From UHGV virus genome UHGV-0072281: a stretch of DNA of 64,000 nt. One strand, written 5' to 3'. Below the pieces are notes generated by a model. The model saw nothing but the letters and a program-made list of their open reading frames with translations, did not search any database and was not told where the DNA came from. Of this stretch, positions 1 to 64,000 are shown one piece after another; the first letter of the stretch is position 1; the number at the start of each line of letters is the position of its first letter. The translations under genes and the position numbers were made by a program. This stretch comes from a virus.

Positions 1-99
1 AACAGGTACGGTGGAGAACTGACCTTCTGCGTTCGGCTGAATAGCACAACTTGCCAATGTCATTACAAAAGCAACGACCACGAGAATGCGTTTTAGCAT
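1..99 (-). CDS. partial CDS (N-terminus only, continues past window start): putative lipoprotein
   Basis: Reverse-strand ATG at 99..97 after a GGTGAG-like SD; N-terminus MLKRILVVVAFVMTLASCAIQ = signal peptide with lipobox L-A-S-C; below the ORF-track length cutoff. Confidence 0.5.
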   Translation of the reverse strand, partial: MLKRILVVVAFVMTLASCAIQPNAEGQFSTVPV

Positions 100-237
100 A
101 ATCTCACCCTTATTAAAATTAAGAAAAAATATTTTTTCAGGTTAGCGCCTACTGCCAACCGTCATATCTATATTTTACGAAATGTCTAAAATAACATTCT
201 TATGCAATCCACCCCTACCACTTACGAGGTAAAAACG

Positions 238-768
238 ATGGCTAAAGCCTTCAATCAGCAGCTTATCGAAGCTGTAAAAGCCAAAAACCCTGAAACTTCT
301 TCTAATCTAACCGTAGAAGACGTTGACTTTGGTGCCGTGGAAGCACATAGCGGAAATGGTGGCCGTAACACCAAAGTTACGCTGACTGCAAAAGAAGAAA
401 GTGCTAACTTTACTGGCAGCAAAGAATTCCACTACACTCGTCTGGCTTCCCAAGACTTGATCGGTGCCAAAGCTTACGAACAAGCTGGTAATCTCGATCT
501 GGAAAACTCAGCCATCGTAACCAAACTCAACGAAGAAATGGTTACTAAAGGTTATACCGACGACGCGTTTGTCGAAAATGAACTGACAATTGAGAAAACT
601 GACGGCGATAGCGGTGCTAAAGTTTACACTATCAAAGTAAAAGATGCCCACATCAAATTCTTGACCGGCACCATTGCCACTTTCACTTATACCAACCCAG
701 CGCCTGAAAAAGTAGCCCTTAGCGGTCTGGAAGGTGAACTTGATGGCTTCACAGCCCCAAAAGACTAA
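238..768 (+). CDS. hypothetical protein, paralog family A member 1
   Basis: ORF 202..768; start moved to ATG 238 after GAGGT SD; shares NTKVT(L/M)TA...ENF.G, KY.RL and C-terminal ELDGF motifs with the next two ORFs. Confidence 0.65.
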   Translation: MAKAFNQQLIEAVKAKNPETSSNLTVEDVDFGAVEAHSGNGGRNTKVTLTAKEESANFTGSKEFHYTRLASQDLIGAKAYEQAGNLDLENSAIVTKLNEEMVTKGYTDDAFVENELTIEKTDGDSGAKVYTIKVKDAHIKFLTGTIATFTYTNPAPEKVALSGLEGELDGFTAPKD

Positions 769-786
769 TGCTTTAACAACCAAACT

Positions 787-810
787 AAGGCGGTAAATCC
801 GCCTTATTAG
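787..810 (+). terminator. weak hairpin between family A genes 1 and 2 (possible attenuator)
   Basis: aaggcgg-taaat-ccgcctt then ttatt; short U-tract. Confidence 0.35.
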
Positions 811-819
811 GAGAAAAAA

Positions 820-1359
820 ATGGATAGTCAAGCTACTAACCAAATGCAGCTAGTCGAGTTATATAACGCTGCCAACACTGGTTTGCCGCACAAATTGGTG
901 TCGTCTGAAGTAAAATTTGGTCTGCCCTCTGCAAACGACGACGGTGAAAAAAATACCAAAGTTACAATGACCGCTTTACCCGGCTCAGAAAATTTCCGTG
1001 GTCAGATTGAACTTAAGTACGACCGATTAAACCCCTCCATAATTTCTGATTCTCTGGGAGTGGTCAAACTCGAGGGGGAGATAGAAAAATGGCGGGAAGA
1101 TAACTATGTTCGCGCCTATCTGCAACATTATATTAACCAAGTAAAACCCAGAGACACAATAGCCACAGGCGATATTGTTTATAGTTACGAAGAAGTAAAA
1201 GAACAGGATAAACTTGTCGCACTACGAGTTACCTGCACTGTCGCTGAAAGAAACCATAAATATCTGCAAGGCGTAATGCTTGTCTTTGAAGTTAGTCCAG
1301 AAAAGATCGATCTTTCCACCACTAACGGAGAGTTGGACGGCTTTAAACCGACCGAGTAA
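820..1359 (+). CDS. hypothetical protein, paralog family A member 2
   Basis: AGGAG SD before ATG; clear paralog of 238..768 and 1394..1924 (N-terminal QM.LVELYNAANTGLPH, C-terminal TTNGELDGF). Confidence 0.7.
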   Translation: MDSQATNQMQLVELYNAANTGLPHKLVSSEVKFGLPSANDDGEKNTKVTMTALPGSENFRGQIELKYDRLNPSIISDSLGVVKLEGEIEKWREDNYVRAYLQHYINQVKPRDTIATGDIVYSYEEVKEQDKLVALRVTCTVAERNHKYLQGVMLVFEVSPEKIDLSTTNGELDGFKPTE

Positions 1360-1393
1360 CCACTAACAACCAACTTTTATAGAGATTAAATTA

Positions 1394-1924
1394 ATGGCAG
1401 CTACTAACCAGATGATGTTGGTCGCGTTGTATAATGCTGCTAATACTGGGCTACCGCATCAGATTACTGATAAAGAAGTGTCCTTTGGTCAACCTGTTGC
1501 GCTGGAAGGCGAAGGTAAAAACACCAAAGTTACCATGACAGCATTGGCGGGTTCCGAAAACTTTAAAGGCTCAATCGAACTGAAATACGATCGACTGGAA
1601 CCGGGTGTTGTAGGGCGTATTGAACTAACTGACGATCTGTCTCGTTGGGTAGAAGAGAACGAACTGCGAGCCTGGTTACAGTATTATATCAACAAAGTAA
1701 AACCTAACGACACGATCGCGCCGGGAGATGTTGTTTATTCTACAGAAGACCAAAAAGACGAGCATGAAAACGTTACTCTGCGAACAGTAACGTGTACCGT
1801 TACCGAAAGAAACCTCCGTTATAAACCAGGTGTAATGGCAACTTTCGTAATTACACCGAAGGTTGTCGATAATCGTATTGACCTGGCCACCACCAACGGT
1901 GAATTGGACGGTTTTACTGCTTAA
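1394..1924 (+). CDS. hypothetical protein, paralog family A member 3
   Basis: 176 aa ORF; about half of residues identical to 820..1359 by eye. Confidence 0.7.
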   Translation: MAATNQMMLVALYNAANTGLPHQITDKEVSFGQPVALEGEGKNTKVTMTALAGSENFKGSIELKYDRLEPGVVGRIELTDDLSRWVEENELRAWLQYYINKVKPNDTIAPGDVVYSTEDQKDEHENVTLRTVTCTVTERNLRYKPGVMATFVITPKVVDNRIDLATTNGELDGFTA

Positions 1925-1965
1925 TCGCTAAGTCAACTACTATAACAAAAAAAAACAATAAGTTT

Positions 1966-1998
1966 ACCTACCTCCTTTACGGAGGTAGGTATTTTTTA
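1966..1998. terminator. bidirectional intrinsic terminator between convergent genes
   Basis: acctacctcc-tttac-ggaggtaggt with A-run upstream and T-run downstream. Confidence 0.7.
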
Positions 1999-2670
1999 TT
2001 CTAATCCCATTTCCAGTGCAAGTGCACGGATAGTGTCGTAGTCACGCTGTTCAGCTAAGAGGCGAAGCTCTTTTTTCTGTGCGGTCATTTGTCCATGCAA
2101 CTTCTGATCACGTTTTACGATCTCGGACAATAATTCCTTACACTCTTCTAATGTAAAGGGTTCTAAACGTGTATTGGCGGTATCCAACCAATATTCTGGC
2201 GCAGTTTCAGATTGGATGTATTGCCCTAACATTTGTCGGGAGATTGCATCAGCCTGAAAATGACGTTCATTTAGCTGAATTGGTTCGTAACGTTGTGCTT
2301 CGTAACGCTTCTCCAACGCCATCATGATCTTTTGAACATCTAAATAAATATATCGTGCTGTTGAACGAACGTTACTTCGAATCTCATCCAGATCTATCTC
2401 CAATTTATCTGAAATGAACTCTTTTGCTTTTTTCAAGGTGAAATTTGCTTCAATATCTGACATATTGTAACTACGCATTTGATCTAACGCGTCTTCATCG
2501 GACATGCCGTCGAGTAGTTTGTAATGAAGCAGTGTACAAAAACCCGTTCTGCCGCGATCTTCAGTACCTATATGGCCCAAAAAGTTTCCGTGGCGATCAA
2601 TTGGGGAAAGTCGGCTAAAAAATCTGGCGCGAATATCTTCGTTTATTAAGCTTTTGTCAAGAGCAGGCAT
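1996..2670 (-). CDS. hypothetical protein (last gene of the radical SAM operon)
   Basis: 224 aa ORF; GGAGAAG SD before ATG; 25-nt overlap with upstream gene; followed by terminator hairpin. Confidence 0.6.
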   Translation of the reverse strand: MPALDKSLINEDIRARFFSRLSPIDRHGNFLGHIGTEDRGRTGFCTLLHYKLLDGMSDEDALDQMRSYNMSDIEANFTLKKAKEFISDKLEIDLDEIRSNVRSTARYIYLDVQKIMMALEKRYEAQRYEPIQLNERHFQADAISRQMLGQYIQSETAPEYWLDTANTRLEPFTLEECKELLSEIVKRDQKLHGQMTAQKKELRLLAEQRDYDTIRALALEMGLE

Positions 2671-3218
2671 TCGTCTTCTCCTTTAATTAAACCCAGCTCG
2701 ATCAGAAGATCAAAATCGATTTTACGAAACTTACTATCAAAATTTGAGTCCCAGTCAATATGTAGTCCTTGACGTTCGTCTTCTGTAAACTCGGGATAAA
2801 CTAAACTATGAAAAGTTTCCCTTTCATCGTAAAAACCATCGATGGTGGACTCTGGGTTTCGTGTGACATAAATTGTTACACCGGGAAACGATAAGCCTAG
2901 GGCGGCTACAGATTCAACACTCGGCTCTTGCAAAGCGCGTCGCAAAAGAACGATTTTATGTTTAGGGAATTCCAGCACGCGCTGTTCAAAACCTGGGTTT
3001 CGTTTCTCGATTTCAGCCACAGAAAGATCGGTAAGTTCTGTACAATACATCGGAATAACAACGGTAACTCCGTGACGAATTAATAATCGCTTAACATCGT
3101 CATTGAAATCTTCGCCGTTAATCTGTACATAACAGCCAAACAGTTTCGTAGTTTCTAAAAACTTTTCCAGAAAACGGAATTTACGCTTCGTAATATTGTG
3201 GATCAGAATTGGCTTCAT
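2646..3218 (-). CDS. hypothetical protein
   Basis: 190 aa ORF; start overlaps the 3' end of the SPASM-type radical SAM gene (operon coupling). Confidence 0.6.
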   Translation of the reverse strand: MKPILIHNITKRKFRFLEKFLETTKLFGCYVQINGEDFNDDVKRLLIRHGVTVVIPMYCTELTDLSVAEIEKRNPGFEQRVLEFPKHKIVLLRRALQEPSVESVAALGLSFPGVTIYVTRNPESTIDGFYDERETFHSLVYPEFTEDERQGLHIDWDSNFDSKFRKIDFDLLIELGLIKGEDECLLLTKA

Positions 3219-4503
3219 CTTTGGCTTCTCTCAATTGTTTTTCTTTCTGGGCGCGTTCACGTACACAGCGAGGACAGTAACACATGCTATTATCGTGAAA
3301 ATCCTTCACGGATGTTGTGCCCATTTTCTGCTTCCAATATTCCGCAACCATCAATTTTGCAGTTGTCCAACCACACTGACGACGTTCAGCGTGATATGCT
3401 TTACGGTCTTCTAACGTCCCTTCCCCATTCTCGTAGGAAGCTGCTGCACAGCTACCACAAGCGTGTTTCATTGGACAACCTAAGCACGTCTCAGGATAGT
3501 TGGTGTATTGCGTCTGAATCTCTTCCAGCAGTTTCCCACCGTCTAAACTAACGAATTCGCGACCGACTAACTCAAATACCGCAGAGCGTGACGTTACAGT
3601 CGACATGAAACGGTTACAACCGAAAATCTTCCTGTCAAACCCTAAACAAGTCATGTGCGTTAATGTCCCGCAGAACGGGCGCAAGCGTTCCGGGTTTAAA
3701 CGTACAGTATCGTTGTAAAGTAGCTGATCACGCCAGTTCGGTTCCCAGATAGTGTCGAAATCTAACCCTTCCGGGATGATATGCGAAAGGGTATTACGTG
3801 GGTTGGTGTGTAAACCCTTTTCAACCCAATAATCGACTACATCCATCATTTGTAGCGCTATCGACGTAGCCATACTCCGTGGCATAATGTCTTCGAAGGT
3901 TACGTTACCAGAAATGGTTCCACCTCCCGCCAAATCGATTAGGGATTTCATACCCGCCGCATAATGTGGGAGTGTCTCCAAAGTAAATGTCGCTTTAACC
4001 CCAAGCTCCGCGATACCTACTTCTTTTAGATAATTGTAACCACGTACAGCGGCCTCGTAGGAACCTTCGCGACTCGTTGTAAAAATACGGTACTTATCGT
4101 GCGACTCAGGTAACCCATCAATAGATACCCCGATAGAAAGTCTGTCCTTCCAACGTTCAATAATTTCCCTGTTCAACGGCCTATCTAATAATGTCCCATT
4201 AGTAGAGATACTAAACATAAACGGACGTTTATGTTCTTCACACAACTGCTCGGCTGTTTCGAAAGCAGTCATTAGAAGCTTAGGCTGCATAAACGGTTCA
4301 CCGCCGATAATGTCAATGATGACTTCTACGTTTGGTAAATCTTTATCGCGTTCAAAGCAGGCATGAAGAAAGTCTACAATATCCGCTGCTTTGTTATTGC
4401 GGGGATATTTACGCTCGTAACAATACTCACAGTCCAAATTACACGACAAGTTTGTAACAATCTGGTAAGTCAACTGTTTCGGGTAATTATTTTCTTGGTT
4501 CAT
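3181..4503 (-). CDS. radical SAM enzyme with SPASM-type C-terminal domain (peptide-modifying maturase family)
   Basis: N-terminal CNLDCEYC (CX3CX2C), GGEPFM SAM-binding motif, C-terminal CLGCPMKHACGSC (CX2CX5CX3C) plus further Cys. Confidence 0.8.
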   Translation of the reverse strand: MNQENNYPKQLTYQIVTNLSCNLDCEYCYERKYPRNNKAADIVDFLHACFERDKDLPNVEVIIDIIGGEPFMQPKLLMTAFETAEQLCEEHKRPFMFSISTNGTLLDRPLNREIIERWKDRLSIGVSIDGLPESHDKYRIFTTSREGSYEAAVRGYNYLKEVGIAELGVKATFTLETLPHYAAGMKSLIDLAGGGTISGNVTFEDIMPRSMATSIALQMMDVVDYWVEKGLHTNPRNTLSHIIPEGLDFDTIWEPNWRDQLLYNDTVRLNPERLRPFCGTLTHMTCLGFDRKIFGCNRFMSTVTSRSAVFELVGREFVSLDGGKLLEEIQTQYTNYPETCLGCPMKHACGSCAAASYENGEGTLEDRKAYHAERRQCGWTTAKLMVAEYWKQKMGTTSVKDFHDNSMCYCPRCVRERAQKEKQLREAKDEANSDPQYYEA

Positions 4504-5410
4504 TTAATACTCCACTATTACGGTTGGCCATAACCACTCGTCGAATATACTCGTAGGCTTCTAACCCGATGGAACAAGCTAATTGGTTACATCCCGATTC
4601 TAATAATCTCGGGGCATTTTGCAACTGATATTCGGTTCCATCTGCTCTTAACCATAAACTATTGCTGCATACGTTACACCCACCATCAAAAACTTTGCTT
4701 ACGACATAGTCACACCTTTTCGAGTTGGAAACATTCAGTCTTTCTATATTTTCCTGAATTCTAAAATACCCGTAAATAAAGTTCATAACGTGATCGGGAG
4801 ATAACGGTTTTGGCATATTTGCGTCTAACAGCAACGTCATGGTACGATAACCGTAGTGATAGATCGCATTATGAAGCTCAATAATGTCTTCATGCCACCG
4901 TTTGTTACCCAACTGTTCTCGAGTTAAAACGGCCCATGTATGAACATTTTCAAGCTCATGCATTACTTCTAAAGCTTCGTAGCAATCATCGCTAATAAAA
5001 CGCTTAAAAGGGCGTTCAGACAACTCAAACCCGTCGATGCTAACATATACGTTATCAAATTGTTTTAACAACGGTAGATGCGTTTTACGCATCTTTAAGC
5101 CATTGGTGTATAACTGATGTTTGAGTTCTGGGCGAACTGCTTTTAACTCGTCAACAAACGCCTCAATTTTACGAGTGGCTAACAAAGGCTCACCACCCGT
5201 CCATTGAATCTCGGTAATTGTTGGGTTAGCTTCTAACGCCTCCATAATTCGGTCACGTTGAAACTCTCGAGAAGAATCTTCACGATTCATGTAATAGGCT
5301 CCGCCGCAGAAACTACAGTCCAGATTACATTTGGATGTAGTAATAACGGCTAATATAGTTGGATTATCAAATAGCTGATCTGATAATTTTGGTTCCGCAT
5401 TGGTCGCCAT
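4487..5410 (-). CDS. radical SAM enzyme, paralog 2
   Basis: ITTSKCNLDCSFC (CX3CX2C), TGGEPLL motif, C-terminal Cys pairs; 17-nt overlap with downstream SPASM gene; paralog of 7018..7929. Confidence 0.75.
   Translation of the reverse strand: MATNAEPKLSDQLFDNPTILAVITTSKCNLDCSFCGGAYYMNREDSSREFQRDRIMEALEANPTITEIQWTGGEPLLATRKIEAFVDELKAVRPELKHQLYTNGLKMRKTHLPLLKQFDNVYVSIDGFELSERPFKRFISDDCYEALEVMHELENVHTWAVLTREQLGNKRWHEDIIELHNAIYHYGYRTMTLLLDANMPKPLSPDHVMNFIYGYFRIQENIERLNVSNSKRCDYVVSKVFDGGCNVCSNSLWLRADGTEYQLQNAPRLLESGCNQLACSIGLEAYEYIRRVVMANRNSGVLNEPRK
4733..4816. repeat. 84-bp segment identical to 7252..7335 (between radical SAM paralogs)
   Basis: Direct comparison: attcagtctttctatattttcctgaattctaaaatacccgtaaataaagttcataacgtgatcgggagataacggttttggcat at both sites; offset 2519 bp. 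Confidence 0.9.
5064..5110. repeat. 47-bp segment identical to 7583..7629
   Basis: tttaacaacggtagatgcgttttacgcatctttaagccattggtgta at both sites; same 2519-bp offset. Confidence 0.9.
5288..5347. repeat. 60-bp segment identical to 7807..7866
   Basis: catgtaataggctccgccgcagaaactacagtccagattacatttggatgtagtaataac at both sites (encodes the CX3CX2C region); same offset. Confidence 0.9.
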
Positions 5411-5432
5411 TGCAGGTGACTCCGTTAATTAT

Positions 5433-6320
5433 TTAATTATAGTCGATAGCGAACAATGGATCTTCGTCGAAATTGACTCCAGGTTTTAAAACCTTAGTCG
5501 AATTATACGCCTCTAGCAACCGATTAAGATCGTTATAACGACTATTCATTCTTTTGAGGTCTTCTAAGGTCACAATACGATCAAGCATCGGCTTAACGGC
5601 CTCGGCTTCTTCATCAGTCAATTCAACCTTAGACAACAAAAAACTAACAAGTTTAGAAATATCAGCCTCGGTTACTGGACTTTGGCCAAATCGTATTTGA
5701 ACAAGATGTTGCATCCATGGTTTACGAATACGCTTCGTAATAACATGCTCATCAGTAATGGCTTTCCAAACAGAACGTTCACGAATCCATTCGAACTTAT
5801 AGCTATAGGCCATTAAATCAGCTAAATGTGCAATCCCGAGGTCCTGATAACCTTCAATGTTGGTGTATGGTTCACTGTCGGAATACTCTTCAACATCCTT
5901 ACCAACAAGAGTATAGTAATACGGAAAAGCCCCCATGTAATCTGGACTCCACCATCTCCGAACCATAGGCTTAGCGTCAAGCTCAGCAAACGGTGTAAAA
6001 AAAAGTTCTAAATCGCTACCAGCATTTAGAACTCCGTCACTGAAGAAGTATTTACCATCAACAATCATTCCATAAAGTTCATCATCTCCTGTAAAAACTA
6101 TCACACGTTCGACCGGCAGATCACGAATTGTAAAAGTATTTTCTACAGAGATATTATCACGGTTGACGATATCACGACCCCGTAATTTCGGCCATTCGCC
6201 AGGTAGCATGGTAATTAAACGAACGTCGTCACTTAAATGATAACGTACAGAATCTGGAGAAGAGATTTGCAAAGGATGGTTAAATGTAGTGTTATATGCT
6301 AAATGTAAATCGTTTTTCAT
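5433..6320 (-). CDS. hypothetical protein inside the radical SAM cluster
   Basis: 295 aa ORF with AGAGGT SD; no recognisable motif. Confidence 0.6.
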   Translation of the reverse strand: MKNDLHLAYNTTFNHPLQISSPDSVRYHLSDDVRLITMLPGEWPKLRGRDIVNRDNISVENTFTIRDLPVERVIVFTGDDELYGMIVDGKYFFSDGVLNAGSDLELFFTPFAELDAKPMVRRWWSPDYMGAFPYYYTLVGKDVEEYSDSEPYTNIEGYQDLGIAHLADLMAYSYKFEWIRERSVWKAITDEHVITKRIRKPWMQHLVQIRFGQSPVTEADISKLVSFLLSKVELTDEEAEAVKPMLDRIVTLEDLKRMNSRYNDLNRLLEAYNSTKVLKPGVNFDEDPLFAIDYN

Positions 6321-6343
6321 TGAATACCTCTGACACGTTTCTA

Positions 6344-6553
6344 CTACTTATTACCGCCAGCACCACGGCTACAACTACCGCTACAGGACCAGCTACACCC
6401 ACCGTTACAGTTATAGTGACTCAACGGTAAACCAGAAAGGTTATTAGTGGACGACACCGTACCCTGGTTTGCAATATAGTTGTTTGCTCCTGCTGTGGTA
6501 ATGTATCCTTCCGCCGTTACTAATCTGTCGCGTATGTTTTTAAGACTTATCAT
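6344..6553 (-). CDS. short Cys-rich peptide C (leader + short core)
   Basis: 69 aa; leader MISLKNIRDRL similar to peptides A and B; core HYNCNGGCSWSCSGSCS; ATG 3 nt after the stop of peptide B. Confidence 0.6.
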   Translation of the reverse strand: MISLKNIRDRLVTAEGYITTAGANNYIANQGTVSSTNNLSGLPLSHYNCNGGCSWSCSGSCSRGAGGNK

Positions 6554-6556
6554 TTC

Positions 6557-6955
6557 TCATCTTCCCGTACACGATTGCGAACAGCCACCATGACAGGTAC
6601 GACTACATGTACCTGTACATGTAGTCGTACATTGACCTATACATGTCCCCGTGCACCCACCAGAACATGAACTAGTACAACCTGAACATCCAGAACTACA
6701 ACCAGAAACACAGTTTGCTGAACATGAGGAACCACAACCTCCAGAAGCATTACCGGTACAACCACCAGAACAACTGGAGCACGTCCAGCTACAGCTACCA
6801 CCACAGTCGTAATGATTTTTAGGTTGCCCGCCAAATAGGTCGACATTATTCGTAGCCTTTCCACGAATATAGTTCTGTACTGCTCCAGTGTTTTTTAGCG
6901 CGGAAGAATCTATATTATCCAAGCGCGCTTTTAAAGAAGATAAACCAATCGCCAT
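6557..6955 (-). CDS. Cys-rich CXXX-repeat peptide B (putative radical SAM substrate)
   Basis: 132 aa; about 50-aa leader, then DCGGSCSWTCS and ~20 Cys at 4-residue periodicity; AGGTG SD. Confidence 0.7.
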   Translation of the reverse strand: MAIGLSSLKARLDNIDSSALKNTGAVQNYIRGKATNNVDLFGGQPKNHYDCGGSCSWTCSSCSGGCTGNASGGCGSSCSANCVSGCSSGCSGCTSSCSGGCTGTCIGQCTTTCTGTCSRTCHGGCSQSCTGR

Positions 6956-7017
6956 TTTAACACCTACTGGTTCAGTGCCAGCTAAGGCACATTATAATTC
7001 ATTCTCTGTAAAAAATA

Positions 7018-7929
7018 TCACAATTTTGCCGGAATCCTATTCTTAGCCCCTACTACTCGTCGTATATAATCGTAAGCATCTAAGCCAACCTTTCTGGCTA
7101 AGTCACTACAGCCATGTTGCGTTACGATTTCAACGTTTTTTACTTGATTCTGGACACCGTCAGACTCGATACGTAAACAACGACTACATGTATTACAGGG
7201 TTCATCAAATAACGCGTTTAGCGTAAACGCGCACTCGCTTCGATTGGACGAATTCAGTCTTTCTATATTTTCCTGAATTCTAAAATACCCGTAAATAAAG
7301 TTCATAACGTGATCGGGAGATAACGGTTTTGGCATGTTTTTGTCCAAAACTAGCGACATCTCGCAAAAACCGTAATGGTAGATGTGATTATGTAGCGCAA
7401 TTATATCCTCATACCAGCGTTTATCACCGATACGTTCTCGTGTCAAGACTGCCCAGGTACGAATATTTTTCAATTCGTAAATTGTCTCCAACACCTCGTA
7501 TTGTTTTTCTTCGATAATCCGCATAAATGGACGCTCTGATTCTTTGAATCCGTCCATGCTAAAAAAGATGCTATCGAAACCCTTTAACAACGGTAGATGC
7601 GTTTTACGCATCTTTAAGCCATTGGTGTACAGGTAATGATCACAGCGAGGATACTTCTCCCTTATCTCTTCTATAAGGGCATCAATTTTACGCGAAGCGA
7701 GTAATGGTTCACCTCCCGACCACTGAATATTTGTGATGGTCGGGTTATTTTCCAGCGCCTCGATAATACTTTTCTTTTGTACTTCTGCGGTTGTATCCTC
7801 TCTATGCATGTAATAGGCTCCGCCGCAGAAACTACAGTCCAGATTACATTTGGATGTAGTAATAACATTTAACGTTCTTGGTTCAGAATACAATTGATCG
7901 GATACTGTCGGTGTGGTTAACTCTATCAT
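7018..7929 (-). CDS. radical SAM enzyme, paralog 1
   Basis: ITTSKCNLDCSFCGGAYYM (CX3CX2C), SGGEPLL; shares three blocks of identical DNA with 4487..5410. Confidence 0.75.
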   Translation of the reverse strand: MIELTTPTVSDQLYSEPRTLNVITTSKCNLDCSFCGGAYYMHREDTTAEVQKKSIIEALENNPTITNIQWSGGEPLLASRKIDALIEEIREKYPRCDHYLYTNGLKMRKTHLPLLKGFDSIFFSMDGFKESERPFMRIIEEKQYEVLETIYELKNIRTWAVLTRERIGDKRWYEDIIALHNHIYHYGFCEMSLVLDKNMPKPLSPDHVMNFIYGYFRIQENIERLNSSNRSECAFTLNALFDEPCNTCSRCLRIESDGVQNQVKNVEIVTQHGCSDLARKVGLDAYDYIRRVVGAKNRIPAKL

Positions 7930-7953
7930 CAGTAATAGTACCTATCTGTTAAA

Positions 7954-8346
7954 TTAAGTCGGTCCTGAACAAGACGCACATGCGCCACTACATCCCGAGC
8001 TACAACGCCCGGAGCATCTACCACTGCATGTAGCGCTGCAACCAGTGCACCCACCAGAACACGTAGCGCTGCAACCAGTGCATTGATTACCGCAGGCGGA
8101 TGAACAGCTTCCAACACACACTGAGGTGCACGTACCAGAACAACTTGTACAACCATGCGTACAACCGTTCGAGCACGTCCAGCTACAGCTACCACCACAG
8201 TCTAATCGACCCGGTGTCCAGCCTGAAAAAGAATCTGCGGCATTGTGAGCTTTTGATGCAACCTGTGGATCGACGCGGGGTCCTGTCGCCATTTGATTCT
8301 CTACGTTGGTGATTCGATCGCGAACGTTTTTAACACTAATCGCCAT
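7954..8346 (-). CDS. Cys-rich CXXX-repeat peptide A (putative radical SAM substrate)
   Basis: 130 aa; leader MAISVKNVRDRI, junction DCGGSCSWTCS, then CxxxC-periodic core; AAGGA SD. Confidence 0.7.
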   Translation of the reverse strand: MAISVKNVRDRITNVENQMATGPRVDPQVASKAHNAADSFSGWTPGRLDCGGSCSWTCSNGCTHGCTSCSGTCTSVCVGSCSSACGNQCTGCSATCSGGCTGCSATCSGRCSGRCSSGCSGACASCSGPT

Positions 8347-8358
8347 TCCGTATCCTTA

Positions 8359-8403
8359 AAATAAAAAAAGAGGAGGACTACGCCCATAAGCATAGTTCCT
8401 CCT
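8359..8403 (-). terminator. hairpin + U-tract after the tail-fibre gene, just upstream of peptide A
   Basis: Minus strand: aggaggaac...gtcctcct (bulged stem, long loop) then cttttttatttt; SD and ATG of peptide A follow within ~15 nt. Confidence 0.45.
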
Positions 8404-8412
8404 GTAATAAAG

Positions 8413-9618
8413 TTATTTCGTACCCGCTTCCGCCTGTACGTCATCACGAGACGTCAAGTTAGCGTTAACGTGTACTGGGGCCTGAACCACACCACCGTAT
8501 TTCTTGTGGAGATAACCGGTATGTGGGTTATCTGCCGCAATGTGGTTTTGTAGGTTCTGGTTCGCCTGACTGATTGCGTTCGTGTTGTTAGCAACTTGCT
8601 TTTTGAGCGCATCCAGGTTCTGTTGTAACTGATCGATTTTCTGATCGGTTTCTTGACCCTGTTGCTCTAACGCGTCAACACGCTGAATAACCTGATTCAG
8701 TTTCGTGTTCAAATCGTTAATGCTCTTTTGCAGCTGTAACACTAACGAGTTCAGGTTCGCTAACGCTAAAGCCATTTTCTGGTAGTTTTGAGCAACCACG
8801 TTAAGTTGGTCGTTCCACGCTTCCAGAGAGTTGACAACAGCGTCAATACGCTTACCTAAAGCTTCATCTGCTTTCTTCAGTGCATTGATTTCCGTAATCG
8901 TTGCGTCGATAGCAGACTGGACGTCACGAATAAGCGCACGGATTTCAGTTTCTGTTAACCCGTTAACCTGATGAATATCAAGATGGTGAACGTTACCGGT
9001 TGCGTTAATGTGTGCATTTAAAGCGTCTAAGAAGTCATTTTTCAGGCTTTCTAAAATCGCTTTAATGTTCTCTAACTGTACCGCGTCACCAGAACTGATC
9101 GCATCTTTAATACCCGCCAATACGGTAATGATATATTCAAAACCGTAAATATCACCTACGTCTTTATACGTCGGTGCAGAAGGGAATGTATCTGGTACGT
9201 TACGCAGGTCTTTAAACGCAACCGTACGGTTATCGAGGTTTAATTCAGCAATCGCCTGTTCGATAGCCACGATGTTCGCAGACTGTGGGCCACCAACGAC
9301 CTGCGCAGATACCGTAATATCTGTTGGAATCGCTGTGTTAGTGACCACCACCGCCATAACAATCTCGCGGTTTTTAGTCAGCTTTTCATAAGTCGGGTGT
9401 GCAAAAATCAACTCATAATCGGTACCACGTTCGTAGGTTGCATCCGGTCGGTTAGCAACGCGTAAACGGAACGTGTCCGCAAAGAACGGGCCGTCAGGAA
9501 AAGCAAAAGCACGGTTTACTTTACCTGTACCTAACGTAATCTGACGCTCCACAGCGTTAGACGTTAGCGAGCCCGTTAAATCTAAAGGATATTGATAAAC
9601 AATGGAGGCCATGGCCAC
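8413..9618 (-). CDS. tail fibre protein (coiled-coil rich)
   Basis: 401 aa; N-terminal FPDGPFF...GTDYEL motif shared with the three giant genes upstream; long heptad-like Q/N/L-rich segment. Confidence 0.6.
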   Translation of the reverse strand: MAMASIVYQYPLDLTGSLTSNAVERQITLGTGKVNRAFAFPDGPFFADTFRLRVANRPDATYERGTDYELIFAHPTYEKLTKNREIVMAVVVTNTAIPTDITVSAQVVGGPQSANIVAIEQAIAELNLDNRTVAFKDLRNVPDTFPSAPTYKDVGDIYGFEYIITVLAGIKDAISSGDAVQLENIKAILESLKNDFLDALNAHINATGNVHHLDIHQVNGLTETEIRALIRDVQSAIDATITEINALKKADEALGKRIDAVVNSLEAWNDQLNVVAQNYQKMALALANLNSLVLQLQKSINDLNTKLNQVIQRVDALEQQGQETDQKIDQLQQNLDALKKQVANNTNAISQANQNLQNHIAADNPHTGYLHKKYGGVVQAPVHVNANLTSRDDVQAEAGTK

Positions 9619-9652
9619 TCTCCTTTATTCGAGACGTCCTTGTCCCGAGTCA

Positions 9653-12600
9653 TTAAGATGTAAACATAAGATTGAACTGGAGTTTGTCGATATCGCGAGT
9701 TTCTGCTGGATTCACGCCGTCGTACGCGGTCGCTACGTAAACCGTTAGCGTACCGTCAGCGTACGAGGATATTACCGGTGGGTTAGTTCCGGTCTGACCA
9801 TCTCGCACAATGAGTGCAGGCTCGCTGGGAAGATTATCAAACTGCCCTTTAACCGCTTTGTATACCAAACCGGACTGTGCAGATAACTCCGTGTCTGTGT
9901 ACACACAGAACGGTGTATCGATGTCAGCTTGTTTGATAGTGGTACCGGATTCGACATCAACCAACTGTACTGCTCCAAACTTCGTGCGATAACTTTCATA
10001 TTCGTTCTTCGGAATAACAAAAGTAACGTGAACACGAACTTCTTCAGCGGGCTTAAAGCCAGTATGTTCTTTTTCCAAATACTGGTTGGCTGATAGTGTC
10101 ACTTTTTGTTCGGCCATCGAACCACCTGCCTGATTTATTCCGTACCGGGCTTCAACAATACCGGTTGGTGCAGCAAGTCGCAATTTCAGAGTCCGATTCG
10201 CCGTTCCTGGATTACCTGGCACTTGAACGCGCAAACTCAATGCTAAGTAAGCATACGTTCCGGTAGTCGGTTTCGTATACGCACCTATCCATTTCATGTT
10301 CGCAGACGCTGCCTGCGTGTTCTCAGAAGCAATGGCTGTCGTAATGTTAGCAGCTACCGCTTTCTGCCAGAATTGGTCGGCGCAGTTCTCATACGCTACT
10401 CTGGCCACGCTCTTATAACCCGAATACGTTTCCTGAATTGGTAACTTAGGACGCGTCGTGATGCCAGACAATGAACCCCATTTTTGACCGTCAACATACC
10501 CTTCGCCCTTCGACGCAGCCGCCGTAGGTGCTTTAACGGGCTTGTTAACCAGGGTTAATAGAGGACCCGTCTTTCTGTCAAACGCTGCTGCTACATCGTG
10601 TTGGTCGATAATTGCTGCGTGGTCTTCCAGCTCTTTCACACGACCCAAGCGTTTTACTTTGTCGATACTGATATCAGTAATACGGCTGGAATCGGTGGTT
10701 ACTGTCCCGACGAACAGTCTCGTTGAAGTATCGGCTAACTGCTCCAAACCGATGCGGTATTGTGCGGTAGAATCCGACACCTCAGCGTGCACGTAGAACG
10801 TCTGGTTAGCGTGATTGGACGGGAACTCGCTGCTTAAATCCACAGACCACGTTGGGAGTGTGTAGCTGCTGCTACCGAAGTCTAATTTGACTTCTTCTGT
10901 CAAATACAGAATCCAACCTTCCGCTGTCTCCACACCAGCAATAATAACCGCCTGACCACCGGTTGAGAACGTCGTGTCGTTAACGAACTCTGCGGCTGTA
11001 TACGCGTTACCTGAACAGAAAACACGGTCAGCTTTAGAGAAAATCAACGCCATCTTGTCCCAATTACCGGCACCCATATAGCATCCAGATTCTGGGTTAT
11101 GCGCAGGAGCCATCTGACGTAACTGCGACTTACCAGGAACGCGAGACCAACCTGAACCTGGGTCGTAGGTATACTTCGCGGCGTAACCTAGTGCGTTTAA
11201 GTCCCCGATATTTCGGATAGTTAACGTATAAGGTAGCCAGATACCGAAGTTAGTTCCATCCGCAGAAGCGAAAATAGGCTGTCCGACGCGACGGGTCTTA
11301 TTACCAGCCTCCTCTCTTAACGACTGATAACTTAAACCGTAGTCTTTATCCAGGAACCAATCCACCAACTTAAAGTTAGCGGAGTTGAACCGTAAGTAAC
11401 CATTCTCTTTAGATGGACTCACCATGAAGTAATAGATGTCAAGAATTCGACGACCGTTACTTAAGGTTTTCATGCACGAAACTTGCAACAAGTCAAATTC
11501 GCACACGGTGTTGATACCCAACATCCAAAGAGCAAACAATGCATTACCGGTTTGATGGGCAGCACTAATACGTTCGTTCGCGTATCCGTTCGCTTGGCCA
11601 GAAGGTGCACCGTCAACGATCATCCGAATCATTTTCTGTCGATCGGCTTCTTCTAGCGTTAAGCGTTCGGAAGACAACGCGAAGTTACCGTAGATGTTAC
11701 GATACGGGAACGTTTCTGCTTTGGTCAAATACCAACCGTTTAACTGTCCGTGACGCTCCTCAGGAGTCATGCACGCAGCCATACAGCTAAGCTGCTCATA
11801 TAGCGTTGGATCGACTTCACGACGGTTGTTGTTCGGACCGTATCCGCTATAACCCGGAACATCGTAAGGTTTGTTCGGATCAACTTCTACTTCGATGGTG
11901 TAACGGTTACGTGGGTTAGACATCCACACTTTGTTCGAACCACCAATCCCAACAGGATGGGAAAGACCAATGGTATAAATAGAACCACGACCTTTATCCC
12001 AGGTAAACGTTCCTTCGCCTGAGGTATTGTTTGGGTTATCGTAACGCAGATAATCGAAAAATTCTTTGCCTTGTGTTCCTTTAATAGAAACGTTAGGCAT
12101 TTGGTCCGCGTCGTTAATCTGCCAGCAGGAAAGCATCATTCCTGTTCCATTAGGCTTAGCGTACGTTGCAAAACAACGATTGTTTGCTTGACCACCGCCC
12201 CACTTACGGCTGGTTTCTACAGTTGAACCATCCGCGAAAGAGAGTGTAGTAGCATCAGCCTTGATGGGAAAGCGTTCGCGGCCTTCTAACGTAACCTTGC
12301 CCGTCGACGTATCGATTGTAAAACTTGTTGCCCACTGACGAAAGTTAATTTGTGAGCTGTCAGCCGCTGCAAACCACACAGTAGGCATATGGTTCACACG
12401 AATCACGCCGTCGCGCACTGCACAAGCATGGTTACATTCTGGACCGTGAACAAAGTTGCAACCAATTGTCCATTTAGCCCGTGCTTCCGGCGTCAAATAC
12501 GTAAAGAACTGACCCGTTTGTGACTCTTCGGTTTTCTGGCCAATGCGTAGGCAGAGGTTATCTCCGAATTGTCCCATCTCCCCGTTTAGTGTTACGCGTT

Positions 12601-14836
12601 CAAACTCCAGCGTGGTGCTAGTAGACAAATCGTCCTTACGTAGACGCCAAGCTGCTACTGCGTAAGCAGAGTTATTTACCGTAGAGCGGAGAAGATAAAC
12701 GTAATCCTCAACCAACACAACATCATCGGCTTCTGGCCACGGATTCCAGGTTTGTTCCACAGTACCGCTGGGGTTGCCGTTACGGTACACGGGCATCGTA
12801 ACGCGACATACCACCGTGTGTTTAGTGTGATCCATCGAACCATTAAACAACACCAAATAACGGTTATTATCAGAACCCAGACAAATAATCGCTTCCTGAC
12901 CACCGATCAATATAGCTTTCAGGGTCACTCCAGGATATTTACTCATCCCGGCAGGGTGATATTTCACTGAGGTCTGCTGCGGATTTACAAACGCGTTTGA
13001 CGTGTTAATGTCAGCATAGCCGTAATAAATGGCTTCTGTACCCGGTACGCCGTTAGAACCGTTACGGAGCGAATAAACCTTACCCTGCTGATACCCAACA
13101 ACCCCTTTTTGATAAGACTGGTTTTTGGTATAACCCGAATAGTTACCTAGCGCTGGGATAGGTAAGAAGTTCTTGTTACCGAACTTCGCACCACCTACCG
13201 TCCACGCCGGTAAGATGGTATTCAGTTTATCAGAGACTTTCTTAATCTCTTTTGCGAACAGCCACCCTTGACGCGACGTGACAGCTTTATCGTTAGTAGT
13301 GTCAATCGCATCCCAGAGCTGCAAGATACCGTCAACCGATGCACTACCAATTGGAATGTTATCCAAGTCAGCAGTGGTGTGTGTATGCGTCTTCAAACTC
13401 TTGTTTTTCAACACGTTCGTTAACGCTTTCGTCACCGGCTTAGCACTTGGCGTGGTGTTATCCATCTTATCGGTACCGAAATCGGTTTTCGTTAAGGTTA
13501 ACACCATACTGTCGCCTACCTTAACAAACCCTTTACCGTTAACGGTATAGTCATCGTCAACGTACAGGTCCAAGCGGTCTTTTAATTCGGTTACGGCTTT
13601 CTGGGAGATAGCAGTACCTAACGCCGCAGACGTGGAGATATTCGTAATCGAGAACAACCCATAAACTGATTCGGTCGCTGTGGGAATATTCGCGTTTAAC
13701 GTAACCGGGTTAGTCTGTTTTGCGGTACCGTACGGTTTTACAGTGTCTGACGCTTTGAAATACGCGTTTGCTTCGAGCAACGTTACTGACGTCAGGTACA
13801 TGTTCACCATTTCTGGCGTAACCAGATACACGGAGTTATAAACCGGCGCTAATACATCCTGTTCTGACCCCGAGTGAACCCAAAGCGTATTCAGACCCGC
13901 ACTGAATTCAACCGCTAAACCTGATTCGTTGTTGTCCTGGTCTGCTTTAATCACCAACGGTTGTGGCGAGGTAATTAACCACTTATCACCGCGAATACTG
14001 ATGATGTGGCCACCTGACGTTTTAAACGTTAATTCAATACCGTTAGTAGTGCCCCATCGACCGTAAACAGTACCGAGGGCTTCACCCATTAACTGGTCAA
14101 CGTCTGATTGCTCAATACCCGCTGAACCCATCAGCGTAGCCAACTCGTCAATCGTCAACCCAAACGCTTTTGTAGCGTCAACAGCGCGGCCTAATACCGG
14201 GAGAGCAGCAATGTCGTCAGTGGTATAATGATGAGCGTTAGGATTCCGGTGGTGTTGGTATAACTCTTCGTCGAAAACCTTTTTACCGTTCTCGTAAATC
14301 AGGTTAGTAACTTCACTAAACGCAGCATCTAACTCTGTAGAACGCTTAATGATTTTCTTACGAATGTCTTCTAACGCCTTAACAACCTCATCTCTCAGAA
14401 TAGCTTCTTCTAAGTTAGCAGGCGGGTCGATTGGTTGAATAACCGGCGCATACGCCATTAGTTCAGACCAGTCCACGTTACGTGGGTCTTTCAGGTCAGT
14501 ACGAACTAAGAACTTCCCGATTTCAGATTGCGGTACACGATATTGACGTGCTACCCCTAAAATCTCATATTCGATTTCTGTTGCAGTAAGCAACATAAAC
14601 CCGCCGTAAATCTGATCTTGTTCAGCTTCTGCGAGTTCTTTAAAGTAATAGCCTAAATAGTAGTCCAACCCCTCAATCAGAGTACGACGTCCGTTAGGCG
14701 CGGTATCGTCGGCTACTGTGAGTTTTAATCCGATACGATAAAAAGGTCCTTCAGGTGGAATGACCACGTTAAATCGGTTAGGGTACGTTGCTGTGCTTAG
14801 CGTACCGTTAAACTGCGCCGCGTCTTCTCTCGGCAT
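9653..14836 (-). CDS. large tail fibre / tailspike-like structural protein
   Basis: 1727 aa uninterrupted ORF; N-terminal PEGPFY...GLDYYL motif; Gly/Ser/Thr/Asn-rich. Confidence 0.6.
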   Translation of the reverse strand: MPREDAAQFNGTLSTATYPNRFNVVIPPEGPFYRIGLKLTVADDTAPNGRRTLIEGLDYYLGYYFKELAEAEQDQIYGGFMLLTATEIEYEILGVARQYRVPQSEIGKFLVRTDLKDPRNVDWSELMAYAPVIQPIDPPANLEEAILRDEVVKALEDIRKKIIKRSTELDAAFSEVTNLIYENGKKVFDEELYQHHRNPNAHHYTTDDIAALPVLGRAVDATKAFGLTIDELATLMGSAGIEQSDVDQLMGEALGTVYGRWGTTNGIELTFKTSGGHIISIRGDKWLITSPQPLVIKADQDNNESGLAVEFSAGLNTLWVHSGSEQDVLAPVYNSVYLVTPEMVNMYLTSVTLLEANAYFKASDTVKPYGTAKQTNPVTLNANIPTATESVYGLFSITNISTSAALGTAISQKAVTELKDRLDLYVDDDYTVNGKGFVKVGDSMVLTLTKTDFGTDKMDNTTPSAKPVTKALTNVLKNKSLKTHTHTTADLDNIPIGSASVDGILQLWDAIDTTNDKAVTSRQGWLFAKEIKKVSDKLNTILPAWTVGGAKFGNKNFLPIPALGNYSGYTKNQSYQKGVVGYQQGKVYSLRNGSNGVPGTEAIYYGYADINTSNAFVNPQQTSVKYHPAGMSKYPGVTLKAILIGGQEAIICLGSDNNRYLVLFNGSMDHTKHTVVCRVTMPVYRNGNPSGTVEQTWNPWPEADDVVLVEDYVYLLRSTVNNSAYAVAAWRLRKDDLSTSTTLEFERVTLNGEMGQFGDNLCLRIGQKTEESQTGQFFTYLTPEARAKWTIGCNFVHGPECNHACAVRDGVIRVNHMPTVWFAAADSSQINFRQWATSFTIDTSTGKVTLEGRERFPIKADATTLSFADGSTVETSRKWGGGQANNRCFATYAKPNGTGMMLSCWQINDADQMPNVSIKGTQGKEFFDYLRYDNPNNTSGEGTFTWDKGRGSIYTIGLSHPVGIGGSNKVWMSNPRNRYTIEVEVDPNKPYDVPGYSGYGPNNNRREVDPTLYEQLSCMAACMTPEERHGQLNGWYLTKAETFPYRNIYGNFALSSERLTLEEADRQKMIRMIVDGAPSGQANGYANERISAAHQTGNALFALWMLGINTVCEFDLLQVSCMKTLSNGRRILDIYYFMVSPSKENGYLRFNSANFKLVDWFLDKDYGLSYQSLREEAGNKTRRVGQPIFASADGTNFGIWLPYTLTIRNIGDLNALGYAAKYTYDPGSGWSRVPGKSQLRQMAPAHNPESGCYMGAGNWDKMALIFSKADRVFCSGNAYTAAEFVNDTTFSTGGQAVIIAGVETAEGWILYLTEEVKLDFGSSSYTLPTWSVDLSSEFPSNHANQTFYVHAEVSDSTAQYRIGLEQLADTSTRLFVGTVTTDSSRITDISIDKVKRLGRVKELEDHAAIIDQHDVAAAFDRKTGPLLTLVNKPVKAPTAAASKGEGYVDGQKWGSLSGITTRPKLPIQETYSGYKSVARVAYENCADQFWQKAVAANITTAIASENTQAASANMKWIGAYTKPTTGTYAYLALSLRVQVPGNPGTANRTLKLRLAAPTGIVEARYGINQAGGSMAEQKVTLSANQYLEKEHTGFKPAEEVRVHVTFVIPKNEYESYRTKFGAVQLVDVESGTTIKQADIDTPFCVYTDTELSAQSGLVYKAVKGQFDNLPSEPALIVRDGQTGTNPPVISSYADGTLTVYVATAYDGVNPAETRDIDKLQFNLMFTS

Positions 14837-14857
14837 CGTAAAGACTCCTACTTTTTA

Positions 14858-14894
14858 AATAAAATGGATACCCCTCCCCATTACAGGGAGGGGT
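14858..14894 (-). terminator. hairpin between the 1394-aa and 1727-aa fibre genes
   Basis: Minus strand: cccctccc-tgtaat-ggggaggg followed at ~8 nt by ttttattt. Confidence 0.45.
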
Positions 14895-14931
14895 TACCTA
14901 CGGACACACAACTGCCCGCAGGCAGCCTGTC

Positions 14932-17900
14932 CTAAGTACGATCCCCTAACTGCTTCCCGTTAAGTTCTCGTTTCAGTACAGAAAGTATCCATTTCCACGC
15001 TTTACTCGTGATATGGTACGGATTGCGTTTCTCCATTAAGAACTGCTTTTCACCGCTACGCAGTTCAAAGCTCTGCGCATTAAGGTAGTCCTGACGATAG
15101 ATTTTCTCATCAAAAACTTCCAATGAACAGGTAAAGTTAAGTTCGTACCCTTCAGGATTATTACCCGGCGGGTCTAAGACAATATAGATGTCCTGGCCTA
15201 CACGTAAATCCGTTGGAGTGATGGTAATCGCTTTACCCACATCGGCGTTAGTCGACAGAGCAAACTCCGCACTGTCCGTAGACGCTAAGAATGGGTCTTT
15301 CCCTGCGTCGCCAATAATCACTTTACCTGGCCAGTTACTTTTTATCGTTCCCGTCACTTTTGCAATTCGATATTGCTGTTTATCAACACCTTGTGCAAAA
15401 CGGAGAATGAGTTTGTGACGATAACGACTTGCAGCAACCTTAGTCGTACTCCACACATTGTTCCAGGAAGTGTGCAGTTCATTGTTCTTCGCCATCAACG
15501 CACCACGAGACAGTTTACGGTCAAAGAACTGCGCAGGTAACTGCCCATCGTGAGAAACCGCAACACTTCCCTGACCAGTTGGCAAGGCAATGCTCTCCGT
15601 GGCACGGTATTTTTGACTAATCTCATAAGTCGCAGGGTCAATCACAGACTGACTATAATCAGCGTCTTTGTTATCAGCCAAATACCCAACGGATGAATCC
15701 AGATACGACTCAAACAACGAACGTAAGTAATGATACTTATCAATGTCGATATTGTTCGTAACCGGATCAATCAGTGCGTGGCTAATCGTTACTCGGCATT
15801 TCGCGCTCAGTTCTTTAAACGATAATCCTATTCCGTCACCGGTGAAATAATCCACTAAGTCGAACGGGAATTGAATTTCCAACTGACGTTGTTTAACTGT
15901 CGTCGTCCCAAACTGCGAGAACGACAACGCTAAACGTAACACACGCGTACTTACGTTATAACGGTAACGAATCATCCCACGAGGTGCATGGTTTGCAGAG
16001 ATTTTATCTCGGGCGGCGCCCCAGCCAATCAAATCGAGAATCGCAGCATTCGTTTCTTCACCGTTGAACAACACATCCTTAAACGTTGCATTCACCGCTG
16101 TTTCCCCAGACTCTTCCATTACCAACGGAATGTCAGTAACGGCAGAATCTGAACGGGAACCAATCCCCAGCTTACACGCTTTGGCAGTTAGGTCAATGCG
16201 CAGATAGCGACGTTTAACGCTACTCCCTTGCGTTGACGAGCATAGAACCAAATCCGGCGCAGCAGCAAGGGCTTGCGTCCCACCAACATCGTCAACATCG
16301 AATGCAAACGAGCCTTCGAAAGTCGGTGCGTTGTTTTCTTTCGGGTTAAACGGTGTAAACCAACAATACGGCGTAGCACCTTCAGGTATCACAACGTATT
16401 GAAGACTGGATTTCACGTTTTGGTTGTGTGCGTAAGTATAAAGACCGCGACTGACAAGATGGAAAACATCACCTGTACCGGCTGTTAACGCTTTCCTAAA
16501 GATACACGCTCTCGGTTCGGCAATAGCACGGTTTAATAACGGCAAACGTGGGTTATCCGTTAGCGTCCAGTCCACAGAACTGAGTCCGTGCGCTTTACGA
16601 GTGTCGATGTGTTCACTAACCTCGGCACTTTTCCCGAAATCGAACGTGGTTTCGAACCCAACTGTTTTATTCGCGTAATTCTCACCAGCAACAATATCAA
16701 CGTAACCGATATAACCACGTTCAGGATCAACTGCGATGCTCTGAATAGGTTCAGCACGCGAATATAGAGAGCCTGTGAGCATGTTAACGTACAGATAGTG
16801 ACGAATCCCTACGTGGGTTGTAACAAACTCCTGGAGAAGCTCTACGCGCGTTTCAGGGCCACTGAAGTAAACAGGGTAATCACCGTCGTAAACTTCAAAT
16901 TGCACAGCTGCTGATTTTGCAGTGTCACTGCATTCTGCTTTAACAGCGATTGTGTAATTTTCAACATCTAACGACGTTGTGTAGTTCATTAACAACGGAG
17001 ATTCACCGGTAGCGGCCACAACACCATTTACATAAATGGTTATCCTTCCACCGCCAGCGGCGTAAACAAACAGCCTATTCTGATAAGCTTTGACCCGTAT
17101 TTTAGCCAACACTGATACAACGGACTGTTCACCCATCTGTGTAGCGCTTTTACCTACCGGAACTGACTGAAACCCCATTGTTGGAGGATCAACAATTCCA
17201 TCCCAACTAATCCCAGTACCTCTACTAACTTTCCCCGTAGGCCAAGTCAGCTCAAGCTGGTTGTTCGGTGAGAACCAGTTAAACATCGGGGTGGTTTGTA
17301 AGTCAATCGCACCAGTAACGACACCGTCGGCCTTTCCTCCATTCAGCAAATAGAAGTATTTCAAATCCTGAACGGAGATTGTCGTACCCTGGCTATTAAA
17401 ACGCCAGTCTGCGCCTTTTACAGCAGCGAAATCAGTTACTGTTCCTTCTTTCGCGTTTGCTATCGCAGCGGCCACCACATCTAAACGTGCTGAAAGCTCT
17501 TTTAAGATGTTCGGTACCACTGCTCGGTTTTCAACTAAACCGTTCTGGTTAGTTGCGTAACGGCCAATACCGTAAATAGACTGCGAGGCTTTATAAATGC
17601 CTAACTCTGACCAGCCGTGATGGTGGCCGACATCTGCTAAACCGCTAACCGATGTATTCAATGCGGTAGACAACGGTTTGTCAAGGTCTGCGGTGTTGTC
17701 CGCTTGCCCTAATCCCAGATCGGCTTTCGTGATTGTCCTGGAACCGTCGTCCATCGCTTTACCGTTAATCATGGTCGTTTTAGTCACGTACCCTGATAAG
17801 TCGGTTGAATACGGCGTTAATGACGCAGGGGTTGCAGCAACCCCAACCGTTTCTGTGCCTTTACCGGTTTTAAGTTTAACGACACCTTTTTCAGTGGTTG

Positions 17901-19116
17901 ACGCTTTCGTCGGGTCGATAGCCCCCACGATAGGATCGGCTCGAGAACCTTTACCAGTGAAACTGATCCCATTACGGCCTTCGATATACACTTTGGAGTC
18001 ATCAGGGTCGCTACCGCCACCAGAACCCGCATCAGGGTCTTGTTGGTATTCCATAAGTGCGGTGGTGGTCAGTAACGGGTTACCGTTCAGGGTGAGTTTG
18101 TTCATCCCTAAAACATCGCCCGTTGACTCGATGCGTAACATGTTTTTACCCGCACGCCAGTTAATGTAACGTCCCGCGCTAGTGCCTTCCAAATGACCTA
18201 CCGCCAATACCACAGAACCGTTGGATTTTAACGTAAAGCCGTCATTCGCAAAAATGATTTCTGACTCACCGTTTTTCGAACGGAATTGTGCGCGGTTTCC
18301 TGACACCGTACAGTTAAACACACCCCGTACTTCCGAAGAAATCCAGTGGGAGATATACGTGTCAATAACCGACTGTGGTAAACGAAACGCTTTCAGCTCA
18401 TCCGTCAACGCTTTCAACTTTAACCCGTACGCCATAAAGGTGTCAGGGGTTTTCAGGTTAACGGGATGTGCATTAATTTGTGCACTTGTGGTTTCGTGTG
18501 GGTTCGTCGCGGCAATATGTGCTGGGTAGTTAAACGCTTCGATTTCTTTACCCAACGCGGTCACTAACGCTTTAACTTCAGCTAATTTATCTTTAATTAG
18601 CTGGTTAGCGTCATCGGTTTTCAGCTCGATATCGTGAATCGCCGACGCTAAGTATTTTTTGTTCAGCAAATCCGCCCAGGACGTTGCCGCAGGCGTAGCT
18701 GGGTATAGCGACGGTCTACCGTCTAACAACAACCAGTCTGCACTGACTGGGTTATTCAAATATTTCACCAACTCGTCGAGCATCTCAACGAACGGGTCGT
18801 AGAACGTACCGCCGAGCATTTGTCCTTCAAAGGTTACGATGCCTTTGATGGATGGGTTGATAAGGTGTACCCCACAATACACGTTGGCTGCTACCGAGTC
18901 ATCCAGTTCCGTCAGCTGATATTGTAGTTCGTAGTCCACCCCACGACTCAGTGGGGTGGTTGAACCCGGTTGTCTGACGACTAAGTCTTCAAAGAACGGG
19001 CGATGGTCTAAAATCACCACCCGGTCGTTGTTGTTTTCTGACCCGATGATACGCTCCTCTAAGAAGTGATTCTCGGTTTTCGTCCCCCGAGGATCGTAAG
19101 GATACGCTTTCATCAA
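14932..19116 (-). CDS. large tail fibre / tailspike-like structural protein
   Basis: 1394 aa ORF; N-terminal HRPFF...GVDYEL motif. Confidence 0.6.
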   Translation of the reverse strand: MMKAYPYDPRGTKTENHFLEERIIGSENNNDRVVILDHRPFFEDLVVRQPGSTTPLSRGVDYELQYQLTELDDSVAANVYCGVHLINPSIKGIVTFEGQMLGGTFYDPFVEMLDELVKYLNNPVSADWLLLDGRPSLYPATPAATSWADLLNKKYLASAIHDIELKTDDANQLIKDKLAEVKALVTALGKEIEAFNYPAHIAATNPHETTSAQINAHPVNLKTPDTFMAYGLKLKALTDELKAFRLPQSVIDTYISHWISSEVRGVFNCTVSGNRAQFRSKNGESEIIFANDGFTLKSNGSVVLAVGHLEGTSAGRYINWRAGKNMLRIESTGDVLGMNKLTLNGNPLLTTTALMEYQQDPDAGSGGGSDPDDSKVYIEGRNGISFTGKGSRADPIVGAIDPTKASTTEKGVVKLKTGKGTETVGVAATPASLTPYSTDLSGYVTKTTMINGKAMDDGSRTITKADLGLGQADNTADLDKPLSTALNTSVSGLADVGHHHGWSELGIYKASQSIYGIGRYATNQNGLVENRAVVPNILKELSARLDVVAAAIANAKEGTVTDFAAVKGADWRFNSQGTTISVQDLKYFYLLNGGKADGVVTGAIDLQTTPMFNWFSPNNQLELTWPTGKVSRGTGISWDGIVDPPTMGFQSVPVGKSATQMGEQSVVSVLAKIRVKAYQNRLFVYAAGGGRITIYVNGVVAATGESPLLMNYTTSLDVENYTIAVKAECSDTAKSAAVQFEVYDGDYPVYFSGPETRVELLQEFVTTHVGIRHYLYVNMLTGSLYSRAEPIQSIAVDPERGYIGYVDIVAGENYANKTVGFETTFDFGKSAEVSEHIDTRKAHGLSSVDWTLTDNPRLPLLNRAIAEPRACIFRKALTAGTGDVFHLVSRGLYTYAHNQNVKSSLQYVVIPEGATPYCWFTPFNPKENNAPTFEGSFAFDVDDVGGTQALAAAPDLVLCSSTQGSSVKRRYLRIDLTAKACKLGIGSRSDSAVTDIPLVMEESGETAVNATFKDVLFNGEETNAAILDLIGWGAARDKISANHAPRGMIRYRYNVSTRVLRLALSFSQFGTTTVKQRQLEIQFPFDLVDYFTGDGIGLSFKELSAKCRVTISHALIDPVTNNIDIDKYHYLRSLFESYLDSSVGYLADNKDADYSQSVIDPATYEISQKYRATESIALPTGQGSVAVSHDGQLPAQFFDRKLSRGALMAKNNELHTSWNNVWSTTKVAASRYRHKLILRFAQGVDKQQYRIAKVTGTIKSNWPGKVIIGDAGKDPFLASTDSAEFALSTNADVGKAITITPTDLRVGQDIYIVLDPPGNNPEGYELNFTCSLEVFDEKIYRQDYLNAQSFELRSGEKQFLMEKRNPYHITSKAWKWILSVLKRELNGKQLGDRT

Positions 19117-19126
19117 AAAATTCTCC

Positions 19127-22100
19127 TTAATCGCGAATGATTACCGCCTGCACTAAATTGTTGGTGTCGATAAACGACATTACGCGCTCCTTGTTAAGAT
19201 AAGGAGGTATCGGTAACGCAGCGTAATCCGCCAGGTTGTTATTAAACTCGGTTGCCACTAGCGCATTAAGCGTTTCAGGGTCTGAGCTTGTCCCGGCCAA
19301 TTCCATAACACGTACACGATTTAACGAGGAATAGTTGCTGATATAATCCAACAGCGTACCGTAGAGTTTATTCCCGGTTATGCTGTCCGCCGTAGAGCGG
19401 ATATTGGCACGCACTTCGTCCTCATAAAGTCCCCCTAATCCGTAGTAAATAGGGGTATACGGATCGTTAACGATAGGCGCGAGGTTGAACCCGGTTAAAC
19501 GGTCGGTCAGCGAGATTTTCTGCGTAGTACCACCTACCGCCGTACAGCTTACGTATTTATCTGCGGCAGATAAATACACCACAATAGTGTAAACAGTACC
19601 TGCTAAGGTCAGCGTTGCGTTAAACGTTAATTCGTTATTCGCATCACGCGTATGGCTAAATGACACATCGGGTTGTAACGTACTCCACGGTGCAGGTGTA
19701 ACACGTTTCGTTGGCGTGAAACCTAACACCACAGATTTCCCGTTACCGAAGTTTAAACCAAACCCGGCGTAACAATATTCACCATTACTGTCAGTTAAAC
19801 GATAGCCGCGAGTGATAAGTAACGACAACCGCATAAACTCGCCATCGGTGTTTTTCCAACAACCTAAAATGGTTTCTAACACCGTGCCGGTTTTTGCGTT
19901 GCTTTCGGTTTCCCAACTGACTCGCATCCCCGCATTGCTAAATAGGGGGAACAGGTTGTGGATAAATCCATGAACGTTATCACTTACCCCTTTCGCGTCA
20001 AACATCCACTTCGCCGTAAGCTGATCGTATTTCACACCGTCGAGCGCTTTATAACCGTCTCCAACCACATAACGCCAGTCTGCTTCACCACGCACAACCG
20101 CTTGGAGTCCAGAAGCCCAGCAGGGCGCACCTACTGTTAAATTGCTTAACCCCAACACCGCGCGCGAGGCATAACGTTGAATGTGTGCGTTATCGTTAGC
20201 GACGTGGTCTTTCAGCTCACGGAAATCGCCTAACCGCGTCACGTTACGCAACTCCACTACGTCCACTTCGGAAAGATCATTAACAACGAGCCTTCCCACA
20301 CGCGTCATGGTATCCGTCTCAGCTTGATTATAGCTGTCGTGAATAATGTACTTCGCTTTGTTATCGACAATGTCAACAAAAATCCCTGCGTAAACTTCCT
20401 TATTCAGATTCGGGAAACGTTCGGTGACGTTAACCGACATCAACGGTACGTCGTACGTTTCACCACCAATGAAATACGTGGAAGCAGGAAGTGTCACCAG
20501 GATATTGTCTTTAACCGTAACGTCAATTAAGTCGTTACCAGACTTACCAAAACGAATAATGTCAATGCGAGCGCCTGAGTCAACACCACCGACAGTGTTC
20601 TCCAAATCTTCAATCTGGGAAGTCTGCGCCATCACCACACTACTATCGAGTGCTAAAGTGTCATCATCCACATCCAGACCGAATTTAATCAGACCCCGTT
20701 TCGTGGTGTCTGCGTTAGCAACACCGAATACGGAAGACGGGTGTTGGTGAACCTTCGGTGAGTATTTGTCCAGCTCGGTCTGCTGTGCAACAGAAATCGG
20801 TAAGTCAACGTCCGGGGTATTCGCAACGTTACCTAAACCAAAGGTAATTTTGTCGATAGTAACCGAACTGGTAAGCTGCATGTCGTTGATGTACGACTTG
20901 GCGGCAACTAACTTACCGGTAAACTCTGCGTCCAGTTTTTCAATTAACGCGGGTGTCGCTGCAAGGTTTTCAGCCGTACCGAATTCGTCCGTTAACTGCC
21001 AGCAGGCTAAGGTAGTAACGTCATTGGCAACCGGAAGGATAAACGTTACGACAAAGGGCGATGCTTTAATCCCGCTGCCAGTAAGTTCTACGGTAGACGT
21101 AGACGCACCGTAGAACAGACCTGTACCGCCTGCGGTATTACCCGGCAAATACGGCCCGACTGTAGTGGGGTCTAAGAGCTTCTTACCACGCCACAGTAAT
21201 CCACGGTCATCAGGATATAGCACAAGCTGGTTATCGCCCGCCTGTAACGTTACCGGGTTGTTACCCACGTTAACGTCAGTAGAACCTTGACCGATGAACT
21301 TAATGGATTTCGGATCAACGACAAACTGGGCACCTAAACGTGTCTCGTCAACAACATCAGGTGCTTTCTTAATGGTAACCGTGTTACCTTTGTTTTGCGA
21401 ACTAATGGTGACAGCATCAGCAACGTTGTTAATCCACGTTTTAAAATGATATTGATTTTCCAACGCTTCTAGCGCAGAATCCATGTTATCAAAATTAATT
21501 CTGGCACTGTAAGTTTTACCGTTTACCGTAACGACAGCATCGAACACGTTCCCCGTGCGCTTCAACTGGAAACGTAATGAGAAATCGCTGTTAGGTATTG
21601 CCGGATCAGGAGCTTGAGAAATATACCTTACCTGCGGAACTGTACCAACAGTATTAAGGCTTAGCGAAACTTCAATAGAGATAGTATCGCCCCAGATTCC
21701 GGCTTTTATCTCGACAAACTTGCCAGCGATTGTGCCCGGGTTCTCGTAAAACCGCATAATCGCGGAACCGACCGCCTCATTACCCGACGCAGTTTTTATA
21801 CCAGTGACAATAAAGTCAATATCTTGCAGGTTAGCGGGTACCGCATTAAAAGAAGCACTAAATCCATTCTTCGTTCCTGTGTAACGAAGCGCGCCGTGAT
21901 ACCTGTGACCACTACTAACATAGTTTTCGCTAAAATAAGGGTTCACGTATTTAGACATCGAAACCGGATCAACTTCTGTCGTGAACGAAGTAAAACCGGG
22001 CAGCGTTCCAATGGTTCCGTCGGCCGTTTTCGTAGTTGACGTGCGCAGTAGTTTCTTTTGCGCAATCAATGTTTCTTGCGTTGGATACTTAGCATTAACA

Positions 22101-23452
22101 TAATCTGTTAACTGCGGCTTCGTTTTTCCGTAAGCTAACGCTGTATCCGTCGCAATACCATTCAACTCTAACGCACGGATCGCCCCCCACGTGTCGCTGT
22201 GCGGGTTGTCCTTACGTGTAACGTGTTCGTGTGCGGGTGCGTTACGATACAACTGCTCAACTAACTGATGGTACTTAACGATTAACTGATAAACGTCATT
22301 ACTTACGTCAGCTTCTGGCGAACCAGGTAACGCAAGGAATTGAGCGTAATCGTTTTCAGCCGCCCACCAGTTTAAGTTAACGTTGGTTTTGTATTTCAGC
22401 CACTTCGCAACGTCTGTTTTGCTGTAACCTGCTGAGAATTCGTCTGGCGGTGTGTCAACGTTAAACGTATAGTCCATGGACTGTTTGTTAGTCGTCACCT
22501 CGATAACGTATACACCGTTACCCGGTTGACGGACAACGCTAAACGTTAACTCGCCTTTTAATTCATCGTCGGTCAAACCGTTGATTAACGTATAATCGTA
22601 ATCGGTTGAACCACTGCCTAACGCAACCGTCAGTCGTAGGCCAATTTTACGTTGTTTTAATTGGAGACGAAGGATACTTGCGCCACCGTTCGCGTAGCAC
22701 AACATCCAATCGATTTGTTCATTCGGGTTAATACTCCCCATATTCGGAAAAATAGCCGGAATACGGTATTTCATCGACAGGGAATATTCATTTAACGTGG
22801 TGGTTTTGTACGTAACGGAGAAACGACGTTTGGCGGTGTTGTAGGTATACCCACCTTTGTTATCGTACGTTGCGTACTGTTCAGACGTGATAACCGTACC
22901 ATTAGCACGATGTTCGATATCTAACGTGTTGCGCGCAATCGGGTCTAACCGATTCACCACGTTGCCTAACGAATCACCTAAGCCTGCAATGGCCTGCATT
23001 AATTCCAGTTCACCTTTCCAGTTTTCCCAGTCGAACTGAATGTCAACCGGTGGAAAGTAAACATCACCAATAACGGTATCCCATTGACACGCAGACGGGT
23101 ATTTATCTTTATTGAGTTCGCGTTCTGCGGTAATCTGTTCTTGGGTCGCTTCACCACAACCTACGGCGTGGTAATCTACCGTGAAATTCGATTTGTATTT
23201 GTCGTTAACAATCCAAATCATCCCGTGCACGAGATAGGCTGTGCGCAACATACCGGTCTCGTACGGGTGTGTAATAACGTAATCGTCGCCTAAGGTCAGT
23301 ATTTTGCCGCCGCTCTTGACCACCAGGGATGTGGTGAAAAAAGGGGCGTGGGCAGGTACCAACATTCGGTACTTCGTACCAATGACGGCGACCGCTTCAC
23401 CGGTTATTTTATTCCCCGGTTCTTTGAAGTGTGGGTCTAGGACGACAGCCAT
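19127..23452 (-). CDS. large tail fibre / tailspike-like structural protein
   Basis: 1441 aa ORF; N-terminal HAPFF...GDDYVI motif; first gene of the minus-strand block. Confidence 0.6.
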   Translation of the reverse strand: MAVVLDPHFKEPGNKITGEAVAVIGTKYRMLVPAHAPFFTTSLVVKSGGKILTLGDDYVITHPYETGMLRTAYLVHGMIWIVNDKYKSNFTVDYHAVGCGEATQEQITAERELNKDKYPSACQWDTVIGDVYFPPVDIQFDWENWKGELELMQAIAGLGDSLGNVVNRLDPIARNTLDIEHRANGTVITSEQYATYDNKGGYTYNTAKRRFSVTYKTTTLNEYSLSMKYRIPAIFPNMGSINPNEQIDWMLCYANGGASILRLQLKQRKIGLRLTVALGSGSTDYDYTLINGLTDDELKGELTFSVVRQPGNGVYVIEVTTNKQSMDYTFNVDTPPDEFSAGYSKTDVAKWLKYKTNVNLNWWAAENDYAQFLALPGSPEADVSNDVYQLIVKYHQLVEQLYRNAPAHEHVTRKDNPHSDTWGAIRALELNGIATDTALAYGKTKPQLTDYVNAKYPTQETLIAQKKLLRTSTTKTADGTIGTLPGFTSFTTEVDPVSMSKYVNPYFSENYVSSGHRYHGALRYTGTKNGFSASFNAVPANLQDIDFIVTGIKTASGNEAVGSAIMRFYENPGTIAGKFVEIKAGIWGDTISIEVSLSLNTVGTVPQVRYISQAPDPAIPNSDFSLRFQLKRTGNVFDAVVTVNGKTYSARINFDNMDSALEALENQYHFKTWINNVADAVTISSQNKGNTVTIKKAPDVVDETRLGAQFVVDPKSIKFIGQGSTDVNVGNNPVTLQAGDNQLVLYPDDRGLLWRGKKLLDPTTVGPYLPGNTAGGTGLFYGASTSTVELTGSGIKASPFVVTFILPVANDVTTLACWQLTDEFGTAENLAATPALIEKLDAEFTGKLVAAKSYINDMQLTSSVTIDKITFGLGNVANTPDVDLPISVAQQTELDKYSPKVHQHPSSVFGVANADTTKRGLIKFGLDVDDDTLALDSSVVMAQTSQIEDLENTVGGVDSGARIDIIRFGKSGNDLIDVTVKDNILVTLPASTYFIGGETYDVPLMSVNVTERFPNLNKEVYAGIFVDIVDNKAKYIIHDSYNQAETDTMTRVGRLVVNDLSEVDVVELRNVTRLGDFRELKDHVANDNAHIQRYASRAVLGLSNLTVGAPCWASGLQAVVRGEADWRYVVGDGYKALDGVKYDQLTAKWMFDAKGVSDNVHGFIHNLFPLFSNAGMRVSWETESNAKTGTVLETILGCWKNTDGEFMRLSLLITRGYRLTDSNGEYCYAGFGLNFGNGKSVVLGFTPTKRVTPAPWSTLQPDVSFSHTRDANNELTFNATLTLAGTVYTIVVYLSAADKYVSCTAVGGTTQKISLTDRLTGFNLAPIVNDPYTPIYYGLGGLYEDEVRANIRSTADSITGNKLYGTLLDYISNYSSLNRVRVMELAGTSSDPETLNALVATEFNNNLADYAALPIPPYLNKERVMSFIDTNNLVQAVIIRD

Positions 23453-23519
23453 TATCTACTCCTATAGTCCGTGGGCGTCGAGTTCATACTATGACTTGAA
23501 TCTATTGAGGAAAAGAGCT

Positions 23520-24782
23520 GTGACTACTGCTTATCAAGTACGGCCTGACAGCGCTTTTGGCTTCTCTCGAGAGACCCGTACCTGGGGAGCCATCGACGTC
23601 ACGCAACCCTTAGAAACCTTGTGTTCTGATTACCATATTTTCGAAGTCGGTCTGAGTGCGCTTGGTAAAGACTATACGTTAATTAGCCAATATCACCTCG
23701 CTGACTTACAAAACCGTACCGATACTTTACAAGACTGGCTGAATGAAAAAGCCGGTATCGTTATCTCTGAGTTGAATGACGGTTTACCGACGTTAGAGTT
23801 TGATTGGGCACACTACCAATCGATTAATGCCGATGTTCCGGTAGAAACCTACCTGTGTCCTCCCGGTTATCACTACAGTCAAGATTTCAGTATAGACGAT
23901 GCTGACGACGTTGTGATAGTGTGTGAAGATAAATGGAAAGACAAATACCGTAACGGGGTGTTGTACAACATCAACGGACAGTGGGTACCGCATCAATCCG
24001 ATACTGTTGGTGTACGTTTACCAGGTGCGGGTAAGATAGTACGTCGTGCAGGGACACCGGATATCGGGTGCATGGTCTTTAGTAAATTGGGGAATGTTAA
24101 AACGTACCCCATTGCTAACTTGACCTTAAACAAGCTCGACACCACCCGTGACTATTATTCCACGTTAATGATTTCTTTACCGGAATCTATTACGGGTAAA
24201 ACCGTGGGGTTTGTTATCGGGGGACTGATACACTGGTTGCCTGTTACTGGGTACTTCTCCGACAAAGCCATTATGGTGTCGCTACCGAACTTTGACGTTG
24301 CGCGTACTGTGTTAGAAACGCGTCGTTATTACGACTGGGATAGCATAGGCGTTGGCGATTTGTCATCACCGACCAGTGTGCAGCGTATCCGTAACCCAGA
24401 AACGTTAAAGGCGCTTTTAACCCACGAGTCGTCGTTTATCTTTACGGTGGATAATCCGTACCTGGAAGAAGAAGTTGTGGGGGTTTCTCACAACGCTATC
24501 TGGGGACGTTTATACCTTAAAGATCCTAATGACCCTGACGGTGAGAAACAACTGGGGTATCTGTTAAACCGCTTCGGTAAAACTGTTGCTTATTGGCCGA
24601 CGTGGGAAGAAGGGGAATGGGTATTTAACACCACGGAATTCGACAGTCAAAACTACGTGTTCCGTGAGGCCCGTTGGTATAACCAGAATAAAATTAACGA
24701 TGCACAGGCAATCGTAGGGCCTTTCGGTCCCTGGGAAAAAGTCTATTTGGAAATGCATCGTTTCCGTGCAAGAAAAAAATAA
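23520..24782 (+). CDS. hypothetical protein (possibly structural)
   Basis: ORF 23304..24782; start moved to in-frame GTG 23520 after GAGGAAAAG SD because the longer form overlaps the divergent gene; start uncertain. Confidence 0.5.
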   Translation: MTTAYQVRPDSAFGFSRETRTWGAIDVTQPLETLCSDYHIFEVGLSALGKDYTLISQYHLADLQNRTDTLQDWLNEKAGIVISELNDGLPTLEFDWAHYQSINADVPVETYLCPPGYHYSQDFSIDDADDVVIVCEDKWKDKYRNGVLYNINGQWVPHQSDTVGVRLPGAGKIVRRAGTPDIGCMVFSKLGNVKTYPIANLTLNKLDTTRDYYSTLMISLPESITGKTVGFVIGGLIHWLPVTGYFSDKAIMVSLPNFDVARTVLETRRYYDWDSIGVGDLSSPTSVQRIRNPETLKALLTHESSFIFTVDNPYLEEEVVGVSHNAIWGRLYLKDPNDPDGEKQLGYLLNRFGKTVAYWPTWEEGEWVFNTTEFDSQNYVFREARWYNQNKINDAQAIVGPFGPWEKVYLEMHRFRARKK

Positions 24783-24787
24783 GTAAC

Positions 24788-24829
24788 CTCCTACCCTCTA
24801 AGAGGGTAGGAGTAGCACGTTTTTTTTTT
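24788..24829. terminator. bidirectional intrinsic terminator
   Basis: ctcctaccctc-taag-agggtaggag, T9 run downstream, A-run upstream. Confidence 0.55.
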
Positions 24830-24832
24830 CAC

Positions 24833-25042
24833 TTAGTCTTTTTTGTAGACAATCGCGTTACCGTGCAGTTTGTTGTTACCGGAAATACCGATAACTTTAA
24901 ACGCTTCACCGCCGATCTTTTCAGCTTCGACAGCCAGCTTAGCAGTAACGTCGTCTACGGTATCACCGAAAGCGCTTACGTTACCAATTTTCTTGAACTC
25001 TTCAGGAATGTGTTCAGCAGAAGAGAATTCTTTAATAGCCAT
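24833..25042 (-). CDS. DUF1471 (BhsA/YhcN-family) domain protein
   Basis: 69 aa; C-terminal KVIGISGNNKLHGNAIVYKK matches the family signature (compare BhsA ...ITSVTGPNTLHGTAVIYK, from memory); GGAGAG SD; no signal peptide. Confidence 0.6.
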   Translation of the reverse strand: MAIKEFSSAEHIPEEFKKIGNVSAFGDTVDDVTAKLAVEAEKIGGEAFKVIGISGNNKLHGNAIVYKKD

Positions 25043-25241
25043 AGCTACTCTCCAGTTAAAGAAAGGAAGGACTGTATCGTGTTACAACCAAAGCATATGA
25101 TAGCTCCTCCCCGAAGGGAGGAGAGAGTGCGCGAAAAAAGTGGCCTGCTTAACTAAACGATGAGGTTTAAGAAAAGTGTTGATAAGAAGCTTACCAACGT
25201 CAGGTCACAATATATAATACCAACGTAAGAAAAAGGGGAAA

Positions 25242-26207
25242 TCAGCGTGGGCCTGAAGTTGGGCCATGGACGCCGTCATGGATGTGTACGCTGAAGGTAA
25301 TACCGGAAATAACCGCATCCTTAACCGTAAAGATACCCACGCCTTCGCCCGTACCACCGTATTTGAAGTTCTTAGCAACTTCCAAATTACCGGTGAACAT
25401 CGCTTCTTTACCTTCTTGCTTAAAGTTCGGCGTTTTATACGTTGTTGAACCAGAAGCTTCAGTTAGCCAGGTTTCTGTTTTAAAGGTGACCGATTTCGAC
25501 GCTTCGGTATTCCGAACTTCGCATTTCTCATTAATCGTTTTCGTTTCCAGGTTAATCGAACGTTTTGCGTAAATGAATGCATCTTCTTTATTGATGTTCA
25601 CTTTTGAAAGCATCGCGTTCTCAAAACCTAAATCGTCTTCCACCGAGTTAATGTAATACTTATTCCCTTTATGGTCAACGCACTGCCACGACCCGTTAGC
25701 GTTATCGAATTGGAATAACCACGCCGCTTTCTCCCCATTCACCATACTTGTTCTTAGGGTAACGTGTTTGTCAATCGTTGAGACGTTTAACACATACGCG
25801 TTCGACAAGTCATCCGCCATCTGGTTTTCAGGGTCAGCCGACCACGCGTAAACCGCATCTTCTAATCGCTTAACGTTAGCGAAATTCAGATCAATCCAAA
25901 AATAAATATCCGTTTTCCCCAAACGTAACAAGATAACGTAATCTTCTCGTTTAACGTCAGGGGAATTAATTCGGTTGGAGTTAAACTTCCACCACTTTGC
26001 CGTTATCGTGTTACCCGTCTTAATGGTTAGGTTATCTGTTGCACCAGATGTTTCATGCGTCTTTTCAGTTGCTGAAGAAACAGATTGTACCACGGTAGGG
26101 TTAGCAAAGTTAGTTTCAATTGGTATCACTTTTACCCGATCTGTACCACGGGGTTTGTCTTCCGCGACGATACCAATTGAGAAAAAATCAACGCTGGATT
26201 TCTCCAT
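25242..26207 (-). CDS. hypothetical protein (possibly virion-associated)
   Basis: 321 aa ORF; AAGGAA SD; His-rich C-terminus HIHDGVHGPTSGP. Confidence 0.55.
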   Translation of the reverse strand: MEKSSVDFFSIGIVAEDKPRGTDRVKVIPIETNFANPTVVQSVSSATEKTHETSGATDNLTIKTGNTITAKWWKFNSNRINSPDVKREDYVILLRLGKTDIYFWIDLNFANVKRLEDAVYAWSADPENQMADDLSNAYVLNVSTIDKHVTLRTSMVNGEKAAWLFQFDNANGSWQCVDHKGNKYYINSVEDDLGFENAMLSKVNINKEDAFIYAKRSINLETKTINEKCEVRNTEASKSVTFKTETWLTEASGSTTYKTPNFKQEGKEAMFTGNLEVAKNFKYGGTGEGVGIFTVKDAVISGITFSVHIHDGVHGPTSGPR

Positions 26208-26235
26208 TAGGTCGTTCCTTAGATCGGAAATAGAT

Positions 26236-26258
26236 TCAGATATATTTTACTTAAGTGA
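26236..26258 (+). promoter_or_regulatory. recurring promoter-like motif TCAGATATAT(T/A)TTACTTA(A/G)GTGA, copy 1
   Basis: 22 of 25 positions identical to the copy at 30581..30604; in the long non-coding gap upstream of the family B gene block. Confidence 0.3.
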
Positions 26259-26260
26259 AT

Positions 26261-26287
26261 AGGAGCTGAAGTGCGAATTCAGCTCCT
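26261..26287. other. perfect 10-bp inverted repeat (hairpin) in the largest non-coding gap
   Basis: aggagctgaa-gtgcgaa-ttcagctcct; no flanking U-tract, so not called a terminator. Confidence 0.5.
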
Positions 26288-26595
26288 ATAGGCACGTTTC
26301 TTTCGAAACGGAGTTACCACGTGATTAAGAGACAGACCAATGTCTACTGAGAAGAAAAGCGGATTGGACGAAGTCATCGAACTGTTCAAACGCTACAACC
26401 CAGCTATTCCTCGGTAATCATAGTATTACTTAAAATTTACAGATTGTCCCTTTATTCTGCTACTCGGGATACCGGTAGGGGGTAGGGGGCAATATGTATA
26501 CGGATATAAATAGCGGAGGTATACGTAGTATACCGACATACTCTTCCCAGAGGAACGTAGTGACTTCCTTATTCCAGTTTAGGAGAATAAACCCC

Positions 26596-27330
26596 ATGAG
26601 AGAATTATTAGACGATATCTTTACCAACACCAGTTTAGAACTTTCTTCTACGCTGGTTAACGAGCTAATAAAACAATACCAACCTGCTAAGTTAATCTCT
26701 GTCTGGATAGTTAAACCCGAAGAATATCCAGACAGTGACATTATCGACTGTATGATTGACGAATACGCTATAGGCAGTTACGCCAACCAGATCTACTTTA
26801 TTCTTAATACCGAAACCAGCATCATGTTAATCTATAAGTTGATCAGTGACGCCGAACTTGAAGTTGTGGCTGACCACATTCGTCTTCTTGCGAATGCGCC
26901 TACTGGTTACAAAGTTGCGCTTATTGGTGACGGTTGGCCTTTGCCACCGCTATTCACTTACTTCCCTCTGTTTAAACATGGGATAGGGTTACTCCGTCAT
27001 GCAGAAAATCTTCCCGATAACGTAGAGTTATCACTGCTTGGGCCCGGCATCGATCTTTATCCATTAAAAGACGAGGGCACGCTATATGGTTTGCGCATCT
27101 ATGTTTCTGTGTTAAAGGGATACCGCGTTATTGAATTGATTGCATCAGACTTAGCAAAACAGATCCCCGAAGCAGAAACGATTTCTAAAGCCACCCACCT
27201 GGTTGAAATTAACCCGGACGATCCGTTATTACGGTATCACAAAGAAATTGACCTTCGTAAAATCGCCACGATAAGAGGATGGGATTGTGCTGAGATTACG
27301 AATAATAACCTGTTACTAGTACGTAAGTAA
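26596..27330 (+). CDS. hypothetical protein, paralog family B member 1
   Basis: ORF 26494..27330; start moved to ATG 26596 after AGGAG SD; C-terminal GWDCAEI...LLLV resembles the GW...QLLF motif of the next three genes. Confidence 0.6.
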   Translation: MRELLDDIFTNTSLELSSTLVNELIKQYQPAKLISVWIVKPEEYPDSDIIDCMIDEYAIGSYANQIYFILNTETSIMLIYKLISDAELEVVADHIRLLANAPTGYKVALIGDGWPLPPLFTYFPLFKHGIGLLRHAENLPDNVELSLLGPGIDLYPLKDEGTLYGLRIYVSVLKGYRVIELIASDLAKQIPEAETISKATHLVEINPDDPLLRYHKEIDLRKIATIRGWDCAEITNNNLLLVRK

Positions 27331-27350
27331 AAAACCTAAAGGAGAATAAA

Positions 27351-27908
27351 ATGTCTACTATTGAACTGAAACAACAAGTTATTGGGTTTATTAAGCTGGG
27401 TACAGGTAAACACCGACTTGATTATCCTTGCGTTATACAGTCTAACATTATCCCGGTCGATACAATGATTACCGGTCTTCAGGTTGAAGAATTTGATGGA
27501 GATGCTGTGGTTTGGGAACGCCATTTCACACGACTTAATTATCGTAAAGTCGGAGATAGTTTTACCGAAATATTCCGTCATCTGTTTTCCGGTACCGGAT
27601 GGAAAGTAACGAGTGCGTTCTACGGTGGCAATGTTGTTACGCTTCTAGACAGAGGAGATGCACGTTATCTCGTGAACTTTACTTTCGCAAGACACTATGC
27701 GTATTTCCCTAACCCTCTTACGTGTACGTTAAGTAACCCAGGAATACTACTAACAGATAAAGAAGCAGACGTTCTACTCGCCGAACTGCGAAAAGACGGT
27801 TGCGACGTTGACGATTGGGAAACATTAATCGCGGTTGCCAAAGCACACGGTTGGTACAGCGTACGTAAAATCGGTCAGCAGTTATTATTCTTAGCTTACC
27901 CTGTTTAA
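27351..27908 (+). CDS. hypothetical protein, paralog family B member 2
   Basis: 185 aa; CTAAAGGAG SD; C-terminal GWYSVRKIGQQLLFLAYPV. Confidence 0.65.
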   Translation: MSTIELKQQVIGFIKLGTGKHRLDYPCVIQSNIIPVDTMITGLQVEEFDGDAVVWERHFTRLNYRKVGDSFTEIFRHLFSGTGWKVTSAFYGGNVVTLLDRGDARYLVNFTFARHYAYFPNPLTCTLSNPGILLTDKEADVLLAELRKDGCDVDDWETLIAVAKAHGWYSVRKIGQQLLFLAYPV

Positions 27909-27938
27909 GTAACAAAAAAACCTAAAGGAGAGTAAAAA

Positions 27939-29090
27939 ATGCGAAATATTATTTCTAAACCAGGACATGTCAAGATCCTAAAAGAACTGATGGACAGATG
28001 CTATAATCGGACTTGGCCTCTGCCAAGCTTAACCATCGAGTCTTCATTACAACGCGAGTTGTTTGGTTATAACTTGGGCTGCTGCGTACTGAGTGAATAC
28101 GATGAGATTATCGCGCCTGTCGATGTCTGTACTTACGATGAAGAAATTGAAGGTTACCAGTTCGAGGTTTACACAAATTCTGGACTAAATTACCGTAAAC
28201 TCGTTGTTAGAGAAAAGAGTAGCGGCCGGAAGATTATGTTTAAGGTCTTCCCAAGCGGTAAAGTCAGTAGTTTATGTTTTCAGCTTGAGCAAGTGTCCTT
28301 TCACGGCGCAGCTATTTTAACTAAAGCAGAACGTGCGTTATTAAGCGGGTTAATCGGCTTTGAAGCAAAAACCATCAAAGTAGAACAGGAACTCACACGA
28401 AACGATTTCGGCTCGACCTGGTACGAAAGTTTCTTCCGCTACGAAATTTTAAGTGATAAAGCTATCAAACTCACTTACCGTTCTACCGACGATCTCGTTT
28501 ACCACATTTTAATTAGCGGCGAACCCCATCTGATTATTGAAGACAAAGGAGAAAATCAAATGTCTGGCTTAAGAGACGAATTAGCCCAATTCATTCGTGA
28601 CGTCGAAGAGAAAAGCAAGAGCGATCACATTTTCTCACAACGCTATCCTGAACTTATTGACGAAACCACCGATAGTGTCGTCGATGTTATACGCATTTTC
28701 CCAAGTGGTTTTGCAATCTACCGACTGCCTAGCGTTAATCAGCTTAAAGTCATGGAAATGCTAAAAGACGTTTTAGCAGAAGCGGGTTGGGAATATCGTT
28801 TCGATTGCAATTTCGAAGGGATGGCGTTATTCGTTACAAAGAAAAATTATACGTTGTCAATCGATCTGCCCAAAAGTCAATATTACAGTTTCTTCCCAAA
28901 AGCGTATGACCGCACTGAAAAAGAACCTGCGTTGTTACTCGATGCGGCAGAATCCAATACGCTAATGATGCGTCTGCGGATGGTTGACAAAAAGTTAAAT
29001 ACCGGCCATCTAACGACGATCGGTAAAGATTACGGTTGGAAATCTGTCGAACCGTACGGCAGTCAGCTGCTGTTTGTTGCTGACCTTTAA
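27939..29090 (+). CDS. hypothetical protein, paralog family B member 3
   Basis: 383 aa; CTAAAGGAG SD; C-terminal GWKSVEPYGSQLLFVADL. Confidence 0.65.
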   Translation: MRNIISKPGHVKILKELMDRCYNRTWPLPSLTIESSLQRELFGYNLGCCVLSEYDEIIAPVDVCTYDEEIEGYQFEVYTNSGLNYRKLVVREKSSGRKIMFKVFPSGKVSSLCFQLEQVSFHGAAILTKAERALLSGLIGFEAKTIKVEQELTRNDFGSTWYESFFRYEILSDKAIKLTYRSTDDLVYHILISGEPHLIIEDKGENQMSGLRDELAQFIRDVEEKSKSDHIFSQRYPELIDETTDSVVDVIRIFPSGFAIYRLPSVNQLKVMEMLKDVLAEAGWEYRFDCNFEGMALFVTKKNYTLSIDLPKSQYYSFFPKAYDRTEKEPALLLDAAESNTLMMRLRMVDKKLNTGHLTTIGKDYGWKSVEPYGSQLLFVADL

Positions 29091-29116
29091 TAAGTAAAAA
29101 TACACTTTCTCTAACT

Positions 29117-29142
29117 GCCGCGCTTTAGTCGCGGCTTTTGTT
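29117..29142 (+). terminator. intrinsic terminator
   Basis: gccgcg-ctttagt-cgcggc then ttttgtt. Confidence 0.6.
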
Positions 29143-29157
29143 AAGAAGGAAAAAGAA

Positions 29158-29931
29158 ATGAAAATCCATTTAGATCACCTCTTTAAATCTGAACCGTATA
29201 TGGTTAAAGGTTCGCTGGCTTCATTGTTGCTAGACGATAGATTTCATCGAACGCTGCAATTACAATCGGTCGAATCCGCGCCAACAGAAGACGTGGGTCT
29301 TTATCAACGTATCACTTATACACGTGGAGAATATCGGCGATATAAACCTGATACGCTAACCGTTAAGCTCTGGCAAGTGGCCACAGGCAAAGTATTAACT
29401 TATCGCGCTGTTGGTCTGTACTACGTTGAACGTGCCTACGCATGGTTAGAAGAAGTTAAAGAAATGGATTACGACCGTTTAAGCAAAAGACTACGCGATA
29501 ATAACGCCAGTTTACCGCTACGTAATTATTTCTCCACAATTGAAAATAGTCGTTGTTTCGTTTCACGCGAATCCATGATATTGCCTGGGGCTGATGTTCA
29601 GACGACACTAAAAGATGTGGTTGTGAGGAAAATCTTTCATGAATCTGAACACGTTGGATTTCGTATCTATTTAACGCACAAGAGGCCATTTACCGTGATT
29701 CATCTTGTTACCGTACCCGAAGGCTCGGCAGTCGTACGTGAACTTCCTGACGCACGTGACCGTAGCCCTAATGAGCCACTTTACTTAATGTCAGGAACAA
29801 AATCAGAATCTTTGATGTCCCGTTACAGCATGGTTGATGTTGTTGATACTGCTATGAAATTAGGTTGGAAAGAAGTACAGCAACACGGCAAACAATTGCT
29901 GTTTATCGCAGATGTAAATCTCAATAACTAA
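29158..29931 (+). CDS. hypothetical protein, paralog family B member 4
   Basis: 257 aa; AAGGAAA SD; C-terminal GWKEVQQHGKQLLFIADV. Confidence 0.65.
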   Translation: MKIHLDHLFKSEPYMVKGSLASLLLDDRFHRTLQLQSVESAPTEDVGLYQRITYTRGEYRRYKPDTLTVKLWQVATGKVLTYRAVGLYYVERAYAWLEEVKEMDYDRLSKRLRDNNASLPLRNYFSTIENSRCFVSRESMILPGADVQTTLKDVVVRKIFHESEHVGFRIYLTHKRPFTVIHLVTVPEGSAVVRELPDARDRSPNEPLYLMSGTKSESLMSRYSMVDVVDTAMKLGWKEVQQHGKQLLFIADVNLNN

Positions 29932-29943
29932 AGAGGTGGTACC

Positions 29944-30522
29944 GTGTACCGATTAATAGAAATGAGAAAAGACGTTTGGTTGGAAAACCTCGTCGATGGG
30001 GAGCTTGAGGGAATAGAGCTTTCCTTACCAGAGAGAGCGGACACGGTATTGGCCTTTCTGGTAAAACAGGCAGACCGTGAACCGGTAGGAATCTTCACTG
30101 TGGACTATAAAGACCCGCGAGGGATTCATTTACGGAACATTTGCAGTGGTTTGGAAAACTTACCGGCTAATCCGTTCTTAAACTACGCAAAACGTAAACT
30201 CCGACCGGGACAACACCTCTGGGTAACGTTAGCGCCTGACATTAGAATCATGCGTGACGATTACTCGGCGTTTGTACAGGCAACGAAAGTCAGTCTGTAT
30301 AACCCGAACGCAGAGCGTACCGATATGCCGTTTATAATTACCTTAGAAGACGATGGAACGCAAGAAGGTATTGAGGCAATTACGGAATTAGTAAACTCTT
30401 ATCCGGTTGCCACTATCGAGTTAGAAAACCCAGGTCGTTTACAACTGGGTGACCTGCTCGAATGGATTGAACTGAATACAGAATTCTTAATCAATTCTCG
30501 TCAGTATCGATTCGACGTTTAA
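29944..30522 (+). CDS. hypothetical protein
   Basis: 192 aa ORF with GTG start after AGAGGTGG SD; followed by a strong terminator. Confidence 0.55.
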   Translation: MYRLIEMRKDVWLENLVDGELEGIELSLPERADTVLAFLVKQADREPVGIFTVDYKDPRGIHLRNICSGLENLPANPFLNYAKRKLRPGQHLWVTLAPDIRIMRDDYSAFVQATKVSLYNPNAERTDMPFIITLEDDGTQEGIEAITELVNSYPVATIELENPGRLQLGDLLEWIELNTEFLINSRQYRFDV

Positions 30523-30526
30523 CAAC

Positions 30527-30557
30527 GGTGGGGTGTAAACCCCACCTTTTATTTTTT
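30527..30557 (+). terminator. intrinsic terminator
   Basis: ggtggggt-gtaaa-ccccacc then ttttatttttt. Confidence 0.7.
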
Positions 30558-30580
30558 GTTCTCTAACATTAAAAATAATC

Positions 30581-30604
30581 TCAGATATATATTACTTAGG
30601 TGAG
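30581..30604 (+). promoter_or_regulatory. recurring promoter-like motif, copy 2
   Basis: tcagatatatattacttaggtgag, ~50 nt upstream of the SD of the secreted-protein block, just after a terminator. Confidence 0.3.
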
Positions 30605-30651
30605 AGTTAAGATTAACTCTTTTACTTGTTAACCCCACGAGGAGAAAAACA

Positions 30652-31113
30652 ATGAAAATTTTCACTTCCTTTTTAATCGTTCTTTTCGCAATCGGATTCA
30701 ATACTGCACACGCTGCAATCAATAGTTGGGAACAACTACAGAACCCAGGTCAGGCTGTTTACGAAATTGAAGACACCGCCGGAAACGGACTGTCTATCAA
30801 CTGTGACACTGAAACTGCGAATCGCAAATTTTACGGTCGCATGGTTTGGTATTACGGGGAACCTGTAGGTGCAACTAACGCTGAAGACAACACGCTGGAT
30901 ATCGTCGTAAATGGCAAAACTTACAACATCCCTACCGTGGATGGTAGTGACAAAGCAGAACACGCTTGGGTGGCTTTCGTTAATGCTATCGGCAATGCCA
31001 AAACTTTCAGTGTGAATATCAACGGAAACGAAGCCGCTAACTTTACCGTAGAAGGTGAACGTCTGTCTGAAACTTTCTTCCAGAACTGTGGACACACCCG
31101 TCCTAACAAATAA
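30652..31113 (+). CDS. small secreted protein (signal peptide)
   Basis: GAGGAG SD; N-terminus MKIFTSFLIVLFAIGFNTAHA/A typical of a signal peptide. Confidence 0.65.
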   Translation: MKIFTSFLIVLFAIGFNTAHAAINSWEQLQNPGQAVYEIEDTAGNGLSINCDTETANRKFYGRMVWYYGEPVGATNAEDNTLDIVVNGKTYNIPTVDGSDKAEHAWVAFVNAIGNAKTFSVNINGNEAANFTVEGERLSETFFQNCGHTRPNK

Positions 31114-31141
31114 GTATTAATCTTTTTTAGAGTGCGTGAAA

Positions 31142-31528
31142 ATGAATATCAGAACTATACTTTATACCATCATTATTTTCTGTGCAGTCGGTATTACTGC
31201 CACTTATGCTTTCGGTGAATCGGATGTCCGCTATTACGAACCGGCTCCTGACTCACCGATTATCAACCCGGATGAGACGCCTACGTTAATGCGCAGTTTC
31301 GGTAAACTGCAAGTTTATCGTTTAGTGCGTGGTGAAACGTGTACGGGATTGCTCATTGCTGACACTCGTGCACAAGTCTACCAACGTCTGACGGATATCG
31401 CCTGCGAACAACCAAAAGTCATGTCGGTCAGTATTCATCCGTTAGAGGTCGGTAACTATACTGCTGTGGACTTCTTCCATAATGCAGAACTGATTGGTCG
31501 TATTACTTTAAATCGTAGCGCTGAATAA
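31142..31528 (+). CDS. small secreted protein (signal peptide)
   Basis: ATG 31142 (track shows GTG 31136); N-terminus MNIRTILYTIIIFCAVGITATYAFG. Confidence 0.6.
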   Translation: MNIRTILYTIIIFCAVGITATYAFGESDVRYYEPAPDSPIINPDETPTLMRSFGKLQVYRLVRGETCTGLLIADTRAQVYQRLTDIACEQPKVMSVSIHPLEVGNYTAVDFFHNAELIGRITLNRSAE

Positions 31529-31546
31529 TTTAATGGAGAATTTACA

Positions 31547-32029
31547 ATGAAACGTTTACATACCCTGATGCTCTTCGTGGCTATTCTGTTCACGGGCTTT
31601 AACTTTAACGCAGAAGCGGCTAGTGTAAAACAAGCACTTAGCTGTAACCCGGAAGCCTGGGCTGAACAACCTGGTGCGTGTCCTGATATCAATACGCTCT
31701 ATACCGACGACGCTACTTATAAAGCCGCAATCGATAAAGCGTTGAAACCTGTCGGACTAGACGGGTTATTCGGTAAAGATGGCGTGATGGATGGTCCTGG
31801 CGGCGATGTTTTCCCTGTACAAATCAACGGCAAAGTCTGGCTTGAGTCTACCTCTTGCAAAAGCAATGCTTGTGGTTGGGAATACATCACGACGCTTTAT
31901 AACCCGCAGACCCATGTCGTGGTAGGTTACTATTACAACGTCGACCCAGGTTACCTGGTTTGGTTTGGCGATATCGGCGTTAATGAATTCGCCTATCTGG
32001 TTAAGAAATACGTAGCTACGGTTAATTAA
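31547..32029 (+). CDS. small secreted protein (signal peptide)
   Basis: GGAG SD; N-terminus MKRLHTLMLFVAILFTGFNFNAEAA. Confidence 0.65.
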   Translation: MKRLHTLMLFVAILFTGFNFNAEAASVKQALSCNPEAWAEQPGACPDINTLYTDDATYKAAIDKALKPVGLDGLFGKDGVMDGPGGDVFPVQINGKVWLESTSCKSNACGWEYITTLYNPQTHVVVGYYYNVDPGYLVWFGDIGVNEFAYLVKKYVATVN

Positions 32030-32044
32030 TTTAAGGAGTCTGTC

Positions 32045-32455
32045 ATGAAAACGTTTATCAAAACTTTACTCGTTGCTGTAACTGTTCTGTTCTCTCTTAA
32101 CGTAGCAGCAAAAACAGTAAAACTACCGGCGGGTATCAAATACGTCAACAGTACCGATGAATTCTACTGCACAGAAATTGACGGTCTGTATTGCCAGACA
32201 AAGAATTTGTTTGAATACAAAGGTAACAGATATGTTTTCGTTGTTGAGCAAGGCGGTGCCTGGTGCTACGACAGCCCTATGTCGGTACTCAACCTGGAAA
32301 CTGGGAAAGCACAGAAAATTGAATACAAAGACAACCAATTGTGTTCAGGCGAAAACAAACCGTTCTTCAAAATCAAAAATGGTGTCCCGACTGTAGGTAT
32401 TATCGACACTTCTGGAGCACCAATCGTTGTAGCTCAGGACAAACTTAAAATCTAA
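32045..32455 (+). CDS. small secreted protein (signal peptide)
   Basis: AAGGAG SD; N-terminus MKTFIKTLLVAVTVLFSLNVAA. Confidence 0.65.
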   Translation: MKTFIKTLLVAVTVLFSLNVAAKTVKLPAGIKYVNSTDEFYCTEIDGLYCQTKNLFEYKGNRYVFVVEQGGAWCYDSPMSVLNLETGKAQKIEYKDNQLCSGENKPFFKIKNGVPTVGIIDTSGAPIVVAQDKLKI

Positions 32456-32465
32456 GGAGTAAACC

Positions 32466-32855
32466 ATGCGTCTTATCTGCGCTTTGTTGGCGTTTTTCTC
32501 AATCGGAGTTATGGCTTCTACACACATCGACGATTTATTACTTACCCCGGCAACGAACACAGACTATCACTACAACCCACCGGGTTTTGAAGTCTGCGAA
32601 GGCGATGCAGGCGAATGCCAAGAAGTTGGCGCAGATGGACGCTATATACTCGTAAAAGCAGACGGAGGAACAACCTGCCCTGCGGGTTATTATTTCGTAC
32701 TTGACTCTGTAGCAAAAGAGGTACTTCCTGTAACGACCAAAACGTGTGACCCCACGGTTGTATTAACCCTTGCGAAAAGCAAATCACGTGACCGTCATCT
32801 TATCGTCATCGAAGAACGCGGTGAGATGTTAGGCGCTATCGAATTAGATTACTGA
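32466..32855 (+). CDS. small secreted protein (signal peptide)
   Basis: AAGGAG SD; N-terminus MRLICALLAFFSIGVMAS; followed by terminator. Confidence 0.65.
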   Translation: MRLICALLAFFSIGVMASTHIDDLLLTPATNTDYHYNPPGFEVCEGDAGECQEVGADGRYILVKADGGTTCPAGYYFVLDSVAKEVLPVTTKTCDPTVVLTLAKSKSRDRHLIVIEERGEMLGAIELDY

Positions 32856-32866
32856 TGTGTAGTCTT

Positions 32867-32904
32867 GACCCCGGTTCGTGCCGATTCGTCCGGGGTCCTT
32901 TTTA
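32867..32904 (+). terminator. intrinsic terminator
   Basis: gaccccgg-(15-nt loop)-ccggggtc then ctttttacg. Confidence 0.65.
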
Positions 32905-32933
32905 CGACTTGTTTTACCTAAAGGAGAATTAAA

Positions 32934-33410
32934 ATGCGTTTGTCTAATGTTTATCAAGCAGCCCAATTCCATCATGAACTGACGGCTAAGCCTGAGTATA
33001 TTCGCCACAACTTAACGGTGGCTTGGAAACTGTTATTGATTGCTGATGCTGCACGACACAACGACCAGGAAACCATTATCAAAACCGTGCGTACTTTACG
33101 CCCTATTGACCTGGAAACAATTTGGTCGTTTGACTTAACTCGAATTTATCATCGTCGCTTTAATGCGGCGGTGGATGCGATACGTCCTTATTTCCACTAT
33201 TTGCAAGCAACATCAGACTGTGGTCCATCCTTAGAGTGGGTCTTGGTACAAAGCGTATGGAGCGATTACATTTATCTCCTATCTTTAGAGACGGGTGAAT
33301 GCATTATCGCTAACGAGGTATTCTCAACCAACGCCGAAATGTATCGTTCCCACGCTACTATCCAGGGTGTCTCACAGCCTATCTTATCACTCACGCACTT
33401 AGGGCTGTGA
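32934..33410 (+). CDS. hypothetical protein
   Basis: 158 aa; CTAAAGGAG SD; flanked by terminators. Confidence 0.6.
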   Translation: MRLSNVYQAAQFHHELTAKPEYIRHNLTVAWKLLLIADAARHNDQETIIKTVRTLRPIDLETIWSFDLTRIYHRRFNAAVDAIRPYFHYLQATSDCGPSLEWVLVQSVWSDYIYLLSLETGECIIANEVFSTNAEMYRSHATIQGVSQPILSLTHLGL

Positions 33411-33418
33411 TTAGCCCG

Positions 33419-33446
33419 GCCCCGCTGTGTACGGGGCTTCTTTTTT
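33419..33446 (+). terminator. intrinsic terminator
   Basis: gccccg-ctgtgta-cggggc then ttcttttttg. Confidence 0.65.
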
Positions 33447-33464
33447 GCCAAAGGAAACTGAAAC

Positions 33465-34073
33465 ATGAACGAAATTACTTTGGTTCGTTTTATCGAAGCG
33501 ATGCGACTAAACGAAGCTAATCCTCACTCTCCGTTATTCATCGATTTAATGGAGGAAGAAGTCGAAGGGTTCTTAGCGTACCCGCGTTTGAAAGCGTATT
33601 TCGAACGTAAAACACCAACCGCTTACGAGAAGTTGATGTACGCGTTAGACAACCGTACTACGCTGAACACCACACCGTTTAAAGCGCTGGAAGCAATAGA
33701 CCCTACCGGGGGTGCAGGTATCCCACAACGTGTTGTGTTCTACTACATCGACAACGGCCGTATTAAAGCCGACGTTGTAAACTGGATCTCCGAAGGGGAA
33801 ATCCCAGAAACGCGTACTTTTAACCTCTGTCCGGTAGAAGAAGGTTGGGTCGCAGGAACGCATTATTCCTATCCGTATCAAAGCATCAAATCACCTTATC
33901 TGTATCCGGTGTATTTAGATGACGTTACGCCAGGAAAATGTATTCCCGTTACCAATCTGATTTGCTTACTGACGATGGAAGTTGTTGCGTCAGACGCAGG
34001 CCAGGCTTGGGTTGAGCAATCGAAAAATATCCAAAACTGGCAGCAGATGGGTTACAAACTCTACCAGCCGTAA
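33465..34073 (+). CDS. hypothetical protein
   Basis: 202 aa; AAGGAAA SD; followed by terminator. Confidence 0.6.
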   Translation: MNEITLVRFIEAMRLNEANPHSPLFIDLMEEEVEGFLAYPRLKAYFERKTPTAYEKLMYALDNRTTLNTTPFKALEAIDPTGGAGIPQRVVFYYIDNGRIKADVVNWISEGEIPETRTFNLCPVEEGWVAGTHYSYPYQSIKSPYLYPVYLDDVTPGKCIPVTNLICLLTMEVVASDAGQAWVEQSKNIQNWQQMGYKLYQP

Positions 34074-34080
34074 TACCACG

Positions 34081-34128
34081 AGAGAACCTTCGGGTTCTCT
34101 CCCTTCTCTTTTATTTTTTTTTCTTTTT
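34081..34128 (+). terminator. intrinsic terminator
   Basis: gagagaacc-ttcg-ggttctctc then T-rich run. Confidence 0.65.
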
Positions 34129-34158
34129 ACACCACGCTCCGTGAATATGGAGGTGGAC

Positions 34159-36663
34159 ATGTTAAAAGTTGAACGTATTGTACTTAAAGGATTTACCGGA
34201 ATGGGGTTACACGAAATCGAAACCTTCGATTTTACTATCCATTCCCCGACCACCATTATCCTCGGTGGTAACGGCTGCGGTAAGACCAGTTTACTGTCCG
34301 TGTTTCTACCTATCGCACCTTCGAAATCCGAATTCCGTGACGGGGGTTCTTACACCAACATCTGTTTGGTTAACGACCATCGTTACAAGTTTAAGGTTGC
34401 GCGTAAAGGCAACTCACTGGTTTGCGATATCGAGAACCTGACGACGGGTACCAAAATCGTCGAACAAGGTAATGCGAAAGTGTATAACTCTCGTGTAGAA
34501 GAAATCACGGGTATTACAAAAGAGATTAAAGAGTTACTGAACGGAGAAGTGCTTTTAACGGATGCAGGAACGGAACTGCGTCGTAAGTGGTTCTACCGTT
34601 TAAGTACGTCAGACTTAACTTACGCGTTAGGTTTTTATCAACGTTTACGAAAAAACCTGACGATGTTAAACGGCGGTGTTGAAATCACCAGCCGCAAGAT
34701 TGCAGAGTTGCGCACTCGCGTGATTGATAACGAGGAAGAACGTCAGCAGTTAGCAACACGGTTAAAAGCATTAGAAGTAGATTTACGTGAACTCAACAAA
34801 CAGATTGAACAACTGCCGGGTCTGAATCGTGACGTTACGGCGGCAACGATTCAATCGCTATTGCTTAAAATCGAAGCACCGATTAATGCTATCTTGGAAC
34901 ACCGTGGCGGATTACCTACGGAAGAACAGGTAGAGGAAGCACGACGCGTTGAAGCCACTGCCCGTGAAGCGGTGGTCTCTGCTGAAACAGAACTGTCCAT
35001 GCTAAACAAAGATTTGTCTTTGTTGATGGACGAGTCTACCCGCCAAGATTACCTGATGCGGAATCACGAGGGGTTAAAGAACACGGTTGCAAAACTGCGT
35101 GAGTTATTAAAGCAGTGGGACACCGAACATCTTTTCCCTGAACTGTTTGCGGAGACCGTTAATATCGACCAGCTTAAAGCAGCGACAGATGCGCGTGTCT
35201 GGGGACAACGTTTAGGAACAACGCTGGATGCTATTAAATCAACGGAACGGTTGAACGTACTGGAAGAGAAACTGTTGACCTTAGACCAAAACTCATCTGG
35301 GTTGCGTGACCGACTACAACGCGTTGAAAACGTATTGCAGAACCTCAACCACGAACGGAATCACTATTTGGAAACCGCCGAGGTTGATTGTCCGCAGTGT
35401 CAATTTAAATTCCGTCCGGGTGTGCGTCGTTCTTTGCCTGAATTGGAAGAAGCCATTCGTGGACAAATGGAGCAACGTAATACGTTACAGACTCAGCTTG
35501 ATTCCGTATTGCGAGACCGTACGGAATTAGAGTCGGACGTTAACTACATGCGTCAAGTACGAGAAATCGTTTTAACGTACTCGAAAGACCCGGTATTGAG
35601 TTTGTTCTTTAAACGTCTCCAGGAGCGGAATGTCTTTACGGATAACCGCAGTCAATTCGGCAGTCTGTGCGCGGAGTTTGATCATGAACTTTATTCCGCA
35701 ATTGAATACCACGAAACGAAACACCGTTTTGCTAAAGCGGAAAAAGAGTGGGCAAACGCAGTTGCAGCGGTAGGTAACGTTGATGGCGCTCTACAGCAGA
35801 AAATTGCCTTCCAGCAGGAGCGTTTGGGTAAGGCGACAGAAACGCTCTCAGAGCGCCGTAGAGAGCACGCAGTTGCTAATGATACCTTTTGTTATCTAAA
35901 CGAACTTAAAGCCACTGTAGACAATTTTAATGCGGTTTTTGAGCGTTTAGAGAACGATGTTAAGGTAACATTAACCAACACAGTGGTCGAAACGTTATTA
36001 AACGCCCGAGAAAACAAGTTGGATGCGTTCACCACAGCACGGGAACGGTACCGTCAGATGGAAAACGAACTCAACCAACTTACTGCGTTAGAAAAGGAGT
36101 TATCGGATTTACAAGCGCAGCAATTCAATAACAAACTGATGATTCAAGCGTTCTCGCCCGAGAAAGGGGTATTACGCAAATACTTCTACAACGCTATCGT
36201 GAGAATCACAGAATTAATGACGCGGTATATCGAACAAGTCTGGACCTACCCTATGCGGGTCATGCCGTGTGACTTAACCGACGGTGACTTAGACTACACG
36301 TTCCCAGTGCAGTTAAAAACCCATCCTGAACCGGTACCTGACGTGCGGAAAGGGTCGAAAGCGCAGCGGGCCATCTTTAATTTGATGTTTCGTTTAACCG
36401 CTTACAAAGCCCTGAAACTTCATCAGTATCCGCTACTGTTGGATGAACCGTCAGAAGGGATGGATGAGGAACACCGAAATAACCTCGTCGGGTTTATTAA
36501 AACCCTGGCGAATTCCGGTGAGTTCTCTCAGTTACTGGTGGTATCTCACGAAGCAGAAATTCATTCAAAACTTAACGAAGCCGCATACTGTGTTATTGAA
36601 CCTGAAGGTATAACACTGCCTGCGGTATACAACGAGGGAGTAAAAATTGTCTACGCAAACTGA
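34159..36663 (+). CDS. Rad50/SbcC-like SMC-family ATPase
   Basis: ORF 33982..36663; start moved to ATG 34159 after GGAGGTGG (ATG 34147 also possible); Walker A GGNGCGKTS, long coiled-coil middle, CPQC zinc-hook-like motif, C-terminal LLLDEP and VVSHE. Confidence 0.7.
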   Translation: MLKVERIVLKGFTGMGLHEIETFDFTIHSPTTIILGGNGCGKTSLLSVFLPIAPSKSEFRDGGSYTNICLVNDHRYKFKVARKGNSLVCDIENLTTGTKIVEQGNAKVYNSRVEEITGITKEIKELLNGEVLLTDAGTELRRKWFYRLSTSDLTYALGFYQRLRKNLTMLNGGVEITSRKIAELRTRVIDNEEERQQLATRLKALEVDLRELNKQIEQLPGLNRDVTAATIQSLLLKIEAPINAILEHRGGLPTEEQVEEARRVEATAREAVVSAETELSMLNKDLSLLMDESTRQDYLMRNHEGLKNTVAKLRELLKQWDTEHLFPELFAETVNIDQLKAATDARVWGQRLGTTLDAIKSTERLNVLEEKLLTLDQNSSGLRDRLQRVENVLQNLNHERNHYLETAEVDCPQCQFKFRPGVRRSLPELEEAIRGQMEQRNTLQTQLDSVLRDRTELESDVNYMRQVREIVLTYSKDPVLSLFFKRLQERNVFTDNRSQFGSLCAEFDHELYSAIEYHETKHRFAKAEKEWANAVAAVGNVDGALQQKIAFQQERLGKATETLSERRREHAVANDTFCYLNELKATVDNFNAVFERLENDVKVTLTNTVVETLLNARENKLDAFTTARERYRQMENELNQLTALEKELSDLQAQQFNNKLMIQAFSPEKGVLRKYFYNAIVRITELMTRYIEQVWTYPMRVMPCDLTDGDLDYTFPVQLKTHPEPVPDVRKGSKAQRAIFNLMFRLTAYKALKLHQYPLLLDEPSEGMDEEHRNNLVGFIKTLANSGEFSQLLVVSHEAEIHSKLNEAAYCVIEPEGITLPAVYNEGVKIVYAN

Positions 36664-36847
36664 TTGGTGGCGTCAGTTACTAAGCGTTTTAGGCTTTAGC
36701 GTCATGGTGCTGGTTGCCATTCTGTACGTGCTATTTTGTATAACGGCGATTTTATGGGTGGTCTTAGCGTACGCGATTAGGCTCACCTGGGGTTCAATTT
36801 GGCACCAACGCGAATGTGAGTGGCGGTGTGTTGGAGGGAAGTCATGA
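36647..36847 (+). CDS. small hydrophobic membrane protein
   Basis: 66 aa with TTG start after GGGAG SD; two hydrophobic helices. Confidence 0.45.
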   Translation: MSTQTDWWRQLLSVLGFSVMVLVAILYVLFCITAILWVVLAYAIRLTWGSIWHQRECEWRCVGGKS

Positions 36848-36954
36848 TTGAGGGTATTCTGTTAACACTTGGGTCGTTGTGGATTATTGGGAAATCCCTC
36901 AACTGGCTGATTAAAAAGCACGGATGGGCTTTCAAAGGCTCTACGTACAGTTAA
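36844..36954 (+). CDS. tiny hydrophobic peptide (36 aa)
   Basis: ATGA start/stop overlap with previous ORF; MIEGILLTLGSLWIIGKSLNWLIKKHGWAFKGSTYS; below the ORF-track cutoff. Confidence 0.35.
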   Translation: MIEGILLTLGSLWIIGKSLNWLIKKHGWAFKGSTYS

Positions 36955-36963
36955 GTTAGAACC

Positions 36964-36991
36964 CCCTCCTGGGTAACTGGGAGGGTGTTTT
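36964..36991 (+). terminator. possible terminator/attenuator between tiny ORFs
   Basis: ccctcc-(10-nt loop)-ggaggg then tgtttta; short U-tract. Confidence 0.4.
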
Positions 36992-37005
36992 ACGAGGGAA
37001 GAACT

Positions 37006-37134
37006 ATGACTGTTGTCAATACTACCAATGCTGCAATCGGCGCTTTATATAACGCGGAACTAACATGGGGTGCGGGTTTTATTACCGTACTGCTTCTCGC
37101 CGCAGCCGCTTTTATCATTGGACGTTGGTTTTAA
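37006..37134 (+). CDS. tiny hydrophobic peptide (42 aa)
   Basis: GAGGGAAG SD; MTVVNTTNAAIGALYNAELTWGAGFITVLLLAAAAFIIGRWF; below the ORF-track cutoff. Confidence 0.4.
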   Translation: MTVVNTTNAAIGALYNAELTWGAGFITVLLLAAAAFIIGRWF

Positions 37135-37166
37135 TTTCATCTTTTTGCGTCTGTAAGGTCTGATAA

Positions 37167-37610
37167 ATGGAAATTTATTTGTTGAACGCACATTCTAAAA
37201 TCGGTGAGCAGCAAGCGAAAGATTTACTCGCACTCCATTACCGTTACTTAGATCACCAAGCAACGATGCTGAAAATCAAAACCGCTGTACCGAAATTAAA
37301 CGTGCGTCAACTGATCGAAGGCAACTGTGTTGTTCTGATTTATATCGACGATGTTGCGGTGGGTTATTGCAGTTACCGTAATCGCAACGGGGTACTCAAA
37401 ATTCGTTCGTTATACGTGCTGCCCGATTACCGTCAGCGTGGGGTAATGAAAGAAATCTTCAAAGCGATAGCCACTGATGAAACATTCGGTGAAATTGCAA
37501 TTGGGATGTACACGAAGTGCAAAGAAGCGAAAGAGTATTTCATTCGTCGTGGCTACAAAGCAACCTATTCTCACGATAAAGAATGGGTGGAATTCAGTAA
37601 AACTTTCTAA
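37167..37610 (+). CDS. GNAT-family N-acetyltransferase
   Basis: 147 aa; VLPDYRQRGVMKEIFKAI resembles the acetyl-CoA-binding motif; C-terminal EAKEYFIRRGYK. Confidence 0.55.
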   Translation: MEIYLLNAHSKIGEQQAKDLLALHYRYLDHQATMLKIKTAVPKLNVRQLIEGNCVVLIYIDDVAVGYCSYRNRNGVLKIRSLYVLPDYRQRGVMKEIFKAIATDETFGEIAIGMYTKCKEAKEYFIRRGYKATYSHDKEWVEFSKTF

Positions 37611-37626
37611 AACAATAAAGGCTCTC

Positions 37627-37655
37627 TTGACGTTCCTCACTATGAGTGTGAGAAT
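37627..37655 (+). promoter_or_regulatory. sigma70-like promoter candidate
   Basis: TTGACG, 17-nt spacer, TGtGAGAAT (extended -10-like), ~20 nt upstream of ATG 37677. Confidence 0.3.
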
Positions 37656-37676
37656 TTTACGTCAGGAGAGCTACTT

Positions 37677-37913
37677 ATGTTAAACAGTTTCGGTGTAGGT
37701 GGAATGGATACAAGCATTTGCTGGAAAGAATACGAACGTGCAAATGCATTTCTCCAGCATCCCAACGTGGGTAAGATCGGTCAGGTGTGTTTTGGTAAAC
37801 CTGCACTGACAGCCTGTATTCAAGGTGCGTTAGGAACGCTGCCACCTGAATCACCTTTCGAGCCTAAGGAGAATCCAGATGTTACCAGGAACCCAAACCC
37901 CGTATCTATTTAG
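37677..37913 (+). CDS. hypothetical protein
   Basis: 78 aa; AGGAGAG SD. Confidence 0.5.
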   Translation: MLNSFGVGGMDTSICWKEYERANAFLQHPNVGKIGQVCFGKPALTACIQGALGTLPPESPFEPKENPDVTRNPNPVSI

Positions 37914-38253
37914 TGAACCACTGGATAACAGCGACATCTTACAAATCTGTTATCAGTGTCACGAAATCGGTGGTAGTGAACTTACGCGGGTTAATAAACT
38001 GCTGTGGCTGATTCCAGAAATCGAATTACCGTTCGTTAAACCGAGTTTGTGGCGTCGTGGTGCGTGTCGCGAAGCGTATATGCTGTCAAAGTTTAACATT
38101 AATCTGGAGAAGGTCTGGGAGAAGATGAACGACGGCCAAACCAGAGAACAGATTACTCACACGCTGGAATTGCACCTTGCCATGAAACGCCTCGGTCTCG
38201 AACACGAAGGACTGGAGTCCGTTATCAGTCAATGGGTGAAAAGGAATCGTTAA
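37879..38253 (+). CDS. hypothetical protein
   Basis: 124 aa; AAGGAG SD; overlaps previous ORF by 35 nt. Confidence 0.55.
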   Translation: MLPGTQTPYLFSEPLDNSDILQICYQCHEIGGSELTRVNKLLWLIPEIELPFVKPSLWRRGACREAYMLSKFNINLEKVWEKMNDGQTREQITHTLELHLAMKRLGLEHEGLESVISQWVKRNR

Positions 38254-38326
38254 TGTCTAAAACGTATATAGCGATTTTGGTTGAGTTGGCGATTGGTGGA
38301 ACGCGGTTTATCCCTGTGCATCAATT

Positions 38327-38851
38327 ATGCTTACCTCACTCGGTAAGACCGTTATGCTAACGATACTTCCAGAATCGGTTATTGACAACGACCTGTTTAA
38401 CGCCCCTGAGCGCTTCAAGGTCGTTACGATAAATTGTGTAGGGGCAATGGGTCGGGGTATCGCTTTAGCGTGCAGAGAACGCTATCCTGGGCTTTATCAG
38501 GACTACCGAGAACGTTGCTTCGCTAACGAGATACGAATAGGGAATGTGTACGTTTATCCCGAGGAAAACTGCATTCTCTTACCAACTAAAACACATTGGA
38601 AACTGAAATCCCAGGTTTCTTATGTTATCGCGGGTATCACCGCGTTGGCAGATGCCGCAGAAAACTTAGAGGGTGGGGTGGCTTTACCGCCGTTAGGGAT
38701 GGCCAACGGTTGGTTGACAAAAGCTGAATGTCAACAAATCTTTTTGTTTATCGAAAAGAAACTCGTACCGAGGAGACAACAATACTGTTTCTATTTACCT
38801 GATCCGCTTTACCAAGAAGCAAAACCTTTAATTCCAAACCTTTTTAAATAG
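38327..38851 (+). CDS. macrodomain protein (putative ADP-ribose-binding/hydrolase, TARG1/DarG-like)
   Basis: 174 aa; INCVGAMGRGIALACRERYPGLY and later ALPPLGMANGWL resemble macrodomain signatures as remembered; start may be ATG 38354. Confidence 0.55.
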   Translation: MLTSLGKTVMLTILPESVIDNDLFNAPERFKVVTINCVGAMGRGIALACRERYPGLYQDYRERCFANEIRIGNVYVYPEENCILLPTKTHWKLKSQVSYVIAGITALADAAENLEGGVALPPLGMANGWLTKAECQQIFLFIEKKLVPRRQQYCFYLPDPLYQEAKPLIPNLFK

Positions 38852-38866
38852 ATATTATCATTAGGG
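38850..38866 (+). promoter_or_regulatory. AGATATTAT motif overlapping stop codon of macrodomain gene
   Basis: tagatattatcattaggg; same TAGATATTAT core at 48321. Confidence 0.25.
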
Positions 38867-38951
38867 CACACAACAAAGGAGTACCAGCTGTCCGCGCCGT
38901 GATTTCGTTCTACGGAATACGGAAATGTATAAATCCAACTGGAGAACTAGT

Positions 38952-39638
38952 ATGTTTCGTATCTTCTTTCTTTTACTGGTAACACTTTTCGCGTTTAACG
39001 CATACGCATCCAAATCCGCGCCCAGTACCAAACACCATCGTGAATTCGAAATGATTCAAGACCGTTTCGAACGGGTAAAACCGTTGATTGTGGAAATCTC
39101 TCGAAAGCAGGGTGTTGATCCTAATTTGATGACCACGCTAATCTATCGAGAGTCACGGTTTAATCCGAAAGCGTATAATCGAACGTCTAAAGCGCACAGT
39201 CTGGTTCAGATGCTGCCGAGCACAAAGCGTAATTTGCTAAAACTCTACGGTGCCGAAATCGGACTTAGCCGCAATGCAGATTTGTACAATCCTCGTAATG
39301 CGGTGCTATTGGCTTCCGTCTACGTTAAACATTTAGAAAAGGGGTTAACTAAACGACTCAAACGCAAGCCCACTATTGCAGAAATAGCATTGGCTTATCA
39401 CTGGGGTGAAAGCGGTGCACACGCCAGGATTAAAAGCAAGTCTCGGGCAGCACAACGAGAAATGGCGAGCTTTATGAAAGATGCAACGTTCTACAGTGCA
39501 AAAATCAACAAGCCTGTAGCATCTCGTCAGCTTGCGTTTGCGAAGAAACCAGAACGCCAGATTCAGTTAGCAGAAGTTAACCGAATTTGGGATACGATAA
39601 ACACCAGTTTTCCATTTAAACAAGGAGTCACCCTTTGA
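38952..39638 (+). CDS. lytic transglycosylase (SLT-like domain) with signal peptide
   Basis: ORF 38925..39638; start moved to ATG 38952 after GGAGAA; MFRIFFLLLVTLFAFNAYAS signal-like; YRESRFNPKAYNRTSKAHSLVQMLPST resembles SLT catalytic region. Confidence 0.6.
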   Translation: MFRIFFLLLVTLFAFNAYASKSAPSTKHHREFEMIQDRFERVKPLIVEISRKQGVDPNLMTTLIYRESRFNPKAYNRTSKAHSLVQMLPSTKRNLLKLYGAEIGLSRNADLYNPRNAVLLASVYVKHLEKGLTKRLKRKPTIAEIALAYHWGESGAHARIKSKSRAAQREMASFMKDATFYSAKINKPVASRQLAFAKKPERQIQLAEVNRIWDTINTSFPFKQGVTL

Positions 39639-40144
39639 GCATCGTTGTAACCGATTGGTATAAAGGTATCACTAAGGCTACCCAAATTACTGCCCAGGAC
39701 GTGTACAGTATCGTTCGTAGCAGTAGCGAAGACCAGATAAAGTCCGACGAAGACTTTGCAACGCGTCATGAGTTTTACGATGCCCTTAAAACGGCTTTCG
39801 GTGATGACGAAGAAGAAGGCTTAGAGTTTGACTGGAACGTCAACCTTGCCTTGTTGTGGATTTGCGGATTACGTCCGAGTGTGAAAGACACGGAGCAAGG
39901 GAAAGTTCTGTTGTGGCACTACACCGGTAAATACAATCCGAACCAGGTCTTTAAAGAAGCGTATATGGAAGCCACTGTAGAGTTACAGAATCTGCTGTTG
40001 GGTGAGAACACCTACTGTCAACGCAGCTTCCTGACGATTCTGGAGAAACTGGCGTCTACACACAAAATCTGGCGTCAGGCAGATGCCCCTGAACACATCT
40101 TCGTTCTGGAATTTGCTGTGATTCCAAACCAGCCGTTCTTTTAA
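39635..40144 (+). CDS. hypothetical protein
   Basis: 169 aa with TTG start after AAGGAG; followed by terminator. Confidence 0.5.
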   Translation: MSIVVTDWYKGITKATQITAQDVYSIVRSSSEDQIKSDEDFATRHEFYDALKTAFGDDEEEGLEFDWNVNLALLWICGLRPSVKDTEQGKVLLWHYTGKYNPNQVFKEAYMEATVELQNLLLGENTYCQRSFLTILEKLASTHKIWRQADAPEHIFVLEFAVIPNQPFF

Positions 40145-40150
40145 TACTTG

Positions 40151-40188
40151 CCCCTAATCCGATTGGATTAGGGGTACTTTTATTTATT
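40151..40188 (+). terminator. intrinsic terminator
   Basis: cccctaatcc-gatt-ggattagggg then tacttttatttatt. Confidence 0.7.
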
Positions 40189-40207
40189 CCCCTAAAGGAG
40201 AAAAGGT

Positions 40208-40687
40208 ATGTTGAAGTTTATCTGGCGTTACCCAACCCGATTTTGGTTCGTGGTATTAGAGGTAATCACCGTTCTACTGTTAGTGACATTCGTAAACGCC
40301 CCTACGAAACAAATGGTGATTTTCTGTGTATTCGTCGCTATACCGTTGTGGGTATTTGCAAAGATTATTAAGTTTTACATGATAAGCTGGGCGAACTACA
40401 CCTGTCCATTTAAACCCAGAGAAATCATGAACTGGTTGATGTATATCGAAGACCGTTTACCCGCTCAGTCTAAAACGTTAGGCTGGCAATCGATGTTGGA
40501 TATTGCGCTAGAAACAAACGCAAAATTCCCTGGGTCAAAGAATCCTTATTTGCTGCTGGCTGTTATTGTTGCCCAGCAGAAACGTGCAGGCGAACGTTGG
40601 TTACCGAAAGAAGCGAAAGAGTATATTCGTAAACATCCGAAGGCTTTCTATTCCGTAGGTCAATGGCGTAACCTCCCACTCTTTTAA
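40208..40687 (+). CDS. membrane protein (multiple hydrophobic helices)
   Basis: 159 aa; CTAAAGGAG SD; N-terminal half hydrophobic. Confidence 0.6.
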   Translation: MLKFIWRYPTRFWFVVLEVITVLLLVTFVNAPTKQMVIFCVFVAIPLWVFAKIIKFYMISWANYTCPFKPREIMNWLMYIEDRLPAQSKTLGWQSMLDIALETNAKFPGSKNPYLLLAVIVAQQKRAGERWLPKEAKEYIRKHPKAFYSVGQWRNLPLF

Positions 40688-40740
40688 CTTTTTTACAAAA
40701 CCCTTAGTTGATTTGAATAAACCTAAAGAGGACTATTAAA

Positions 40741-41676
40741 ATGACTTTTCCATCTGAAGTAATTTACGAACTGGCTAACACACTACGTCGTCACTATAGC
40801 GCCAAGATGATGCAAACCCATGTGGGTGCGACCGCTGACTTTTTGCGCGGCCATTTCCTGGGCAATAACCCGCCATCTATTACACAGGAAACGGTTTTCT
40901 CTATCGATCGTGCCTCCTTAATTCTTCCAATCGACCACGCCATTGCGGTTCAAGAAGGGAATACGTTCAACTTCTCTATGGGAATGCGACGTTCGTCTAT
41001 CGCCGTTAACTCAAACATGGGAAATAACCAGTCTTTCGTACAGAACACGCACTCTGCAGAACACGGTAACTGGTTCGTTGTTGTAGAACAAGGCGTGAAT
41101 CAGTATGACGTTGTTGCAGCTCGCGATGAATCTTTCTTTGAGCTGGGACAGATTTCTCGCCGTCGTGAAATTGCGCTTGACCTACGTCAAGGTAATATCG
41201 GATTAAGTGGGACCAGTGTCTATTTCATCCTGAGCAGTTGGGCACATGTAAGTTATGTGCTGAAAAATGCCAGTCCGACGTTCCACGCAACGACGGTAGA
41301 ATTTCGTGGCCTTGAGATAGAATATCGTGACGAAGAAGAAACGGTACCTGGCACAGAGGTCGCCATTTGTGAAAACTACGATGATCTGAAATCTGTGCTT
41401 GTTAAGCGTGATGTTTTCGAATCGTTAAACTTGGATTTCCCCGGCGATGAAAATGAAATATCCGTAGCTGACCTGGTAGAAACATTGTGTCAGAAAGACC
41501 AAGCTAACGAAATTAGCGACGAAGAAGCAGAACTCTTCCAAGTTCAACAACTCATCAGCAAGGTTATCGGCGGTCAGGAAATTGTTGACACCCTTATGGC
41601 TTTACCACCGAAGAAACGTACTCAAAAGTACATTCGTGAACTGGTTCTTGAAAACCTGGGTCAAGCCAAAAAGTAA
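40741..41676 (+). CDS. hypothetical protein, paralog family C member 1
   Basis: 311 aa; AAGAGG SD; MTFPSEVIYELANTLRRHYS and VYFILSSW motifs mirrored in next gene. Confidence 0.6.
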   Translation: MTFPSEVIYELANTLRRHYSAKMMQTHVGATADFLRGHFLGNNPPSITQETVFSIDRASLILPIDHAIAVQEGNTFNFSMGMRRSSIAVNSNMGNNQSFVQNTHSAEHGNWFVVVEQGVNQYDVVAARDESFFELGQISRRREIALDLRQGNIGLSGTSVYFILSSWAHVSYVLKNASPTFHATTVEFRGLEIEYRDEEETVPGTEVAICENYDDLKSVLVKRDVFESLNLDFPGDENEISVADLVETLCQKDQANEISDEEAELFQVQQLISKVIGGQEIVDTLMALPPKKRTQKYIRELVLENLGQAKK

Positions 41677-41684
41677 TTTAAATC

Positions 41685-41718
41685 CCCTACTCCCGGAGGA
41701 GTAGGGTTAATTCTTTTT
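41685..41718 (+). terminator. intrinsic terminator (CCCTACTCC stem family)
   Basis: ccctactcc-cgga-ggagtaggg then ttaattcttttt. Confidence 0.7.
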
Positions 41719-41737
41719 CCATCTTAGGAGTATTAAA

Positions 41738-42286
41738 ATGTTTCCATCATCTGAATATTTAACCCACCTGGCTTACGGTATTCGTCGAGGTTCTGTTTTC
41801 CGTACACGTTTAAAGGACGTAAATTTCCTGGCTAATTTCTTATTTAACCATTTGGGAGATGGAACTAACGTTTACAAAAAGATCACCACAACACAACTTT
41901 ATTCCCTTATAGCGGCGTCTGAAATTGTACCTACAGATATTTGGCGATTCAAGCGTTATAACGGAGATATTACGATCAGTTTTCTTGATCATTCTCCTAT
42001 TACCGTTGAAATCGTCGAACGCGTTGATATTAATAGTGAAGTGTCTGGTTGGAAGATTCTGTTTGATTGTGGCAATCGTTATGCGGTACTTGGCTCCTCT
42101 GATGAACGTGACTTCCCATTCGACAAACCCTACTACTACCTCAGCGAAGATGATTTCCCGGATAAAGAATCCAATATCTTTTTAAACGGGGATACCGTTT
42201 ACTTCATTTTTCGTACTTGGAACGATGTTGCTGCTATGATTGCTCAAGGTGTCATCGATTACCGTAAACTAGAAGTCGACATTTAA
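41738..42286 (+). CDS. hypothetical protein, paralog family C member 2
   Basis: 182 aa; AGGAG SD; MFPSSEYLTHLAYGIRRGSV and VYFIFRTW. Confidence 0.6.
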   Translation: MFPSSEYLTHLAYGIRRGSVFRTRLKDVNFLANFLFNHLGDGTNVYKKITTTQLYSLIAASEIVPTDIWRFKRYNGDITISFLDHSPITVEIVERVDINSEVSGWKILFDCGNRYAVLGSSDERDFPFDKPYYYLSEDDFPDKESNIFLNGDTVYFIFRTWNDVAAMIAQGVIDYRKLEVDI

Positions 42287-42297
42287 AATAAAAGCTA

Positions 42298-42334
42298 CCC
42301 TACTCCTTTTCGGGAGTAGGGTAATTTCTTTTAG
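42298..42334. terminator. bidirectional intrinsic terminator (CCCTACTCC stem family)
   Basis: ccctactcc-ttttcg-ggagtaggg, T-rich 3' on plus, A-rich 5' (T-run for the convergent minus gene). Confidence 0.7.
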
Positions 42335-42954
42335 TTAACTAACCCGTTAGCTTTAAGAATCTCTAACATCTGGTTGTTTAACTCTTTTAATTTTTTGTTT
42401 TCGTTTGTCAACGAAATAACTTGTTCCGACAACGGAATAGCCTCTCGAATTTTCTTTTTCCGAGCCGCTTCCATTTGTAGGTGTTGCTCCTCCGTCACCT
42501 TCCCTTCATACTCCATGGTCGTGATTTCGACTTTCGGGTCGATACCCAACGTACGGGTGAGAATATCCGAAACGTCTTTAGTCATCACCGACACATCTAC
42601 ATAATCCGGTACAAACGATAAGTCCACCACCATCACATTACGCTGGTACGCGATTCCCGATAAACCGGGACACGATTCTACGTAAGTGTCGGGGATATAA
42701 ACGACTTGACCATCGCGTGATTTAAACGTAAGTATTGACGCGTTAACAGTGGCATCAGCAAGATATTCTTCTCGCTCCAACCCAACGGGCTTGTAATACT
42801 CGTTGTAAACATCAATATTCTGACGTACTAAATCTGGGAAGGTACGTGATGCCTCCACCGTGAAGATAACCGTTTCGGCTAACGTAAACGGTGTTTTTAC
42901 CTTAAATAAACCCGTTGTATTAACGGGAACCAAAAGAGGTAAACGCGTAGCCAT
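42331..42954 (-). CDS. hypothetical protein
   Basis: 207 aa; GAGGAG SD; 3-nt gap to upstream gene. Confidence 0.6.
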   Translation of the reverse strand: MATRLPLLVPVNTTGLFKVKTPFTLAETVIFTVEASRTFPDLVRQNIDVYNEYYKPVGLEREEYLADATVNASILTFKSRDGQVVYIPDTYVESCPGLSGIAYQRNVMVVDLSFVPDYVDVSVMTKDVSDILTRTLGIDPKVEITTMEYEGKVTEEQHLQMEAARKKKIREAIPLSEQVISLTNENKKLKELNNQMLEILKANGLVN

Positions 42955-42957
42955 TCA

Positions 42958-44331
42958 TTACTCCTCGTCGATTTCAGTATACCATTTCGCTTTACGAGAC
43001 AGTATGCGATATTCGACGTTATCGTATTCAAACACCCAGAAGTAGTTATCTGGATCGGCTTCATCAACGAGTTTCACGACGTCCAGACTGGTCTGATACG
43101 GATGGTATTCTTCCGCTGCTATTAACGCCTGGAAGAACAACGCTAACCACTCTGTGGTGGATTTCGACATTCGTGCAATGTCTGGGTTTGTTGTTGCAAT
43201 CAGTGCGTAGTCTGGTAACGTTTCGTGTAAGGTATTCTTACGAGTGTCGTTTTCAGGACCACTGATAACCACCATGTTCAGTGATTTATACACAGTAGGT
43301 AAATCGGTAACATCCGTTGTCGGTTTGCTTACCGTATTACTATTTCTTTCTGCAACAGACTGATCAGACCATTCCCCAAACTTTGTAATGGCTTTGACCC
43401 AGAAATCATATGGAAGGATGGGGGAATAGAGAGCCGCCACGTCTTCCTCATTCGGTATACCACGGATTTTCCACCCCGGAACCATTGTGAATTTCGTAGT
43501 GGTAAAGATCTCAGGGAATACCTTCACCCCAATCGGAACCGTAAAGCTGGAGTTTGCAAGAATATGTTCACGCAACGCTTGCTTTATTTTCGTTGGGTTT
43601 TTTCCTGCACGTCCGTAAATGATAACCGACATTGGAACAACCAGTGTTGACTCGTAGTTTTCTTGGTCATGCCAGGTGTAGTAGTTAGTTTGGATGGCAG
43701 TATACGGGAACCCTGCCATTAACTCGTTGATTTTCTTATGGTGTTCGGTAAGGTTAAACCCTTCCATCGCTTTTTCAACGACTGACTTTGTGGCCAAGAA
43801 TGTGTCGATTGGCTCAATCGGCATCTGTACTTCGATTTCAAAACCCGTGTAGTCCTGGTCGAAGTCTTCATCCGAGAACCAAACTATGATTTGGTTATCT
43901 ACATCAGTGTCATCTTGTACTTGATCTGCTGTTGCTTCATATTTCCAGCTCACCCAACGTGGGAACCAGTTACTGTTCGTCTGGATCATCGCACCGGACT
44001 GAACACCGGAAATGGTTGTTTGGAATTGGCCTAATAATAGGCGCTGGAATTCAAGTTCGTCATTTCTCAGATTCCCCAAGATGGCTTGCTGGTAAATCCA
44101 TTGAGAAACGGTTAGAATATGATCAGAAAACTCGGCTGGAACAACAACCGTCTGTTTTTCTCGTTTAGACGTAAATGTCACCAACTGCACTTGCAGATTG
44201 GATTTAGTAAACGTCTGTTTACTCTTCGCGTACGAGAGGGTCAGATCAGACAGCTCACCTACCGGAGCGGTGACGCCGTCCTGATTGTCAAACAGAGCCG
44301 GTATCTGAATAAAACCTTGTAAGTCTAACAT
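42958..44331 (-). CDS. hypothetical protein
   Basis: ORF 42958..44391; start moved to ATG 44331 (MLDLQGF) after GGAG; longer form would overlap divergent gene start. Confidence 0.55.
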   Translation of the reverse strand: MLDLQGFIQIPALFDNQDGVTAPVGELSDLTLSYAKSKQTFTKSNLQVQLVTFTSKREKQTVVVPAEFSDHILTVSQWIYQQAILGNLRNDELEFQRLLLGQFQTTISGVQSGAMIQTNSNWFPRWVSWKYEATADQVQDDTDVDNQIIVWFSDEDFDQDYTGFEIEVQMPIEPIDTFLATKSVVEKAMEGFNLTEHHKKINELMAGFPYTAIQTNYYTWHDQENYESTLVVPMSVIIYGRAGKNPTKIKQALREHILANSSFTVPIGVKVFPEIFTTTKFTMVPGWKIRGIPNEEDVAALYSPILPYDFWVKAITKFGEWSDQSVAERNSNTVSKPTTDVTDLPTVYKSLNMVVISGPENDTRKNTLHETLPDYALIATTNPDIARMSKSTTEWLALFFQALIAAEEYHPYQTSLDVVKLVDEADPDNYFWVFEYDNVEYRILSRKAKWYTEIDEE

Positions 44332-44356
44332 AATTAAAAATACTCCGAGGTGAGCA

Positions 44357-44860
44357 ATGGGTTCATTTCTTAAAGTGCTTCCGTTCTTCATTCAGATGTT
44401 GATGGAAGCATTTAAACCAGGAGAAGGAGAAAACGTATCAAGAGCAAACAAGATAATGACTTTAATCATCACGGTCTTGTTATCCTACTCGGCTTTCGTC
44501 TCCTATGCGTACGTAGTGCAGTTTCACAAGCTCGTTACAGTACAATCGCATGATCAATACATGTCGCAATCTTACCAAGAGATGAAGCAAGATCGTGACA
44601 AACTGAAAGATGATAATGGTAGATTATACGACAAGCTCTTTATTTGCCTCGGCCAGAAACCGCCATATGAAAGCGGGTACAGCTCGGTAAAAGAAGACGT
44701 CTCTGCCAAAGATTTAACACCTAAGAAACCAGAAACTCCTGTTAGCCCAGCTTCAACACCAGAACAACGCAAAGAAGCTTCGGCACGACCTGTTGGTAGT
44801 CAAGACGCTAACAGTTTCCGTCAGGAGATCATAAAGACGTTATCGTCACCTAAGGAGTAA
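44357..44860 (+). CDS. membrane-anchored protein with charged coiled-coil-like tail
   Basis: 167 aa; GAGGTGA SD; hydrophobic segment IMTLIITVLLSYSAFVSYAYVV then K/D/E-rich region. Confidence 0.6.
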   Translation: MGSFLKVLPFFIQMLMEAFKPGEGENVSRANKIMTLIITVLLSYSAFVSYAYVVQFHKLVTVQSHDQYMSQSYQEMKQDRDKLKDDNGRLYDKLFICLGQKPPYESGYSSVKEDVSAKDLTPKKPETPVSPASTPEQRKEASARPVGSQDANSFRQEIIKTLSSPKE

Positions 44861-44863
44861 CTG

Positions 44864-45319
44864 ATGAAATCGCTGTTATTCATCATGATTTTGTGCGTGG
44901 GTTTGGTGAGTAATAGCTATGGAGAACCCGGTAAACGGTCATCCTATACTGCGTTACAGCCTCCGCCAGCGCCACCTATCATGTTAAATTGGAAAATTGA
45001 TAAAGACGCGATGCGGGAATATGTTGCGGATGTGAATACATACGCTTATTACGTTTATCTCTACACACGAAACTTAAATCAGCAAGCAGTCAAACGCGGG
45101 TGGAATCCACCGATGTTAGCACCTATCTGCGAACGGTTTGAAATTCCTAAATTACATTCCGTTCCAGAAAAGATGCTATTAGACGAGAAAGCGTTAACGC
45201 CACAAGAAATCAGTCGGGATTTATCACGTAAACTGAATTCGTTGTTGTGGAATTATCGCTCTGACCGGCAAGCTTTATTAGACGCCTACGATCAGTATCT
45301 GACAACGTGTTTGAACTGA
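44864..45319 (+). CDS. secreted proline-rich protein
   Basis: 151 aa; AAGGAG SD; MKSLLFIMILCVGLVSNSYG signal-like then QPPPAPP; followed by terminator. Confidence 0.6.
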   Translation: MKSLLFIMILCVGLVSNSYGEPGKRSSYTALQPPPAPPIMLNWKIDKDAMREYVADVNTYAYYVYLYTRNLNQQAVKRGWNPPMLAPICERFEIPKLHSVPEKMLLDEKALTPQEISRDLSRKLNSLLWNYRSDRQALLDAYDQYLTTCLN

Positions 45320-45324
45320 CAACG

Positions 45325-45365
45325 CCTCCTGTATCCTTCGGGGTACAGGAGGTATTTTCTTTTTA
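45325..45365 (+). terminator. intrinsic terminator
   Basis: cctcctgtatcc-ttcg-gggtacaggagg (one mismatch) then tattttcttttt. Confidence 0.65.
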
Positions 45366-45406
45366 ACGTTTAACCCCCTTCTAATGTATAGAGAAAGGAG
45401 CTTAAC

Positions 45407-46141
45407 ATGACATACCCGAAAACGATTCAACCCACCTTACCGACGCTGGTAATTGGTGCTGACGCAGAAACCAAATCACTGCGTCCTGATGCGTATTTGT
45501 TAACCACAGGCTTAGTTGCCTTTGACGTACCGACTTTAAAAATGGTAGGGTCGTCGTATATGCGTATTGATCCTAACGACCCTAAAGCAAAAGCTGTGTT
45601 CCACGAAGACCCGCAAACCGTGGGGTGGTGGGAAGGTAAAGGAGAACCTGAATACGCACCGTCTCGTGAAGCCTACACGGAAGCATGGGGTGGTACAACT
45701 CCTATGCCGGAAGCGCTGTGGGCAATGCGGAAGTGGTTAGACGAAATCACCGGCAAACACAATTTCGTTATTACCATGCGTGGGCCAGATTTCGATTCTC
45801 CAATTTTCATGAACGCGTTCGCACAATGTGACGTCCCTCCAGGTAAGTTCCGTAAGTTTAGTGCGTTAGACAGCGACCGCACCGCAGAGCGTTTAGCGCT
45901 GGCGTTTGGTTTTGAGCCTGACTTGACCGTTGAGCAAGTTTACTGGACGCGGGGTAAACCGGCATTTGAACACCATGCTTTGTGGGACGCTGCGAAAGAA
46001 GCGTACACCACCGCACGTATTTATCACCTTGCACTGATTACCCGCGAGTATGGGTACGAACGTGCTAAAGCCTGTCACGAAGAACTGAAAACCGGTGAGT
46101 ATATTCCACCACAGATTCGTGATCAGTTAACCAGGGATTAA
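45407..46141 (+). CDS. DEDDh-type 3'-5' exonuclease (DnaQ-like fold)
   Basis: 244 aa; AAGGAG SD; VIGADAETKS (Exo I D-x-E), GPDFDSPIF (Exo II), HHALWDA (Exo III). Confidence 0.7.
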   Translation: MTYPKTIQPTLPTLVIGADAETKSLRPDAYLLTTGLVAFDVPTLKMVGSSYMRIDPNDPKAKAVFHEDPQTVGWWEGKGEPEYAPSREAYTEAWGGTTPMPEALWAMRKWLDEITGKHNFVITMRGPDFDSPIFMNAFAQCDVPPGKFRKFSALDSDRTAERLALAFGFEPDLTVEQVYWTRGKPAFEHHALWDAAKEAYTTARIYHLALITREYGYERAKACHEELKTGEYIPPQIRDQLTRD

Positions 46142-46143
46142 GA

Positions 46144-47655
46144 ATGAAGAACGTTGATGTTGCTGTACTTTATACCGACGGTAGCCATTTAACCTCACCG
46201 ATGGGAACAGGCGGTGGGATTCACGGCTACCTGTTTAACAAGGAAGAGATTGTTGACGGTGGCGTTTATCGCCACCCTACCATTCCCGAAGGGATTACGA
46301 CCTCTGGTTATCGTCAGATTAACAAAGAGGAAAAACTTCCTGCGTTACCAGACTCCGTTGAGTTTGTGGACTGCGTTATTCCAGTACCGAAACACCACCA
46401 CTCCGATGTTGCAGAGATTGTTGCTTTTTTAACCGTTTTCGAAAAAGCACCATTCGTTGCAAAAAACTACGTTATCTATATCGACGCGTCTTACGTTGTG
46501 AATACGTTTAACGATTGGATTGACGGTTGGGCTAAGCGGGACTGGCGACGGGCTGATGGAACCCCTATCGCGAACCTTGAGCTGGTTCAACGGATGTGGG
46601 AAATTAAGAAACGTCTGAAGAGAGAAGGGAAAGGGATTCGTGTTCTTAAAATCAAAGGACACTCTGGTCACTACGGTAACGAACGAGCTGACGGGCTGGC
46701 ACGAAAAGGATCATCCATCTCTGCGCACGGAGAAGGTTTAGATTATCAGGCGTACTGGTCAGCAGATGAAATCCCGGAAGAACAGCAGGAAGAAATCGTC
46801 AGTGAAGGCGTTAACGTTGCCGCGTTTCCTGATATTTGCGTAACTAAGTTCTGTTACCCGATGGTAAATGAGCAGCACCCTACAGTTAAAGTAAACGGTG
46901 AAAATCTCTATTACATGTTCGGGGGTAACCACGCAAAACAGAAGGACGATATTGTCTTCGTTGGGAAATACATTCCTGATGCGCAGTTTTGTGTGATGTT
47001 TACACGTGAGCCGTGGACGAACGTTTACGATTTGGTTAACACCCACGCTGCTAAAGCCTGGGAGGGCGTACCACGTTTGCGTCAGTTTGACCCTATCGCT
47101 GTTGTGTTCAACCTGTTCGTAAAACGTAAGAAGTTTGCGGAAGCAGCGGCTAACGGTATCCCGGTTGACAAAATGCACTTTAGCGAAGACAAAAACCTGT
47201 GGATGTACGAAGACTTGTCTATCAGTCGTATTCTGCGTCCCGCGTTATTGTCATACCGCTGCGTAACCATTCGTGATGAACTGGCAGAGTGGCTGCGTGA
47301 CTGTTTGGAAGGCAAATCGAACGTTGTCTTAAATGACATTACCGATTTGCTTTATGACGAAAAAGGTAAACCCACCAAAGACTTTTACCGAAACGTGGAT
47401 AAAGGGTTTGACGTTTCCATTAAAATTCCTAACGGGAAGGTTGACGTTAAAACTATTCTGACGCGTGCTATCGACATACCGACACGTACGGAAATCAACC
47501 GTATTAAAGAACCAAACGGGCGATTCTACATTGCTGTACGTCGTCCAGAACGTCAGTATATTGAATACGCGTTAGTGTATATCGGTGAGAAGTATCATGG
47601 TCTGTGGTGTGGTTATTATTCAAACAAACGAATATTGACCGATAAGGAACTTTGA
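46144..47655 (+). CDS. RNase HI-domain protein with ~330-aa C-terminal extension
   Basis: 503 aa; N-terminal VAVLYTDGS ... KGHSGHYGNERADGLARKG matches RNase HI catalytic signatures; C-terminal two-thirds unassigned. Confidence 0.7.
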   Translation: MKNVDVAVLYTDGSHLTSPMGTGGGIHGYLFNKEEIVDGGVYRHPTIPEGITTSGYRQINKEEKLPALPDSVEFVDCVIPVPKHHHSDVAEIVAFLTVFEKAPFVAKNYVIYIDASYVVNTFNDWIDGWAKRDWRRADGTPIANLELVQRMWEIKKRLKREGKGIRVLKIKGHSGHYGNERADGLARKGSSISAHGEGLDYQAYWSADEIPEEQQEEIVSEGVNVAAFPDICVTKFCYPMVNEQHPTVKVNGENLYYMFGGNHAKQKDDIVFVGKYIPDAQFCVMFTREPWTNVYDLVNTHAAKAWEGVPRLRQFDPIAVVFNLFVKRKKFAEAAANGIPVDKMHFSEDKNLWMYEDLSISRILRPALLSYRCVTIRDELAEWLRDCLEGKSNVVLNDITDLLYDEKGKPTKDFYRNVDKGFDVSIKIPNGKVDVKTILTRAIDIPTRTEINRIKEPNGRFYIAVRRPERQYIEYALVYIGEKYHGLWCGYYSNKRILTDKEL

Positions 47656-48323
47656 TGCTGATTGTTTTTAGTCAAGCGTTATCGATGGCACCGAGTTATA
47701 TCCAGATACGCTTTTCAGCAATTGCGCGTCAGCAGTGGGGCTTTAAAGCCCCCTATTCTGACGATCACTATACACTCGGTGAAGTAGCACTTGAACTTGC
47801 TTTACGTTCATTGTGGGAAATCATTGCATTATACAATGCAGGTTGTGATATACCGAAAGATTGTTTCCCACAGCGGGTGATTGCACAAAGCACTACGAAC
47901 ACTTACGGTAATCCGGCATTGGTAGAAGAGTGCTTAGGCTACGCTAACCAATCCGGGGAACTGCAACACAACTTTAATCTGGTGATTAACAAAGTCTGGA
48001 GTGAGTTGGAAAGCTACCCTGAAAAGATTATCTGGTTTGATCGTAACCAATTCGTTAAGGAGGCGGCCAGTAAACGACCCGTACGTTTAGTTGCCTTAAA
48101 GCCCACCGACCTTGATTTGAAACAAACGTATCCCTTCCCGGAAGAAATTCGACTTTCTCCAGAAACCGTAGGACACACTATTTTCAAACAAGGTGACGCC
48201 TGGATACTTCCTCACGATCTAGACCGTTTCCTGCTCAACTCCGATCAGATTCACTCCGGCTATGATTCTCTCGTGAAAGAGTTTCACATCGATCCCTATT
48301 TCGCTAAAAATTTTCTTAGATAG
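47655..48323 (+). CDS. hypothetical protein
   Basis: ATG 47655 overlapping TGA of previous gene (TGATG). Confidence 0.55.
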   Translation: MLIVFSQALSMAPSYIQIRFSAIARQQWGFKAPYSDDHYTLGEVALELALRSLWEIIALYNAGCDIPKDCFPQRVIAQSTTNTYGNPALVEECLGYANQSGELQHNFNLVINKVWSELESYPEKIIWFDRNQFVKEAASKRPVRLVALKPTDLDLKQTYPFPEEIRLSPETVGHTIFKQGDAWILPHDLDRFLLNSDQIHSGYDSLVKEFHIDPYFAKNFLR

Positions 48324-48338
48324 ATATTATTCAGGTGT
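48323..48338 (+). promoter_or_regulatory. AGATATTAT motif overlapping stop codon of gene 47655..48323
   Basis: tagatattattcaggtg, upstream of gene 48361. Confidence 0.25.
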
Positions 48339-48360
48339 AGAACCCTCGGAGTTAATCACC

Positions 48361-49098
48361 ATGTTGAAAGTTTATGTCCCTCAATTACAACGTATTAATC
48401 CCTCGTTGTTCGAGGGATTCTTTTATAAATTTTGGCCACAATACTTCAATGAACATTTGAAGGACCCGAGGTGGTCAACCGCACAAGGAGAATTCTTTTA
48501 TACCGCACAGACTGCCTGCACAAACGTCTTTACTCGTCTCATCGCTGAGGTTATTGACGCTGTCAACACCAACCGAAACTTTGACCTTCGTGACGTCGTA
48601 ATAGATCTCTCAGCGATCTTCGATAACTACGATTGCGATGACGCAGTATTCGAACATTTCTCCTCTGAAGATGTGTGGGAGGCCGTTTATCAATGGCTAG
48701 AATACTACGTGAATTTTCTACTTTCCTCGAACATGTTAGAAAATTACAATAAAGCACTCTTTCCCATTTATAACGACTTAGTGAACGTTAAACTGACAAA
48801 GAATCTCGTTGGTTTTTGGTATTCGACCTACGACGCTGAAAGCAGATTGTGGGAAAAAGAAATGATCGCTTACGGCATCGAGCGCGGCGATTATGATGAA
48901 TTATATCGATGTTATTGGCCGTTCAATCATTACGAAAAAGGGTGTCAAGGCGATCCGTATTTGTGGTCTTTTTATTTCTGTAATCAGACTGGTGTTATTT
49001 ATCTTGAAGACACCGGTGTACGAATCCCTAACGGTACTGATGTAACATACTGCCAATTACGTAAAGACCGGGCTGACGCCATTTATCAGGATTATTAA
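48361..49098 (+). CDS. hypothetical protein
   Basis: 245 aa; GGAG SD. Confidence 0.6.
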   Translation: MLKVYVPQLQRINPSLFEGFFYKFWPQYFNEHLKDPRWSTAQGEFFYTAQTACTNVFTRLIAEVIDAVNTNRNFDLRDVVIDLSAIFDNYDCDDAVFEHFSSEDVWEAVYQWLEYYVNFLLSSNMLENYNKALFPIYNDLVNVKLTKNLVGFWYSTYDAESRLWEKEMIAYGIERGDYDELYRCYWPFNHYEKGCQGDPYLWSFYFCNQTGVIYLEDTGVRIPNGTDVTYCQLRKDRADAIYQDY

Positions 49099-49099
49099 C

Positions 49100-49642
49100 A
49101 TGAAATTACTTATCGATTTTTCCCTGAGTTTGTCACGCGACAGGCTAAATAAAATACTTACTGAAATGCGAAGTAAAGTGACGTTAGAATTGCACGATGC
49201 GATAGCGGTATACGAGAGAAAGCTAACGAAAGAGAACAACGGGGAGACCGTGGTGATCTTAGACGCTAAAGCGATGGTGGATTTTCTGGTGGACGTTTTA
49301 GAAAGGCGGATACACGCAGTGATAGAACGACCCTACCTGGTTCGTGTAACCGACCCAGACACTACGGTAGATTCGATACTGGAAAAAGCATTCGTTGACG
49401 CAGCACACTATTTACAAAATCATTCCCCGGACGATTTCGAAACGATTTACGTTGGTGTTATACAGCAACAGAATGCTGAAACCAATATAGTCGATACTGT
49501 GTGTTGGAGCGATATTCTTACTAATGAAACCATGTCTCGCATTCGAGATATCTTTATTGAAAATTTGGCATTAGTAAAAAGGGTGTGTAGTTCCGAGATT
49601 ATTTATTTATCATCGAAATACGAAAAATCTAAAGGAGTATAA
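49100..49642 (+). CDS. hypothetical protein
   Basis: 180 aa; AGGA SD; 1-nt gap to previous stop. Confidence 0.6.
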   Translation: MKLLIDFSLSLSRDRLNKILTEMRSKVTLELHDAIAVYERKLTKENNGETVVILDAKAMVDFLVDVLERRIHAVIERPYLVRVTDPDTTVDSILEKAFVDAAHYLQNHSPDDFETIYVGVIQQQNAETNIVDTVCWSDILTNETMSRIRDIFIENLALVKRVCSSEIIYLSSKYEKSKGV

Positions 49643-49644
49643 TC

Positions 49645-50169
49645 GTGGATATTTTAATTCAACTTCGTAAGAAAACAACCGTCGTTACACCGATTGGGTT
49701 AGAGGAGAAAATCTCTGGCGCGGTTGCACGCAAGCTCTGTGGTGCTCACGGCTTTAGCAGTCATCAGGAACAGGTCGTTACTGCCGCCACATTACACAAC
49801 TTACGACACACAGTACATTACTGTCTAGTTGACAATGTTACTATCACTATTGATGGCGACGCAACTGCTGACCAACTGCGTCGTGAAATTGACCACAAAA
49901 TCGGCGTTTATAAAAGACGTTTCGATCGCGCCTGCGCACGTTTAACTGACGACGAAGCACTATGGAAACGTTTGAAACTTGAAATTGAGTACGCGGCACA
50001 ACGTTACGGGATTGGCGGTACCGAACCGTTGCTGACTGAACAAGAAATCATGTTAGCAATTGAAGTTTACATCACCGTTTGTCTCGCTATCCTGAAAGAG
50101 ACCAACTACGAAATTACAAAAGCGTTGTTAAACACCGCAGATGGACTATCCCCAATTTTAGGACAGTAA
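49645..50169 (+). CDS. hypothetical protein
   Basis: 174 aa with GTG start after CTAAAGGAG. Confidence 0.55.
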   Translation: MDILIQLRKKTTVVTPIGLEEKISGAVARKLCGAHGFSSHQEQVVTAATLHNLRHTVHYCLVDNVTITIDGDATADQLRREIDHKIGVYKRRFDRACARLTDDEALWKRLKLEIEYAAQRYGIGGTEPLLTEQEIMLAIEVYITVCLAILKETNYEITKALLNTADGLSPILGQ

Positions 50170-50170
50170 A

Positions 50171-50656
50171 ATGAACGTAAACGCAATCATTAATCTTTCT
50201 AATAGCGATATTATCCACGAGTTTCTAAACCACTGCGATCGGACGGAACAATCTATCCGTAACATGTTGGCACCGAAAACTGTGGATGCTATCTGGATGG
50301 CTTCGCAAGTAGCGAGTGTTGTTGCGGGCAGATATCGCGTATCCTTAGTGATGTGTCTGGACAATTTCTTCAACCAACCGGGACGTATTACCCAGACAGG
50401 TATCGGTAGAAGACTTTATGATGTTCGCATCGGAGCTTTCCATTCGATGATCACCGACTGGCACAACGGATACATGCCTGGTGCAATTATACCGTATACC
50501 GAACCAGAATGGCGTCGCTTTTATAGCCAAATCTTGGGTAATGAAAGCACGATTCATGAGATGATGACTATTATCAGTGCTGACCAAAGCCAACTTGCAT
50601 ACCAGCTATGGGAGTGGCTAAAAGCTAATTATCCTGATTACGTCAAAATCGACTAA
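50171..50656 (+). CDS. hypothetical protein
   Basis: 161 aa; followed by hairpin. Confidence 0.55.
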   Translation: MNVNAIINLSNSDIIHEFLNHCDRTEQSIRNMLAPKTVDAIWMASQVASVVAGRYRVSLVMCLDNFFNQPGRITQTGIGRRLYDVRIGAFHSMITDWHNGYMPGAIIPYTEPEWRRFYSQILGNESTIHEMMTIISADQSQLAYQLWEWLKANYPDYVKID

Positions 50657-50662
50657 TACACA

Positions 50663-50693
50663 CCCTAGCTTCGGCTAGGGTTACTTTATATTT
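50663..50693 (+). terminator. possible intrinsic terminator
   Basis: ccctagc-ttcg-gctaggg then ttactttatattt; interrupted U-tract. Confidence 0.45.
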
Positions 50694-50715
50694 AACCATT
50701 TTAGGAGAATATACC

Positions 50716-51648
50716 ATGTATTTGTACAAAAGTAAAAAAGTAAAAGGTATTAAAGACTGCCTTAGACAAATGGGGAGTCAGCATCTAGAAAATGTCATGG
50801 AAGAAAATCAAACAAAAGAAAATCCTGTCTCGAAATGGATAAAAAAGAATCGTAATCATCTAACCAATAGCTTTATACCGTATAATGAAGATTTAGGTCT
50901 CAAAGATCCACGTTCCCTTCACGCTCAAACATTGGCAATTGGATGGCTATACGGTGGTTCTTCCTTAATATCCGATCGAGCACTTAGAGAACTTGTTTTT
51001 GAGACTGAGATGCCCAGTAAATTCCCTGAAGAGTGGTTAGACTTTATACCTACTTGGACTGTAGCAATCGATGTAGGTAAAGAAGATGAGACTTTCTTTC
51101 TCGGCTATCGAAAAAATGGGAAGAGAAGGTTTATTATAATTGCTACAAATACTGATTACGGGTTAACAGAAGGCGTTACCACGATTGCCACTTGTTCGTT
51201 AGAGCTTCGTAGTGCAGGAAACGGACTTGTGGAAATCGACTATGCCGACGGTGTGGAGAACGAACAAGAAAAGATGCTATGGTTATCTCTGGCCAAAGCC
51301 GCCACATCGATGATATTTCTGTGCACCCTAATCCCACCTAATCTCAAAGCGTCTTACAATGACGTTAAGTTCAAAGAAATCAAAAAGAACGGCAGTATTA
51401 GCTACGAAGTCAAACCACGTGAACGTGATGTTAAAGTGGATATCACACCAGGACAAGTAAAATATCTGAAAGGATTCAACACCGACTTGAAAGCCATGCA
51501 AGGTATCAAACACGCTAAAGCTGCGCACATTCGTCGTGCCCACTGGCGTAGATACTGGGTTGGCCCAAGAAACGGTGAAAGAAAAAGAAAACTTTGCTGG
51601 ATTCCACCGACATTTGTTCGCGGCTACGTACCCCACACGCAAGACTAG
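50716..51648 (+). CDS. hypothetical protein, paralog family D member 1
   Basis: 310 aa; AGGAG SD; C-terminal AAHIRRAHWRRYWVGP...WIPPTFVRGY shared with next gene. Confidence 0.6.
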   Translation: MYLYKSKKVKGIKDCLRQMGSQHLENVMEENQTKENPVSKWIKKNRNHLTNSFIPYNEDLGLKDPRSLHAQTLAIGWLYGGSSLISDRALRELVFETEMPSKFPEEWLDFIPTWTVAIDVGKEDETFFLGYRKNGKRRFIIIATNTDYGLTEGVTTIATCSLELRSAGNGLVEIDYADGVENEQEKMLWLSLAKAATSMIFLCTLIPPNLKASYNDVKFKEIKKNGSISYEVKPRERDVKVDITPGQVKYLKGFNTDLKAMQGIKHAKAAHIRRAHWRRYWVGPRNGERKRKLCWIPPTFVRGYVPHTQD

Positions 51649-51658
51649 GAGAATTATA

Positions 51659-52543
51659 ATGTTAAGACGCAGAATTTATGGAGACACGCTTCGACGTATT
51701 AGTGAAGCTATAGAGACTGCACACAAAGACTTGTTTGGTCTGAAAGAAGATCGTTTTCTAACGTTTGTCAGGGAACACAAGAGGCAACTTCCCGTAACCT
51801 TTCTGCCCGTTAACGACCCAACGTACCGTGTGTTCGGCACCACCAAACAGGTGCCGTATTCTATCCGTCAATCGTTAGGTTTGGGCTGGCAATACGCAGG
51901 TATTGAAATTATCTCTGATAACGAGTTGATGGCGTTACTTGCAGACACTGAACGTTTAACGGATATTCCGTACGCGTGGATTGAAGCCATCCCTTCGTTC
52001 ACCTTTTCCGTGACTGTCAAGATTAACGAACTTCCTGCTACACTCTTTATCGGTCGTCGTAAATTCGAAGGTGAAGAAGTATTGTTCGTTTTACGATGGG
52101 TGGAGATAAATCAGCGGCACTGTTGGACAACCAAGATTTATCGGTTCAACAGAAAGGCAGATGACTTTGTTAGTTTAGAGCCTTACTTTGCTAACGAGTC
52201 AAAGGACGAGGAACTTCTGGATGAGGTACATATCGGTTTATATCTTTCCTCGCGGGTGAAGAAATCAGAACGCGAGCGACGGGAATACCGTGGTAGAACG
52301 ACACGTTACGTACCTGATACAGAAATCCTTCCACGCAGAGAACCTGTCGTTGTTGACGTAAGTCCAGTACAACGCGAAGACTTAGAGAAACAACGCAGGG
52401 AAGGCAGGAGAATCTGTTTAACGCCGCATCGCGCAGCACACATACGCAGGGCACATTGGAAACGGGTCTGGTGTGGGCCAATGACAGGCCCACGCTGGCA
52501 GGAGTGGCGATGGATTGCACCCGCCTTTATTTCCGGATTTTAG
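51659..52543 (+). CDS. hypothetical protein, paralog family D member 2
   Basis: ORF 51536..52543; start moved to ATG 51659 after TAGGAGAA; C-terminal AAHIRRAHWKRVWCGP...WIAPAFISGF. Confidence 0.6.
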   Translation: MLRRRIYGDTLRRISEAIETAHKDLFGLKEDRFLTFVREHKRQLPVTFLPVNDPTYRVFGTTKQVPYSIRQSLGLGWQYAGIEIISDNELMALLADTERLTDIPYAWIEAIPSFTFSVTVKINELPATLFIGRRKFEGEEVLFVLRWVEINQRHCWTTKIYRFNRKADDFVSLEPYFANESKDEELLDEVHIGLYLSSRVKKSERERREYRGRTTRYVPDTEILPRREPVVVDVSPVQREDLEKQRREGRRICLTPHRAAHIRRAHWKRVWCGPMTGPRWQEWRWIAPAFISGF

Positions 52544-52560
52544 CGTGAAAATAAAGATTA

Positions 52561-52606
52561 CCCCTAGACCTTGTGGTCTAGGGGTAGCTTTTACTTTTTA
52601 TTTTTT
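52561..52606. terminator. bidirectional intrinsic terminator
   Basis: cccctagacc-ttgt-ggtctagggg then long T-rich run; A-rich on the other side. Confidence 0.65.
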
Positions 52607-53353
52607 GTTTGCCTTCAGAGCTTTCAGGCGTTCAGCCGTCACGTTCAGACATTCAATCAATTCGTTCACCTGTTTCATGAACAAACCAAACAGTTCAACC
52701 CAATCGGATGCAAAGTCTAACATCGCTGTCAGTTCTTTTGCCACGTTAGGATGAATGTTTTGTTCAGACAGAATCGTTGCAGAGGCTTTAATAGACTCGA
52801 TGGATTTGTCGATGTTCGTACGAAGTTTCTTCGTGATTTCAACGTTCAGTGCTTTTGCGCGGTTAAACGCAATATCGATCTCCGTAGCACTGTGGTACGT
52901 TTTCTCAATCGGGCGCTGGTCAATAACGTTGTTGGTGTAAGACTTAGCCAACTGGTTAACCAGGTCTTTCGGATTCACGTTACGTAACGGAATGTTAACG
53001 TTTTTATAACGGAAACCGATAGGTAATGACAGTACGCCCACATCATGTGTAAGGGCGGAAAGTTGCAACTCAACAGGTAAAAGGACACCGTCGTAGATCT
53101 TCTGTAGGGAACTCCACACCGATTCTAAGCGGTTAATGTGATCCATTACATAGGTATTGAAGCCTGGCGGTACAATAACCAACATGCCTGCAAAGTGTAA
53201 GAATTTTTCCTGTTGCATCCACTTGGAAACGTCTGACATGTCGTCGTAAGTGGTTAATGCAATCTCTTGTTGAGGGCCACTGAACCCTTTGGGTAAGATT
53301 GCAGACGCTTTAGCGGCAAAGCTAGTTAACGCTGCAAGTGGATTTACGTTCAT
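52598..53353 (-). CDS. hypothetical protein
   Basis: 251 aa; GAGGT SD; lone minus-strand gene in a plus-strand region. Confidence 0.6.
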   Translation of the reverse strand: MNVNPLAALTSFAAKASAILPKGFSGPQQEIALTTYDDMSDVSKWMQQEKFLHFAGMLVIVPPGFNTYVMDHINRLESVWSSLQKIYDGVLLPVELQLSALTHDVGVLSLPIGFRYKNVNIPLRNVNPKDLVNQLAKSYTNNVIDQRPIEKTYHSATEIDIAFNRAKALNVEITKKLRTNIDKSIESIKASATILSEQNIHPNVAKELTAMLDFASDWVELFGLFMKQVNELIECLNVTAERLKALKANKK

Positions 53354-53450
53354 TTAAAACCTCGGATTATAAGTCAGGGTTACATAGTAAAGTCTTTTTA
53401 CAGTTCATCCTGAACTTATGACCGAGATTATCTCACAAAGGTAAAGCTCG

Positions 53451-53750
53451 ATGAAAATCAAATTACTGACTCGAAACACCACGCCTCGTCTGGAACCGGA
53501 AATCTATCTTACCCCGGTGAAAAAAGACAAAGAAGGTAAGCCTATTCAAGTAGGTAAGATTCTTAGCGTGACCTCTTTACCTAACGGTAAGCGCGTGATG
53601 GAATTAGAAATCGACGAGCGCAACAAACGTCGTTTCGAGTCTATTGAGAACCCCTATCCTGAAAAATCGGAAGAAGTCACCGAGTGGGCAGAGACCTACT
53701 TTGAATTCTGGCACAAACGTCGCCTTCTTCTTCCGACCAAGAATCGTTAA
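53451..53750 (+). CDS. hypothetical protein
   Basis: 99 aa; AAGGTAAAG SD. Confidence 0.55.
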   Translation: MKIKLLTRNTTPRLEPEIYLTPVKKDKEGKPIQVGKILSVTSLPNGKRVMELEIDERNKRRFESIENPYPEKSEEVTEWAETYFEFWHKRRLLLPTKNR

Positions 53751-53765
53751 TTATTGGAGCGCTAA

Positions 53766-55262
53766 ATGGCAGGCCCAACTAAGCAAGTTATCGGTGAAGT
53801 AATTCGTCCTCGTTTTAACGTTTATACCATCATGGACCACGCCTTAGGCAACTACGAAAGAGGCGAAGATGGTTTATACTACCTTAACGGTGGTTTTGCC
53901 CACATCATGGGTTTCGCGGGTCGTGGTAACACCTTCAAATCCACACTGTTGGATTTCTGTATCTTCCAAATCCTGCAACGCTATAAAGCAGAGTGGGGTT
54001 CGAAATACGATACCGAAGTGTCTGCTGCCCTCGATCGCTTAGAGACCGGTTATATTTCTGCCATGCACGCCAACGGTATTGACGATGGAACTTCGGTACT
54101 GGAACTTATTCACGAAGGTCGTTATAACCTCGTTGGTTCTGACGTGATGCCCGGGGAACAGTATTACAGTGACTATATTCGTGATGAAGTGGAAAAACGC
54201 TTCAAGCAGTATATGTCTGGTAAAACGCGTGTAACGCCGTTCCTTGACCCGGTTCGTCGTAAGCAAAAAGAAATCCTTGACCCGTGGCTGTATTCTATCG
54301 ACTCCCTGTCGGAGTGGCACTCGTCTTCTCTGGAAGACAAGCACGCTAAAACGGATATCGGTGATTCCGATCAGAACATCCTCAACGCCCACGACGCCTT
54401 ACAGAAATCGAACATGATGAGCCGTTGGCCGTCTGCGTTTGCCCGTGGTGGTTTCTACATGGGCTTTGTTGCACAGATGGCCGATGACTCCGGTAAGGCG
54501 ATGGCGGGCGGTCGTCAAGGGCAGAAAGCAAACGCGAAACTGCTGGACGATGCGAACGACGATCTCAAATTCGCAGGGATTCCTCGTCGTCAGTTAAGCT
54601 TCCTGACTAACTCGTTTATTGTTGCGACAAAATCAGGCGAGCTGAAAAAAGACCAGAGTTATAACGCCCAGACCGGTGTTAACGAAGAACTTTACCCAAC
54701 CGCACGTTCAAAAGCCATGAACGCATCGGTTAACGACCTGAAAGTTATCACCTTTACGCAGTACCGTGCTAAAGGTGGACACACGGGTGTGAAGTTCCAG
54801 ATGATCTTCTCGCAAGAGATGGGTCTACTGTACCACCTGAGCCTGTGGCATTACCTGAGTGACACTCTGAAAAAATCCGAATTTGGATTTACATCCAGCG
54901 GTAGCGGTGGTTCCATTAAAGAACTCCAGATTCTTCCTGGAGTTAAATTCCAGCGTACGACGATTCGCGACATGATCGACGATAACCCGAAACTGCGTCG
55001 GGCGTTAGAAATCACGGCCGCGATTGCGTACATGCAGAACAACTACCATCGTTTAGAGGTTAAATACCACCTCACGATGGAAGAAATCTACAAACTCATT
55101 GATGAAAAATGGGATTGGAATGAGATTCTGGAGAACACCGTAGAATACTGGATGTTTAAAGACCAAGAAACGAAAGGTGGTAAACGCACGTTAACTGCCC
55201 GTACGATTCTGGGTATGGTCGTGGACGGCCTGGAACCGAAGTTCCTCACCAAAAAGAAATAA
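53766..55262 (+). CDS. putative RecA/UvsX-like recombination ATPase (divergent)
   Basis: 498 aa; TGGAG SD; GFAGRGNTFKST and later LYSIDSL resemble UvsX Walker A (AGPSKSFKS) and FIDSLGNL as remembered; longer than UvsX. Confidence 0.4.
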   Translation: MAGPTKQVIGEVIRPRFNVYTIMDHALGNYERGEDGLYYLNGGFAHIMGFAGRGNTFKSTLLDFCIFQILQRYKAEWGSKYDTEVSAALDRLETGYISAMHANGIDDGTSVLELIHEGRYNLVGSDVMPGEQYYSDYIRDEVEKRFKQYMSGKTRVTPFLDPVRRKQKEILDPWLYSIDSLSEWHSSSLEDKHAKTDIGDSDQNILNAHDALQKSNMMSRWPSAFARGGFYMGFVAQMADDSGKAMAGGRQGQKANAKLLDDANDDLKFAGIPRRQLSFLTNSFIVATKSGELKKDQSYNAQTGVNEELYPTARSKAMNASVNDLKVITFTQYRAKGGHTGVKFQMIFSQEMGLLYHLSLWHYLSDTLKKSEFGFTSSGSGGSIKELQILPGVKFQRTTIRDMIDDNPKLRRALEITAAIAYMQNNYHRLEVKYHLTMEEIYKLIDEKWDWNEILENTVEYWMFKDQETKGGKRTLTARTILGMVVDGLEPKFLTKKK

Positions 55263-55307
55263 AAGCGTTAGGGTAGGGGATTACCCTACCCTAGCTAAGG
55301 AGTCGTT

Positions 55308-55607
55308 ATGCGTTATCAAACGGAGATTGTGGAGCGCTTAAGCGAAGGTTTAGCCAGCGTCAGTCTGGAAACAGCAGCGGCATTTCGTGAGACTTTCGCT
55401 ACTTTCTTTCCCGATCGTGAATCTTTTTGTTTAAAGGTCGGTGAATATTATTCCAAGTTACTCGAACACTACGGTTACCCGCCGGTGAAATTCGACGTAC
55501 CTGAAAACACCGACGACATCAGTTATTGGATTGAAACCCTCGAAGCAGGGACACTTTCCAACTTGCGTAAGGCGGTAGAAAATGAAACTCGATCCAGCGC
55601 GGCGTAA
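55308..55607 (+). CDS. hypothetical protein
   Basis: 99 aa; AAGGAG SD. Confidence 0.55.
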   Translation: MRYQTEIVERLSEGLASVSLETAAAFRETFATFFPDRESFCLKVGEYYSKLLEHYGYPPVKFDVPENTDDISYWIETLEAGTLSNLRKAVENETRSSAA

Positions 55608-56250
55608 AAAAGCAGAAGCTTACGCCTTACAAATCTTAAACCTGGTTGACCCCTCTGGGATTAACGCAGAGGCAGCAAAGAAAGCTTTTGCTCGAATGAC
55701 AGACGAACAGTTTAATCGTCTTCGTGAAGGGCTACCGATTTACAACCCGGTTGGCAGTAAAGTTAAAATAGACCACATGCGAAACGTTGAGCTATGTCGC
55801 GTTTTAGGTCTGAACCTGGAACAGCGGTTGTGGTTAACTGAGCCGAAAACGGGTGTTTTCCATCGTACCCGCTACCCACATCTGGTATTGCGCTTGCCTG
55901 CGCGTCGACAAACGCAGATGCAAGAAAAGAAAATGGCAGTAGCGAAGAACGACAAAGTTCGTGATAAACTCTCCGGTCAGGTTGTGGGTCCTTCTAAAGC
56001 ATCAGGTGTATCTTTCCCAGAAGCGTACATCATGTACTCGGATGGCCACGACTGGACACTGAAAGAGTTTCTGTGGGCGCGTGGGGGTAACGAAGCGTTA
56101 CAACGTGCGTTCTATCAATCGTTACGTCAAACCGGTAAGGGACGTATTGACCTACCAGGGGCAGAACGTACCAGTTCAAAAGCAACACGTACCTGGTCTG
56201 CGTATCTGAAAGCGATGCACATTGGTAACAACATAGGCCATCCGTCATGA
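55582..56250 (+). CDS. hypothetical protein
   Basis: 222 aa; overlaps previous gene by 26 nt; weak SD. Confidence 0.5.
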   Translation: MKLDPARRKKAEAYALQILNLVDPSGINAEAAKKAFARMTDEQFNRLREGLPIYNPVGSKVKIDHMRNVELCRVLGLNLEQRLWLTEPKTGVFHRTRYPHLVLRLPARRQTQMQEKKMAVAKNDKVRDKLSGQVVGPSKASGVSFPEAYIMYSDGHDWTLKEFLWARGGNEALQRAFYQSLRQTGKGRIDLPGAERTSSKATRTWSAYLKAMHIGNNIGHPS

Positions 56251-56969
56251 GATTTTCTCGACGTTTTTTGATTGATATCGATGCGTTGTTTGACACCCGA
56301 ATCGGTTGGGTCAAAGCCATCAAACCTGAAAGATTGGAAATTATGGATTACGACGTTTATCGTCGTCGTTTTACGGAGGAATGGGCGACTGTCTTGGGGT
56401 TTGAGAATTGGAAAGAGGAGTATCAGAAACGCGATAAACGCGCGTTGATGAATGCGGAACCCACCGAACTGTTGTTGACGATGAAGAACGAATTCGAATG
56501 TATGTTACTCGAAATCGAGATGCATTCGCCTATCGAAAAACCGACACTGACGATCAACACCTGGCCGTATACTGACCTTACTGACCAAGAAATGCAAACG
56601 TTCTTGCAGATGTTCCGTATCTATTACGATATGGTGCAGGTTGAGTTAGTGTCGTGGCCGCATTCGGAGCTTACGCCAGGTCGTTTAGCGACAGCTTGGG
56701 ATTGTTGGATAATGTACGATTGGTTCGAGTGGATTGAACTCAATGCGAAACATCTGAAAAAGCCTATCCCTAGCTTTACCATTACGCACCCTGCCCTGCT
56801 AACGCCGGAACTTACAAAAGAGACGGTAGAGCAGCTTAAACGCGATGGTGTGAATCCGTTCAAGGAACACATCCGGTTTATGGCAGAGTGGGTCGGTGTC
56901 GACCCACGTGATTCTGCGTTATTTAGTCTGGCTCGTCCGAAGAAGGACGCGCAAACGCCGCAGTCATAA
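56247..56969 (+). CDS. hypothetical protein
   Basis: 240 aa; ATGA overlap with previous stop. Confidence 0.55.
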   Translation: MRFSRRFLIDIDALFDTRIGWVKAIKPERLEIMDYDVYRRRFTEEWATVLGFENWKEEYQKRDKRALMNAEPTELLLTMKNEFECMLLEIEMHSPIEKPTLTINTWPYTDLTDQEMQTFLQMFRIYYDMVQVELVSWPHSELTPGRLATAWDCWIMYDWFEWIELNAKHLKKPIPSFTITHPALLTPELTKETVEQLKRDGVNPFKEHIRFMAEWVGVDPRDSALFSLARPKKDAQTPQS

Positions 56970-57387
56970 TGGACTTCACGTCAATTTGTTCGCCAACCGG
57001 AGCCAACTCCCCTTCCGAGATTTCTACGTTAGGAATGTCTGGAAGGGTGGGTTGGTAACCATTATTTTCATCAGGTTCTTCGTCGTGACGTTTTATTTTC
57101 ACGTTACCGCGTTGCATCAGAATTGTATTCAGTGCGTTAGCCAAGTCTTGGTTCGCCTCACTGTTTTTCTGGGCAGCGGCAACACGTCGTTTAGAAATGA
57201 TCTGCTTATCTAGGTCGTTTAATAACGTCCCGATACGATCCACGGTCTTTAAGTCTTTGTGAGCATTAGGATCGTCTAAGATTAGATTGACAATTCTGAC
57301 ACGGGCTTGTTGCGTTTGGCGGAGAAGCGATTCTTCGTCGTCTACTTCACCATCTAACGCCTGGTATTTCACTTCTTCTTCAGCCAT
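56923..57387 (-). CDS. hypothetical acidic protein
   Basis: 154 aa; strong GAGGTGG SD; Asp/Glu-rich ends; 3' end overlaps convergent gene by 47 nt. Confidence 0.55.
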   Translation of the reverse strand: MAEEEVKYQALDGEVDDEESLLRQTQQARVRIVNLILDDPNAHKDLKTVDRIGTLLNDLDKQIISKRRVAAAQKNSEANQDLANALNTILMQRGNVKIKRHDEEPDENNGYQPTLPDIPNVEISEGELAPVGEQIDVKSIMTAAFARPSSDEPD

Positions 57388-57420
57388 TTAAAACCACCTC
57401 ATTTTCAAAAAGAAGTCAGA

Positions 57421-57440
57421 CAGATATTATTTACGTGAGA
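57421..57440 (+). promoter_or_regulatory. recurring promoter-like motif, copy 3
   Basis: cagatattatttacgtgaga in the divergent region upstream of gene 57460; contains TATTAT with TTTTCA 17 nt upstream. Confidence 0.3.
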
Positions 57441-57459
57441 CATTCTTTCGGAGTGAATT

Positions 57460-58008
57460 ATGTTTACAGGATTAATAACACGTTTTAAGAAACGTCTACA
57501 GCAAAAGCGTTTACAGGCTCTCAGAGAGTCTCTAAGGCAGGAGTTTCATAAGAACATCCATAACCCCTGCGCGAGAACGTTTAGCGGCTTACGGTTGCTT
57601 ACGTTGCCTATAAACGTAGATACCGAACCCTACCACCCCAGCTTACGTGGTAATCTCGAGTTACGTATCGCTAATCTCGATATTCTTTACCAACGTCTTG
57701 CTTTTTATATCAACGAATACCAACGCACGATTAATGGAACCTCTATCGAGTGGTTATCATTGCCAGAGTCGTTAAGTAAACAAAAAGACTCATCAGAAAA
57801 CCGCTGGTTAGACACTTATTTTGGGACGTCCAATCCGGCGGTTGCCTATTATAAGCTAACGCAGTTACTCGAGCTTATCGAACCTTACGAAGACATTTTC
57901 TTAAAGCCCAAGACCGATGAAGATCGGGCATTGGTAAATCACTGTGCACATTTGTTTCGTGAAATGGAGGTACTCATCGAACACTACCTTTTAAACCGAC
58001 CTGTTTAA
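57460..58008 (+). CDS. hypothetical protein
   Basis: 182 aa; GGAGTGA SD. Confidence 0.6.
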   Translation: MFTGLITRFKKRLQQKRLQALRESLRQEFHKNIHNPCARTFSGLRLLTLPINVDTEPYHPSLRGNLELRIANLDILYQRLAFYINEYQRTINGTSIEWLSLPESLSKQKDSSENRWLDTYFGTSNPAVAYYKLTQLLELIEPYEDIFLKPKTDEDRALVNHCAHLFREMEVLIEHYLLNRPV

Positions 58009-58038
58009 TAATCAGTTAACCCCTTGTAACAAGGTGAA

Positions 58039-58854
58039 GTGATGGATAACGAAGCAAAAGCAAAACTGCAACGAGACGAAGAAGAACGTGCGGGTAAACC
58101 GTTGCAAAAACTTTACTGGGAATATAAAACTCAGATTGGGTGGGAACCTAAAGATTATAAGCTTGCAGTTGCAAGACACATCCTGTCCCCTGATTTCCGC
58201 ACACGTTCGAAGGCCGTTCTCGAAGATCGAGTACAACGCATCTCAACGAAACTTACCTCAGGTAACAACCGTGACTTACCAGTTGACCTTACGTGGCGAG
58301 GTTTCACGGAAGGGTTAGTGATTACCGGGGTGGAATCGTTGAGAATCTGTATAACGACTTACCGTGGACGTTTCCAGACAAAAACCATTTCTGAAGTTAC
58401 CACACGAGTGCGTGACGATCTTATCCGCTACGATTTTGAAGACTGTAACGAGAAACCGACTGCCAGTGCTAGTACGGAACTGAATCGTTTCTTCCGAGAT
58501 TGTGCGGGGACAGCAAAGACGATGGAGCACCCCCTTTCGAGACTCCTGTGGACAATCTTTGCGAATATCAAAATGACTTCGGATTGGTGGCATCGACTTT
58601 CAACGAACTATGTTAATAATCCAGAGAACTGTCTTCCTATCGCTTCTAAACGCAACGACATGCGGCACAATATGCAGCACAACATGCGACTGAAAAAGAA
58701 GCTGTCTTGGAAATGGTTTATGAGGATACTCAAGGCAATTGATGTGAAGAAATTCGATATTCTGTTGACGTTAAAACGCAAGAACGACAACAAGATTTAC
58801 GAAGTCGTTCACACGGTTGACCTCGAGGCTTATCAATTTCGGAGTACAGAATGA
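58039..58854 (+). CDS. hypothetical protein
   Basis: 271 aa; AAGGTGA SD. Confidence 0.6.
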   Translation: MMDNEAKAKLQRDEEERAGKPLQKLYWEYKTQIGWEPKDYKLAVARHILSPDFRTRSKAVLEDRVQRISTKLTSGNNRDLPVDLTWRGFTEGLVITGVESLRICITTYRGRFQTKTISEVTTRVRDDLIRYDFEDCNEKPTASASTELNRFFRDCAGTAKTMEHPLSRLLWTIFANIKMTSDWWHRLSTNYVNNPENCLPIASKRNDMRHNMQHNMRLKKKLSWKWFMRILKAIDVKKFDILLTLKRKNDNKIYEVVHTVDLEAYQFRSTE

Positions 58855-60125
58855 AACTCGATCAGATAACCAGCCAGATTAACAAAGGTCAATCGGCTAT
58901 CGATAACTCGGTTAATACCGCGAAGAATGCGGTTAACCGAGTACAGTCTACGGTAGAGAACGCCGAACGTGGCATTCAGAATACCGTAGATAAAGTCAGC
59001 CAGCTTTCCGATCGTGCCGGTGAAACCTTTAACAAACTCATCAGCGGTGGAAGTGAACTGACCTCAAAAATCGGTAACCTATTCGGCGGTAGTGACATTG
59101 CCAGCGTGGGGGGTACCAAAACAGCAGGCAGCTCCACCTCCGGTGTTTCCCCAGGACAAAAAGTTCCTGGGTTTGCTTCTAACACTAAAGAGACACTACC
59201 TGTTCTCGATCCGCAGAAGCGTGATGTTTCAGAACCTTTCAAAAAGGTTAATGAGGAAGGGCTTAAAGCACTAGGGTATCTGTCACCCGGTGACTCAGGA
59301 AGTTTACTGGGCAAAGGTTGGGACAGCATTTCGTCGCTGAGTGATTCTCTTCTATCAGGAATTGGTACTGACTTCTCCTCCGTGAAGAAGCGTCTCGAAG
59401 GAACGCTGAATATCGCAGGTCAACTGGCTAAGCTTCCTTCAGAAATCAGTCATGAAGTCAACAACTTTATGTCTGAAGTCAACAGTATGCGTTACCAGAT
59501 AACCTCGGTTATTGATGACGTACAACACACGTTTGACAGCTATAAAGACCTTGACGATTTCTTAGCCATCGACAACTTGATTAACAGTTTCAAAGGCAGC
59601 GACAGTTTTTCAGCGTTAGACATTAACACGTCGTCTGCTTTGATCTACGGTCTGTCTACGAAACTTAACAGTTACGGATTGCCTGCAAAAATCGACCCGA
59701 TGATTCAGGCTATCAGTGACGATCAAGCAAAAGAGGCGCTTTACGGGGAGCTGATGATTCAAGCTGCTGCTACCGGTAACTTGGACTCAACAGAATATTA
59801 CCTGAACAAACTTCAGGAAGGTCAGGGCAAACAGATTGCGGAAACCGTGATTCAAAACATCATGGCTAACTTGCGTGTGGAAACCGGTACGAGTTTTAGT
59901 ACGTACGGTACACGAATGTTAGCGTTGTTTAAAGCACTGGATGCCAAATGGGATAAAACGAAAAACGTTACTCCTGAAACCACCGAACTGAAACTTTATA
60001 CTTACGCAGGCGCTAACGCGATACAAGCGCTGATGACCACCGAAAAACGTAACTACGTTTTAGCGGCAGGTAGTGTAAGTTATCAGTCTACCGATGAAAT
60101 CGTGGAAGGCTACTTTGCAATCTAA
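58851..60125 (+). CDS. hypothetical protein (Ser/Gly/Thr-rich N-terminal region)
   Basis: 424 aa; GGAG SD; ATGA overlap with previous gene. Confidence 0.6.
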   Translation: MKLDQITSQINKGQSAIDNSVNTAKNAVNRVQSTVENAERGIQNTVDKVSQLSDRAGETFNKLISGGSELTSKIGNLFGGSDIASVGGTKTAGSSTSGVSPGQKVPGFASNTKETLPVLDPQKRDVSEPFKKVNEEGLKALGYLSPGDSGSLLGKGWDSISSLSDSLLSGIGTDFSSVKKRLEGTLNIAGQLAKLPSEISHEVNNFMSEVNSMRYQITSVIDDVQHTFDSYKDLDDFLAIDNLINSFKGSDSFSALDINTSSALIYGLSTKLNSYGLPAKIDPMIQAISDDQAKEALYGELMIQAAATGNLDSTEYYLNKLQEGQGKQIAETVIQNIMANLRVETGTSFSTYGTRMLALFKALDAKWDKTKNVTPETTELKLYTYAGANAIQALMTTEKRNYVLAAGSVSYQSTDEIVEGYFAI

Positions 60126-60135
60126 GAGGCCGGAT

Positions 60136-60957
60136 ATGTCCGAACCACAATTACTGCGCTCCGTATTAAAGAAAATCAAAAGTCAAAGTGAAGACATTCA
60201 ATCACTGGCTTTAACGCTCGGTTATGCACCGGGTGACTTACGTTCTAAATCCTACGTGAACGCGTCAAGCATTGTACTCACGCCTGATGAGCGCCTTGCT
60301 TATGTCCTATACCTGAGACGGTTAGGCTATGTTTGTGCTTTACCTGAACAACTCCCGTTTACCGATGGGGTGAACCACATCAACTTTTACTCCAACGGTC
60401 GTACTACCGTGGGTAAGATGATCAGTAACTTCTACGCGAAACCCGACGGGTCAAAATTTGACACGATACACGGTCAGTTCCTGACGTTAGAAGGTTACTA
60501 TCACTACTTGCGTATCGTTGACTACATGTTACACATGGGTTACTCGATTAAAACGATGGGACGTCTGGAGACTGAGTTTCCTGATATTCTTCGTTTACGT
60601 ACGTTAACAGGTACTGAGTGTATTCAGTTAGGTCGTCGATTAAAAGCGGCAATTTACGGGAAAACGGATTACCGTCCCGGTGAGTTTAGTAGCTACGCGA
60701 CTGGCGCATTTAAGAATGCACTGCTGCGTAAGTTGCACCAGTTGCAATACGACGGGTCTTGTTTAGGTAATACCCTGTCTTACTGCCATTCGATGAATCT
60801 TCCGTTCTTGCATTATTACGTCATGAACGGTCGGGTGATTACACCACCACATTCTGAATGGCTTCCTAATCTGGTGGTTTCTATTATTGAAAACATCGAC
60901 TATAACGACTCGACGTTCGATATTACGGACGTCAGTGAACGTATGGGATTAATCTAA
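60136..60957 (+). CDS. hypothetical protein
   Basis: ORF 60094..60957; start moved to ATG 60136 after TAAGAGG. Confidence 0.55.
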   Translation: MSEPQLLRSVLKKIKSQSEDIQSLALTLGYAPGDLRSKSYVNASSIVLTPDERLAYVLYLRRLGYVCALPEQLPFTDGVNHINFYSNGRTTVGKMISNFYAKPDGSKFDTIHGQFLTLEGYYHYLRIVDYMLHMGYSIKTMGRLETEFPDILRLRTLTGTECIQLGRRLKAAIYGKTDYRPGEFSSYATGAFKNALLRKLHQLQYDGSCLGNTLSYCHSMNLPFLHYYVMNGRVITPPHSEWLPNLVVSIIENIDYNDSTFDITDVSERMGLI

Positions 60958-61616
60958 TGGGATTGTTCGATACCCTAGCGCGGCTGGATAAAGCGCAGGA
61001 AGAAGAAATCATTCGTGTTGCTGGTGAGTCCATTAAACACGAAGTCGAAAAGGAATACTGCGTTTGGGTAAAACCTACGCAAGCGGGATGGGATTGGCTC
61101 CACGCACAAGAAGCCAAGATGTTCATGGACATTCTCATGCCGATAGAAGGTGGGCGTCGTCGTATCCGTATTAAAGAAGACGGTACGGCACAGCTAACGC
61201 TTAAACGTAAATTCCAGGACGGAAAGGTTGAAGAGAATTCGGATATCGGTATTAGTTCTGCACTCTCTTTTTACAAAGACGGTTATTTGGCACACCTGGT
61301 GAAACGTATTCACTTAGAGCCGGGTGAATTAGCCGATAAAGGGGCTAAGCATTGGGATATTGATATTTTCACTATCACCACCGGACACCCTGCAATTGAA
61401 GTTTCAGCTGACTTTAACGATCTTATCACCGAGATGCGTAGTAGTACCAGCGTTGGTGACTGGGTGAAAGTTGAACTGGAAGTCGAACGTTACGAGATTG
61501 CAGATGTTCTGTCTGTGATTCCGTTTGAGTTTGACGGCCATATTCCGGCTACGCCGAAAGATCCTGAAGACCAAGAATATCTTCGTGATTACTGGGATTC
61601 AGTTACCCGTATGTAA
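60957..61616 (+). CDS. hypothetical protein
   Basis: 219 aa; TAATG overlap; followed by terminator. Confidence 0.6.
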   Translation: MGLFDTLARLDKAQEEEIIRVAGESIKHEVEKEYCVWVKPTQAGWDWLHAQEAKMFMDILMPIEGGRRRIRIKEDGTAQLTLKRKFQDGKVEENSDIGISSALSFYKDGYLAHLVKRIHLEPGELADKGAKHWDIDIFTITTGHPAIEVSADFNDLITEMRSSTSVGDWVKVELEVERYEIADVLSVIPFEFDGHIPATPKDPEDQEYLRDYWDSVTRM

Positions 61617-61632
61617 CACCTACCCTACTCCT

Positions 61633-61670
61633 AGACAGGAGTAGGGTATTTTCATTTTTTACCCTAAAGG
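61633..61670 (+). terminator. intrinsic terminator (CCCTACTCC stem family)
   Basis: ccctactcc-tagaca-ggagtaggg then tattttcatttttt. Confidence 0.7.
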
Positions 61671-61680
61671 AGAATTTACC

Positions 61681-62034
61681 ATGCAAGCTCAGTTTTTTAA
61701 TACCCCCAACGGGTTCGGTTTTAGATTCCCTGAATTTGTTATTGAAGTACCACTCACACGTGGTGTGCTATTAAAACTACGCACCGTACTGGCCAACTTC
61801 TCAGGAAAGACTGTGGAAATTCGTGTGTGGGAAGGTTCGGAAAATCCTGACGGTGTTATGTTTGTCGATTACAATTGGATTAAAAGAACTGGTTTTCCGC
61901 TTGTACGAATTGTTGAGGCTGTTCATGGTTTACCCTTCCACAGTCTGCTGGGAAATATAACATTACCTGAAACCGGCAATTATTCTTCCCCTGCTGATGA
62001 TGAATACCAAATTCATCTTGTTTTGTTGAAATAA
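61681..62034 (+). CDS. hypothetical protein
   Basis: 117 aa; CTAAAGGAG SD. Confidence 0.6.
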   Translation: MQAQFFNTPNGFGFRFPEFVIEVPLTRGVLLKLRTVLANFSGKTVEIRVWEGSENPDGVMFVDYNWIKRTGFPLVRIVEAVHGLPFHSLLGNITLPETGNYSSPADDEYQIHLVLLK

Positions 62035-62094
62035 TTTTTACAGTTGGGAACAAACTTATGTCTCCCAAGGCTACGTTTAAGCGGAGAAACAATT

Positions 62095-62637
62095 ATGCGT
62101 GGATATATTCTCGATCTTGCAATTTCTGTAGAAGAACTTGTGGAAAAACTCGGCGGTACTGGTCGCGGACTTCATGAGAAGACCAAAAGCATAGCCTATC
62201 TTCTCGAACCAAAATACGAACGGAAACTCCACATGATTGCCTCCGTTCGCAACAAATCCAACCACAGGAGAATTCTCCCCGATCGCATAGACGTCTATGA
62301 ACAGGCTGTGGAAGAAACGAGGCTCTATTTAGAAGATCTGATCAGAAAAATTGAAGAACGGAAACGTCGATATGAAACGGAAATAAATTCGGCGGAAATA
62401 AATACTCGCTATCTAACACGTGAAGAGGCGTGGAGAAAACTAGCAGACGAGATCGAACGTCATGATAAGGATGTGGCGCGTATGGGGGAGTATGCCAGGA
62501 CAACGGGTATAGACCCGGCTACTGCGAAAGAGAAGAAATGGTCTGATTTGACTGTAGTAGAAAAGATAGGTTGGGGTGCCGGTATTGCAATCATGGGAGC
62601 TGCGGTTGCGTACCTTAAAATAAAGTCTCGTGACTAA
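62095..62637 (+). CDS. hypothetical protein with C-terminal transmembrane anchor
   Basis: ORF 62044..62637 (TTG); start moved to ATG 62095 after GGAGAAA; charged helical region then IGWGAGIAIMGAAVAYLKI. Confidence 0.5.
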   Translation: MRGYILDLAISVEELVEKLGGTGRGLHEKTKSIAYLLEPKYERKLHMIASVRNKSNHRRILPDRIDVYEQAVEETRLYLEDLIRKIEERKRRYETEINSAEINTRYLTREEAWRKLADEIERHDKDVARMGEYARTTGIDPATAKEKKWSDLTVVEKIGWGAGIAIMGAAVAYLKIKSRD

Positions 62638-62651
62638 ATCGGGTATCGGAA

Positions 62652-63197
62652 ATGAAACAAAAACAGTTAACTGATCACGTTAATGCGTTTAAACACTTTC
62701 TGGATAACGCGGGTATAAAACCTGGCGAACAGGCAGACGCATGGACTGCACGTCTATACGGAAGTATCGGCAAAGTCTGTGAATCCACGACAACACACGA
62801 CGGATTGTTTGTTGCTAAAGCAGTAGGCATTGCCTTGTGGGATATTGCCGCTTTAGTTTACGTGATGAATAACGGGGATTTACGCCCCCTTGAAAAATCG
62901 TTACACCGACTACTGGCCATTAAGAAATGGAAAAATGAACATCCTGAGTCAATCGCGGTTACGTTGATACCAGAAGCGGTACTTGCTATCAAAGCGGTAC
63001 GCAGTTGTACCGCCCGTGCACAAATGGAGCGTCGATTACATCTCACGACGCTCTTTTATCAATTGGCCAGAATTGTAAAAATGAACGGCCTAATCTTCGA
63101 CCGGGTTCTACAGAACGGACGTATAAGTTGGACAGAAGAACTAAGTAGTTCTCCGTTCTATACAAAACTAAAACTTAAAGACATTTTGAAGGGTTAA
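62652..63197 (+). CDS. hypothetical protein
   Basis: 181 aa ORF. Confidence 0.55.
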   Translation: MKQKQLTDHVNAFKHFLDNAGIKPGEQADAWTARLYGSIGKVCESTTTHDGLFVAKAVGIALWDIAALVYVMNNGDLRPLEKSLHRLLAIKKWKNEHPESIAVTLIPEAVLAIKAVRSCTARAQMERRLHLTTLFYQLARIVKMNGLIFDRVLQNGRISWTEELSSSPFYTKLKLKDILKG

Positions 63198-63198
63198 C

Positions 63199-63507
63199 AT
63201 GGAAAACTATTCAGGTTGGGCAATTTCGCAGTGCATTGGCTATTCTTTACGTTCTTTAGTGCGTACACTTTATAACAAAAACTCGGGCGAAGCTATTACA
63301 CCGCAGTTATTGGGCAAATTGGAAGTCGAAGTTAACTATAAACTAAAACAGTTACTCGATAATCACGTAAGAACAATGCGTTGGGAGTTCTTGCTACGTG
63401 GTAAGAAGCCTTCAATTACCGTTGTAGCAGAAGGCAGTGAAATCGTTCTCCAATCCAACGCAGACCTGTTTGAAATTTTAACTGAACTCGAAAAGGACAA
63501 AATCTAA
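63199..63507 (+). CDS. hypothetical protein
   Basis: 102 aa; 1-nt gap to previous stop. Confidence 0.55.
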   Translation: MENYSGWAISQCIGYSLRSLVRTLYNKNSGEAITPQLLGKLEVEVNYKLKQLLDNHVRTMRWEFLLRGKKPSITVVAEGSEIVLQSNADLFEILTELEKDKI

Positions 63508-63827
63508 TGACTGTGAACGACAATATAAAGAAAAAGATTGACGAGATTATAAGCGTCAGTTTAGATAGAATCGAGTTAATTCCCGAGACTAAGGAAATCA
63601 AATACTACGTTCCCGCAGACGAACTATTTCCAGGTCTTCTTAGAATCTCACCAAAAAAGGTTGAAGAGGCTAAACGCCAATTCGAAGTTCGTGGCCTTAA
63701 GGTTGACATTGTTAACAAAAAACATTTTCATGTAACGTATAGCCAGGAAAACATTATTTTTAGTCCTGAGCAAGCGCAACGTAATTTAGATATTTTAACG
63801 AAACGAATGGGGAATAATAACAAATGA
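63507..63827 (+). CDS. hypothetical protein
   Basis: 106 aa; TAATG overlap. Confidence 0.55.
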
Positions 63828-64000
63828 AACAGTATTTAGCGTTAATGCAAGACATTCTGGATAACGGCGTTGTCAAAAAAGACCGTACAGGTGTAGGGAC
63901 ACTTTCTGTATTTGGTCGCCAACTACGTTTTGACCTGAAAGAAGGTTTCCCATTAGTTACTACGAAAAAGGTTCACCTGAAAAGTATCATTCATGAACTG
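63824..64000 (+). CDS. thyA: thymidylate synthase (ThyA family), partial (N-terminus only, runs off window end)
   Basis: GGGGAA SD; [59 protein letters not shown] closely matches the ThyA N-terminus as remembered (DRTGTGT...FPLVTTK...IIHEL). Confidence 0.85.

Follow-up and report, generated by a model that had tools for sequence, protein, structure and literature searches.

The window analysed here, a stretch of viral DNA of 64,000 nucleotides, comes from a new relative of the jumbo phage SPN3US, a giant Salmonella-type phage, and carries a cluster in which small Cys-repeat proteins are encoded beside three radical SAM enzymes. The small proteins are free-standing copies of a module found at the ends of long tail fibres, which makes it most likely that the enzymes cross-link a component of the host-recognition apparatus rather than make a secreted peptide. 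We consider it reasonably probable that the cluster is a module for tail-fibre maturation, which introduces covalent cross-links, probably of the thioether type. No published description of such a module was found.

The gene cluster and its surroundings

The cluster consists of nine minus-strand genes (8346..1996) that encode three proteins with a Cys at every fourth residue, two paralogous small radical SAM enzymes, one radical SAM/SPASM enzyme and three proteins of unknown function (Table 1). All nine open reading frames were found where a preliminary description of this DNA had placed them, co-oriented and with small gaps, and the genes overlap at three junctions (4503/4487, 3218/3181 and 2670/2646). 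A terminator-like hairpin forms the 3' boundary. The description had also located the cluster downstream of the tail-fibre genes, in agreement with the finding that orthologues of SPN3US gp167-gp170 (8413-23452) immediately precede it in the direction of transcription, with the 401-residue coiled-coil gene (8413-9618) directly upstream of pepA. As for functions that it had not recognised, no transporter or peptidase family was matched by any of the nine products in profile searches.

Table 1. Positions of the cluster genes and adjoining features in the window
Feature	Position	Strand	Size	Remarks
Hairpin, perfect 11-bp with T-runs	1965..1991	.		between convergent gene sets
DUF4376 protein	1996..2670	-	224 aa	PF14301 E 1.4e-6; SPN3US gp161
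Protein without assigned function	2646..3218	-	190 aa	phrog_7988; SPN3US gp162
rSAM/SPASM enzyme	3181..4503	-	440 aa	SPN3US gp163
rSAM-b	4487..5410	-	307 aa	SPN3US gp164
Partner protein	5433..6320	-	295 aa	phrog_8030; SPN3US gp165
pepC	6344..6553	-	69 aa, 4 Cys	minimal version of module
pepB	6557..6955	-	132 aa, 20 Cys	second free-standing fibre C-terminal module
rSAM-a	7018..7929	-	303 aa	small radical SAM enzyme
pepA	7954..8346	-	130 aa	ORF; free-standing tail-fibre C-terminal module, presumed substrate
Coiled-coil virion protein	8413..9618	-	401 aa	SPN3US gp167 orthologue, 77% identity
Three large paralogues	9653..23452	-	1727, 1394, 1441 aa	SPN3US gp168, gp169, gp170 orthologues

The SPN3US proteins gp168-gp170 are candidates for baseplate or tail-fibre components (PMC5105663, PMC5694885); gp168 is a tail protein that resembles phiKZ gp131, and the latter has been placed at the baseplate periphery. 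Proteomics of SPN3US virions detected gp167-170 and did not detect gp161-166, including the enzymes gp163 and gp164, in a search whose database did not include the Cys peptides. Conservation of the 190-residue and DUF4376 proteins is limited to the jumbo-phage clade and their membership in the system is uncertain; the latter has a weak match to a tail-fibre PHROG (E 0.006).

Cys-repeat proteins and the tail-fibre module

The 4-residue Cys periodicity noted in the preliminary description is far above chance, with a spacing of exactly 4 in 16 of 20 intervals in pepA, 16 of 19 in pepB and 3 of 3 in pepC, values that were equalled by 0, 0 and 8 per 10,000 shuffles of the respective cores. In pepA, about 49 N-terminal residues are followed by the junction ...CGGSCSWTCS and 21 Cys in C-x3 register, while pepC shares the N-terminal region and junction (CNGGCSWSCSGSC) with pepA and pepB and has only four Cys. 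The repeat cores of all three contain no Asp or Glu, and there is no DNA-level tandem repeat in the Cys-rich genes. Across seven jumbo-phage lineages (50-73% amino acid identity), every aligned Cys is kept in the orthologues of pepA (21/21, once 20/20) and pepB (20/20); the pepC orthologues of SPN3US and pEa_SNUABM_29 have 68 residues. Comparison with one of these lineages (L007) gave 61 synonymous and 33 non-synonymous codon differences. The Cys-rich reading frames are judged to be genuine genes because the Cys are conserved and many codon differences are synonymous only. The invariance of every Cys fits thioether formation and other chemistries alike and does not discriminate between them.

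The interpretation of these proteins as leader-plus-core peptides was not supported, as they can be aligned in full, including the N-terminal 45-50 residues, with the C-terminal ~130 residues of long tail-fibre proteins. What had been read as a leader is thus a conserved portion of a structural module rather than a disposable sequence. The module consists of a segment of ~45 residues, the junction N(A/V)xxLxGxxxx(Y/H)YxCxxCSW(T/S)C and C-(S/T)-G-(S/T/G) repeats. A profile built from pepA and pepB found 243 protein clusters (E<=1e-3), and many of the matches are proteins of 200-560 residues in which the module is C-terminal and preceded by collagen-like, coiled-coil or fibre-repeat regions. Both pepA and pepB match phrog_6085 (E 2e-40 and 1e-38), as did 84 of 87 scanned long proteins with the C-terminal module; among the 25 most frequent of the 39 PHROGs matched by these 87 proteins, the remaining ones with a function were all tail-related. 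Formal status as a CXXX-repeat target was not upheld for pepB, whose weak matches to TIGR04114 and TIGR04117 (E about 5e-3) scored 17.0 and 16.8 bits, below the cut-offs of 20 and 50.

Radical SAM enzymes and their linkage to fibre genes

The motifs ascribed to the three enzymes were present as described: CX3CX2C reads CNLDCSFC in both small enzymes and CNLDCEYC in the 440-residue enzyme, GGEP occurs in all three, and the additional SPASM-type Cys motif of the 440-residue enzyme reads CLGCPMKHACGSC. All three match Pfam Radical_SAM (E 2e-13, 1e-13 and 2e-14), and the evidence supports the view that they are intact and belong to the radical SAM enzymes that modify peptides and proteins. The preliminary description had named placement in QueE, NrdG or another unrelated radical SAM family as grounds against its view of the enzymes; no such assignment emerged, so this ground against it did not apply.

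The small enzymes are paralogues with 63% identity. In rSAM-b, CX3CX2C is accompanied by a conserved C-terminal 3-Cys motif (C245, C248, C274). The structures nearest to the small-enzyme model were CteB, TigE, ChlB, anSME, SuiB, SkfB and PqqE, and the epimerase EpeE/YydG was also a neighbour. The 440-residue enzyme, which is 83.5% identical to SPN3US gp163, has CX3CX2C at residues 21-28, seven SPASM-region Cys that are invariant in an alignment of homologues, and a jumbo-phage-specific C-terminal extension, CYCPRC. Its closest solved sequence was CteB (5wgg, E 8e-11). The proposed match to the CXXX-repeat maturases was borne out in that TIGR04115 was the best NCBIfam family (120 bits, cut-off 350), followed by PapB (113 bits, cut-off 340), but not as formal membership, since the enzyme fell below the curated cut-off of every named family in this profile search. 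A weak match to TIGR03906 (QhpD) was also obtained (57 bits).

Of 79 viral loci retrieved via the enzyme, 76 have a Cys-repeat ORF next to it on the same strand, in most cases alongside genes for baseplate or fibre proteins. Because of this adjacency, the Cys-repeat proteins are judged almost certainly to be the substrates of the radical SAM enzymes. The conserved core comprises a Cys-repeat fibre protein, a partner of 250-295 residues, a small radical SAM enzyme and the SPASM enzyme, and occupies the tail-fibre position in two prophages of the P2 type, a lambda-like prophage and a further jumbo phage. In the P2-like prophage of Campylobacter pinnipediorum (L004), gpW, gpJ and gpI are followed by a 384-residue PF12571 tail fibre ending in Cys repeats, then by a 250-residue partner, the SPASM enzyme, the small enzyme, sheath and tube. 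The second P2-like prophage (L166), retrieved by the Cys-module search and not by the enzyme, has Baseplate_J, Tail_P2_I, a collagen-like 401-residue fibre with the Cys module, the small enzyme, partner, SPASM enzyme and sheath. In the lambda-like Deferribacter prophage (L003), GpJ precedes a 302-residue fibre with HxH repeats and the end ...KATNADQLGGQAGSYYRCSDCSWTC..., followed by a 250-residue partner, the small enzyme and the SPASM enzyme. The jumbo contig (L017) encodes a 568-residue fibre with the same junction as the window peptides, followed by the enzymes, and a further locus (L034) has the order baseplate wedge, baseplate, fibre-like protein, Cys protein, SPASM enzyme. The families most often matched by 33 upstream neighbours, drawn from 20 diverse loci, were, where a function is assigned, nearly all tail fibre, tail or baseplate families. 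The partner protein is the fourth conserved core component; because its fold was not recognisable, its presumed role as a substrate-presenting or assembly factor is a guess.

Proposed function and comparison with known systems

In the proposed mechanism, the partner, the small enzymes and the SPASM enzyme would act on the modules after translation in the infected cell, a joint action suggested by the strict gene linkage across unrelated phage types. By means of a 5'-deoxyadenosyl radical and its auxiliary Fe-S clusters, the SPASM enzyme, a relative of CteB, PapB and the CXXX maturases, would bond the sulfur of each Cys to a carbon atom in a nearby residue. The resulting thioether staples would follow one another like the rungs of a ladder, within a single chain or possibly between the chains of a trimer. 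Thioether formation is extrapolated from relatives at only 16-30% identity. Since the repeat units lack Asp and Glu, the acceptor would be Ser, Thr, Gly or C-alpha, as in SCIFF or sactipeptides, and not the Asp/Glu of PapB. The small enzyme with the 3-Cys motif might introduce a second modification or serve a subset of sites, and rSAM-a may serve pepA alone. With no protease or exporter step, the modified proteins would be retained and built into the baseplate-fibre apparatus of gp167-gp170 homologues as a rigid tip or connector resisting reduction and proteases, with the enzymes remaining outside the virion, as seen in SPN3US. Of the three fates previously suggested for the product (action in the cell, release at lysis or incorporation into the virion), the evidence favours the last.

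The modules could instead be structural Cys-repeat fibre domains with a different chemistry, such as metal or Fe-S binding, anSME-like conversion of Cys to formylglycine, epimerisation or C-C cross-links. The presence of anSME, SuiB, PqqE and EpeE/YydG among the structural neighbours of the small enzyme, the failure to reach any family cut-off and the conserved Trp of the CSW(T/S)C junction, a potential cross-link partner, are consistent with this reading, and three-fold-axis metal sites occur in other phage fibres. T4 gp37 has His-x-His iron sites with the metal on the three-fold axis of the fibre. Such chemistry nevertheless seems unlikely, as the best relatives of the SPASM enzyme (TIGR04115, PapB, CteB, SCIFF, QhpD) are thioether-forming or Cys-targeting.

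A diffusible RiPP, with a leader of ~49 residues and a modified Cys core, released at lysis or acting as an intracellular toxin, signal or anti-defence molecule, would account for short Cys-rich ORFs beside radical SAM/SPASM enzymes with TIGR04115 as best family. A few bacterial CXXX loci (L097, L111) combine several short Cys peptides with ABC-type ATPase/transporter genes in the vicinity, as expected of a secreted RiPP system, so the enzyme class is not exclusively fibre-linked, and a related jumbo contig (L019) has the four-gene core with a 97-residue, 3-Cys peptide that is not beside fibre genes. However, no protease, exporter or RRE domain was found in the cluster, and the supposed leader has its homologue inside long fibre proteins. 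In at least four other lineages, these enzymes are encoded after a fibre protein whose own C-terminus is the Cys module, and the neighbours are overwhelmingly tail genes. Together these points make a diffusible product quite improbable. A role in auxiliary metabolism or host takeover, in which the enzymes would have host targets and lie near the Cys ORFs and fibre genes by coincidence, is very improbable. Other phages do carry unrelated radical SAM genes, and matches of the Campylobacter CP220 and Vibrio nt-1 types cover the N-terminal core only, but the co-occurrence with Cys-repeat ORFs, the retention of the four-gene core across jumbo, P2-like and lambda-like phages and the peptide- and protein-modifying structural neighbours argue against it.

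The proposed tail-fibre maturation module can be compared with several known systems. SPN3US gp163 and gp164 and their Erwinia and Cronobacter jumbo-phage counterparts are direct orthologues with 60-84% identity and a shared gene order, but the SPN3US proteins are named merely 'putative radical SAM superfamily protein 1/2', and in these phages the genes of the presumed Cys-rich substrates either lack annotation or were called in a wrong frame. The extra paralogue rSAM-a is confined to the lineage of the window; no copy lies between the pepA and pepB homologues of SPN3US, pEa_SNUABM_29 or the other jumbo phages compared.

The TIGR04115/TIGR04114/TIGR04117 systems ('radical SAM peptide maturase, CXXX-repeat target family' and its targets) were defined in silico and are uncharacterised. 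They likewise place a radical SAM/SPASM enzyme beside proteins with a Cys at every fourth residue, and more distant viral relatives score above the TIGR04115 cut-off (L041, 471 bits; L020, 429 bits). The window enzyme belongs to a divergent sister clade that always has a small second radical SAM enzyme and a 250-295-residue partner, the N-terminal domain of classical CXXX proteins is unrelated to that of the window peptides, and the NCBIfam name, taken as the description of the family, makes no mention of a tail-fibre context. PapB, which makes the ranthipeptide freyrasin, forms Cys-to-Asp/Glu thioethers in CX3D/E motifs (PMC9413430, PMC12373016). Multiple Cys at i/i+4 spacing are shared, each forming a small thioether ring in freyrasin, but the PapB acceptor chemistry cannot apply to cores that lack Asp and Glu, and the PapB substrate is a leader-cleaved peptide whereas that of the window is proposed to be a retained protein module. 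CteB (PDB 5WGG) forms a Cys-to-Thr C-gamma thioether in SCIFF, a short six-Cys peptide. It has an N-terminal RRE domain; the window enzyme has none, and its radical SAM motif begins at residue 21.

QhpD is a precedent for a SPASM enzyme that staples a protein kept as a structural subunit of a larger assembly. In the QhpD/QhpC system, the gamma subunit of quinohemoprotein amine dehydrogenase receives several Cys-Asp/Glu thioethers; the similarity of QhpD to the window enzyme is weak, and the acceptor residues and the biology differ. The tail-fibre assembly factors P2 gpG/Tfa and T4 gp38 and gp57A, whose genes come after that of the fibre, are chaperones not known as redox enzymes, and family profile searches revealed no sequence relation to the window products. 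The likeness lies in the need of fibre completion for non-virion helpers and in the shared genomic slot: in both P2-like prophages, the radical SAM genes and partner separate the fibre gene from the sheath gene.

Gene order and enzymes of the cluster

All nine minus-strand open reading frames proposed in the preliminary description were recovered with the same boundaries (see table), and there were overlaps at three of the gene junctions. The 190-aa protein and the DUF4376 protein, possible members of the system, show translational linkage to the enzymes and are kept in the jumbo clade only. A sigma-70 promoter scan stayed at background (19 found, 17.8 expected) and was set aside. A hairpin followed by a T-run between pepA and the gene of a 401-aa virion protein may be an attenuator or terminator that separates expression of the fibre genes from that of the maturation genes. 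The convergent plus-strand genes include three tandem paralogues ending ...NGELDGF..., which are homologues of SPN3US gp160. That protein is abundant in virions, belongs to "paralog family B" and was placed in the head by the SPN3US authors.

Features of the cluster and its borders (positions in the window)
Feature	Coordinates	Strand	Product or remark
gp160-like paralogue	202-768	plus	188 aa
gp160-like paralogue	820-1359	plus	179 aa
gp160-like paralogue	1394-1924	plus	176 aa
Perfect 11-bp hairpin	1965-1991		closes cluster against convergent plus-strand genes
DUF4376 protein	1996-2670	minus	224 aa
Unknown protein	2646-3218	minus	190 aa
SPASM enzyme	3181-4503	minus	440 aa
rSAM-b	4487-5410	minus	307 aa
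Partner (unknown)	5433-6320	minus	295 aa
pepC	6344-6553	minus	69 aa
pepB	6557-6955	minus	132 aa
rSAM-a	7018-7929	minus	303 aa
pepA	7954-8346	minus	130 aa
Hairpin, then T-run	8377-8396		between 401-aa virion gene and pepA

When the cluster was compared with GenBank phages by megablast, there was no match, and the SPN3US clade was seen by protein search only. Protein comparisons make the window a new relative of SPN3US, a jumbo phage of Salmonella (Seoulvirus), with further relatives among Erwinia, Cronobacter, Proteus and Escherichia jumbo phages; an IMG/VR contig of 224,831 bp (L014) is near-identical to the window. The SPASM enzyme is 83.5% identical to SPN3US gp163, and the genes just upstream in the direction of transcription are orthologues of gp167 (77%), gp168 (49%), gp169 (47%) and gp170 (40-67%). 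In SPN3US, gp168-170 occur in virions at low copy number and are lost in a tailless mutant; they resemble phiKZ gp131, which is located at the baseplate periphery (PMC5105663, PMC5694885). The divergence of the fibre and baseplate proteins (window 9653-23452; 47-49% for gp168 and gp169, vs about 83% for the enzymes) would be expected with fibres that follow host range and a conserved maturation machinery.

Among the proteins listed for SPN3US virions are gp160 and gp167-170, while gp161-166, that is, the enzymes and three neighbours, are absent. The SPN3US enzymes carry names only ("putative radical SAM superfamily protein 1/2"), and both reference genomes read either omit the presumed substrate genes or give them in a wrong frame. 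In SPN3US (NC_027402) the Cys genes lie on the complement of locus L001 at 6094-6486, 6497-6901 and 6917-7123; gp166 (ACQ60_gp100, 111 aa) was called in the wrong frame where the pepB homologue lies, and no annotation covers the homologues of pepA and pepC. In Erwinia phage pEa_SNUABM_29 they lie at 6130-6522, 6532-6933 and 6946-7152 of locus L002, with antisense open reading frames annotated over the pepA and pepB homologues. Since the Cys genes of SPN3US were unannotated, the published proteomics could not have detected their products.

All three enzymes matched Pfam Radical_SAM and, as had been claimed from the sequence, carry CX3CX2C and GGEP motifs. In the SPASM enzyme the former is CNLDCEYC (residues 21-28), and C278, C296, C340, C343, C349, C352 and C377 were invariant in a 19-sequence alignment, while the Pfam SPASM model was absent among the reported Pfam matches. 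Its best NCBIfam family was TIGR04115, the CXXX-repeat target maturases (120.2 bits, E 1.3e-34; curated cut-off of 350 not reached), with the PapB family nearly equal (112.9 bits; cut-off of 340 not reached), and the nearest solved sequence was the SCIFF maturase CteB. The QueE- or NrdG-type placement named beforehand as evidence against a maturase did not materialize, as QueE, NrdG and MoaA gave only weak matches to the core (35-50 bits), which fell far short of their cut-offs. The proposed CXXX-repeat maturase architecture thus held for the top family, the motifs and the CXXX-repeat proteins pepA, pepB and pepC encoded in the same operon; it did not hold for the formal family thresholds, which neither the enzyme nor the peptides reached.

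Neither rSAM-a nor rSAM-b matched a specific family. The small radical SAM family keeps three C-terminal cysteines (C245, C248 and C274), whose pattern is compatible with one auxiliary cluster. The two enzymes are 63% identical, and rSAM-a sits between pepA and pepB in the window's lineage only. Some database proteins (P0174 and P0179) look like mosaics in which the N-terminus resembles rSAM-a and the C-terminus is of the rSAM-b type, which suggests recombination between paralogues. At the C-terminus, the SPASM enzymes of jumbo phages have an additional CYCPRC motif (residues ~410-416 in the enzyme of the window) and a charged tail, both lacking in the shorter prophage homologues (385-400 aa). 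The predicted structure of the 295-aa partner was confident (pLDDT 87), and no structural relative was found in the PDB or BFVD, nor a winged-helix or other known fold. Family profile searches matched no protease, transporter or RRE family in the cluster, and the enzymes begin directly at the radical SAM motif. Judged from these profiles, the cluster does not appear to encode a RiPP in the strict sense, with an RRE-recognized leader, its removal by a protease and export.

The cysteine-repeat proteins and tail-fibre termini

The four-residue periodicity of cysteine noted in the preliminary description was borne out. The Cys-to-Cys spacing was exactly 4 in 16 of the 20 intervals of pepA, 16 of 19 in pepB and all 3 in pepC, and was equalled in 0, 0 and 8 of 10,000 shuffles, respectively. 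No DNA tandem repeat was found beneath it. The repeat unit is C-(S/T)-G-(S/T/G), with Ser or Thr at position x1 in 74% of the units, and Asp and Glu are wholly absent from the three cores. All aligned cysteines of pepA and pepB were conserved across seven jumbo-phage lineages (50-73% identity), in which many codon differences were synonymous only; the two are thus genuine genes that evolve under purifying selection. The CXXX-repeat precursor models TIGR04114 and TIGR04117 (cut-offs 20 and 50) gave 17.0 and 16.8 bits for pepB, 11.8 and 9.8 bits for pepC and no match for pepA in the NCBIfam search; despite these scores, the peptides have the cysteine spacing of CXXX-repeat target proteins. A leader shared with the N-terminal domain of classical CXXX proteins was considered and rejected (1.4 bits, no better than shuffles).

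Matches of pepA (E 2e-40) and pepB (E 1e-38) to phrog_6085 covered positions 1-128 of 129. When a profile of the two was searched against 1.84 billion representative proteins, 243 clusters were found at E<=1e-3. Many of these proteins were 200-560 aa long, with the match spanning profile positions ~6-130 and reaching the C-terminus, and N-terminal to the module were collagen-like Gly-X-Y repeats, Ala-rich coiled coils or "YGLVKFAT" fibre repeats. Fused examples include L003, L004, L017, L166, P0221, P0228, P0229, P0231, P0244 and P0295. Of 87 scanned proteins with the C-terminal module, 84 matched phrog_6085; among the other PHROGs listed for these proteins (the 25 most frequent of 39), each one with an assigned function was a tail fibre, tail, tail collar or tail spike family. 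By its full-length match and its occurrence at fibre termini, the family of pepA and pepB is the tail-fibre C-terminal Cys-repeat module of phrog_6085. In a group of longer proteins (P0210-P0217, 1582-1803 aa) the C-terminal Cys-repeat region is ~450 residues long and matches the module profile as many as 11 times.

Outside the jumbo phages, the SPASM enzyme has its nearest relatives (35-40% identity) in prophage tail modules. In a P2-like prophage of Campylobacter pinnipediorum the order is gpW, gpJ, gpI, a 384-aa PF12571 tail fibre ending ...GCNGCSGSCSGSCSSGCTACSGCSGSCSG..., a 250-aa protein, the SPASM enzyme, a small radical SAM enzyme, DUF1353, sheath and tube. In a lambda-like prophage of Deferribacter abyssi, GpJ is followed by a 302-aa fibre with HxH repeats (ending ...KATNADQLGGQAGSYYRCSDCSWTCSSSCTGSC...), a 250-aa protein, a small radical SAM enzyme and the SPASM enzyme. 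The 250-aa proteins are homologous to the 295-aa partner and the small enzymes to rSAM-b. A third arrangement was seen in a jumbo-phage contig (L017), where a 568-aa fibre ending ...NAVTLGGQPPDFYTCGGSCSWSC... precedes small radical SAM enzymes, a 224-aa partner and the SPASM enzyme. On this contig one small enzyme is split into two open reading frames (3065-3280 and 3307-3780) by a frameshift or sequencing error, and a 472-aa protein (4565-5983) has a second small radical SAM domain and an extra C-terminal domain. The P2-like prophage L166, found via the Cys module and not via the enzyme, encodes Baseplate_J, Tail_P2_I, a collagen-like 401-aa fibre with the module, a small radical SAM enzyme, the partner, the SPASM enzyme and the sheath. 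A module-seeded reverse search with a 4-sequence alignment returned a single locus, probably owing to low-complexity filtering by tblastn.

The junction motif of the fused fibre proteins is identical to that in pepA, pepB and pepC. From this and the homology of the module it follows that the "peptides" of the window are free-standing copies of the tail-fibre C-terminal module. Their first ~45 residues, initially read as a leader, are homologous to an internal segment of the fibres and belong to the module rather than forming a RiPP-type leader.

Distribution in viruses and bacteria

A scan of IMG/VR with the enzyme alignment yielded 79 loci, and in 76 of them a same-strand Cys-repeat open reading frame (65-940 aa, up to 63 Cys) adjoined the enzyme. 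More distant, Tier-2 enzymes came from other viral metagenome contigs, with few GenBank matches at that distance, from human faeces; some of them are true TIGR04115 members (471 and 429 bits), and others are borderline (291-346 bits). The Tier-2 loci lack the small radical SAM enzyme and the partner, and their Cys proteins have a different N-terminal domain. The Tier-2 genes, too, lie among tail genes. In one viral contig (L034) the order is baseplate wedge, baseplate protein, fibre-like protein, Cys protein, SPASM enzyme and fibre-like protein. When 33 upstream neighbours from 20 diverse loci were examined, nearly all of the most-matched families with an assigned function were tail fibre, tail or baseplate families. 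A phmmer comparison of the 401-aa gp167 homologue with proteins upstream of the Tier-2 Cys proteins gave no direct similarity; three of the latter matched a broad PHROG family that this homologue matches as well. One clear exception to the fibre context was a 279-kb jumbo contig (L019, 4883-8074), in which the four-gene core, with a 97-aa, 3-Cys peptide (…GCESCAMGCHGPQ), comes after an SNF2-type helicase, away from fibre genes.

Generic SPASM enzymes dominated the corresponding scan of bacterial genomes, and CXXX proteins were present at 9 of 80 loci. One of these loci was a prophage (L091) with Baseplate_J and an Mtd_N/DUF2793 fibre. Two others (L097 and L111) had ABC-type ATPase or transporter genes and several short peptides and, from their gene content, look like conventional secreted RiPP loci. 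The fibre-linked and transporter-linked loci together indicate that the enzyme class serves both settings; the window's clade is the fibre-linked, four-component one. The radical SAM genes of Campylobacter CP220-type and Vibrio nt-1-type phages matched in the N-terminal core only and were judged unrelated. A reverse transcriptase gene (10617-11891) lies near the CXXX/SPASM module of L034, and the Mtd_N and DUF2793 protein of L091 (2388-3464) is of the fibre type targeted by diversity-generating retroelements, so the fibre region may be both hypervariable and enzymatically modified.

Proposed maturation of the fibre module

We suggest that the partner, the small radical SAM enzyme or enzymes and the SPASM enzyme would modify the Cys module in the cytoplasm, and that the product would be retained and built into the baseplate-fibre apparatus. 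That radical SAM enzymes install a ladder of covalent staples, thioether or other, in phage tail fibres is plausible, and we advance it tentatively. The links might be intrachain or might join the chains of a trimer, and rSAM-a might be dedicated to pepA; any role for the small enzymes is likewise speculative. A diffusible RiPP, the product that transporter-linked loci such as L097 and L111 appear to encode, is improbable here, as this reading must explain away both the fibre fusions and the missing processing genes. It is highly improbable that the enzymes adjoin the Cys genes by chance, an explanation to be set beside the linkage at 76 IMG/VR loci. In place of the thioether step, a structural module with a different chemistry, such as metal or Fe-S binding, formylglycine formation, epimerization or a Trp cross-link, has to be taken seriously; we consider it rather unlikely, and it would leave the main conclusion intact.

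The cluster is not categorically new, because its enzymes belong to a known superfamily, lie near a class defined in silico and have orthologues deposited since 2011. No open-access paper was found that links radical SAM/SPASM enzymes to tail fibres or describes these Cys modules. Tail fibres decide which bacteria a phage infects and are the main engineering target for phage therapy; to our knowledge, they are not known to require redox enzymes for maturation. If the proposal is correct, stapled fibres would be the first case of a virion structural protein modified after translation by radical enzyme chemistry and would define a new class of virion modification. Much of the in silico "CXXX-repeat RiPP" class would then be a system for tail-fibre maturation, spread widely among phages of the gut, of enterobacteria and Campylobacter, and of the environment, giving a large uncharacterized "RiPP" family a biological role. 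To find RiPP-type maturases devoted to host-recognition fibres in unrelated types of phage would surprise specialists. The staples may set fibre stability, and hence host range, in reducing, protease-rich habitats, and fibres made without their enzymes, or in hosts poor in Fe-S supply, may misfold or lose function. This would bear on host-range swapping and on attempts to produce receptor-binding proteins heterologously. The proposal can be tested at once in SPN3US, a genetically tractable model whose proteomes have been published.

The modification would be a series of thioether links from Cys sulfur to carbon, as the analogy with CteB, PapB, SkfB and QhpD suggests. CteB, PapB and SkfB were among the nearest relatives, and by this homology the enzymes are putative thioether synthases. 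In the PapB-type ranthipeptide system the substrate has Cys-X3-Asp/Glu acceptors, whereas the cores in the window have neither residue. PapB-type Cys-Asp/Glu links are excluded because the repeat units lack both, and the link acceptor is more likely a Thr/Ser side chain or C-alpha.

Follow-up and report, generated by a model that had tools for sequence, protein, structure and literature searches.

Recurrent gene conversion as the probable origin of identical DNA blocks shared by two diverged radical SAM genes in an SPN3US-like jumbo phage

Introduction

How can two genes of a single phage genome share stretches of completely identical DNA when the sequence on either side of these stretches is clearly diverged? 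The question is raised by two radical SAM (rSAM) genes of the virus genome UHGV-0072281, from which a stretch of 64,000 nucleotides (hereafter the window) was analysed. From the letters of the window, an initial annotation had proposed either gene conversion or recombination between the paralogues, or strong constraint on the DNA stretches themselves. We compared the two genes with each other and with their relatives in other phages, and found that the blocks very likely arose by recurrent ectopic (interlocus) gene conversion, in short tracts, between anciently diverged paralogues, a reading that rests on comparison of metagenomic assemblies. Our literature searches turned up no work on the SPN3US-type rSAM/peptide cluster, nor any on phage paralogues undergoing gene conversion.

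Results

Two radical SAM genes in a peptide gene cluster

The first gene, rSAM-A (4487..5410, minus strand), encodes 307 aa and matches PF04055 with 52.3 bits and PF13353 with 35 bits. The second, rSAM-B (7018..7929, minus strand), encodes 303 aa and matches PF04055 with 51.3 bits, so that both proteins pass the PF04055 gathering threshold of 29.5 bits. The CX3CX2C motif reads CNLDCSFC at residues 28-35 in both proteins, and the predicted structure is a partial TIM barrel with SuiB as the best fold match in the PDB. No Pfam match to SPASM was obtained for either protein and the NCBIfam maturase models scored far under their cut-offs (best 53 bits vs 225). Three cysteines, C245, C248 and C274, are invariant, and a twitch-like cluster at these positions is possible.

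The two genes have different distributions. rSAM-A occupies the conserved position p295 - rSAM - rSAM440, with synteny kept in all relatives, and is the orthologue of the SPN3US ‘radical SAM superfamily protein 2’; its amino-acid identity is 79% to the single copy in the related genome L004 and 63% to SPN3US. rSAM-B is inserted between pep130 and pep132 and is confined to the clade formed by the window, L003 and L006-L009, being absent from L004, L014-L016, L019-L028 and SPN3US. It is an extra, deeply branching paralogue.

The larger rSAM enzyme of the locus, rSAM440 (3181..4503), has its best match to TIGR04115 (120 bits, E = 1.3e-34), under the curated cut-off of 350 bits, and lies beside three genes for peptides with a leader and CxxxC repeats. 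Judging from its gene content, the locus appears to be a RiPP-like cluster of CxxxC-repeat peptides and rSAM enzymes adjoining mosaic tail-fibre genes. Among relatives, the tail-fibre region around the locus forms a recombination mosaic on a fine scale. Between phages that are otherwise near-identical, the p295-rSAM-A cassette diverges far more than its flanks.

Three blocks are identical beyond chance

An ungapped comparison of the two rSAM genes at an offset of 2519 nt revealed only three exact runs of at least 15 nt, of 84, 47 and 60 nt, each on the minus strand. The offset is constant because there are no indels before the last codons. Block 1 (60 nt, gene nt 64-123) lies at 5288..5347 in rSAM-A and is 100% identical to 7807..7866 in rSAM-B; it codes for VITTSKCNLDCSFCGGAYYM and includes the CX3CX2C cluster motif. 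Block 2 (47 nt, gene nt 301-347) pairs 5064..5110 in A with 7583..7629 in B, again at 100%, and encodes YTNGLKMRKTHLPLLK. Block 3 (84 nt, gene nt 595-678) pairs 4733..4816 in A with 7252..7335 in B, the probable donor copy, also at 100%; it encodes MPKPLSPDHVMNFIYGYFRIQENIERLN, corresponding on the structural model to a loop and the long helix 205-229. The initial annotation had described segments of these lengths at a 2519-bp offset within diverged flanks, spanning the cluster motif and two other named regions; the offset comparison confirms the former and the encoded peptides agree with the latter. The pairwise comparison that it had suggested thus yields identity blocks and divergence that is not uniform, and the observation of three shared identical blocks is correct.

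Over the whole gene, A and B share 66% nucleotide identity and 186 of 308 aligned amino acids; outside the blocks, nucleotide identity is 56-58%. At positions with identical amino acids, the same codon is used in 63/63 cases within the blocks and in 51/123 outside them. Accordingly, dS between A and B falls to 0 within the blocks, whereas the remainder of the gene is saturated. When codon labels were shuffled 100,000 times among identical-amino-acid codons, a longest run such as the one observed had P = 3e-5 and the sum of the top three runs was never reached. A Sawyer-type test on 511 variable sites likewise gave 0/20,000, and we conclude that the identity is beyond chance. The same run-length test was not significant for an orthologue control. 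As an internal negative control, the two DUF7941 paralogues of the window (820..1359 and 1394..1924), with 58% amino-acid identity and conserved runs of 10-11 residues, contain no exact run longer than 12 nt. Across the 64-kb window, exact repeats of at least 28 nt are limited to the three rSAM blocks and one block in the peptide genes.

The latter measures 32 nt and pairs 6777..6808 in pep132 (6557..6955) with 8171..8202 in pep130 (7954..8346), both copies on the minus strand of Cys-rich peptide genes, and encodes DCGGSCSWTCS. It co-varies in L003 and L007. At the DNA level the block is missing from L004 and SPN3US, whereas its amino-acid motif is the same in L004 and near-identical in SPN3US. 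The peptide block therefore behaves like the rSAM blocks.

Block alleles evolve in concert within each genome

The comparison with related phages proposed in the initial annotation showed that alleles differ between genomes and match between the two copies within each. The exact rSAM-B protein was found in four contigs, the IMG/VR and ENA versions of the sequence are identical, and the long contigs from at least six assemblies are concordant. L003 is 98% related to the window, and four further contigs (L006-L009) carry the same arrangement, with 90% nucleotide identity to the window in B and 74% in A. In wider searches, a megablast of the locus against 50,697 phage records gave no match, the same records at the protein level contained SPN3US-group relatives only (at most 55% identity), a scan of genome contigs returned distant, unrelated rSAM genes only, and a scan of JGI metagenomes gave no further lineage with both copies.

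In L003 and L006-L009, identity blocks between A and B are found at the same three sites with slightly shifted borders (gene nt 76-126, 310-347 and 584-678 in these genomes, compared with 64-123, 301-347 and 595-678 in the window). Block 2 exists as three lineage-specific alleles, each common to A and B within a genome. In total, 14/15 of the between-lineage differences in the blocks are mirrored in both copies (4/5 for window vs L003, 5/5 for window vs L007 and 5/5 for L003 vs L007), the two copies being known from one clade with three lineages that may recombine and are hence not fully independent. Because block alleles differ between lineages and yet are mirrored in both copies, the blocks undergo concerted evolution, which points to ectopic gene conversion.

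The identity of the blocks is specific to genomes with both copies. Between the A copies of the window and of L004, which has no B, the blocks show 28 differences in 189 nt (dS 0.92). Within a genome, block identity between A and B is 100%, compared with 73-92% between A and its orthologues in L004 and SPN3US. Outside the blocks the relation is reversed, with A 74% identical to L004 and only 56-58% to B. Phylogenies are incongruent in the same manner: in a neighbour-joining tree without block columns, B branches outside the clade of all A-type/SPN3US-type genes, whereas block columns alone place the A copies of two-copy genomes with their B copies. Paralogue similarity above orthologue similarity, over-long identical fragments, co-varying substitutions and a change of tree, four comparative criteria of gene conversion, are thus found at this locus. 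Of these, the co-varying alleles and the tree change between block and non-block columns strongly support the original suggestion of gene conversion or recombination between the paralogues.

Direction and borders of the proposed conversion tracts

Which copy donates, why the tracts end where they do and what machinery recombines them are matters of inference. B-type residues are present in A copies exactly where the tract reaches, namely VITT (in block 1) in the window A, H42 and K197 in the L007 A, and FRIQE (in block 3) in both. Where the genome lacks B, A-type genes read VVAT, N/D, A and YQVQD/WKILD/LKIQE at the same positions. B would accordingly be the usual donor, as judged from few diagnostic residues and with the state in A-type genes of genomes without B assumed to be ancestral.

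In the mechanism we propose, homologous recombination during phage replication would be able to start only at the places where DNA similarity has been best preserved by protein conservation, that is, at beta1 and the CX3CX2C loop, at the YTNG...LPLLK segment and at the helix after beta6. A stretch once made identical would be an efficient substrate for more conversion, and since identical stretches recombine efficiently, the islands would perpetuate themselves. Tracts would mostly run from copy B as donor to copy A as recipient; a p295-rSAM-A cassette swapped among phages might then be patched by the resident B, and the B to A direction fits such an exchange. Tracts would end because homology drops off abruptly, because selection opposes homogenisation of the segments in which A and B diverge, or for both reasons; substrate specificity presumably resides in these divergent segments. 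Blocks 2 and 3 each keep the same 3' border in all lineages, which is unexpected from purely random tract ends and needs either a homology cliff or selection.

Alternative explanations for the blocks

A/B hybrid genes are present in three short metagenomic contigs from other samples (L010-L012), and their junctions all lie inside the blocks. Together with the peptide block and the mosaic structure of the tail-fibre region, such hybrids count in favour of gene conversion. L010 and L012 correspond to the two reciprocal products and L011 to a double-crossover product; each type was found in one short contig, and the three are either real unequal crossovers/recombinants or assembly chimeras. A caution in the initial annotation that short-read assemblies could collapse or chimerise the locus is hence pertinent to these short contigs, but not to the long ones, which are consistent and in which the blocks are shorter than a read. 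It is very unlikely that the blocks themselves are an assembly or consensus artefact from short-read collapse of similar regions. Although all data come from metagenomes assembled from short reads, and although hybrid contigs do occur at the locus, the blocks (47-95 nt) are below both typical read length and the final assembly k (k119, k141), the same structure is recovered from different assemblers and samples, and collapse cannot yield lineage-specific co-varying alleles. Alternatively, selection might be keeping the blocks identical as homology anchors for module shuffling of the divergent specificity segments of the two genes and of incoming alleles. The anchors would then serve the evolvability of a hypervariable locus linked to the tail fibres, by analogy with the conserved motifs of T-even tail-fibre genes. 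The position of all hybrid junctions, the divergence of the p295-rSAM-A cassette relative to its flanks and the recurrence of the block positions in all lineages would fit such a role. We nonetheless regard it as distinctly unlikely, given that all of these observations are equally expected from neutral conversion limited to the best-conserved segments, that each hybrid is a single short contig and a possible chimera, and that the hybrids bear no sign of being functional or favoured. The wider proposal of a cassette-shuffling system, with L010-L012 real and the anchors reshuffling maturase and Cys-rich peptide segments within genomes and between co-infecting phages, also seems unlikely; were it true, cassette shuffling would diversify a RiPP-like modification pathway that the phage encodes in linkage with its tail fibres.

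Constraint at the DNA or RNA level, such as an RNA structure or a regulatory or binding site needed in both genes, could in principle hold the blocks identical without any conversion. Block 2 does contain a hairpin with a perfect 8-bp inverted repeat (z = -4.4), a weaker form of which is present in orthologues. As an explanation of the blocks this hairpin was rejected, since the L007 allele weakens it with no compensation and 25 comparable inverted repeats occur within the window. Neither blocks 1 and 3 nor the peptide block folded better than shuffled sequences, the blocks have no Rfam match, and no promoter or terminator enrichment was observed. More directly, block dS is about 0.9 in orthologues without a B partner and block 2 has three alleles; these results leave the constraint originally suggested unsupported, and we consider it highly improbable. 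A further idea takes B as a recent duplicate of A in which the blocks have not yet diverged and the rest has changed fast under positive selection. In its favour, the two genes are neighbours of one family, and the blocks lie in the best-conserved parts of the protein. Against it, synonymous sites are saturated outside the blocks, removal of the blocks leaves B branching outside the A/SPN3US clade as a whole, and block alleles changed in concert after the lineages split. Both dS and tree topology led us to reject recent duplication, which is extremely unlikely. Finally, tail-fibre genes are the usual targets of diversity-generating retroelements, and the locus adjoins such genes, so that the blocks could be imagined as a template/variable repeat pair. 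However, the repeats are 100% identical with no adenine mutation, mismatches outside the blocks fall on all four bases about equally, and no reverse transcriptase gene was present among the gene calls of the loci examined. This explanation was discarded on the mismatch spectrum and is almost certainly wrong.

Discussion

Gene conversion itself is well known, and what we describe is an unusually cleanly documented case and not a new kind of element. Among bacteria, tufA and tufB of Salmonella are paralogues under interlocus gene conversion and concerted evolution. As in that system, paralogues within a genome are here closer than orthologues between genomes, substitutions co-vary, and transfer would be non-reciprocal, in short tracts and dependent on local homology. 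Unlike it, homogenisation does not extend over the whole gene but is confined to three islands of about 50-95 nt in otherwise saturated genes; the process would take place in a lytic jumbo phage, with a paralogue of ancient or horizontal origin as the partner copy. A prokaryote-wide survey has dealt with interlocus gene conversion among paralogues (PMC6053082). For GOT1 in Tigriopus, paralogue ‘islands of divergence’ persist despite gene conversion, and the patchwork of converted and unconverted sequence is interpreted as a balance of conversion and selection for distinct functions (PMC3728101). Relative to this account our locus shows a similar patchwork in reversed proportions, with about 21% of the gene converted and 79% escaping.

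Among phages, the distal tail-fibre/adhesin genes of T-even phages offer the nearest parallel. Recombination there reportedly takes place between conserved motifs, and in both systems short conserved segments in divergent phage genes serve as crossover points within a mosaic host-range neighbourhood. T-even exchanges occur mainly between phages and swap adhesin domains, whereas here they would occur between two paralogous enzyme genes of one genome, with module swapping limited to three unverified short contigs.

The locus thus offers a clean natural case, in a lytic jumbo phage, of islands smaller than a gene that evolve in concert. It indicates that ectopic conversion tracts can persist between paralogues that are saturated elsewhere, and that they can move amino-acid changes between enzyme copies. 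In practical terms, unmasked blocks mislead trees and dS estimates for rSAM-A and rSAM-B, and A/B hybrid genes on short metagenomic contigs of this locus are untrustworthy without read support.

The blocks also mark a hypervariable cluster of rSAM and Cys-rich peptide genes beside the tail fibres of SPN3US-like phages that is worth biochemical study. It can be likened to the CXXX-repeat peptide/radical SAM maturase systems (TIGR04115 with TIGR04114/TIGR04117) and to rSAM/SPASM maturases of the ranthipeptide/SCIFF type, in that rSAM440 has TIGR04115 as its best match and adjoins three CxxxC-repeat peptide genes. It differs from them in scoring far under the cut-offs, in being phage-encoded beside tail-fibre genes, in having one or two extra small rSAM enzymes (A and B) and a 295-aa protein, and in being known from genes alone. 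One further variation of gene content was noted in L006 and L007, which have an extra 96-aa ORF between pep69 and p295; considered as a possible mobile element near B, it does not resemble a homing endonuclease as judged from its sequence.

Two radical SAM genes share three blocks of identical DNA

The paralogous radical SAM genes rSAM-A (4487..5410, 307 aa) and rSAM-B (7018..7929, 303 aa; hereafter A and B) lie on the minus strand, which carries every gene of the rSAM region. Self-comparison of the plus strand at an offset of 2519 reveals exactly three perfect runs of at least 15 nt, confirming the segments of the initial annotation, whose assigned peptides also match the translated coordinates. 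In gene order these are block 1 of 60 nt (A 5288-5347, B 7807-7866; gene nt 64-123), block 2 of 47 nt (A 5064-5110, B 7583-7629; gene nt 301-347) and block 3 of 84 nt (A 4733-4816, B 7252-7335; gene nt 595-678). The offset is constant because there is no indel until the last few codons. The blocks coincide with the family's three longest runs of invariant residues and correspond, on the AlphaFold model, to beta1 and the cluster loop (block 1), a strand end and helix 109-115 (block 2), and a loop and the long helix 205-229 (block 3).

Overall, A and B share 66% of their nucleotides, and 186 of 308 aligned residues are the same. Where the amino acid is identical, the codon is the same in 63/63 cases within the blocks and 51/123 outside. 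Labels were shuffled 100,000 times among identical-amino-acid degenerate codons, giving P = 3e-5 for the longest run, and the three longest runs jointly were matched in 0/100,000 shuffles. A Sawyer-type test (511 variable sites, six-sequence alignment) gave 0/20,000 for the A-B pair in the window and likewise in the related contig L007; for the orthologue pair of window A and A of the relative L004 it was not significant (P = 0.26). Nei-Gojobori dS between A and B is 0 in the blocks and elsewhere too saturated to compute. Exact repeats of at least 28 nt in the 64-kb window are limited to these three blocks and one block shared by peptide genes. Three tandem DUF7941 paralogues (202-1924, plus strand; 188, 179 and 176 aa) served as internal negative control: the second and third (820..1359 and 1394..1924) have 58% amino-acid identity, with conserved runs of 10-11 residues, and share no exact run above 12 nt.

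Block alleles co-vary between the two copies across lineages

Both copies are present in L003, about 98% identical to the window, and in L006-L009, four contigs above 220 kb from separate samples and assemblers, whose nucleotide identity to the window is 90% for B and only 74% for A. Comparison with these related phages, as proposed in the initial annotation, finds identity blocks in every two-copy relative at the three sites seen in the window, with slightly shifted borders: gene nt 64-123, 301-347 and 595-677 in L003, and 76-126, 310-347 and 584-678 in L006/L007. L008 and L009 agree with L006/L007 in blocks 1 and 2, and within block 3 their A gene is truncated by the end of the contig. From phage to phage the block sequence varies, yet it is equal in both copies of each phage. 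Block 2 has three alleles, that of L003 differing from the window at 303, 309, 312 and 336 and that of L007 at 312, 318 and 328; other allelic sites are 99 in block 1 and 660 in block 3. Within the shared blocks, between-lineage differences are mirrored in A and B at 4/5 sites for window versus L003, and at 5/5 for both window versus L007 and L003 versus L007.

These comparisons support reading the blocks as interlocus gene conversion with concerted evolution, the leading interpretation of the initial annotation, and we consider the mirrored alleles the decisive evidence for it. Strong constraint on the block DNA, offered there as the alternative, would preserve the blocks in a genome without B; however, window A and the A gene of such a genome (L004) differ at 28 of 189 block nt (dS 0.92). 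With no partner copy in the genome, the DNA of these segments is thus able to drift. Constraint at the sequence level is therefore excluded, and conversion is left. As to an RNA or DNA function, block 2 (5064-5110, 7583-7629) holds a perfect 8-bp inverted repeat, AGATGCGT-AAA-ACGCATCT, nested in a second 6-bp stem (RNA MFE -14.8 kcal/mol, z = -4.4). But L007 alleles break two of the pairs with no compensation, comparable inverted repeats number 25 in the window, and the hairpin has weaker forms in all orthologues, again without compensatory changes; the blocks themselves have no Rfam match, and promoter- or terminator-like sites are not enriched in them. This hairpin may be a by-product of coding for the conserved NGLKMRK(T/S)HLPL, or could favour recombination. 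An adaptive role as 'recombination anchor' may apply, with low probability, but is not needed to account for the blocks. A diversity-generating retroelement (DGR) was ruled out by A/B mismatches involving all four bases. Saturated dS and the tree topology likewise ruled out relics of a recent duplication.

The initial annotation had also warned that short-read assemblies could collapse or chimerise this locus. For the long contigs there is no such doubt: the blocks are shorter than both the reads and the final k-mers, four contigs encode the exact B protein amid the same neighbours, and alleles co-vary, which assembly collapse is unable to yield. The warning does bear on three short contigs (1.4-2.7 kb) from other samples, each hybrid being seen once, in which mosaic rSAM genes are built of L007-type A and B parts (92-99.8% identical to the parental types) with every junction inside an identity block. 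L010 carries, between pep130 and rSAM440, B 1-583 joined to A 679-end (488-1411); L012, between p295 and pep132, A 1-583 joined to B 679-end (156-1070); and L011, between pep130 and pep132, a B gene with A-type nt 75-583 (449-1363). Unequal crossing-over in block 3 would give L010 and L012 as its two reciprocal products, with L011 as a long conversion tract; equally, a mis-resolved assembly graph at low coverage would yield all three as chimeras.

B as the probable usual donor, and a proposed exchange of the p295-rSAM-A cassette

Where a tract is longer in one lineage, the A copy bears the B-type residue. At aa 22-25, window A and L003 A have VITT, as B, and other A-type genes VVAT or VVTT. 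L007 A shares H with B at aa 42 (N or D in other A-type genes) and K at aa 197 (A in the others). At aa 216-220, window A and L007 A read FRIQE, as B; A-type genes with no B partner read YQVQD, WKILD or LKIQE. In addition, window A and L007 A are 99% identical in block 3 and 69% in the remaining gene, the B genes being 89% identical outside the blocks. From these B-type residues and the outlying identity of block 3 between A copies, we infer that B is the usual donor.

Amino-acid identity between window and L007 is 96-98% for p401, B and rSAM440 and only 69-75% for p295 and A. At the nucleotide level, the p295-rSAM-A cassette (4487-6320) is 60-80% identical and flanking p401 reaches 93-100%, which suggests that the cassette was replaced between phages. 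After such an exchange, the resident B would have patched it; the low identity of p295 and A amid conserved neighbours fits B as donor.

Compared among the closest relatives, the adjoining tail-fibre region (8400-14000, p401 and the 1727-aa gene) is a mosaic of fine-scale recombination, and 150-nt-window identity in the 1727-aa gene swings from about 60% to 100% in L003, L006 and L007 alike. In the L006-L009 lineage, but not in the window, about 440 nt containing a 96-aa ORF are inserted between pep69 and p295 (L007:7753-8043; L006 about 7590-8042).

Copy B and the peptide genes

In SPN3US (L001), L004, L014-L016 and L019-L028, the three peptides are followed by p295, one small rSAM and rSAM440, and no gene separates pep130 from pep132. 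Their single small rSAM is nearer A than B in every case (79% to A and 62% to B in L004; 63% and 55% in SPN3US). In a tree without block columns, B falls outside the clade of window A, L004 A, L007 A, SPN3US and L021; from block columns only, the A and B copies of two-copy genomes group together. B is therefore either an ancient paralogue or a gene acquired horizontally, and not a recent duplicate.

The peptide block is an exact 32-nt match on the minus strand between pep130 (8171-8202) and pep132 (6777-6808), encoding DCGGSCSWTCS. L003 has one change from the window and L007 (31 nt) three others, each in both peptide copies. L004 and SPN3US, which have no rSAM-B, show no pep130/pep132-type shared run above 14 nt, and the L004 peptides have an identical amino-acid motif despite the lack of a DNA block. 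Only the B-carrying clade shows the peptide block, so that peptide-gene conversion co-occurs with B; the same process appears to act on pep130/pep132 as on the rSAM pair.

Recombination at conserved motifs is known from T-even tail-fibre genes and is mechanistically akin to block conversion here. Paralogues of bacteria and eukaryotes offer well-described cases of interlocus gene conversion with concerted evolution (for example PMC6053082 and PMC3728101). The process itself is thus already known, and the A/B blocks are a well-documented fresh instance. Particular to this pair are the restriction of conversion to three islands (about 21% of otherwise saturated genes), the donor bias towards B, the parallel behaviour of adjacent substrate-like peptide genes, and the setting in an uncharacterised rSAM and Cys-rich-peptide cluster beside mosaic jumbo-phage tail-fibre genes. 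This surrounding locus is somewhat more interesting than the blocks themselves.

A RiPP-like cluster in SPN3US-like jumbo phages

The window comes from the genome of an SPN3US-like jumbo phage. On its minus strand, in transcription order, lie the 1727-aa tail-fibre-like gene (9653..14836), p401 (401-aa virion structural protein, 8413..9618), pep130 (7954..8346), rSAM-B, pep132 (6557..6955), pep69 (6344..6553), p295 (5433..6320, phrog_8030), rSAM-A and the 440-aa rSAM440 (3181..4503). The three peptides (phrog_6085) have in common a leader and the motif [DN]C[GN]G[SG]CSW[TS]CS, followed by CxxxC repeats in pep130 and pep132. The best NCBIfam match of rSAM440 is TIGR04115, a 'CXXX-repeat target' peptide maturase (120 bits, cut-off 350); rSAM-A and rSAM-B pass generic Pfam radical-SAM models only. 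Their AlphaFold model is a partial TIM barrel (pLDDT 76) with the RiPP maturase SuiB as closest PDB fold (TM 0.54). By tblastn, rSAM-B has 55% identity to 'radical SAM superfamily protein 2' of SPN3US and relatives (hosts Salmonella, Escherichia, Erwinia, Cronobacter and Proteus); no nucleotide-level similarity to the locus was found among phage records. The stretch 3181-8346 (minus strand) forms a RiPP-like cluster that is conserved among jumbo phages of the SPN3US type. It lies directly downstream of the genes for tail-fibre and virion structural proteins and contains three Cys/Ser/Gly/Thr-rich peptides, p295, one or two small rSAMs and rSAM440. Literature searches found no paper on the rSAM and Cys-rich-peptide cluster of these phages.

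Within pep130, a tandem 33-nt repeat (8009-8074, 76% identity) encodes the duplicated unit CSATCSGGCTG/CSATCSGRCSG, which suggests slippage or unequal exchange as the way in which this Cys-repeat region expands. At 5040-6060 of SPN3US (NC_027402), RefSeq gp100 (5516-5851) is called in an alternative Val/Ala/Arg-rich frame overlapping the conserved Cys-rich peptide ORF (5443-5847), and the pep130-like and pep69-like ORFs are absent from the annotation. The ENA gene calls of the window's contig contain the same misannotation at pep130, with an alternative-frame 89-aa ORF instead. Elsewhere in the window, an AT-rich motif, ...AAAAACCTAAAGGAGA(A/G)TAAAA, occurs at 27320-27351 and 27906-27937 (spacing 586 nt) and is probably a ribosome-binding or promoter region common to the two genes that follow it.

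Follow-up and report, generated by a model that had tools for sequence, protein, structure and literature searches.

Our question at this locus was whether three cysteine-rich reading frames, A, B and C, encode RiPP precursors with a cleavable leader and a variable core, as the initial annotation proposed, or proteins of another kind. They lie at positions 6,344 to 8,346 of a 64,000-nucleotide stretch of the UHGV virus genome UHGV-0072281, which was analysed at its full length (the window). The three frames were present as described, with 130, 132 and 69 codons on the minus strand (Table 1), and they share the N-terminal motif M-A-I-S-L-K-x-I/V-R-x-R-L and the junctions DCGGSCSWTCS (A and B) and NCNGGCSWSCS (C), which read as quoted. 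The count of about 20 cysteines in A and B was also borne out, and the intervals between successive cysteines are mostly 4 residues, with a few of 3 and one of 8, but C has four cysteines and not five. The ATG of C lies 3 nt past the TGA of B, again as annotated, and this tight spacing is consistent with coupled translation.

Table 1. Coordinates of the genes and other features of the locus in the window (-, minus strand).
Feature	Positions	Strand	Description
p224	1996-2670	-	DUF4376 protein; SPN3US gp161 homolog; downstream edge of the conserved block
p190	2646-3218	-	phrog_7988; SPN3US gp162 homolog; conserved neighbour
SPASM-type radical-SAM maturase	3181-4503	-	440 aa; SPN3US gp163 homolog
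Small radical-SAM enzyme	4487-5410	-	307 aa; SPN3US gp164 homolog
p295	5433-6320	-	295-aa accessory protein; phrog_8030; SPN3US gp165 homolog; in 19/19 loci
Gene C	6344-6553	-	69 aa; N-terminal segment and junction common to A and B; 4 Cys
Gene B	6557-6955	-	132 aa; Cxxx repeat; 20 Cys; paralog of A
Junction DNA in B	6777-6808		32-nt run, identical to that in A
Extra small radical-SAM enzyme	7018-7929	-	303 aa; Pfam Radical_SAM and Fer4_12; CxxxCxxC motif; between A and B
Gene A	7954-8346	-	130 aa; 49-aa helical N-terminal segment, then 81 aa with 21 Cys
Junction DNA in A	8171-8202		32-nt run, identical to that in B; encodes DCGGSCSWTCS
Hairpin with U-run	8358-8403	-	terminator- or attenuator-like; between cc401 and A; -20.9 kcal/mol, z -3.8
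cc401	8413-9618	-	coiled-coil virion protein; phrog_2163; SPN3US gp167 homolog; directly upstream of A
fib1727	9653-14836	-	1727-aa baseplate or tail-fibre candidate; SPN3US gp168 homolog

All three proteins matched the PHROG family phrog_6085 (E 2e-40 for A, 1e-38 for B and 2e-24 for C), and 268 homologs were found. In a comparison with three related phages every cysteine was retained (21/21, 20/20 and 4/4) while up to 15 codons switched between TGT and TGC. Synonymous differences exceeded non-synonymous ones in the same comparison, and C was the most conserved of the three, with 92% identity to its SPN3US counterpart. A, B and C are real paralogous genes under purifying selection. The DNA that encodes them also holds long competing ORFs, on the plus strand as well as in alternative frames, and public annotations picked these instead (in the SPN3US annotation the counterparts of A, B and C are absent or in the wrong frame), which would fit the view that the cysteine-rich frames are chance ORFs in repetitive DNA. 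The cysteines retained despite many synonymous switches, the 268 homologs and the conserved synteny described below refute this view, no notable or significant DNA tandem repeat was found at the locus, and we consider chance frames vanishingly improbable; the competing ORFs arise as by-products of the repeat. Recent DNA slippage as the source of the repeats was rejected as well, because the locus has no significant tandem repeat. A megablast search of the locus DNA against GenBank phages gave no match, and the matches reported here came from protein-level searches; a Pfam search of A, B and C, in a release searched without PF27846, returned no family.

The junction had also been thought to be conserved as DNA. 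The exact string does occur twice, and in fact extends over 32 nt in each gene; a 30-nt part of it has exactly two occurrences, at 6779-6808 and 8173-8202, with an expectation of 0 in shuffled sequences. However, in six relatives the junction DNA of A differs from that of B at synonymous sites, which suggests that the identity arose by local gene conversion and does not mark a conserved DNA element, and the exact 32-nt identity of A and B is lineage-specific and peculiar to this phage. A functional DNA or RNA element was therefore rejected as the reason for the identity, which is absent from the six relatives, and a Rfam search of the locus gave no match. In the SPN3US equivalent of the hairpin between cc401 and A, the sequence of the outer stem differs.

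The order fib1727-cc401-A-B-C-p295-rSAM-rSAM-p190-p224 was strictly kept in 19/19 SPN3US-like jumbo-phage loci examined, and A, B and C are encoded inside a tail, baseplate or fibre module. The 303-aa radical-SAM (rSAM) enzyme between A and B is 63% identical to the 307-aa enzyme, which indicates paralogy, and among related loci it was found only in the window and in the near-identical IMG/VR copies L012 and L013. The 307-aa enzyme itself has remote full-length similarity to small rSAM enzymes beside Cxxx proteins in T7-like and other phages. The AlphaFold2 (AF2) model of p295 (pLDDT 86.9) had no fold match in PDB or BFVD; its profile matched a 238-aa protein of a T7-like locus weakly (68% probability over 52 columns) and did not match a truncated counterpart. 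For SPN3US, virion and tailless-mutant mass-spectrometry data have been published by the Thomas laboratory (PMC5105663, PMC5694885): gp167 was detected in virions, gp168 is a tail protein similar to phiKZ gp131, and gp167-170 are virion tail-side proteins, while gp162-165, the homologs of p190, the rSAM enzymes and p295, are not listed among the virion proteins, as expected for maturation factors. The absence of A, B and C from these proteomes is uninformative, since the spectra were presumably searched against the deposited annotation, which does not hold these ORFs. In SPN3US, trypsin is predicted to release VQIVEANMATGPR, IDAQVASK and AHNAADR from the N-terminal part of A, and LNTIDANALK and NTTNVQNYIR from that of B.

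The 440-aa enzyme had its best NCBIfam match in TIGR04115, the CXXX-repeat-target maturase (E 1e-34, positions 3-344 of 359; 120 bits against a cut-off of 350), and it also matched the PapB model (E 2e-32, 113 bits against a cut-off of 340) and TIGR03906 (QhpD-type). Its closest solved structure is CteB (5WGG, E 8e-11), and the enzyme shares 36% identity with the C-terminal half of an rSAM fusion protein in a T7-like phage and 24% with a bacterial TIGR04115 member that itself scores 618 bits. A TIGR04115-like rSAM gene lies within 6 kb of the Cxxx gene at 64/80 IMG/VR loci, in most cases 1-2 kb downstream of it and in the same orientation. The 16/80 loci without one are all truncated on one side, and the linkage in untruncated loci is therefore complete (61/61 loci with at least 3 kb on both sides). 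The GenBank phage records agree, 62 having the small rSAM enzyme and 62 the N-terminus of B, with identical counts by organism name. The sequence matches make the 440-aa SPASM-type maturase the likely enzyme acting on the Cys repeats, and dedicated enzymes very probably modify A, B and C after translation, as happens to the precursors in RiPP biosynthesis. Literature searches on phage radical-SAM enzymes with tail fibres, and on SPN3US radical-SAM enzymes, found nothing relevant.

The nearest known relatives are the bacterial CXXX-repeat proteins, whose system (targets TIGR04117/TIGR04114 and PF27846, with TIGR04115, TIGR04119 and TIGR04116) was defined computationally; a literature search on this family found nothing relevant. 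In the bacterial locus L027, a TIGR04117 target stands with TIGR04115, TIGR04119, TIGR04116 and TatAC, and the targets open their repeat with CNGSCSWGC. Phage and bacterial proteins share the unit C-(S/T)-G-x and its composition (in Cxxx cores, 356/425 Cys-Cys intervals are of 4 residues, with 26% C, 28% S and 26% G), the repeat start motif C-x-G-x-C-S-W-x-C, and an adjacent SPASM-type rSAM enzyme with TIGR04115 as its best family match. Many homologs of A, B and C also carry precomputed PF27846 (tSAM_targ_Cxxx_rpt) matches. In contrast to the bacterial system, however, A, B and C lack a Tat-type N-terminus as well as partners of the TatAC, TIGR04119 and TIGR04116 kinds; the phages have instead p295, one or two extra small rSAM enzymes, a tail-fibre-type N-terminus and a virion tail-module context; and target and maturase both score below the curated cut-offs (B reached 16.8 bits with TIGR04117, cut-off 50, and 17.0 bits with TIGR04114, cut-off 20, and A and C matched neither). 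In BLASTP, the bacterial TIGR04119 protein was not similar to p295 or to the small rSAM enzyme.

Characterised enzymes of this kind offer a further comparison. PapB, which makes freyrasin, links Cys to Asp or Glu in CxxxD motifs, and QhpD is a radical-SAM enzyme that forms thioethers in QhpC, a subunit of quinohemoprotein amine dehydrogenase. With PapB/freyrasin and CteB/SCIFF the phage system shares a homologous radical-SAM/SPASM enzyme and Cys-rich substrates with regular Cys spacing. It differs in that the phage cores are almost without Asp or Glu, so that the Cys-x3-Asp/Glu motif of ranthipeptides such as the PapB product is wanting, in that the phage enzyme has no equivalent of the N-terminal RRE of about 100 aa in CteB, and in that the phage products are probably retained proteins and not leader-cleaved peptides. 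QhpD and QhpC provide a precedent for a SPASM rSAM enzyme stapling a small Cys-containing subunit that is kept in a larger assembly, although QhpC is part of an enzyme complex, not of a repeat rod in a virion, and its few cross-links run to Asp or Glu. In phages, too, short repeats or covalent bonds stabilise fibrous or virion proteins, as in collagen-like tail fibres, in the T4 gp37 tip with its iron-binding HxH repeats and in the HK97 capsid chainmail with its autocatalytic isopeptide cross-links; none of these is known to use dedicated radical-SAM enzymes.

The N-terminal part of A, B and C, about 50 aa, aligned to an internal segment of longer tail-fibre-like proteins (the A/B profile to residues about 92-140 of the longer homologs). 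The region aligned in the longer homologs is a coiled segment together with a DADTLDG-type motif (DADTLDGxHxxYY), and the N-terminal part ends in this canonical fibre motif, with the Cys start after it, for example GDADTLDGQHGSYYR-CESGCSWTCS. The N-domains of the longer homologs matched the tail-fibre PHROGs 5073, 9851, 8443 and 910, some polypeptides fuse tail-fibre or minor-tail domains to the phrog_6085 region, and the long homologs contain up to 160 Cys. C-type homologs in other jumbo phages have varied C-terminal beta-rich extensions (P0021-P0024). T7-like contigs encode, in this order, a Phage_T7_tail N-domain, a collagen-like paralog, the Cxxx protein and an rSAM enzyme, and the paralogous neighbour gene has a collagen-like repeat after the same N-terminal domain, at the place of the Cys repeat of the Cxxx protein; in a lambda-like contig the order is gpM-gpL-gpK-gpI-gpJ, Cxxx protein and rSAM. 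Among the top 25 families matched by the two upstream ORFs of 32 loci, those annotated with a function were all tail, baseplate, tail-fibre or structural families except radical SAM, and such a neighbourhood was seen in myo-, sipho- and podophage-type contigs. Neither A nor B contains a receptor-binding or attachment domain of its own that could be recognised. For B, the AF2 monomer model (pLDDT 49.8) placed N-terminal helices at residues 5-36 and was unconfident in the Cys region, too much so for a fold search.

These comparisons bear on the RiPP reading. In its full form, A, B and C would be true RiPP precursors, a 50-aa N-terminal leader would guide the rSAM enzymes and be cut off, and thioether-rich cores would be freed at lysis as bioactive peptides, directed for instance against competing bacteria or phages, or serving as signals. 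The part of that reading which is supported is the short precursor beside a modifying enzyme: the proteins are of 69-132 aa, tightly packed and probably co-translated, they are interleaved with three radical-SAM genes and adjoin maturases related to PapB and CteB, the N-terminal motif and junction are common to the three paralogs, and the enzymes are not virion components. The common cleavable leader, the variable cores and the released peptides were not supported. Leaders were no better conserved than cores among orthologs (43-96% against 63-90% identity), and in distant orthologs they had diverged faster (43-46% against 63-66%), while core length was conserved at 78-92 aa. No RRE was found in the block (the maturase is without the N-terminal RRE seen in CteB, and the p295 model matched no fold), and no leader peptidase, exporter or transporter family was found in the conserved block. 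Long homologs, of the kind that the initial annotation itself had named as evidence against its reading, were found at 190-968 aa, some of them fused to tail-fibre domains, so that the equivalent of the leader is internal in them; folded C-terminal domains in C-type homologs and a tail-fibre gene context conserved in four phage architectures also speak against released peptides. Therefore, we regard true RiPP precursors as unlikely, and A, B and C resemble parts of a tail fibre that enzymes modify more than they resemble peptide natural products for secretion.

The explanation that we prefer, at a probability of about 0.6, is that A, B and C are small proteins of a tail-fibre module whose Cys repeats are covalently modified by the phage radical-SAM enzymes, probably with thioether links. 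They would be three paralogs of the tail-fibre/baseplate module of an SPN3US-like (Seoulvirus-type) jumbo phage and the phage counterpart of the bacterial "CXXX-repeat radical-SAM target" proteins. Each opens with a helical stretch of about 50 aa, at the end of which stands the widespread tail-fibre motif D/N-x-x-L-x-G-x-x-x-x-H-Y; the conserved start motif C-(G/N)-G-x-C-S-W-x-C-S comes directly after it and, in A and B, about 17 more C-(S/T)-G-(G/S/T) units. In the infected cell, the SPASM maturase, one or two small rSAM enzymes and p295 would act on the Cys repeats; we infer both this modification and its chemistry, of which the most likely, by analogy with PapB, CteB and QhpD, would join Cys sulfur to a carbon of neighbouring residues in thioether bridges. 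A floppy Cys/Ser/Gly chain would thereby become a rigid, covalently stapled rod. The modified proteins would most likely escape cleavage and stay whole, with the leader kept, and would be incorporated into the virion, built into the fibre apparatus beside the gp167- and gp168-like proteins. Against this fibre reading stand the near absence from the cores of Asp and Glu, the acceptors used by PapB and QhpD (Asp+Glu 0.1%), the lack of a detectable phage counterpart of TIGR04119 and TIGR04116 together with a maturase score far below the TIGR04115 cut-off, the want of a receptor-binding or attachment domain in A and B, the unconfident monomer model of B, and the downstream neighbour gp161, which in SPN3US was placed in a head-protein paralog family.

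Two other readings were weighed. If A, B and C were Cys-repeat proteins binding metal or iron-sulfur clusters, either along a trimer axis, like the iron-binding HxH repeats of T4 gp37, or as a metallothionein would, the rSAM enzymes would have another role or aid cofactor loading; the strict spacing of a residue that makes up 26% of the repeat would suit such a protein, as would the Tat signals of the bacterial relatives beside tatA/tatC, Tat being an export route typical of cofactor-loaded proteins, and the unmodified B monomer has no predicted fold. Metal binding is quite unlikely in our view, since the genes are linked almost without exception to a SPASM-type peptide maturase that has thioether-forming enzymes as its characterised relatives, and the block is without metal-handling genes. 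The proteins could also serve as non-virion assembly factors, modified helpers such as scaffolds or chaperones that assist in building the fibre but do not stay in the particle: they are small, have no receptor-binding domain and share the tail-fibre module with the non-virion gp162-165. This we judge very unlikely, given homologs fused to tail-fibre and C-terminal beta-rich domains and the paralogous neighbour in which a collagen-like repeat occupies the place of the Cys repeat after the same N-terminal domain.

More tentatively, and at less than even odds, the modified-fibre explanation may extend to jumbo myophages, lambda-like siphophages and T7-/crAss-like podophages, which would all build an unrecognised type of fibre with a shaft that has Cys at every fourth residue and is stapled by phage rSAM enzymes. 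A virion structural protein would then, for the first time, be seen to carry RiPP-type cross-links put in by enzymes, and in the SPN3US group a single heterotrimeric fibre might be assembled from A, B and C by way of the N-terminal helix and junction that they have in common.

For a model jumbo phage and its relatives, the reference annotation either omits three conserved genes or gives them the wrong frame. The module has diverged much faster than the fibre genes on its flanks, and it may for this reason take part in host-range evolution. Covalently stapled rods of Cys repeats, with a length that can be tuned from 4 to about 160 Cys, could be of use in protein engineering. If the modified-fibre explanation is true, it would provide the first biological context for the uncharacterised CXXX-repeat radical-SAM family, and a genetically tractable model for it, since SPN3US has an amber-mutant system and published virion proteomes. 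It would also mean that radical-SAM "peptide maturases" are not confined to natural-product biosynthesis, and that viruses harden or shape their receptor-binding fibres with them.

No nucleotide-level match of the window was found among GenBank phages, and protein-level comparison identifies the phage as SPN3US-like (a Seoulvirus-type jumbo phage); IMG/VR holds near-identical copies of the window, one of them on a 224,831-bp contig. A, B and C lie in a long minus-strand late-gene block whose order is listed in the table. The initial annotation had described them as three precursor-like Cys-rich genes. We confirmed the genes as such, and its sequence statements were correct apart from two: C has four Cys instead of five, and the junction DNA (the start of the Cys repeat), which is indeed identical in A and B, is identical over 32 nt and not 30.

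Genes of the minus-strand block, in 5' to 3' order of that strand
Gene	Coordinates	Strand	Remark
1727-aa protein	9653-14836	-	first in order
401-aa coiled-coil protein	8413-9618	-	
Gene A, 130 aa	7954-8346	-	
Radical-SAM protein, 303 aa	7018-7929	-	between A and B
Gene B, 132 aa	6557-6955	-	
Gene C, 69 aa	6344-6553	-	
p295, 295 aa	5433-6320	-	
Radical-SAM protein, 307 aa	4487-5410	-	
Radical-SAM protein, 440 aa	3181-4503	-	
p190, 190 aa		-	
p224, 224 aa	1996-2670	-	DUF4376; last in order

A perfect hairpin with an 11-bp stem and T-runs on both strands (1965-1991), situated between convergent genes, looks like a bidirectional terminator ending the block. Another strong hairpin with a U-run (8358-8403, minus strand, -20.9 kcal/mol, z -3.8) separates the coiled-coil gene (homolog of SPN3US gp167) from A and may set how strongly the A-B-C and enzyme genes are expressed, by termination, attenuation or an effect on RNA stability; the outer stem sequence of its SPN3US counterpart (L001 6981-7025) differs, and these differences may be compensatory changes.

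There are 21 Cys in A and 20 in B, mostly spaced four residues apart. Every Cys is kept relative to three related phages (A 21/21, B 20/20, C 4/4) despite TGT/TGC switches in up to 15, and synonymous codon differences exceed non-synonymous ones in 9 of 9 comparisons. Therefore, the Cys-rich frame is the coding frame, and the notion that A, B and C are not genes can be practically discounted. All three match a single PHROG of unknown function, phrog_6085, while neither a significant DNA tandem repeat nor an Rfam match was found at the locus. Since the A and B junctions differ at synonymous sites in six relatives, their exact identity is peculiar to the window phage and is most readily attributed to gene conversion over a short tract; a conserved DNA element was ruled out. 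The reference records of this region contain annotation errors: A and C are unannotated in SPN3US (NC_027402 / JN641803; L001 7040-8069), where the ORF called at B, gp100 (SPN3US_0166), is out of frame, and Erwinia phage pEa_SNUABM_29 (L002 5043-6065) is annotated with antisense ORFs at the positions of A and B.

Nineteen SPN3US-like loci, taken from GenBank, ENA and IMG/VR, all had the same gene order (fibre protein, coiled-coil protein, A, B, C, p295, small radical-SAM enzyme, large radical-SAM enzyme, p190, p224), and a far more divergent jumbo-phage fragment (L009) kept A, B, C, a p295 homolog, the small and large enzymes and a p190-like gene in order, with C down to two Cys. Among GenBank phage records, the small enzyme and the B N-terminus each occurred in 62, with identical counts per organism name. 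Comparison of 3181-8346 with L007 and L016 shows a mosaic locus, with 96-98% identity in the flanking fibre genes and only 66-73% in A, B and the small enzyme, so the Cys-repeat/radical-SAM cassette appears to be exchanged, or to evolve much faster than its neighbours, in the manner of host-range cassettes. Three C homologs on other jumbo-phage contigs (P0014, P0017 and P0021; 92, 106 and 226 aa) are identical over their first 68 aa, and their frames diverge right after the Gly run GAGGGG, which could reflect misassembly or, alternatively, G-run slippage that yields both a short and a long product.

A CxxxCxxC motif occurs in each of the three radical-SAM proteins, and each matches Pfam Radical_SAM and Fer4_12. 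The best NCBIfam match of the 440-aa enzyme was TIGR04115, "radical SAM peptide maturase, CXXX-repeat target family" (E 1e-34, 120 bits against a cut-off of 350), with the ranthipeptide maturase PapB also among the best (E 2e-32). Among solved structures the closest is that of CteB (5WGG), the SCIFF maturase, whose residues 105-264 align with residues 19-178 of the phage enzyme, indicating that the latter, unlike CteB, has no N-terminal recognition domain. The two enzymes of about 300 aa are paralogs with 63% identity; the copy between A and B is confined to the window phage and its near-identical IMG/VR copies (L012, L013) and matches the small enzyme of the most distant relatives better than the resident copy does, suggesting acquisition from another lineage and not a recent tandem duplication. 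In one of the T7-like contigs (L003/L004 9330-11336), a small radical-SAM domain and a PapB/TIGR04115-like SPASM domain form a single protein of 668 aa, which argues that the separately encoded small and large enzymes of the window work together.

The A/B/C profile retrieved 268 proteins, many with Pfam PF27846 (tSAM_targ_Cxxx_rpt). In a Bacteroidales genome, five components are linked: a TIGR04117 target with a Tat signal, TIGR04115 (618 bits), TIGR04119, TIGR04116 and tatA/tatC. Bacterial targets carry the motif of the phage junction at the start of their repeat (CNGSCSWGC), and phage and bacterial proteins alike have a C-(S/T)-G-x unit, about 26% Cys, about 25% each of Ser and Gly, and almost no Asp or Glu. 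A TIGR04115-like gene lay within 6 kb in 64 of 80 IMG/VR loci, mostly 1-2 kb downstream on the same strand; the other 16 loci were all truncated on one side. In T7-like contigs, a Phage_T7_tail N-domain comes first, then a small collagen-like protein and a Cxxx protein that share their N-terminal domain; radical-SAM genes follow, preceded in one contig by a 238-aa protein. A lambda-like contig has, in order, gpJ, the Cxxx protein and a small enzyme. Among the 25 families matched most often by the two upstream ORFs of 32 non-redundant loci, every one with an annotated function was tail, baseplate, tail-fibre or structural, except radical SAM. On 175-179 kb phage contigs (L005/L006), the gene called beside the Cxxx protein (L005 6677-7465) has 3 in-frame stops under table 11, suggesting stop-codon reassignment.

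The RiPP interpretation of the initial annotation was partly supported. The interleaved radical-SAM genes speak for it; a shared cleavable leader with variable cores was not supported. The leaders are no better conserved than the cores, and core length is fixed. The 50-aa N-terminal part aligns with an internal segment of 190-230-aa proteins whose own N-terminal domains match tail-fibre PHROGs. The motif C-x(1-3)-C-x-[WFY]-x-C, found in 84 of 120 listed homologs, is preceded in phage-type homologs by a fibre-type motif (clearest cases GDADTLDGQHGSYYR-CESGCSWTCS). Some homologs join tail-fibre, minor-tail or lipase-type domains to the phrog_6085 region in single chains, and C-type homologs of other jumbo phages bear differing C-terminal beta-rich domains. 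IMG/VR Cxxx proteins reach 765 aa with 160 Cys (L035 5872-8169) and 968 aa with 104 Cys (L066 5905-8811), and other giant ORFs have 527 aa with 111 Cys (L109 5452-7035) and 580 aa with 101 Cys (L105 1579-3321), all with mechanically set starts that may be over-extended. Together with our finding no RRE, peptidase or exporter, these features indicate that the "leader" is probably not a true leader, and a genuine released RiPP is rather unlikely. The predicted B monomer has no confident fold outside its N-terminal helices, which is compatible with folding dependent on modification, oligomerisation or metal binding; metal or cluster binding by the Cys repeats is an improbable account of their role, and a role of A, B and C as non-virion assembly factors is about as improbable.

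In SPN3US, gp167 is a virion protein, and tailless particles lack three candidate baseplate or tail-fibre proteins, gp168, gp169 and gp170; gp162-165 (enzymes, p295, p190) are not on the virion list. Because the deposited annotation lacks the A, B and C ORFs, the search database presumably lacked them too, and their absence from that list is uninformative. The p224 homolog, gp161 (DUF4376), was placed by the published SPN3US work in a 20-member head-protein paralog family, so the conserved block may not be tail-related at its downstream edge.

We propose that A, B and C would be made late in infection and their Cys ladder modified by the SPASM maturase, with help from p295 and one or both small radical-SAM enzymes. 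The modification would most likely be thioether links giving a rigid rod, by analogy with PapB, CteB and QhpD; Asp or Glu could not be the acceptor in such Cys cross-linking. The modified proteins would then join the fibre apparatus. We found no mention of these CXXX-repeat families in the literature searched, and the A/B/C system is best read as a phage version, associated with tail fibres, of the CXXX-repeat radical-SAM target system; as far as this literature shows, it has not been described previously.
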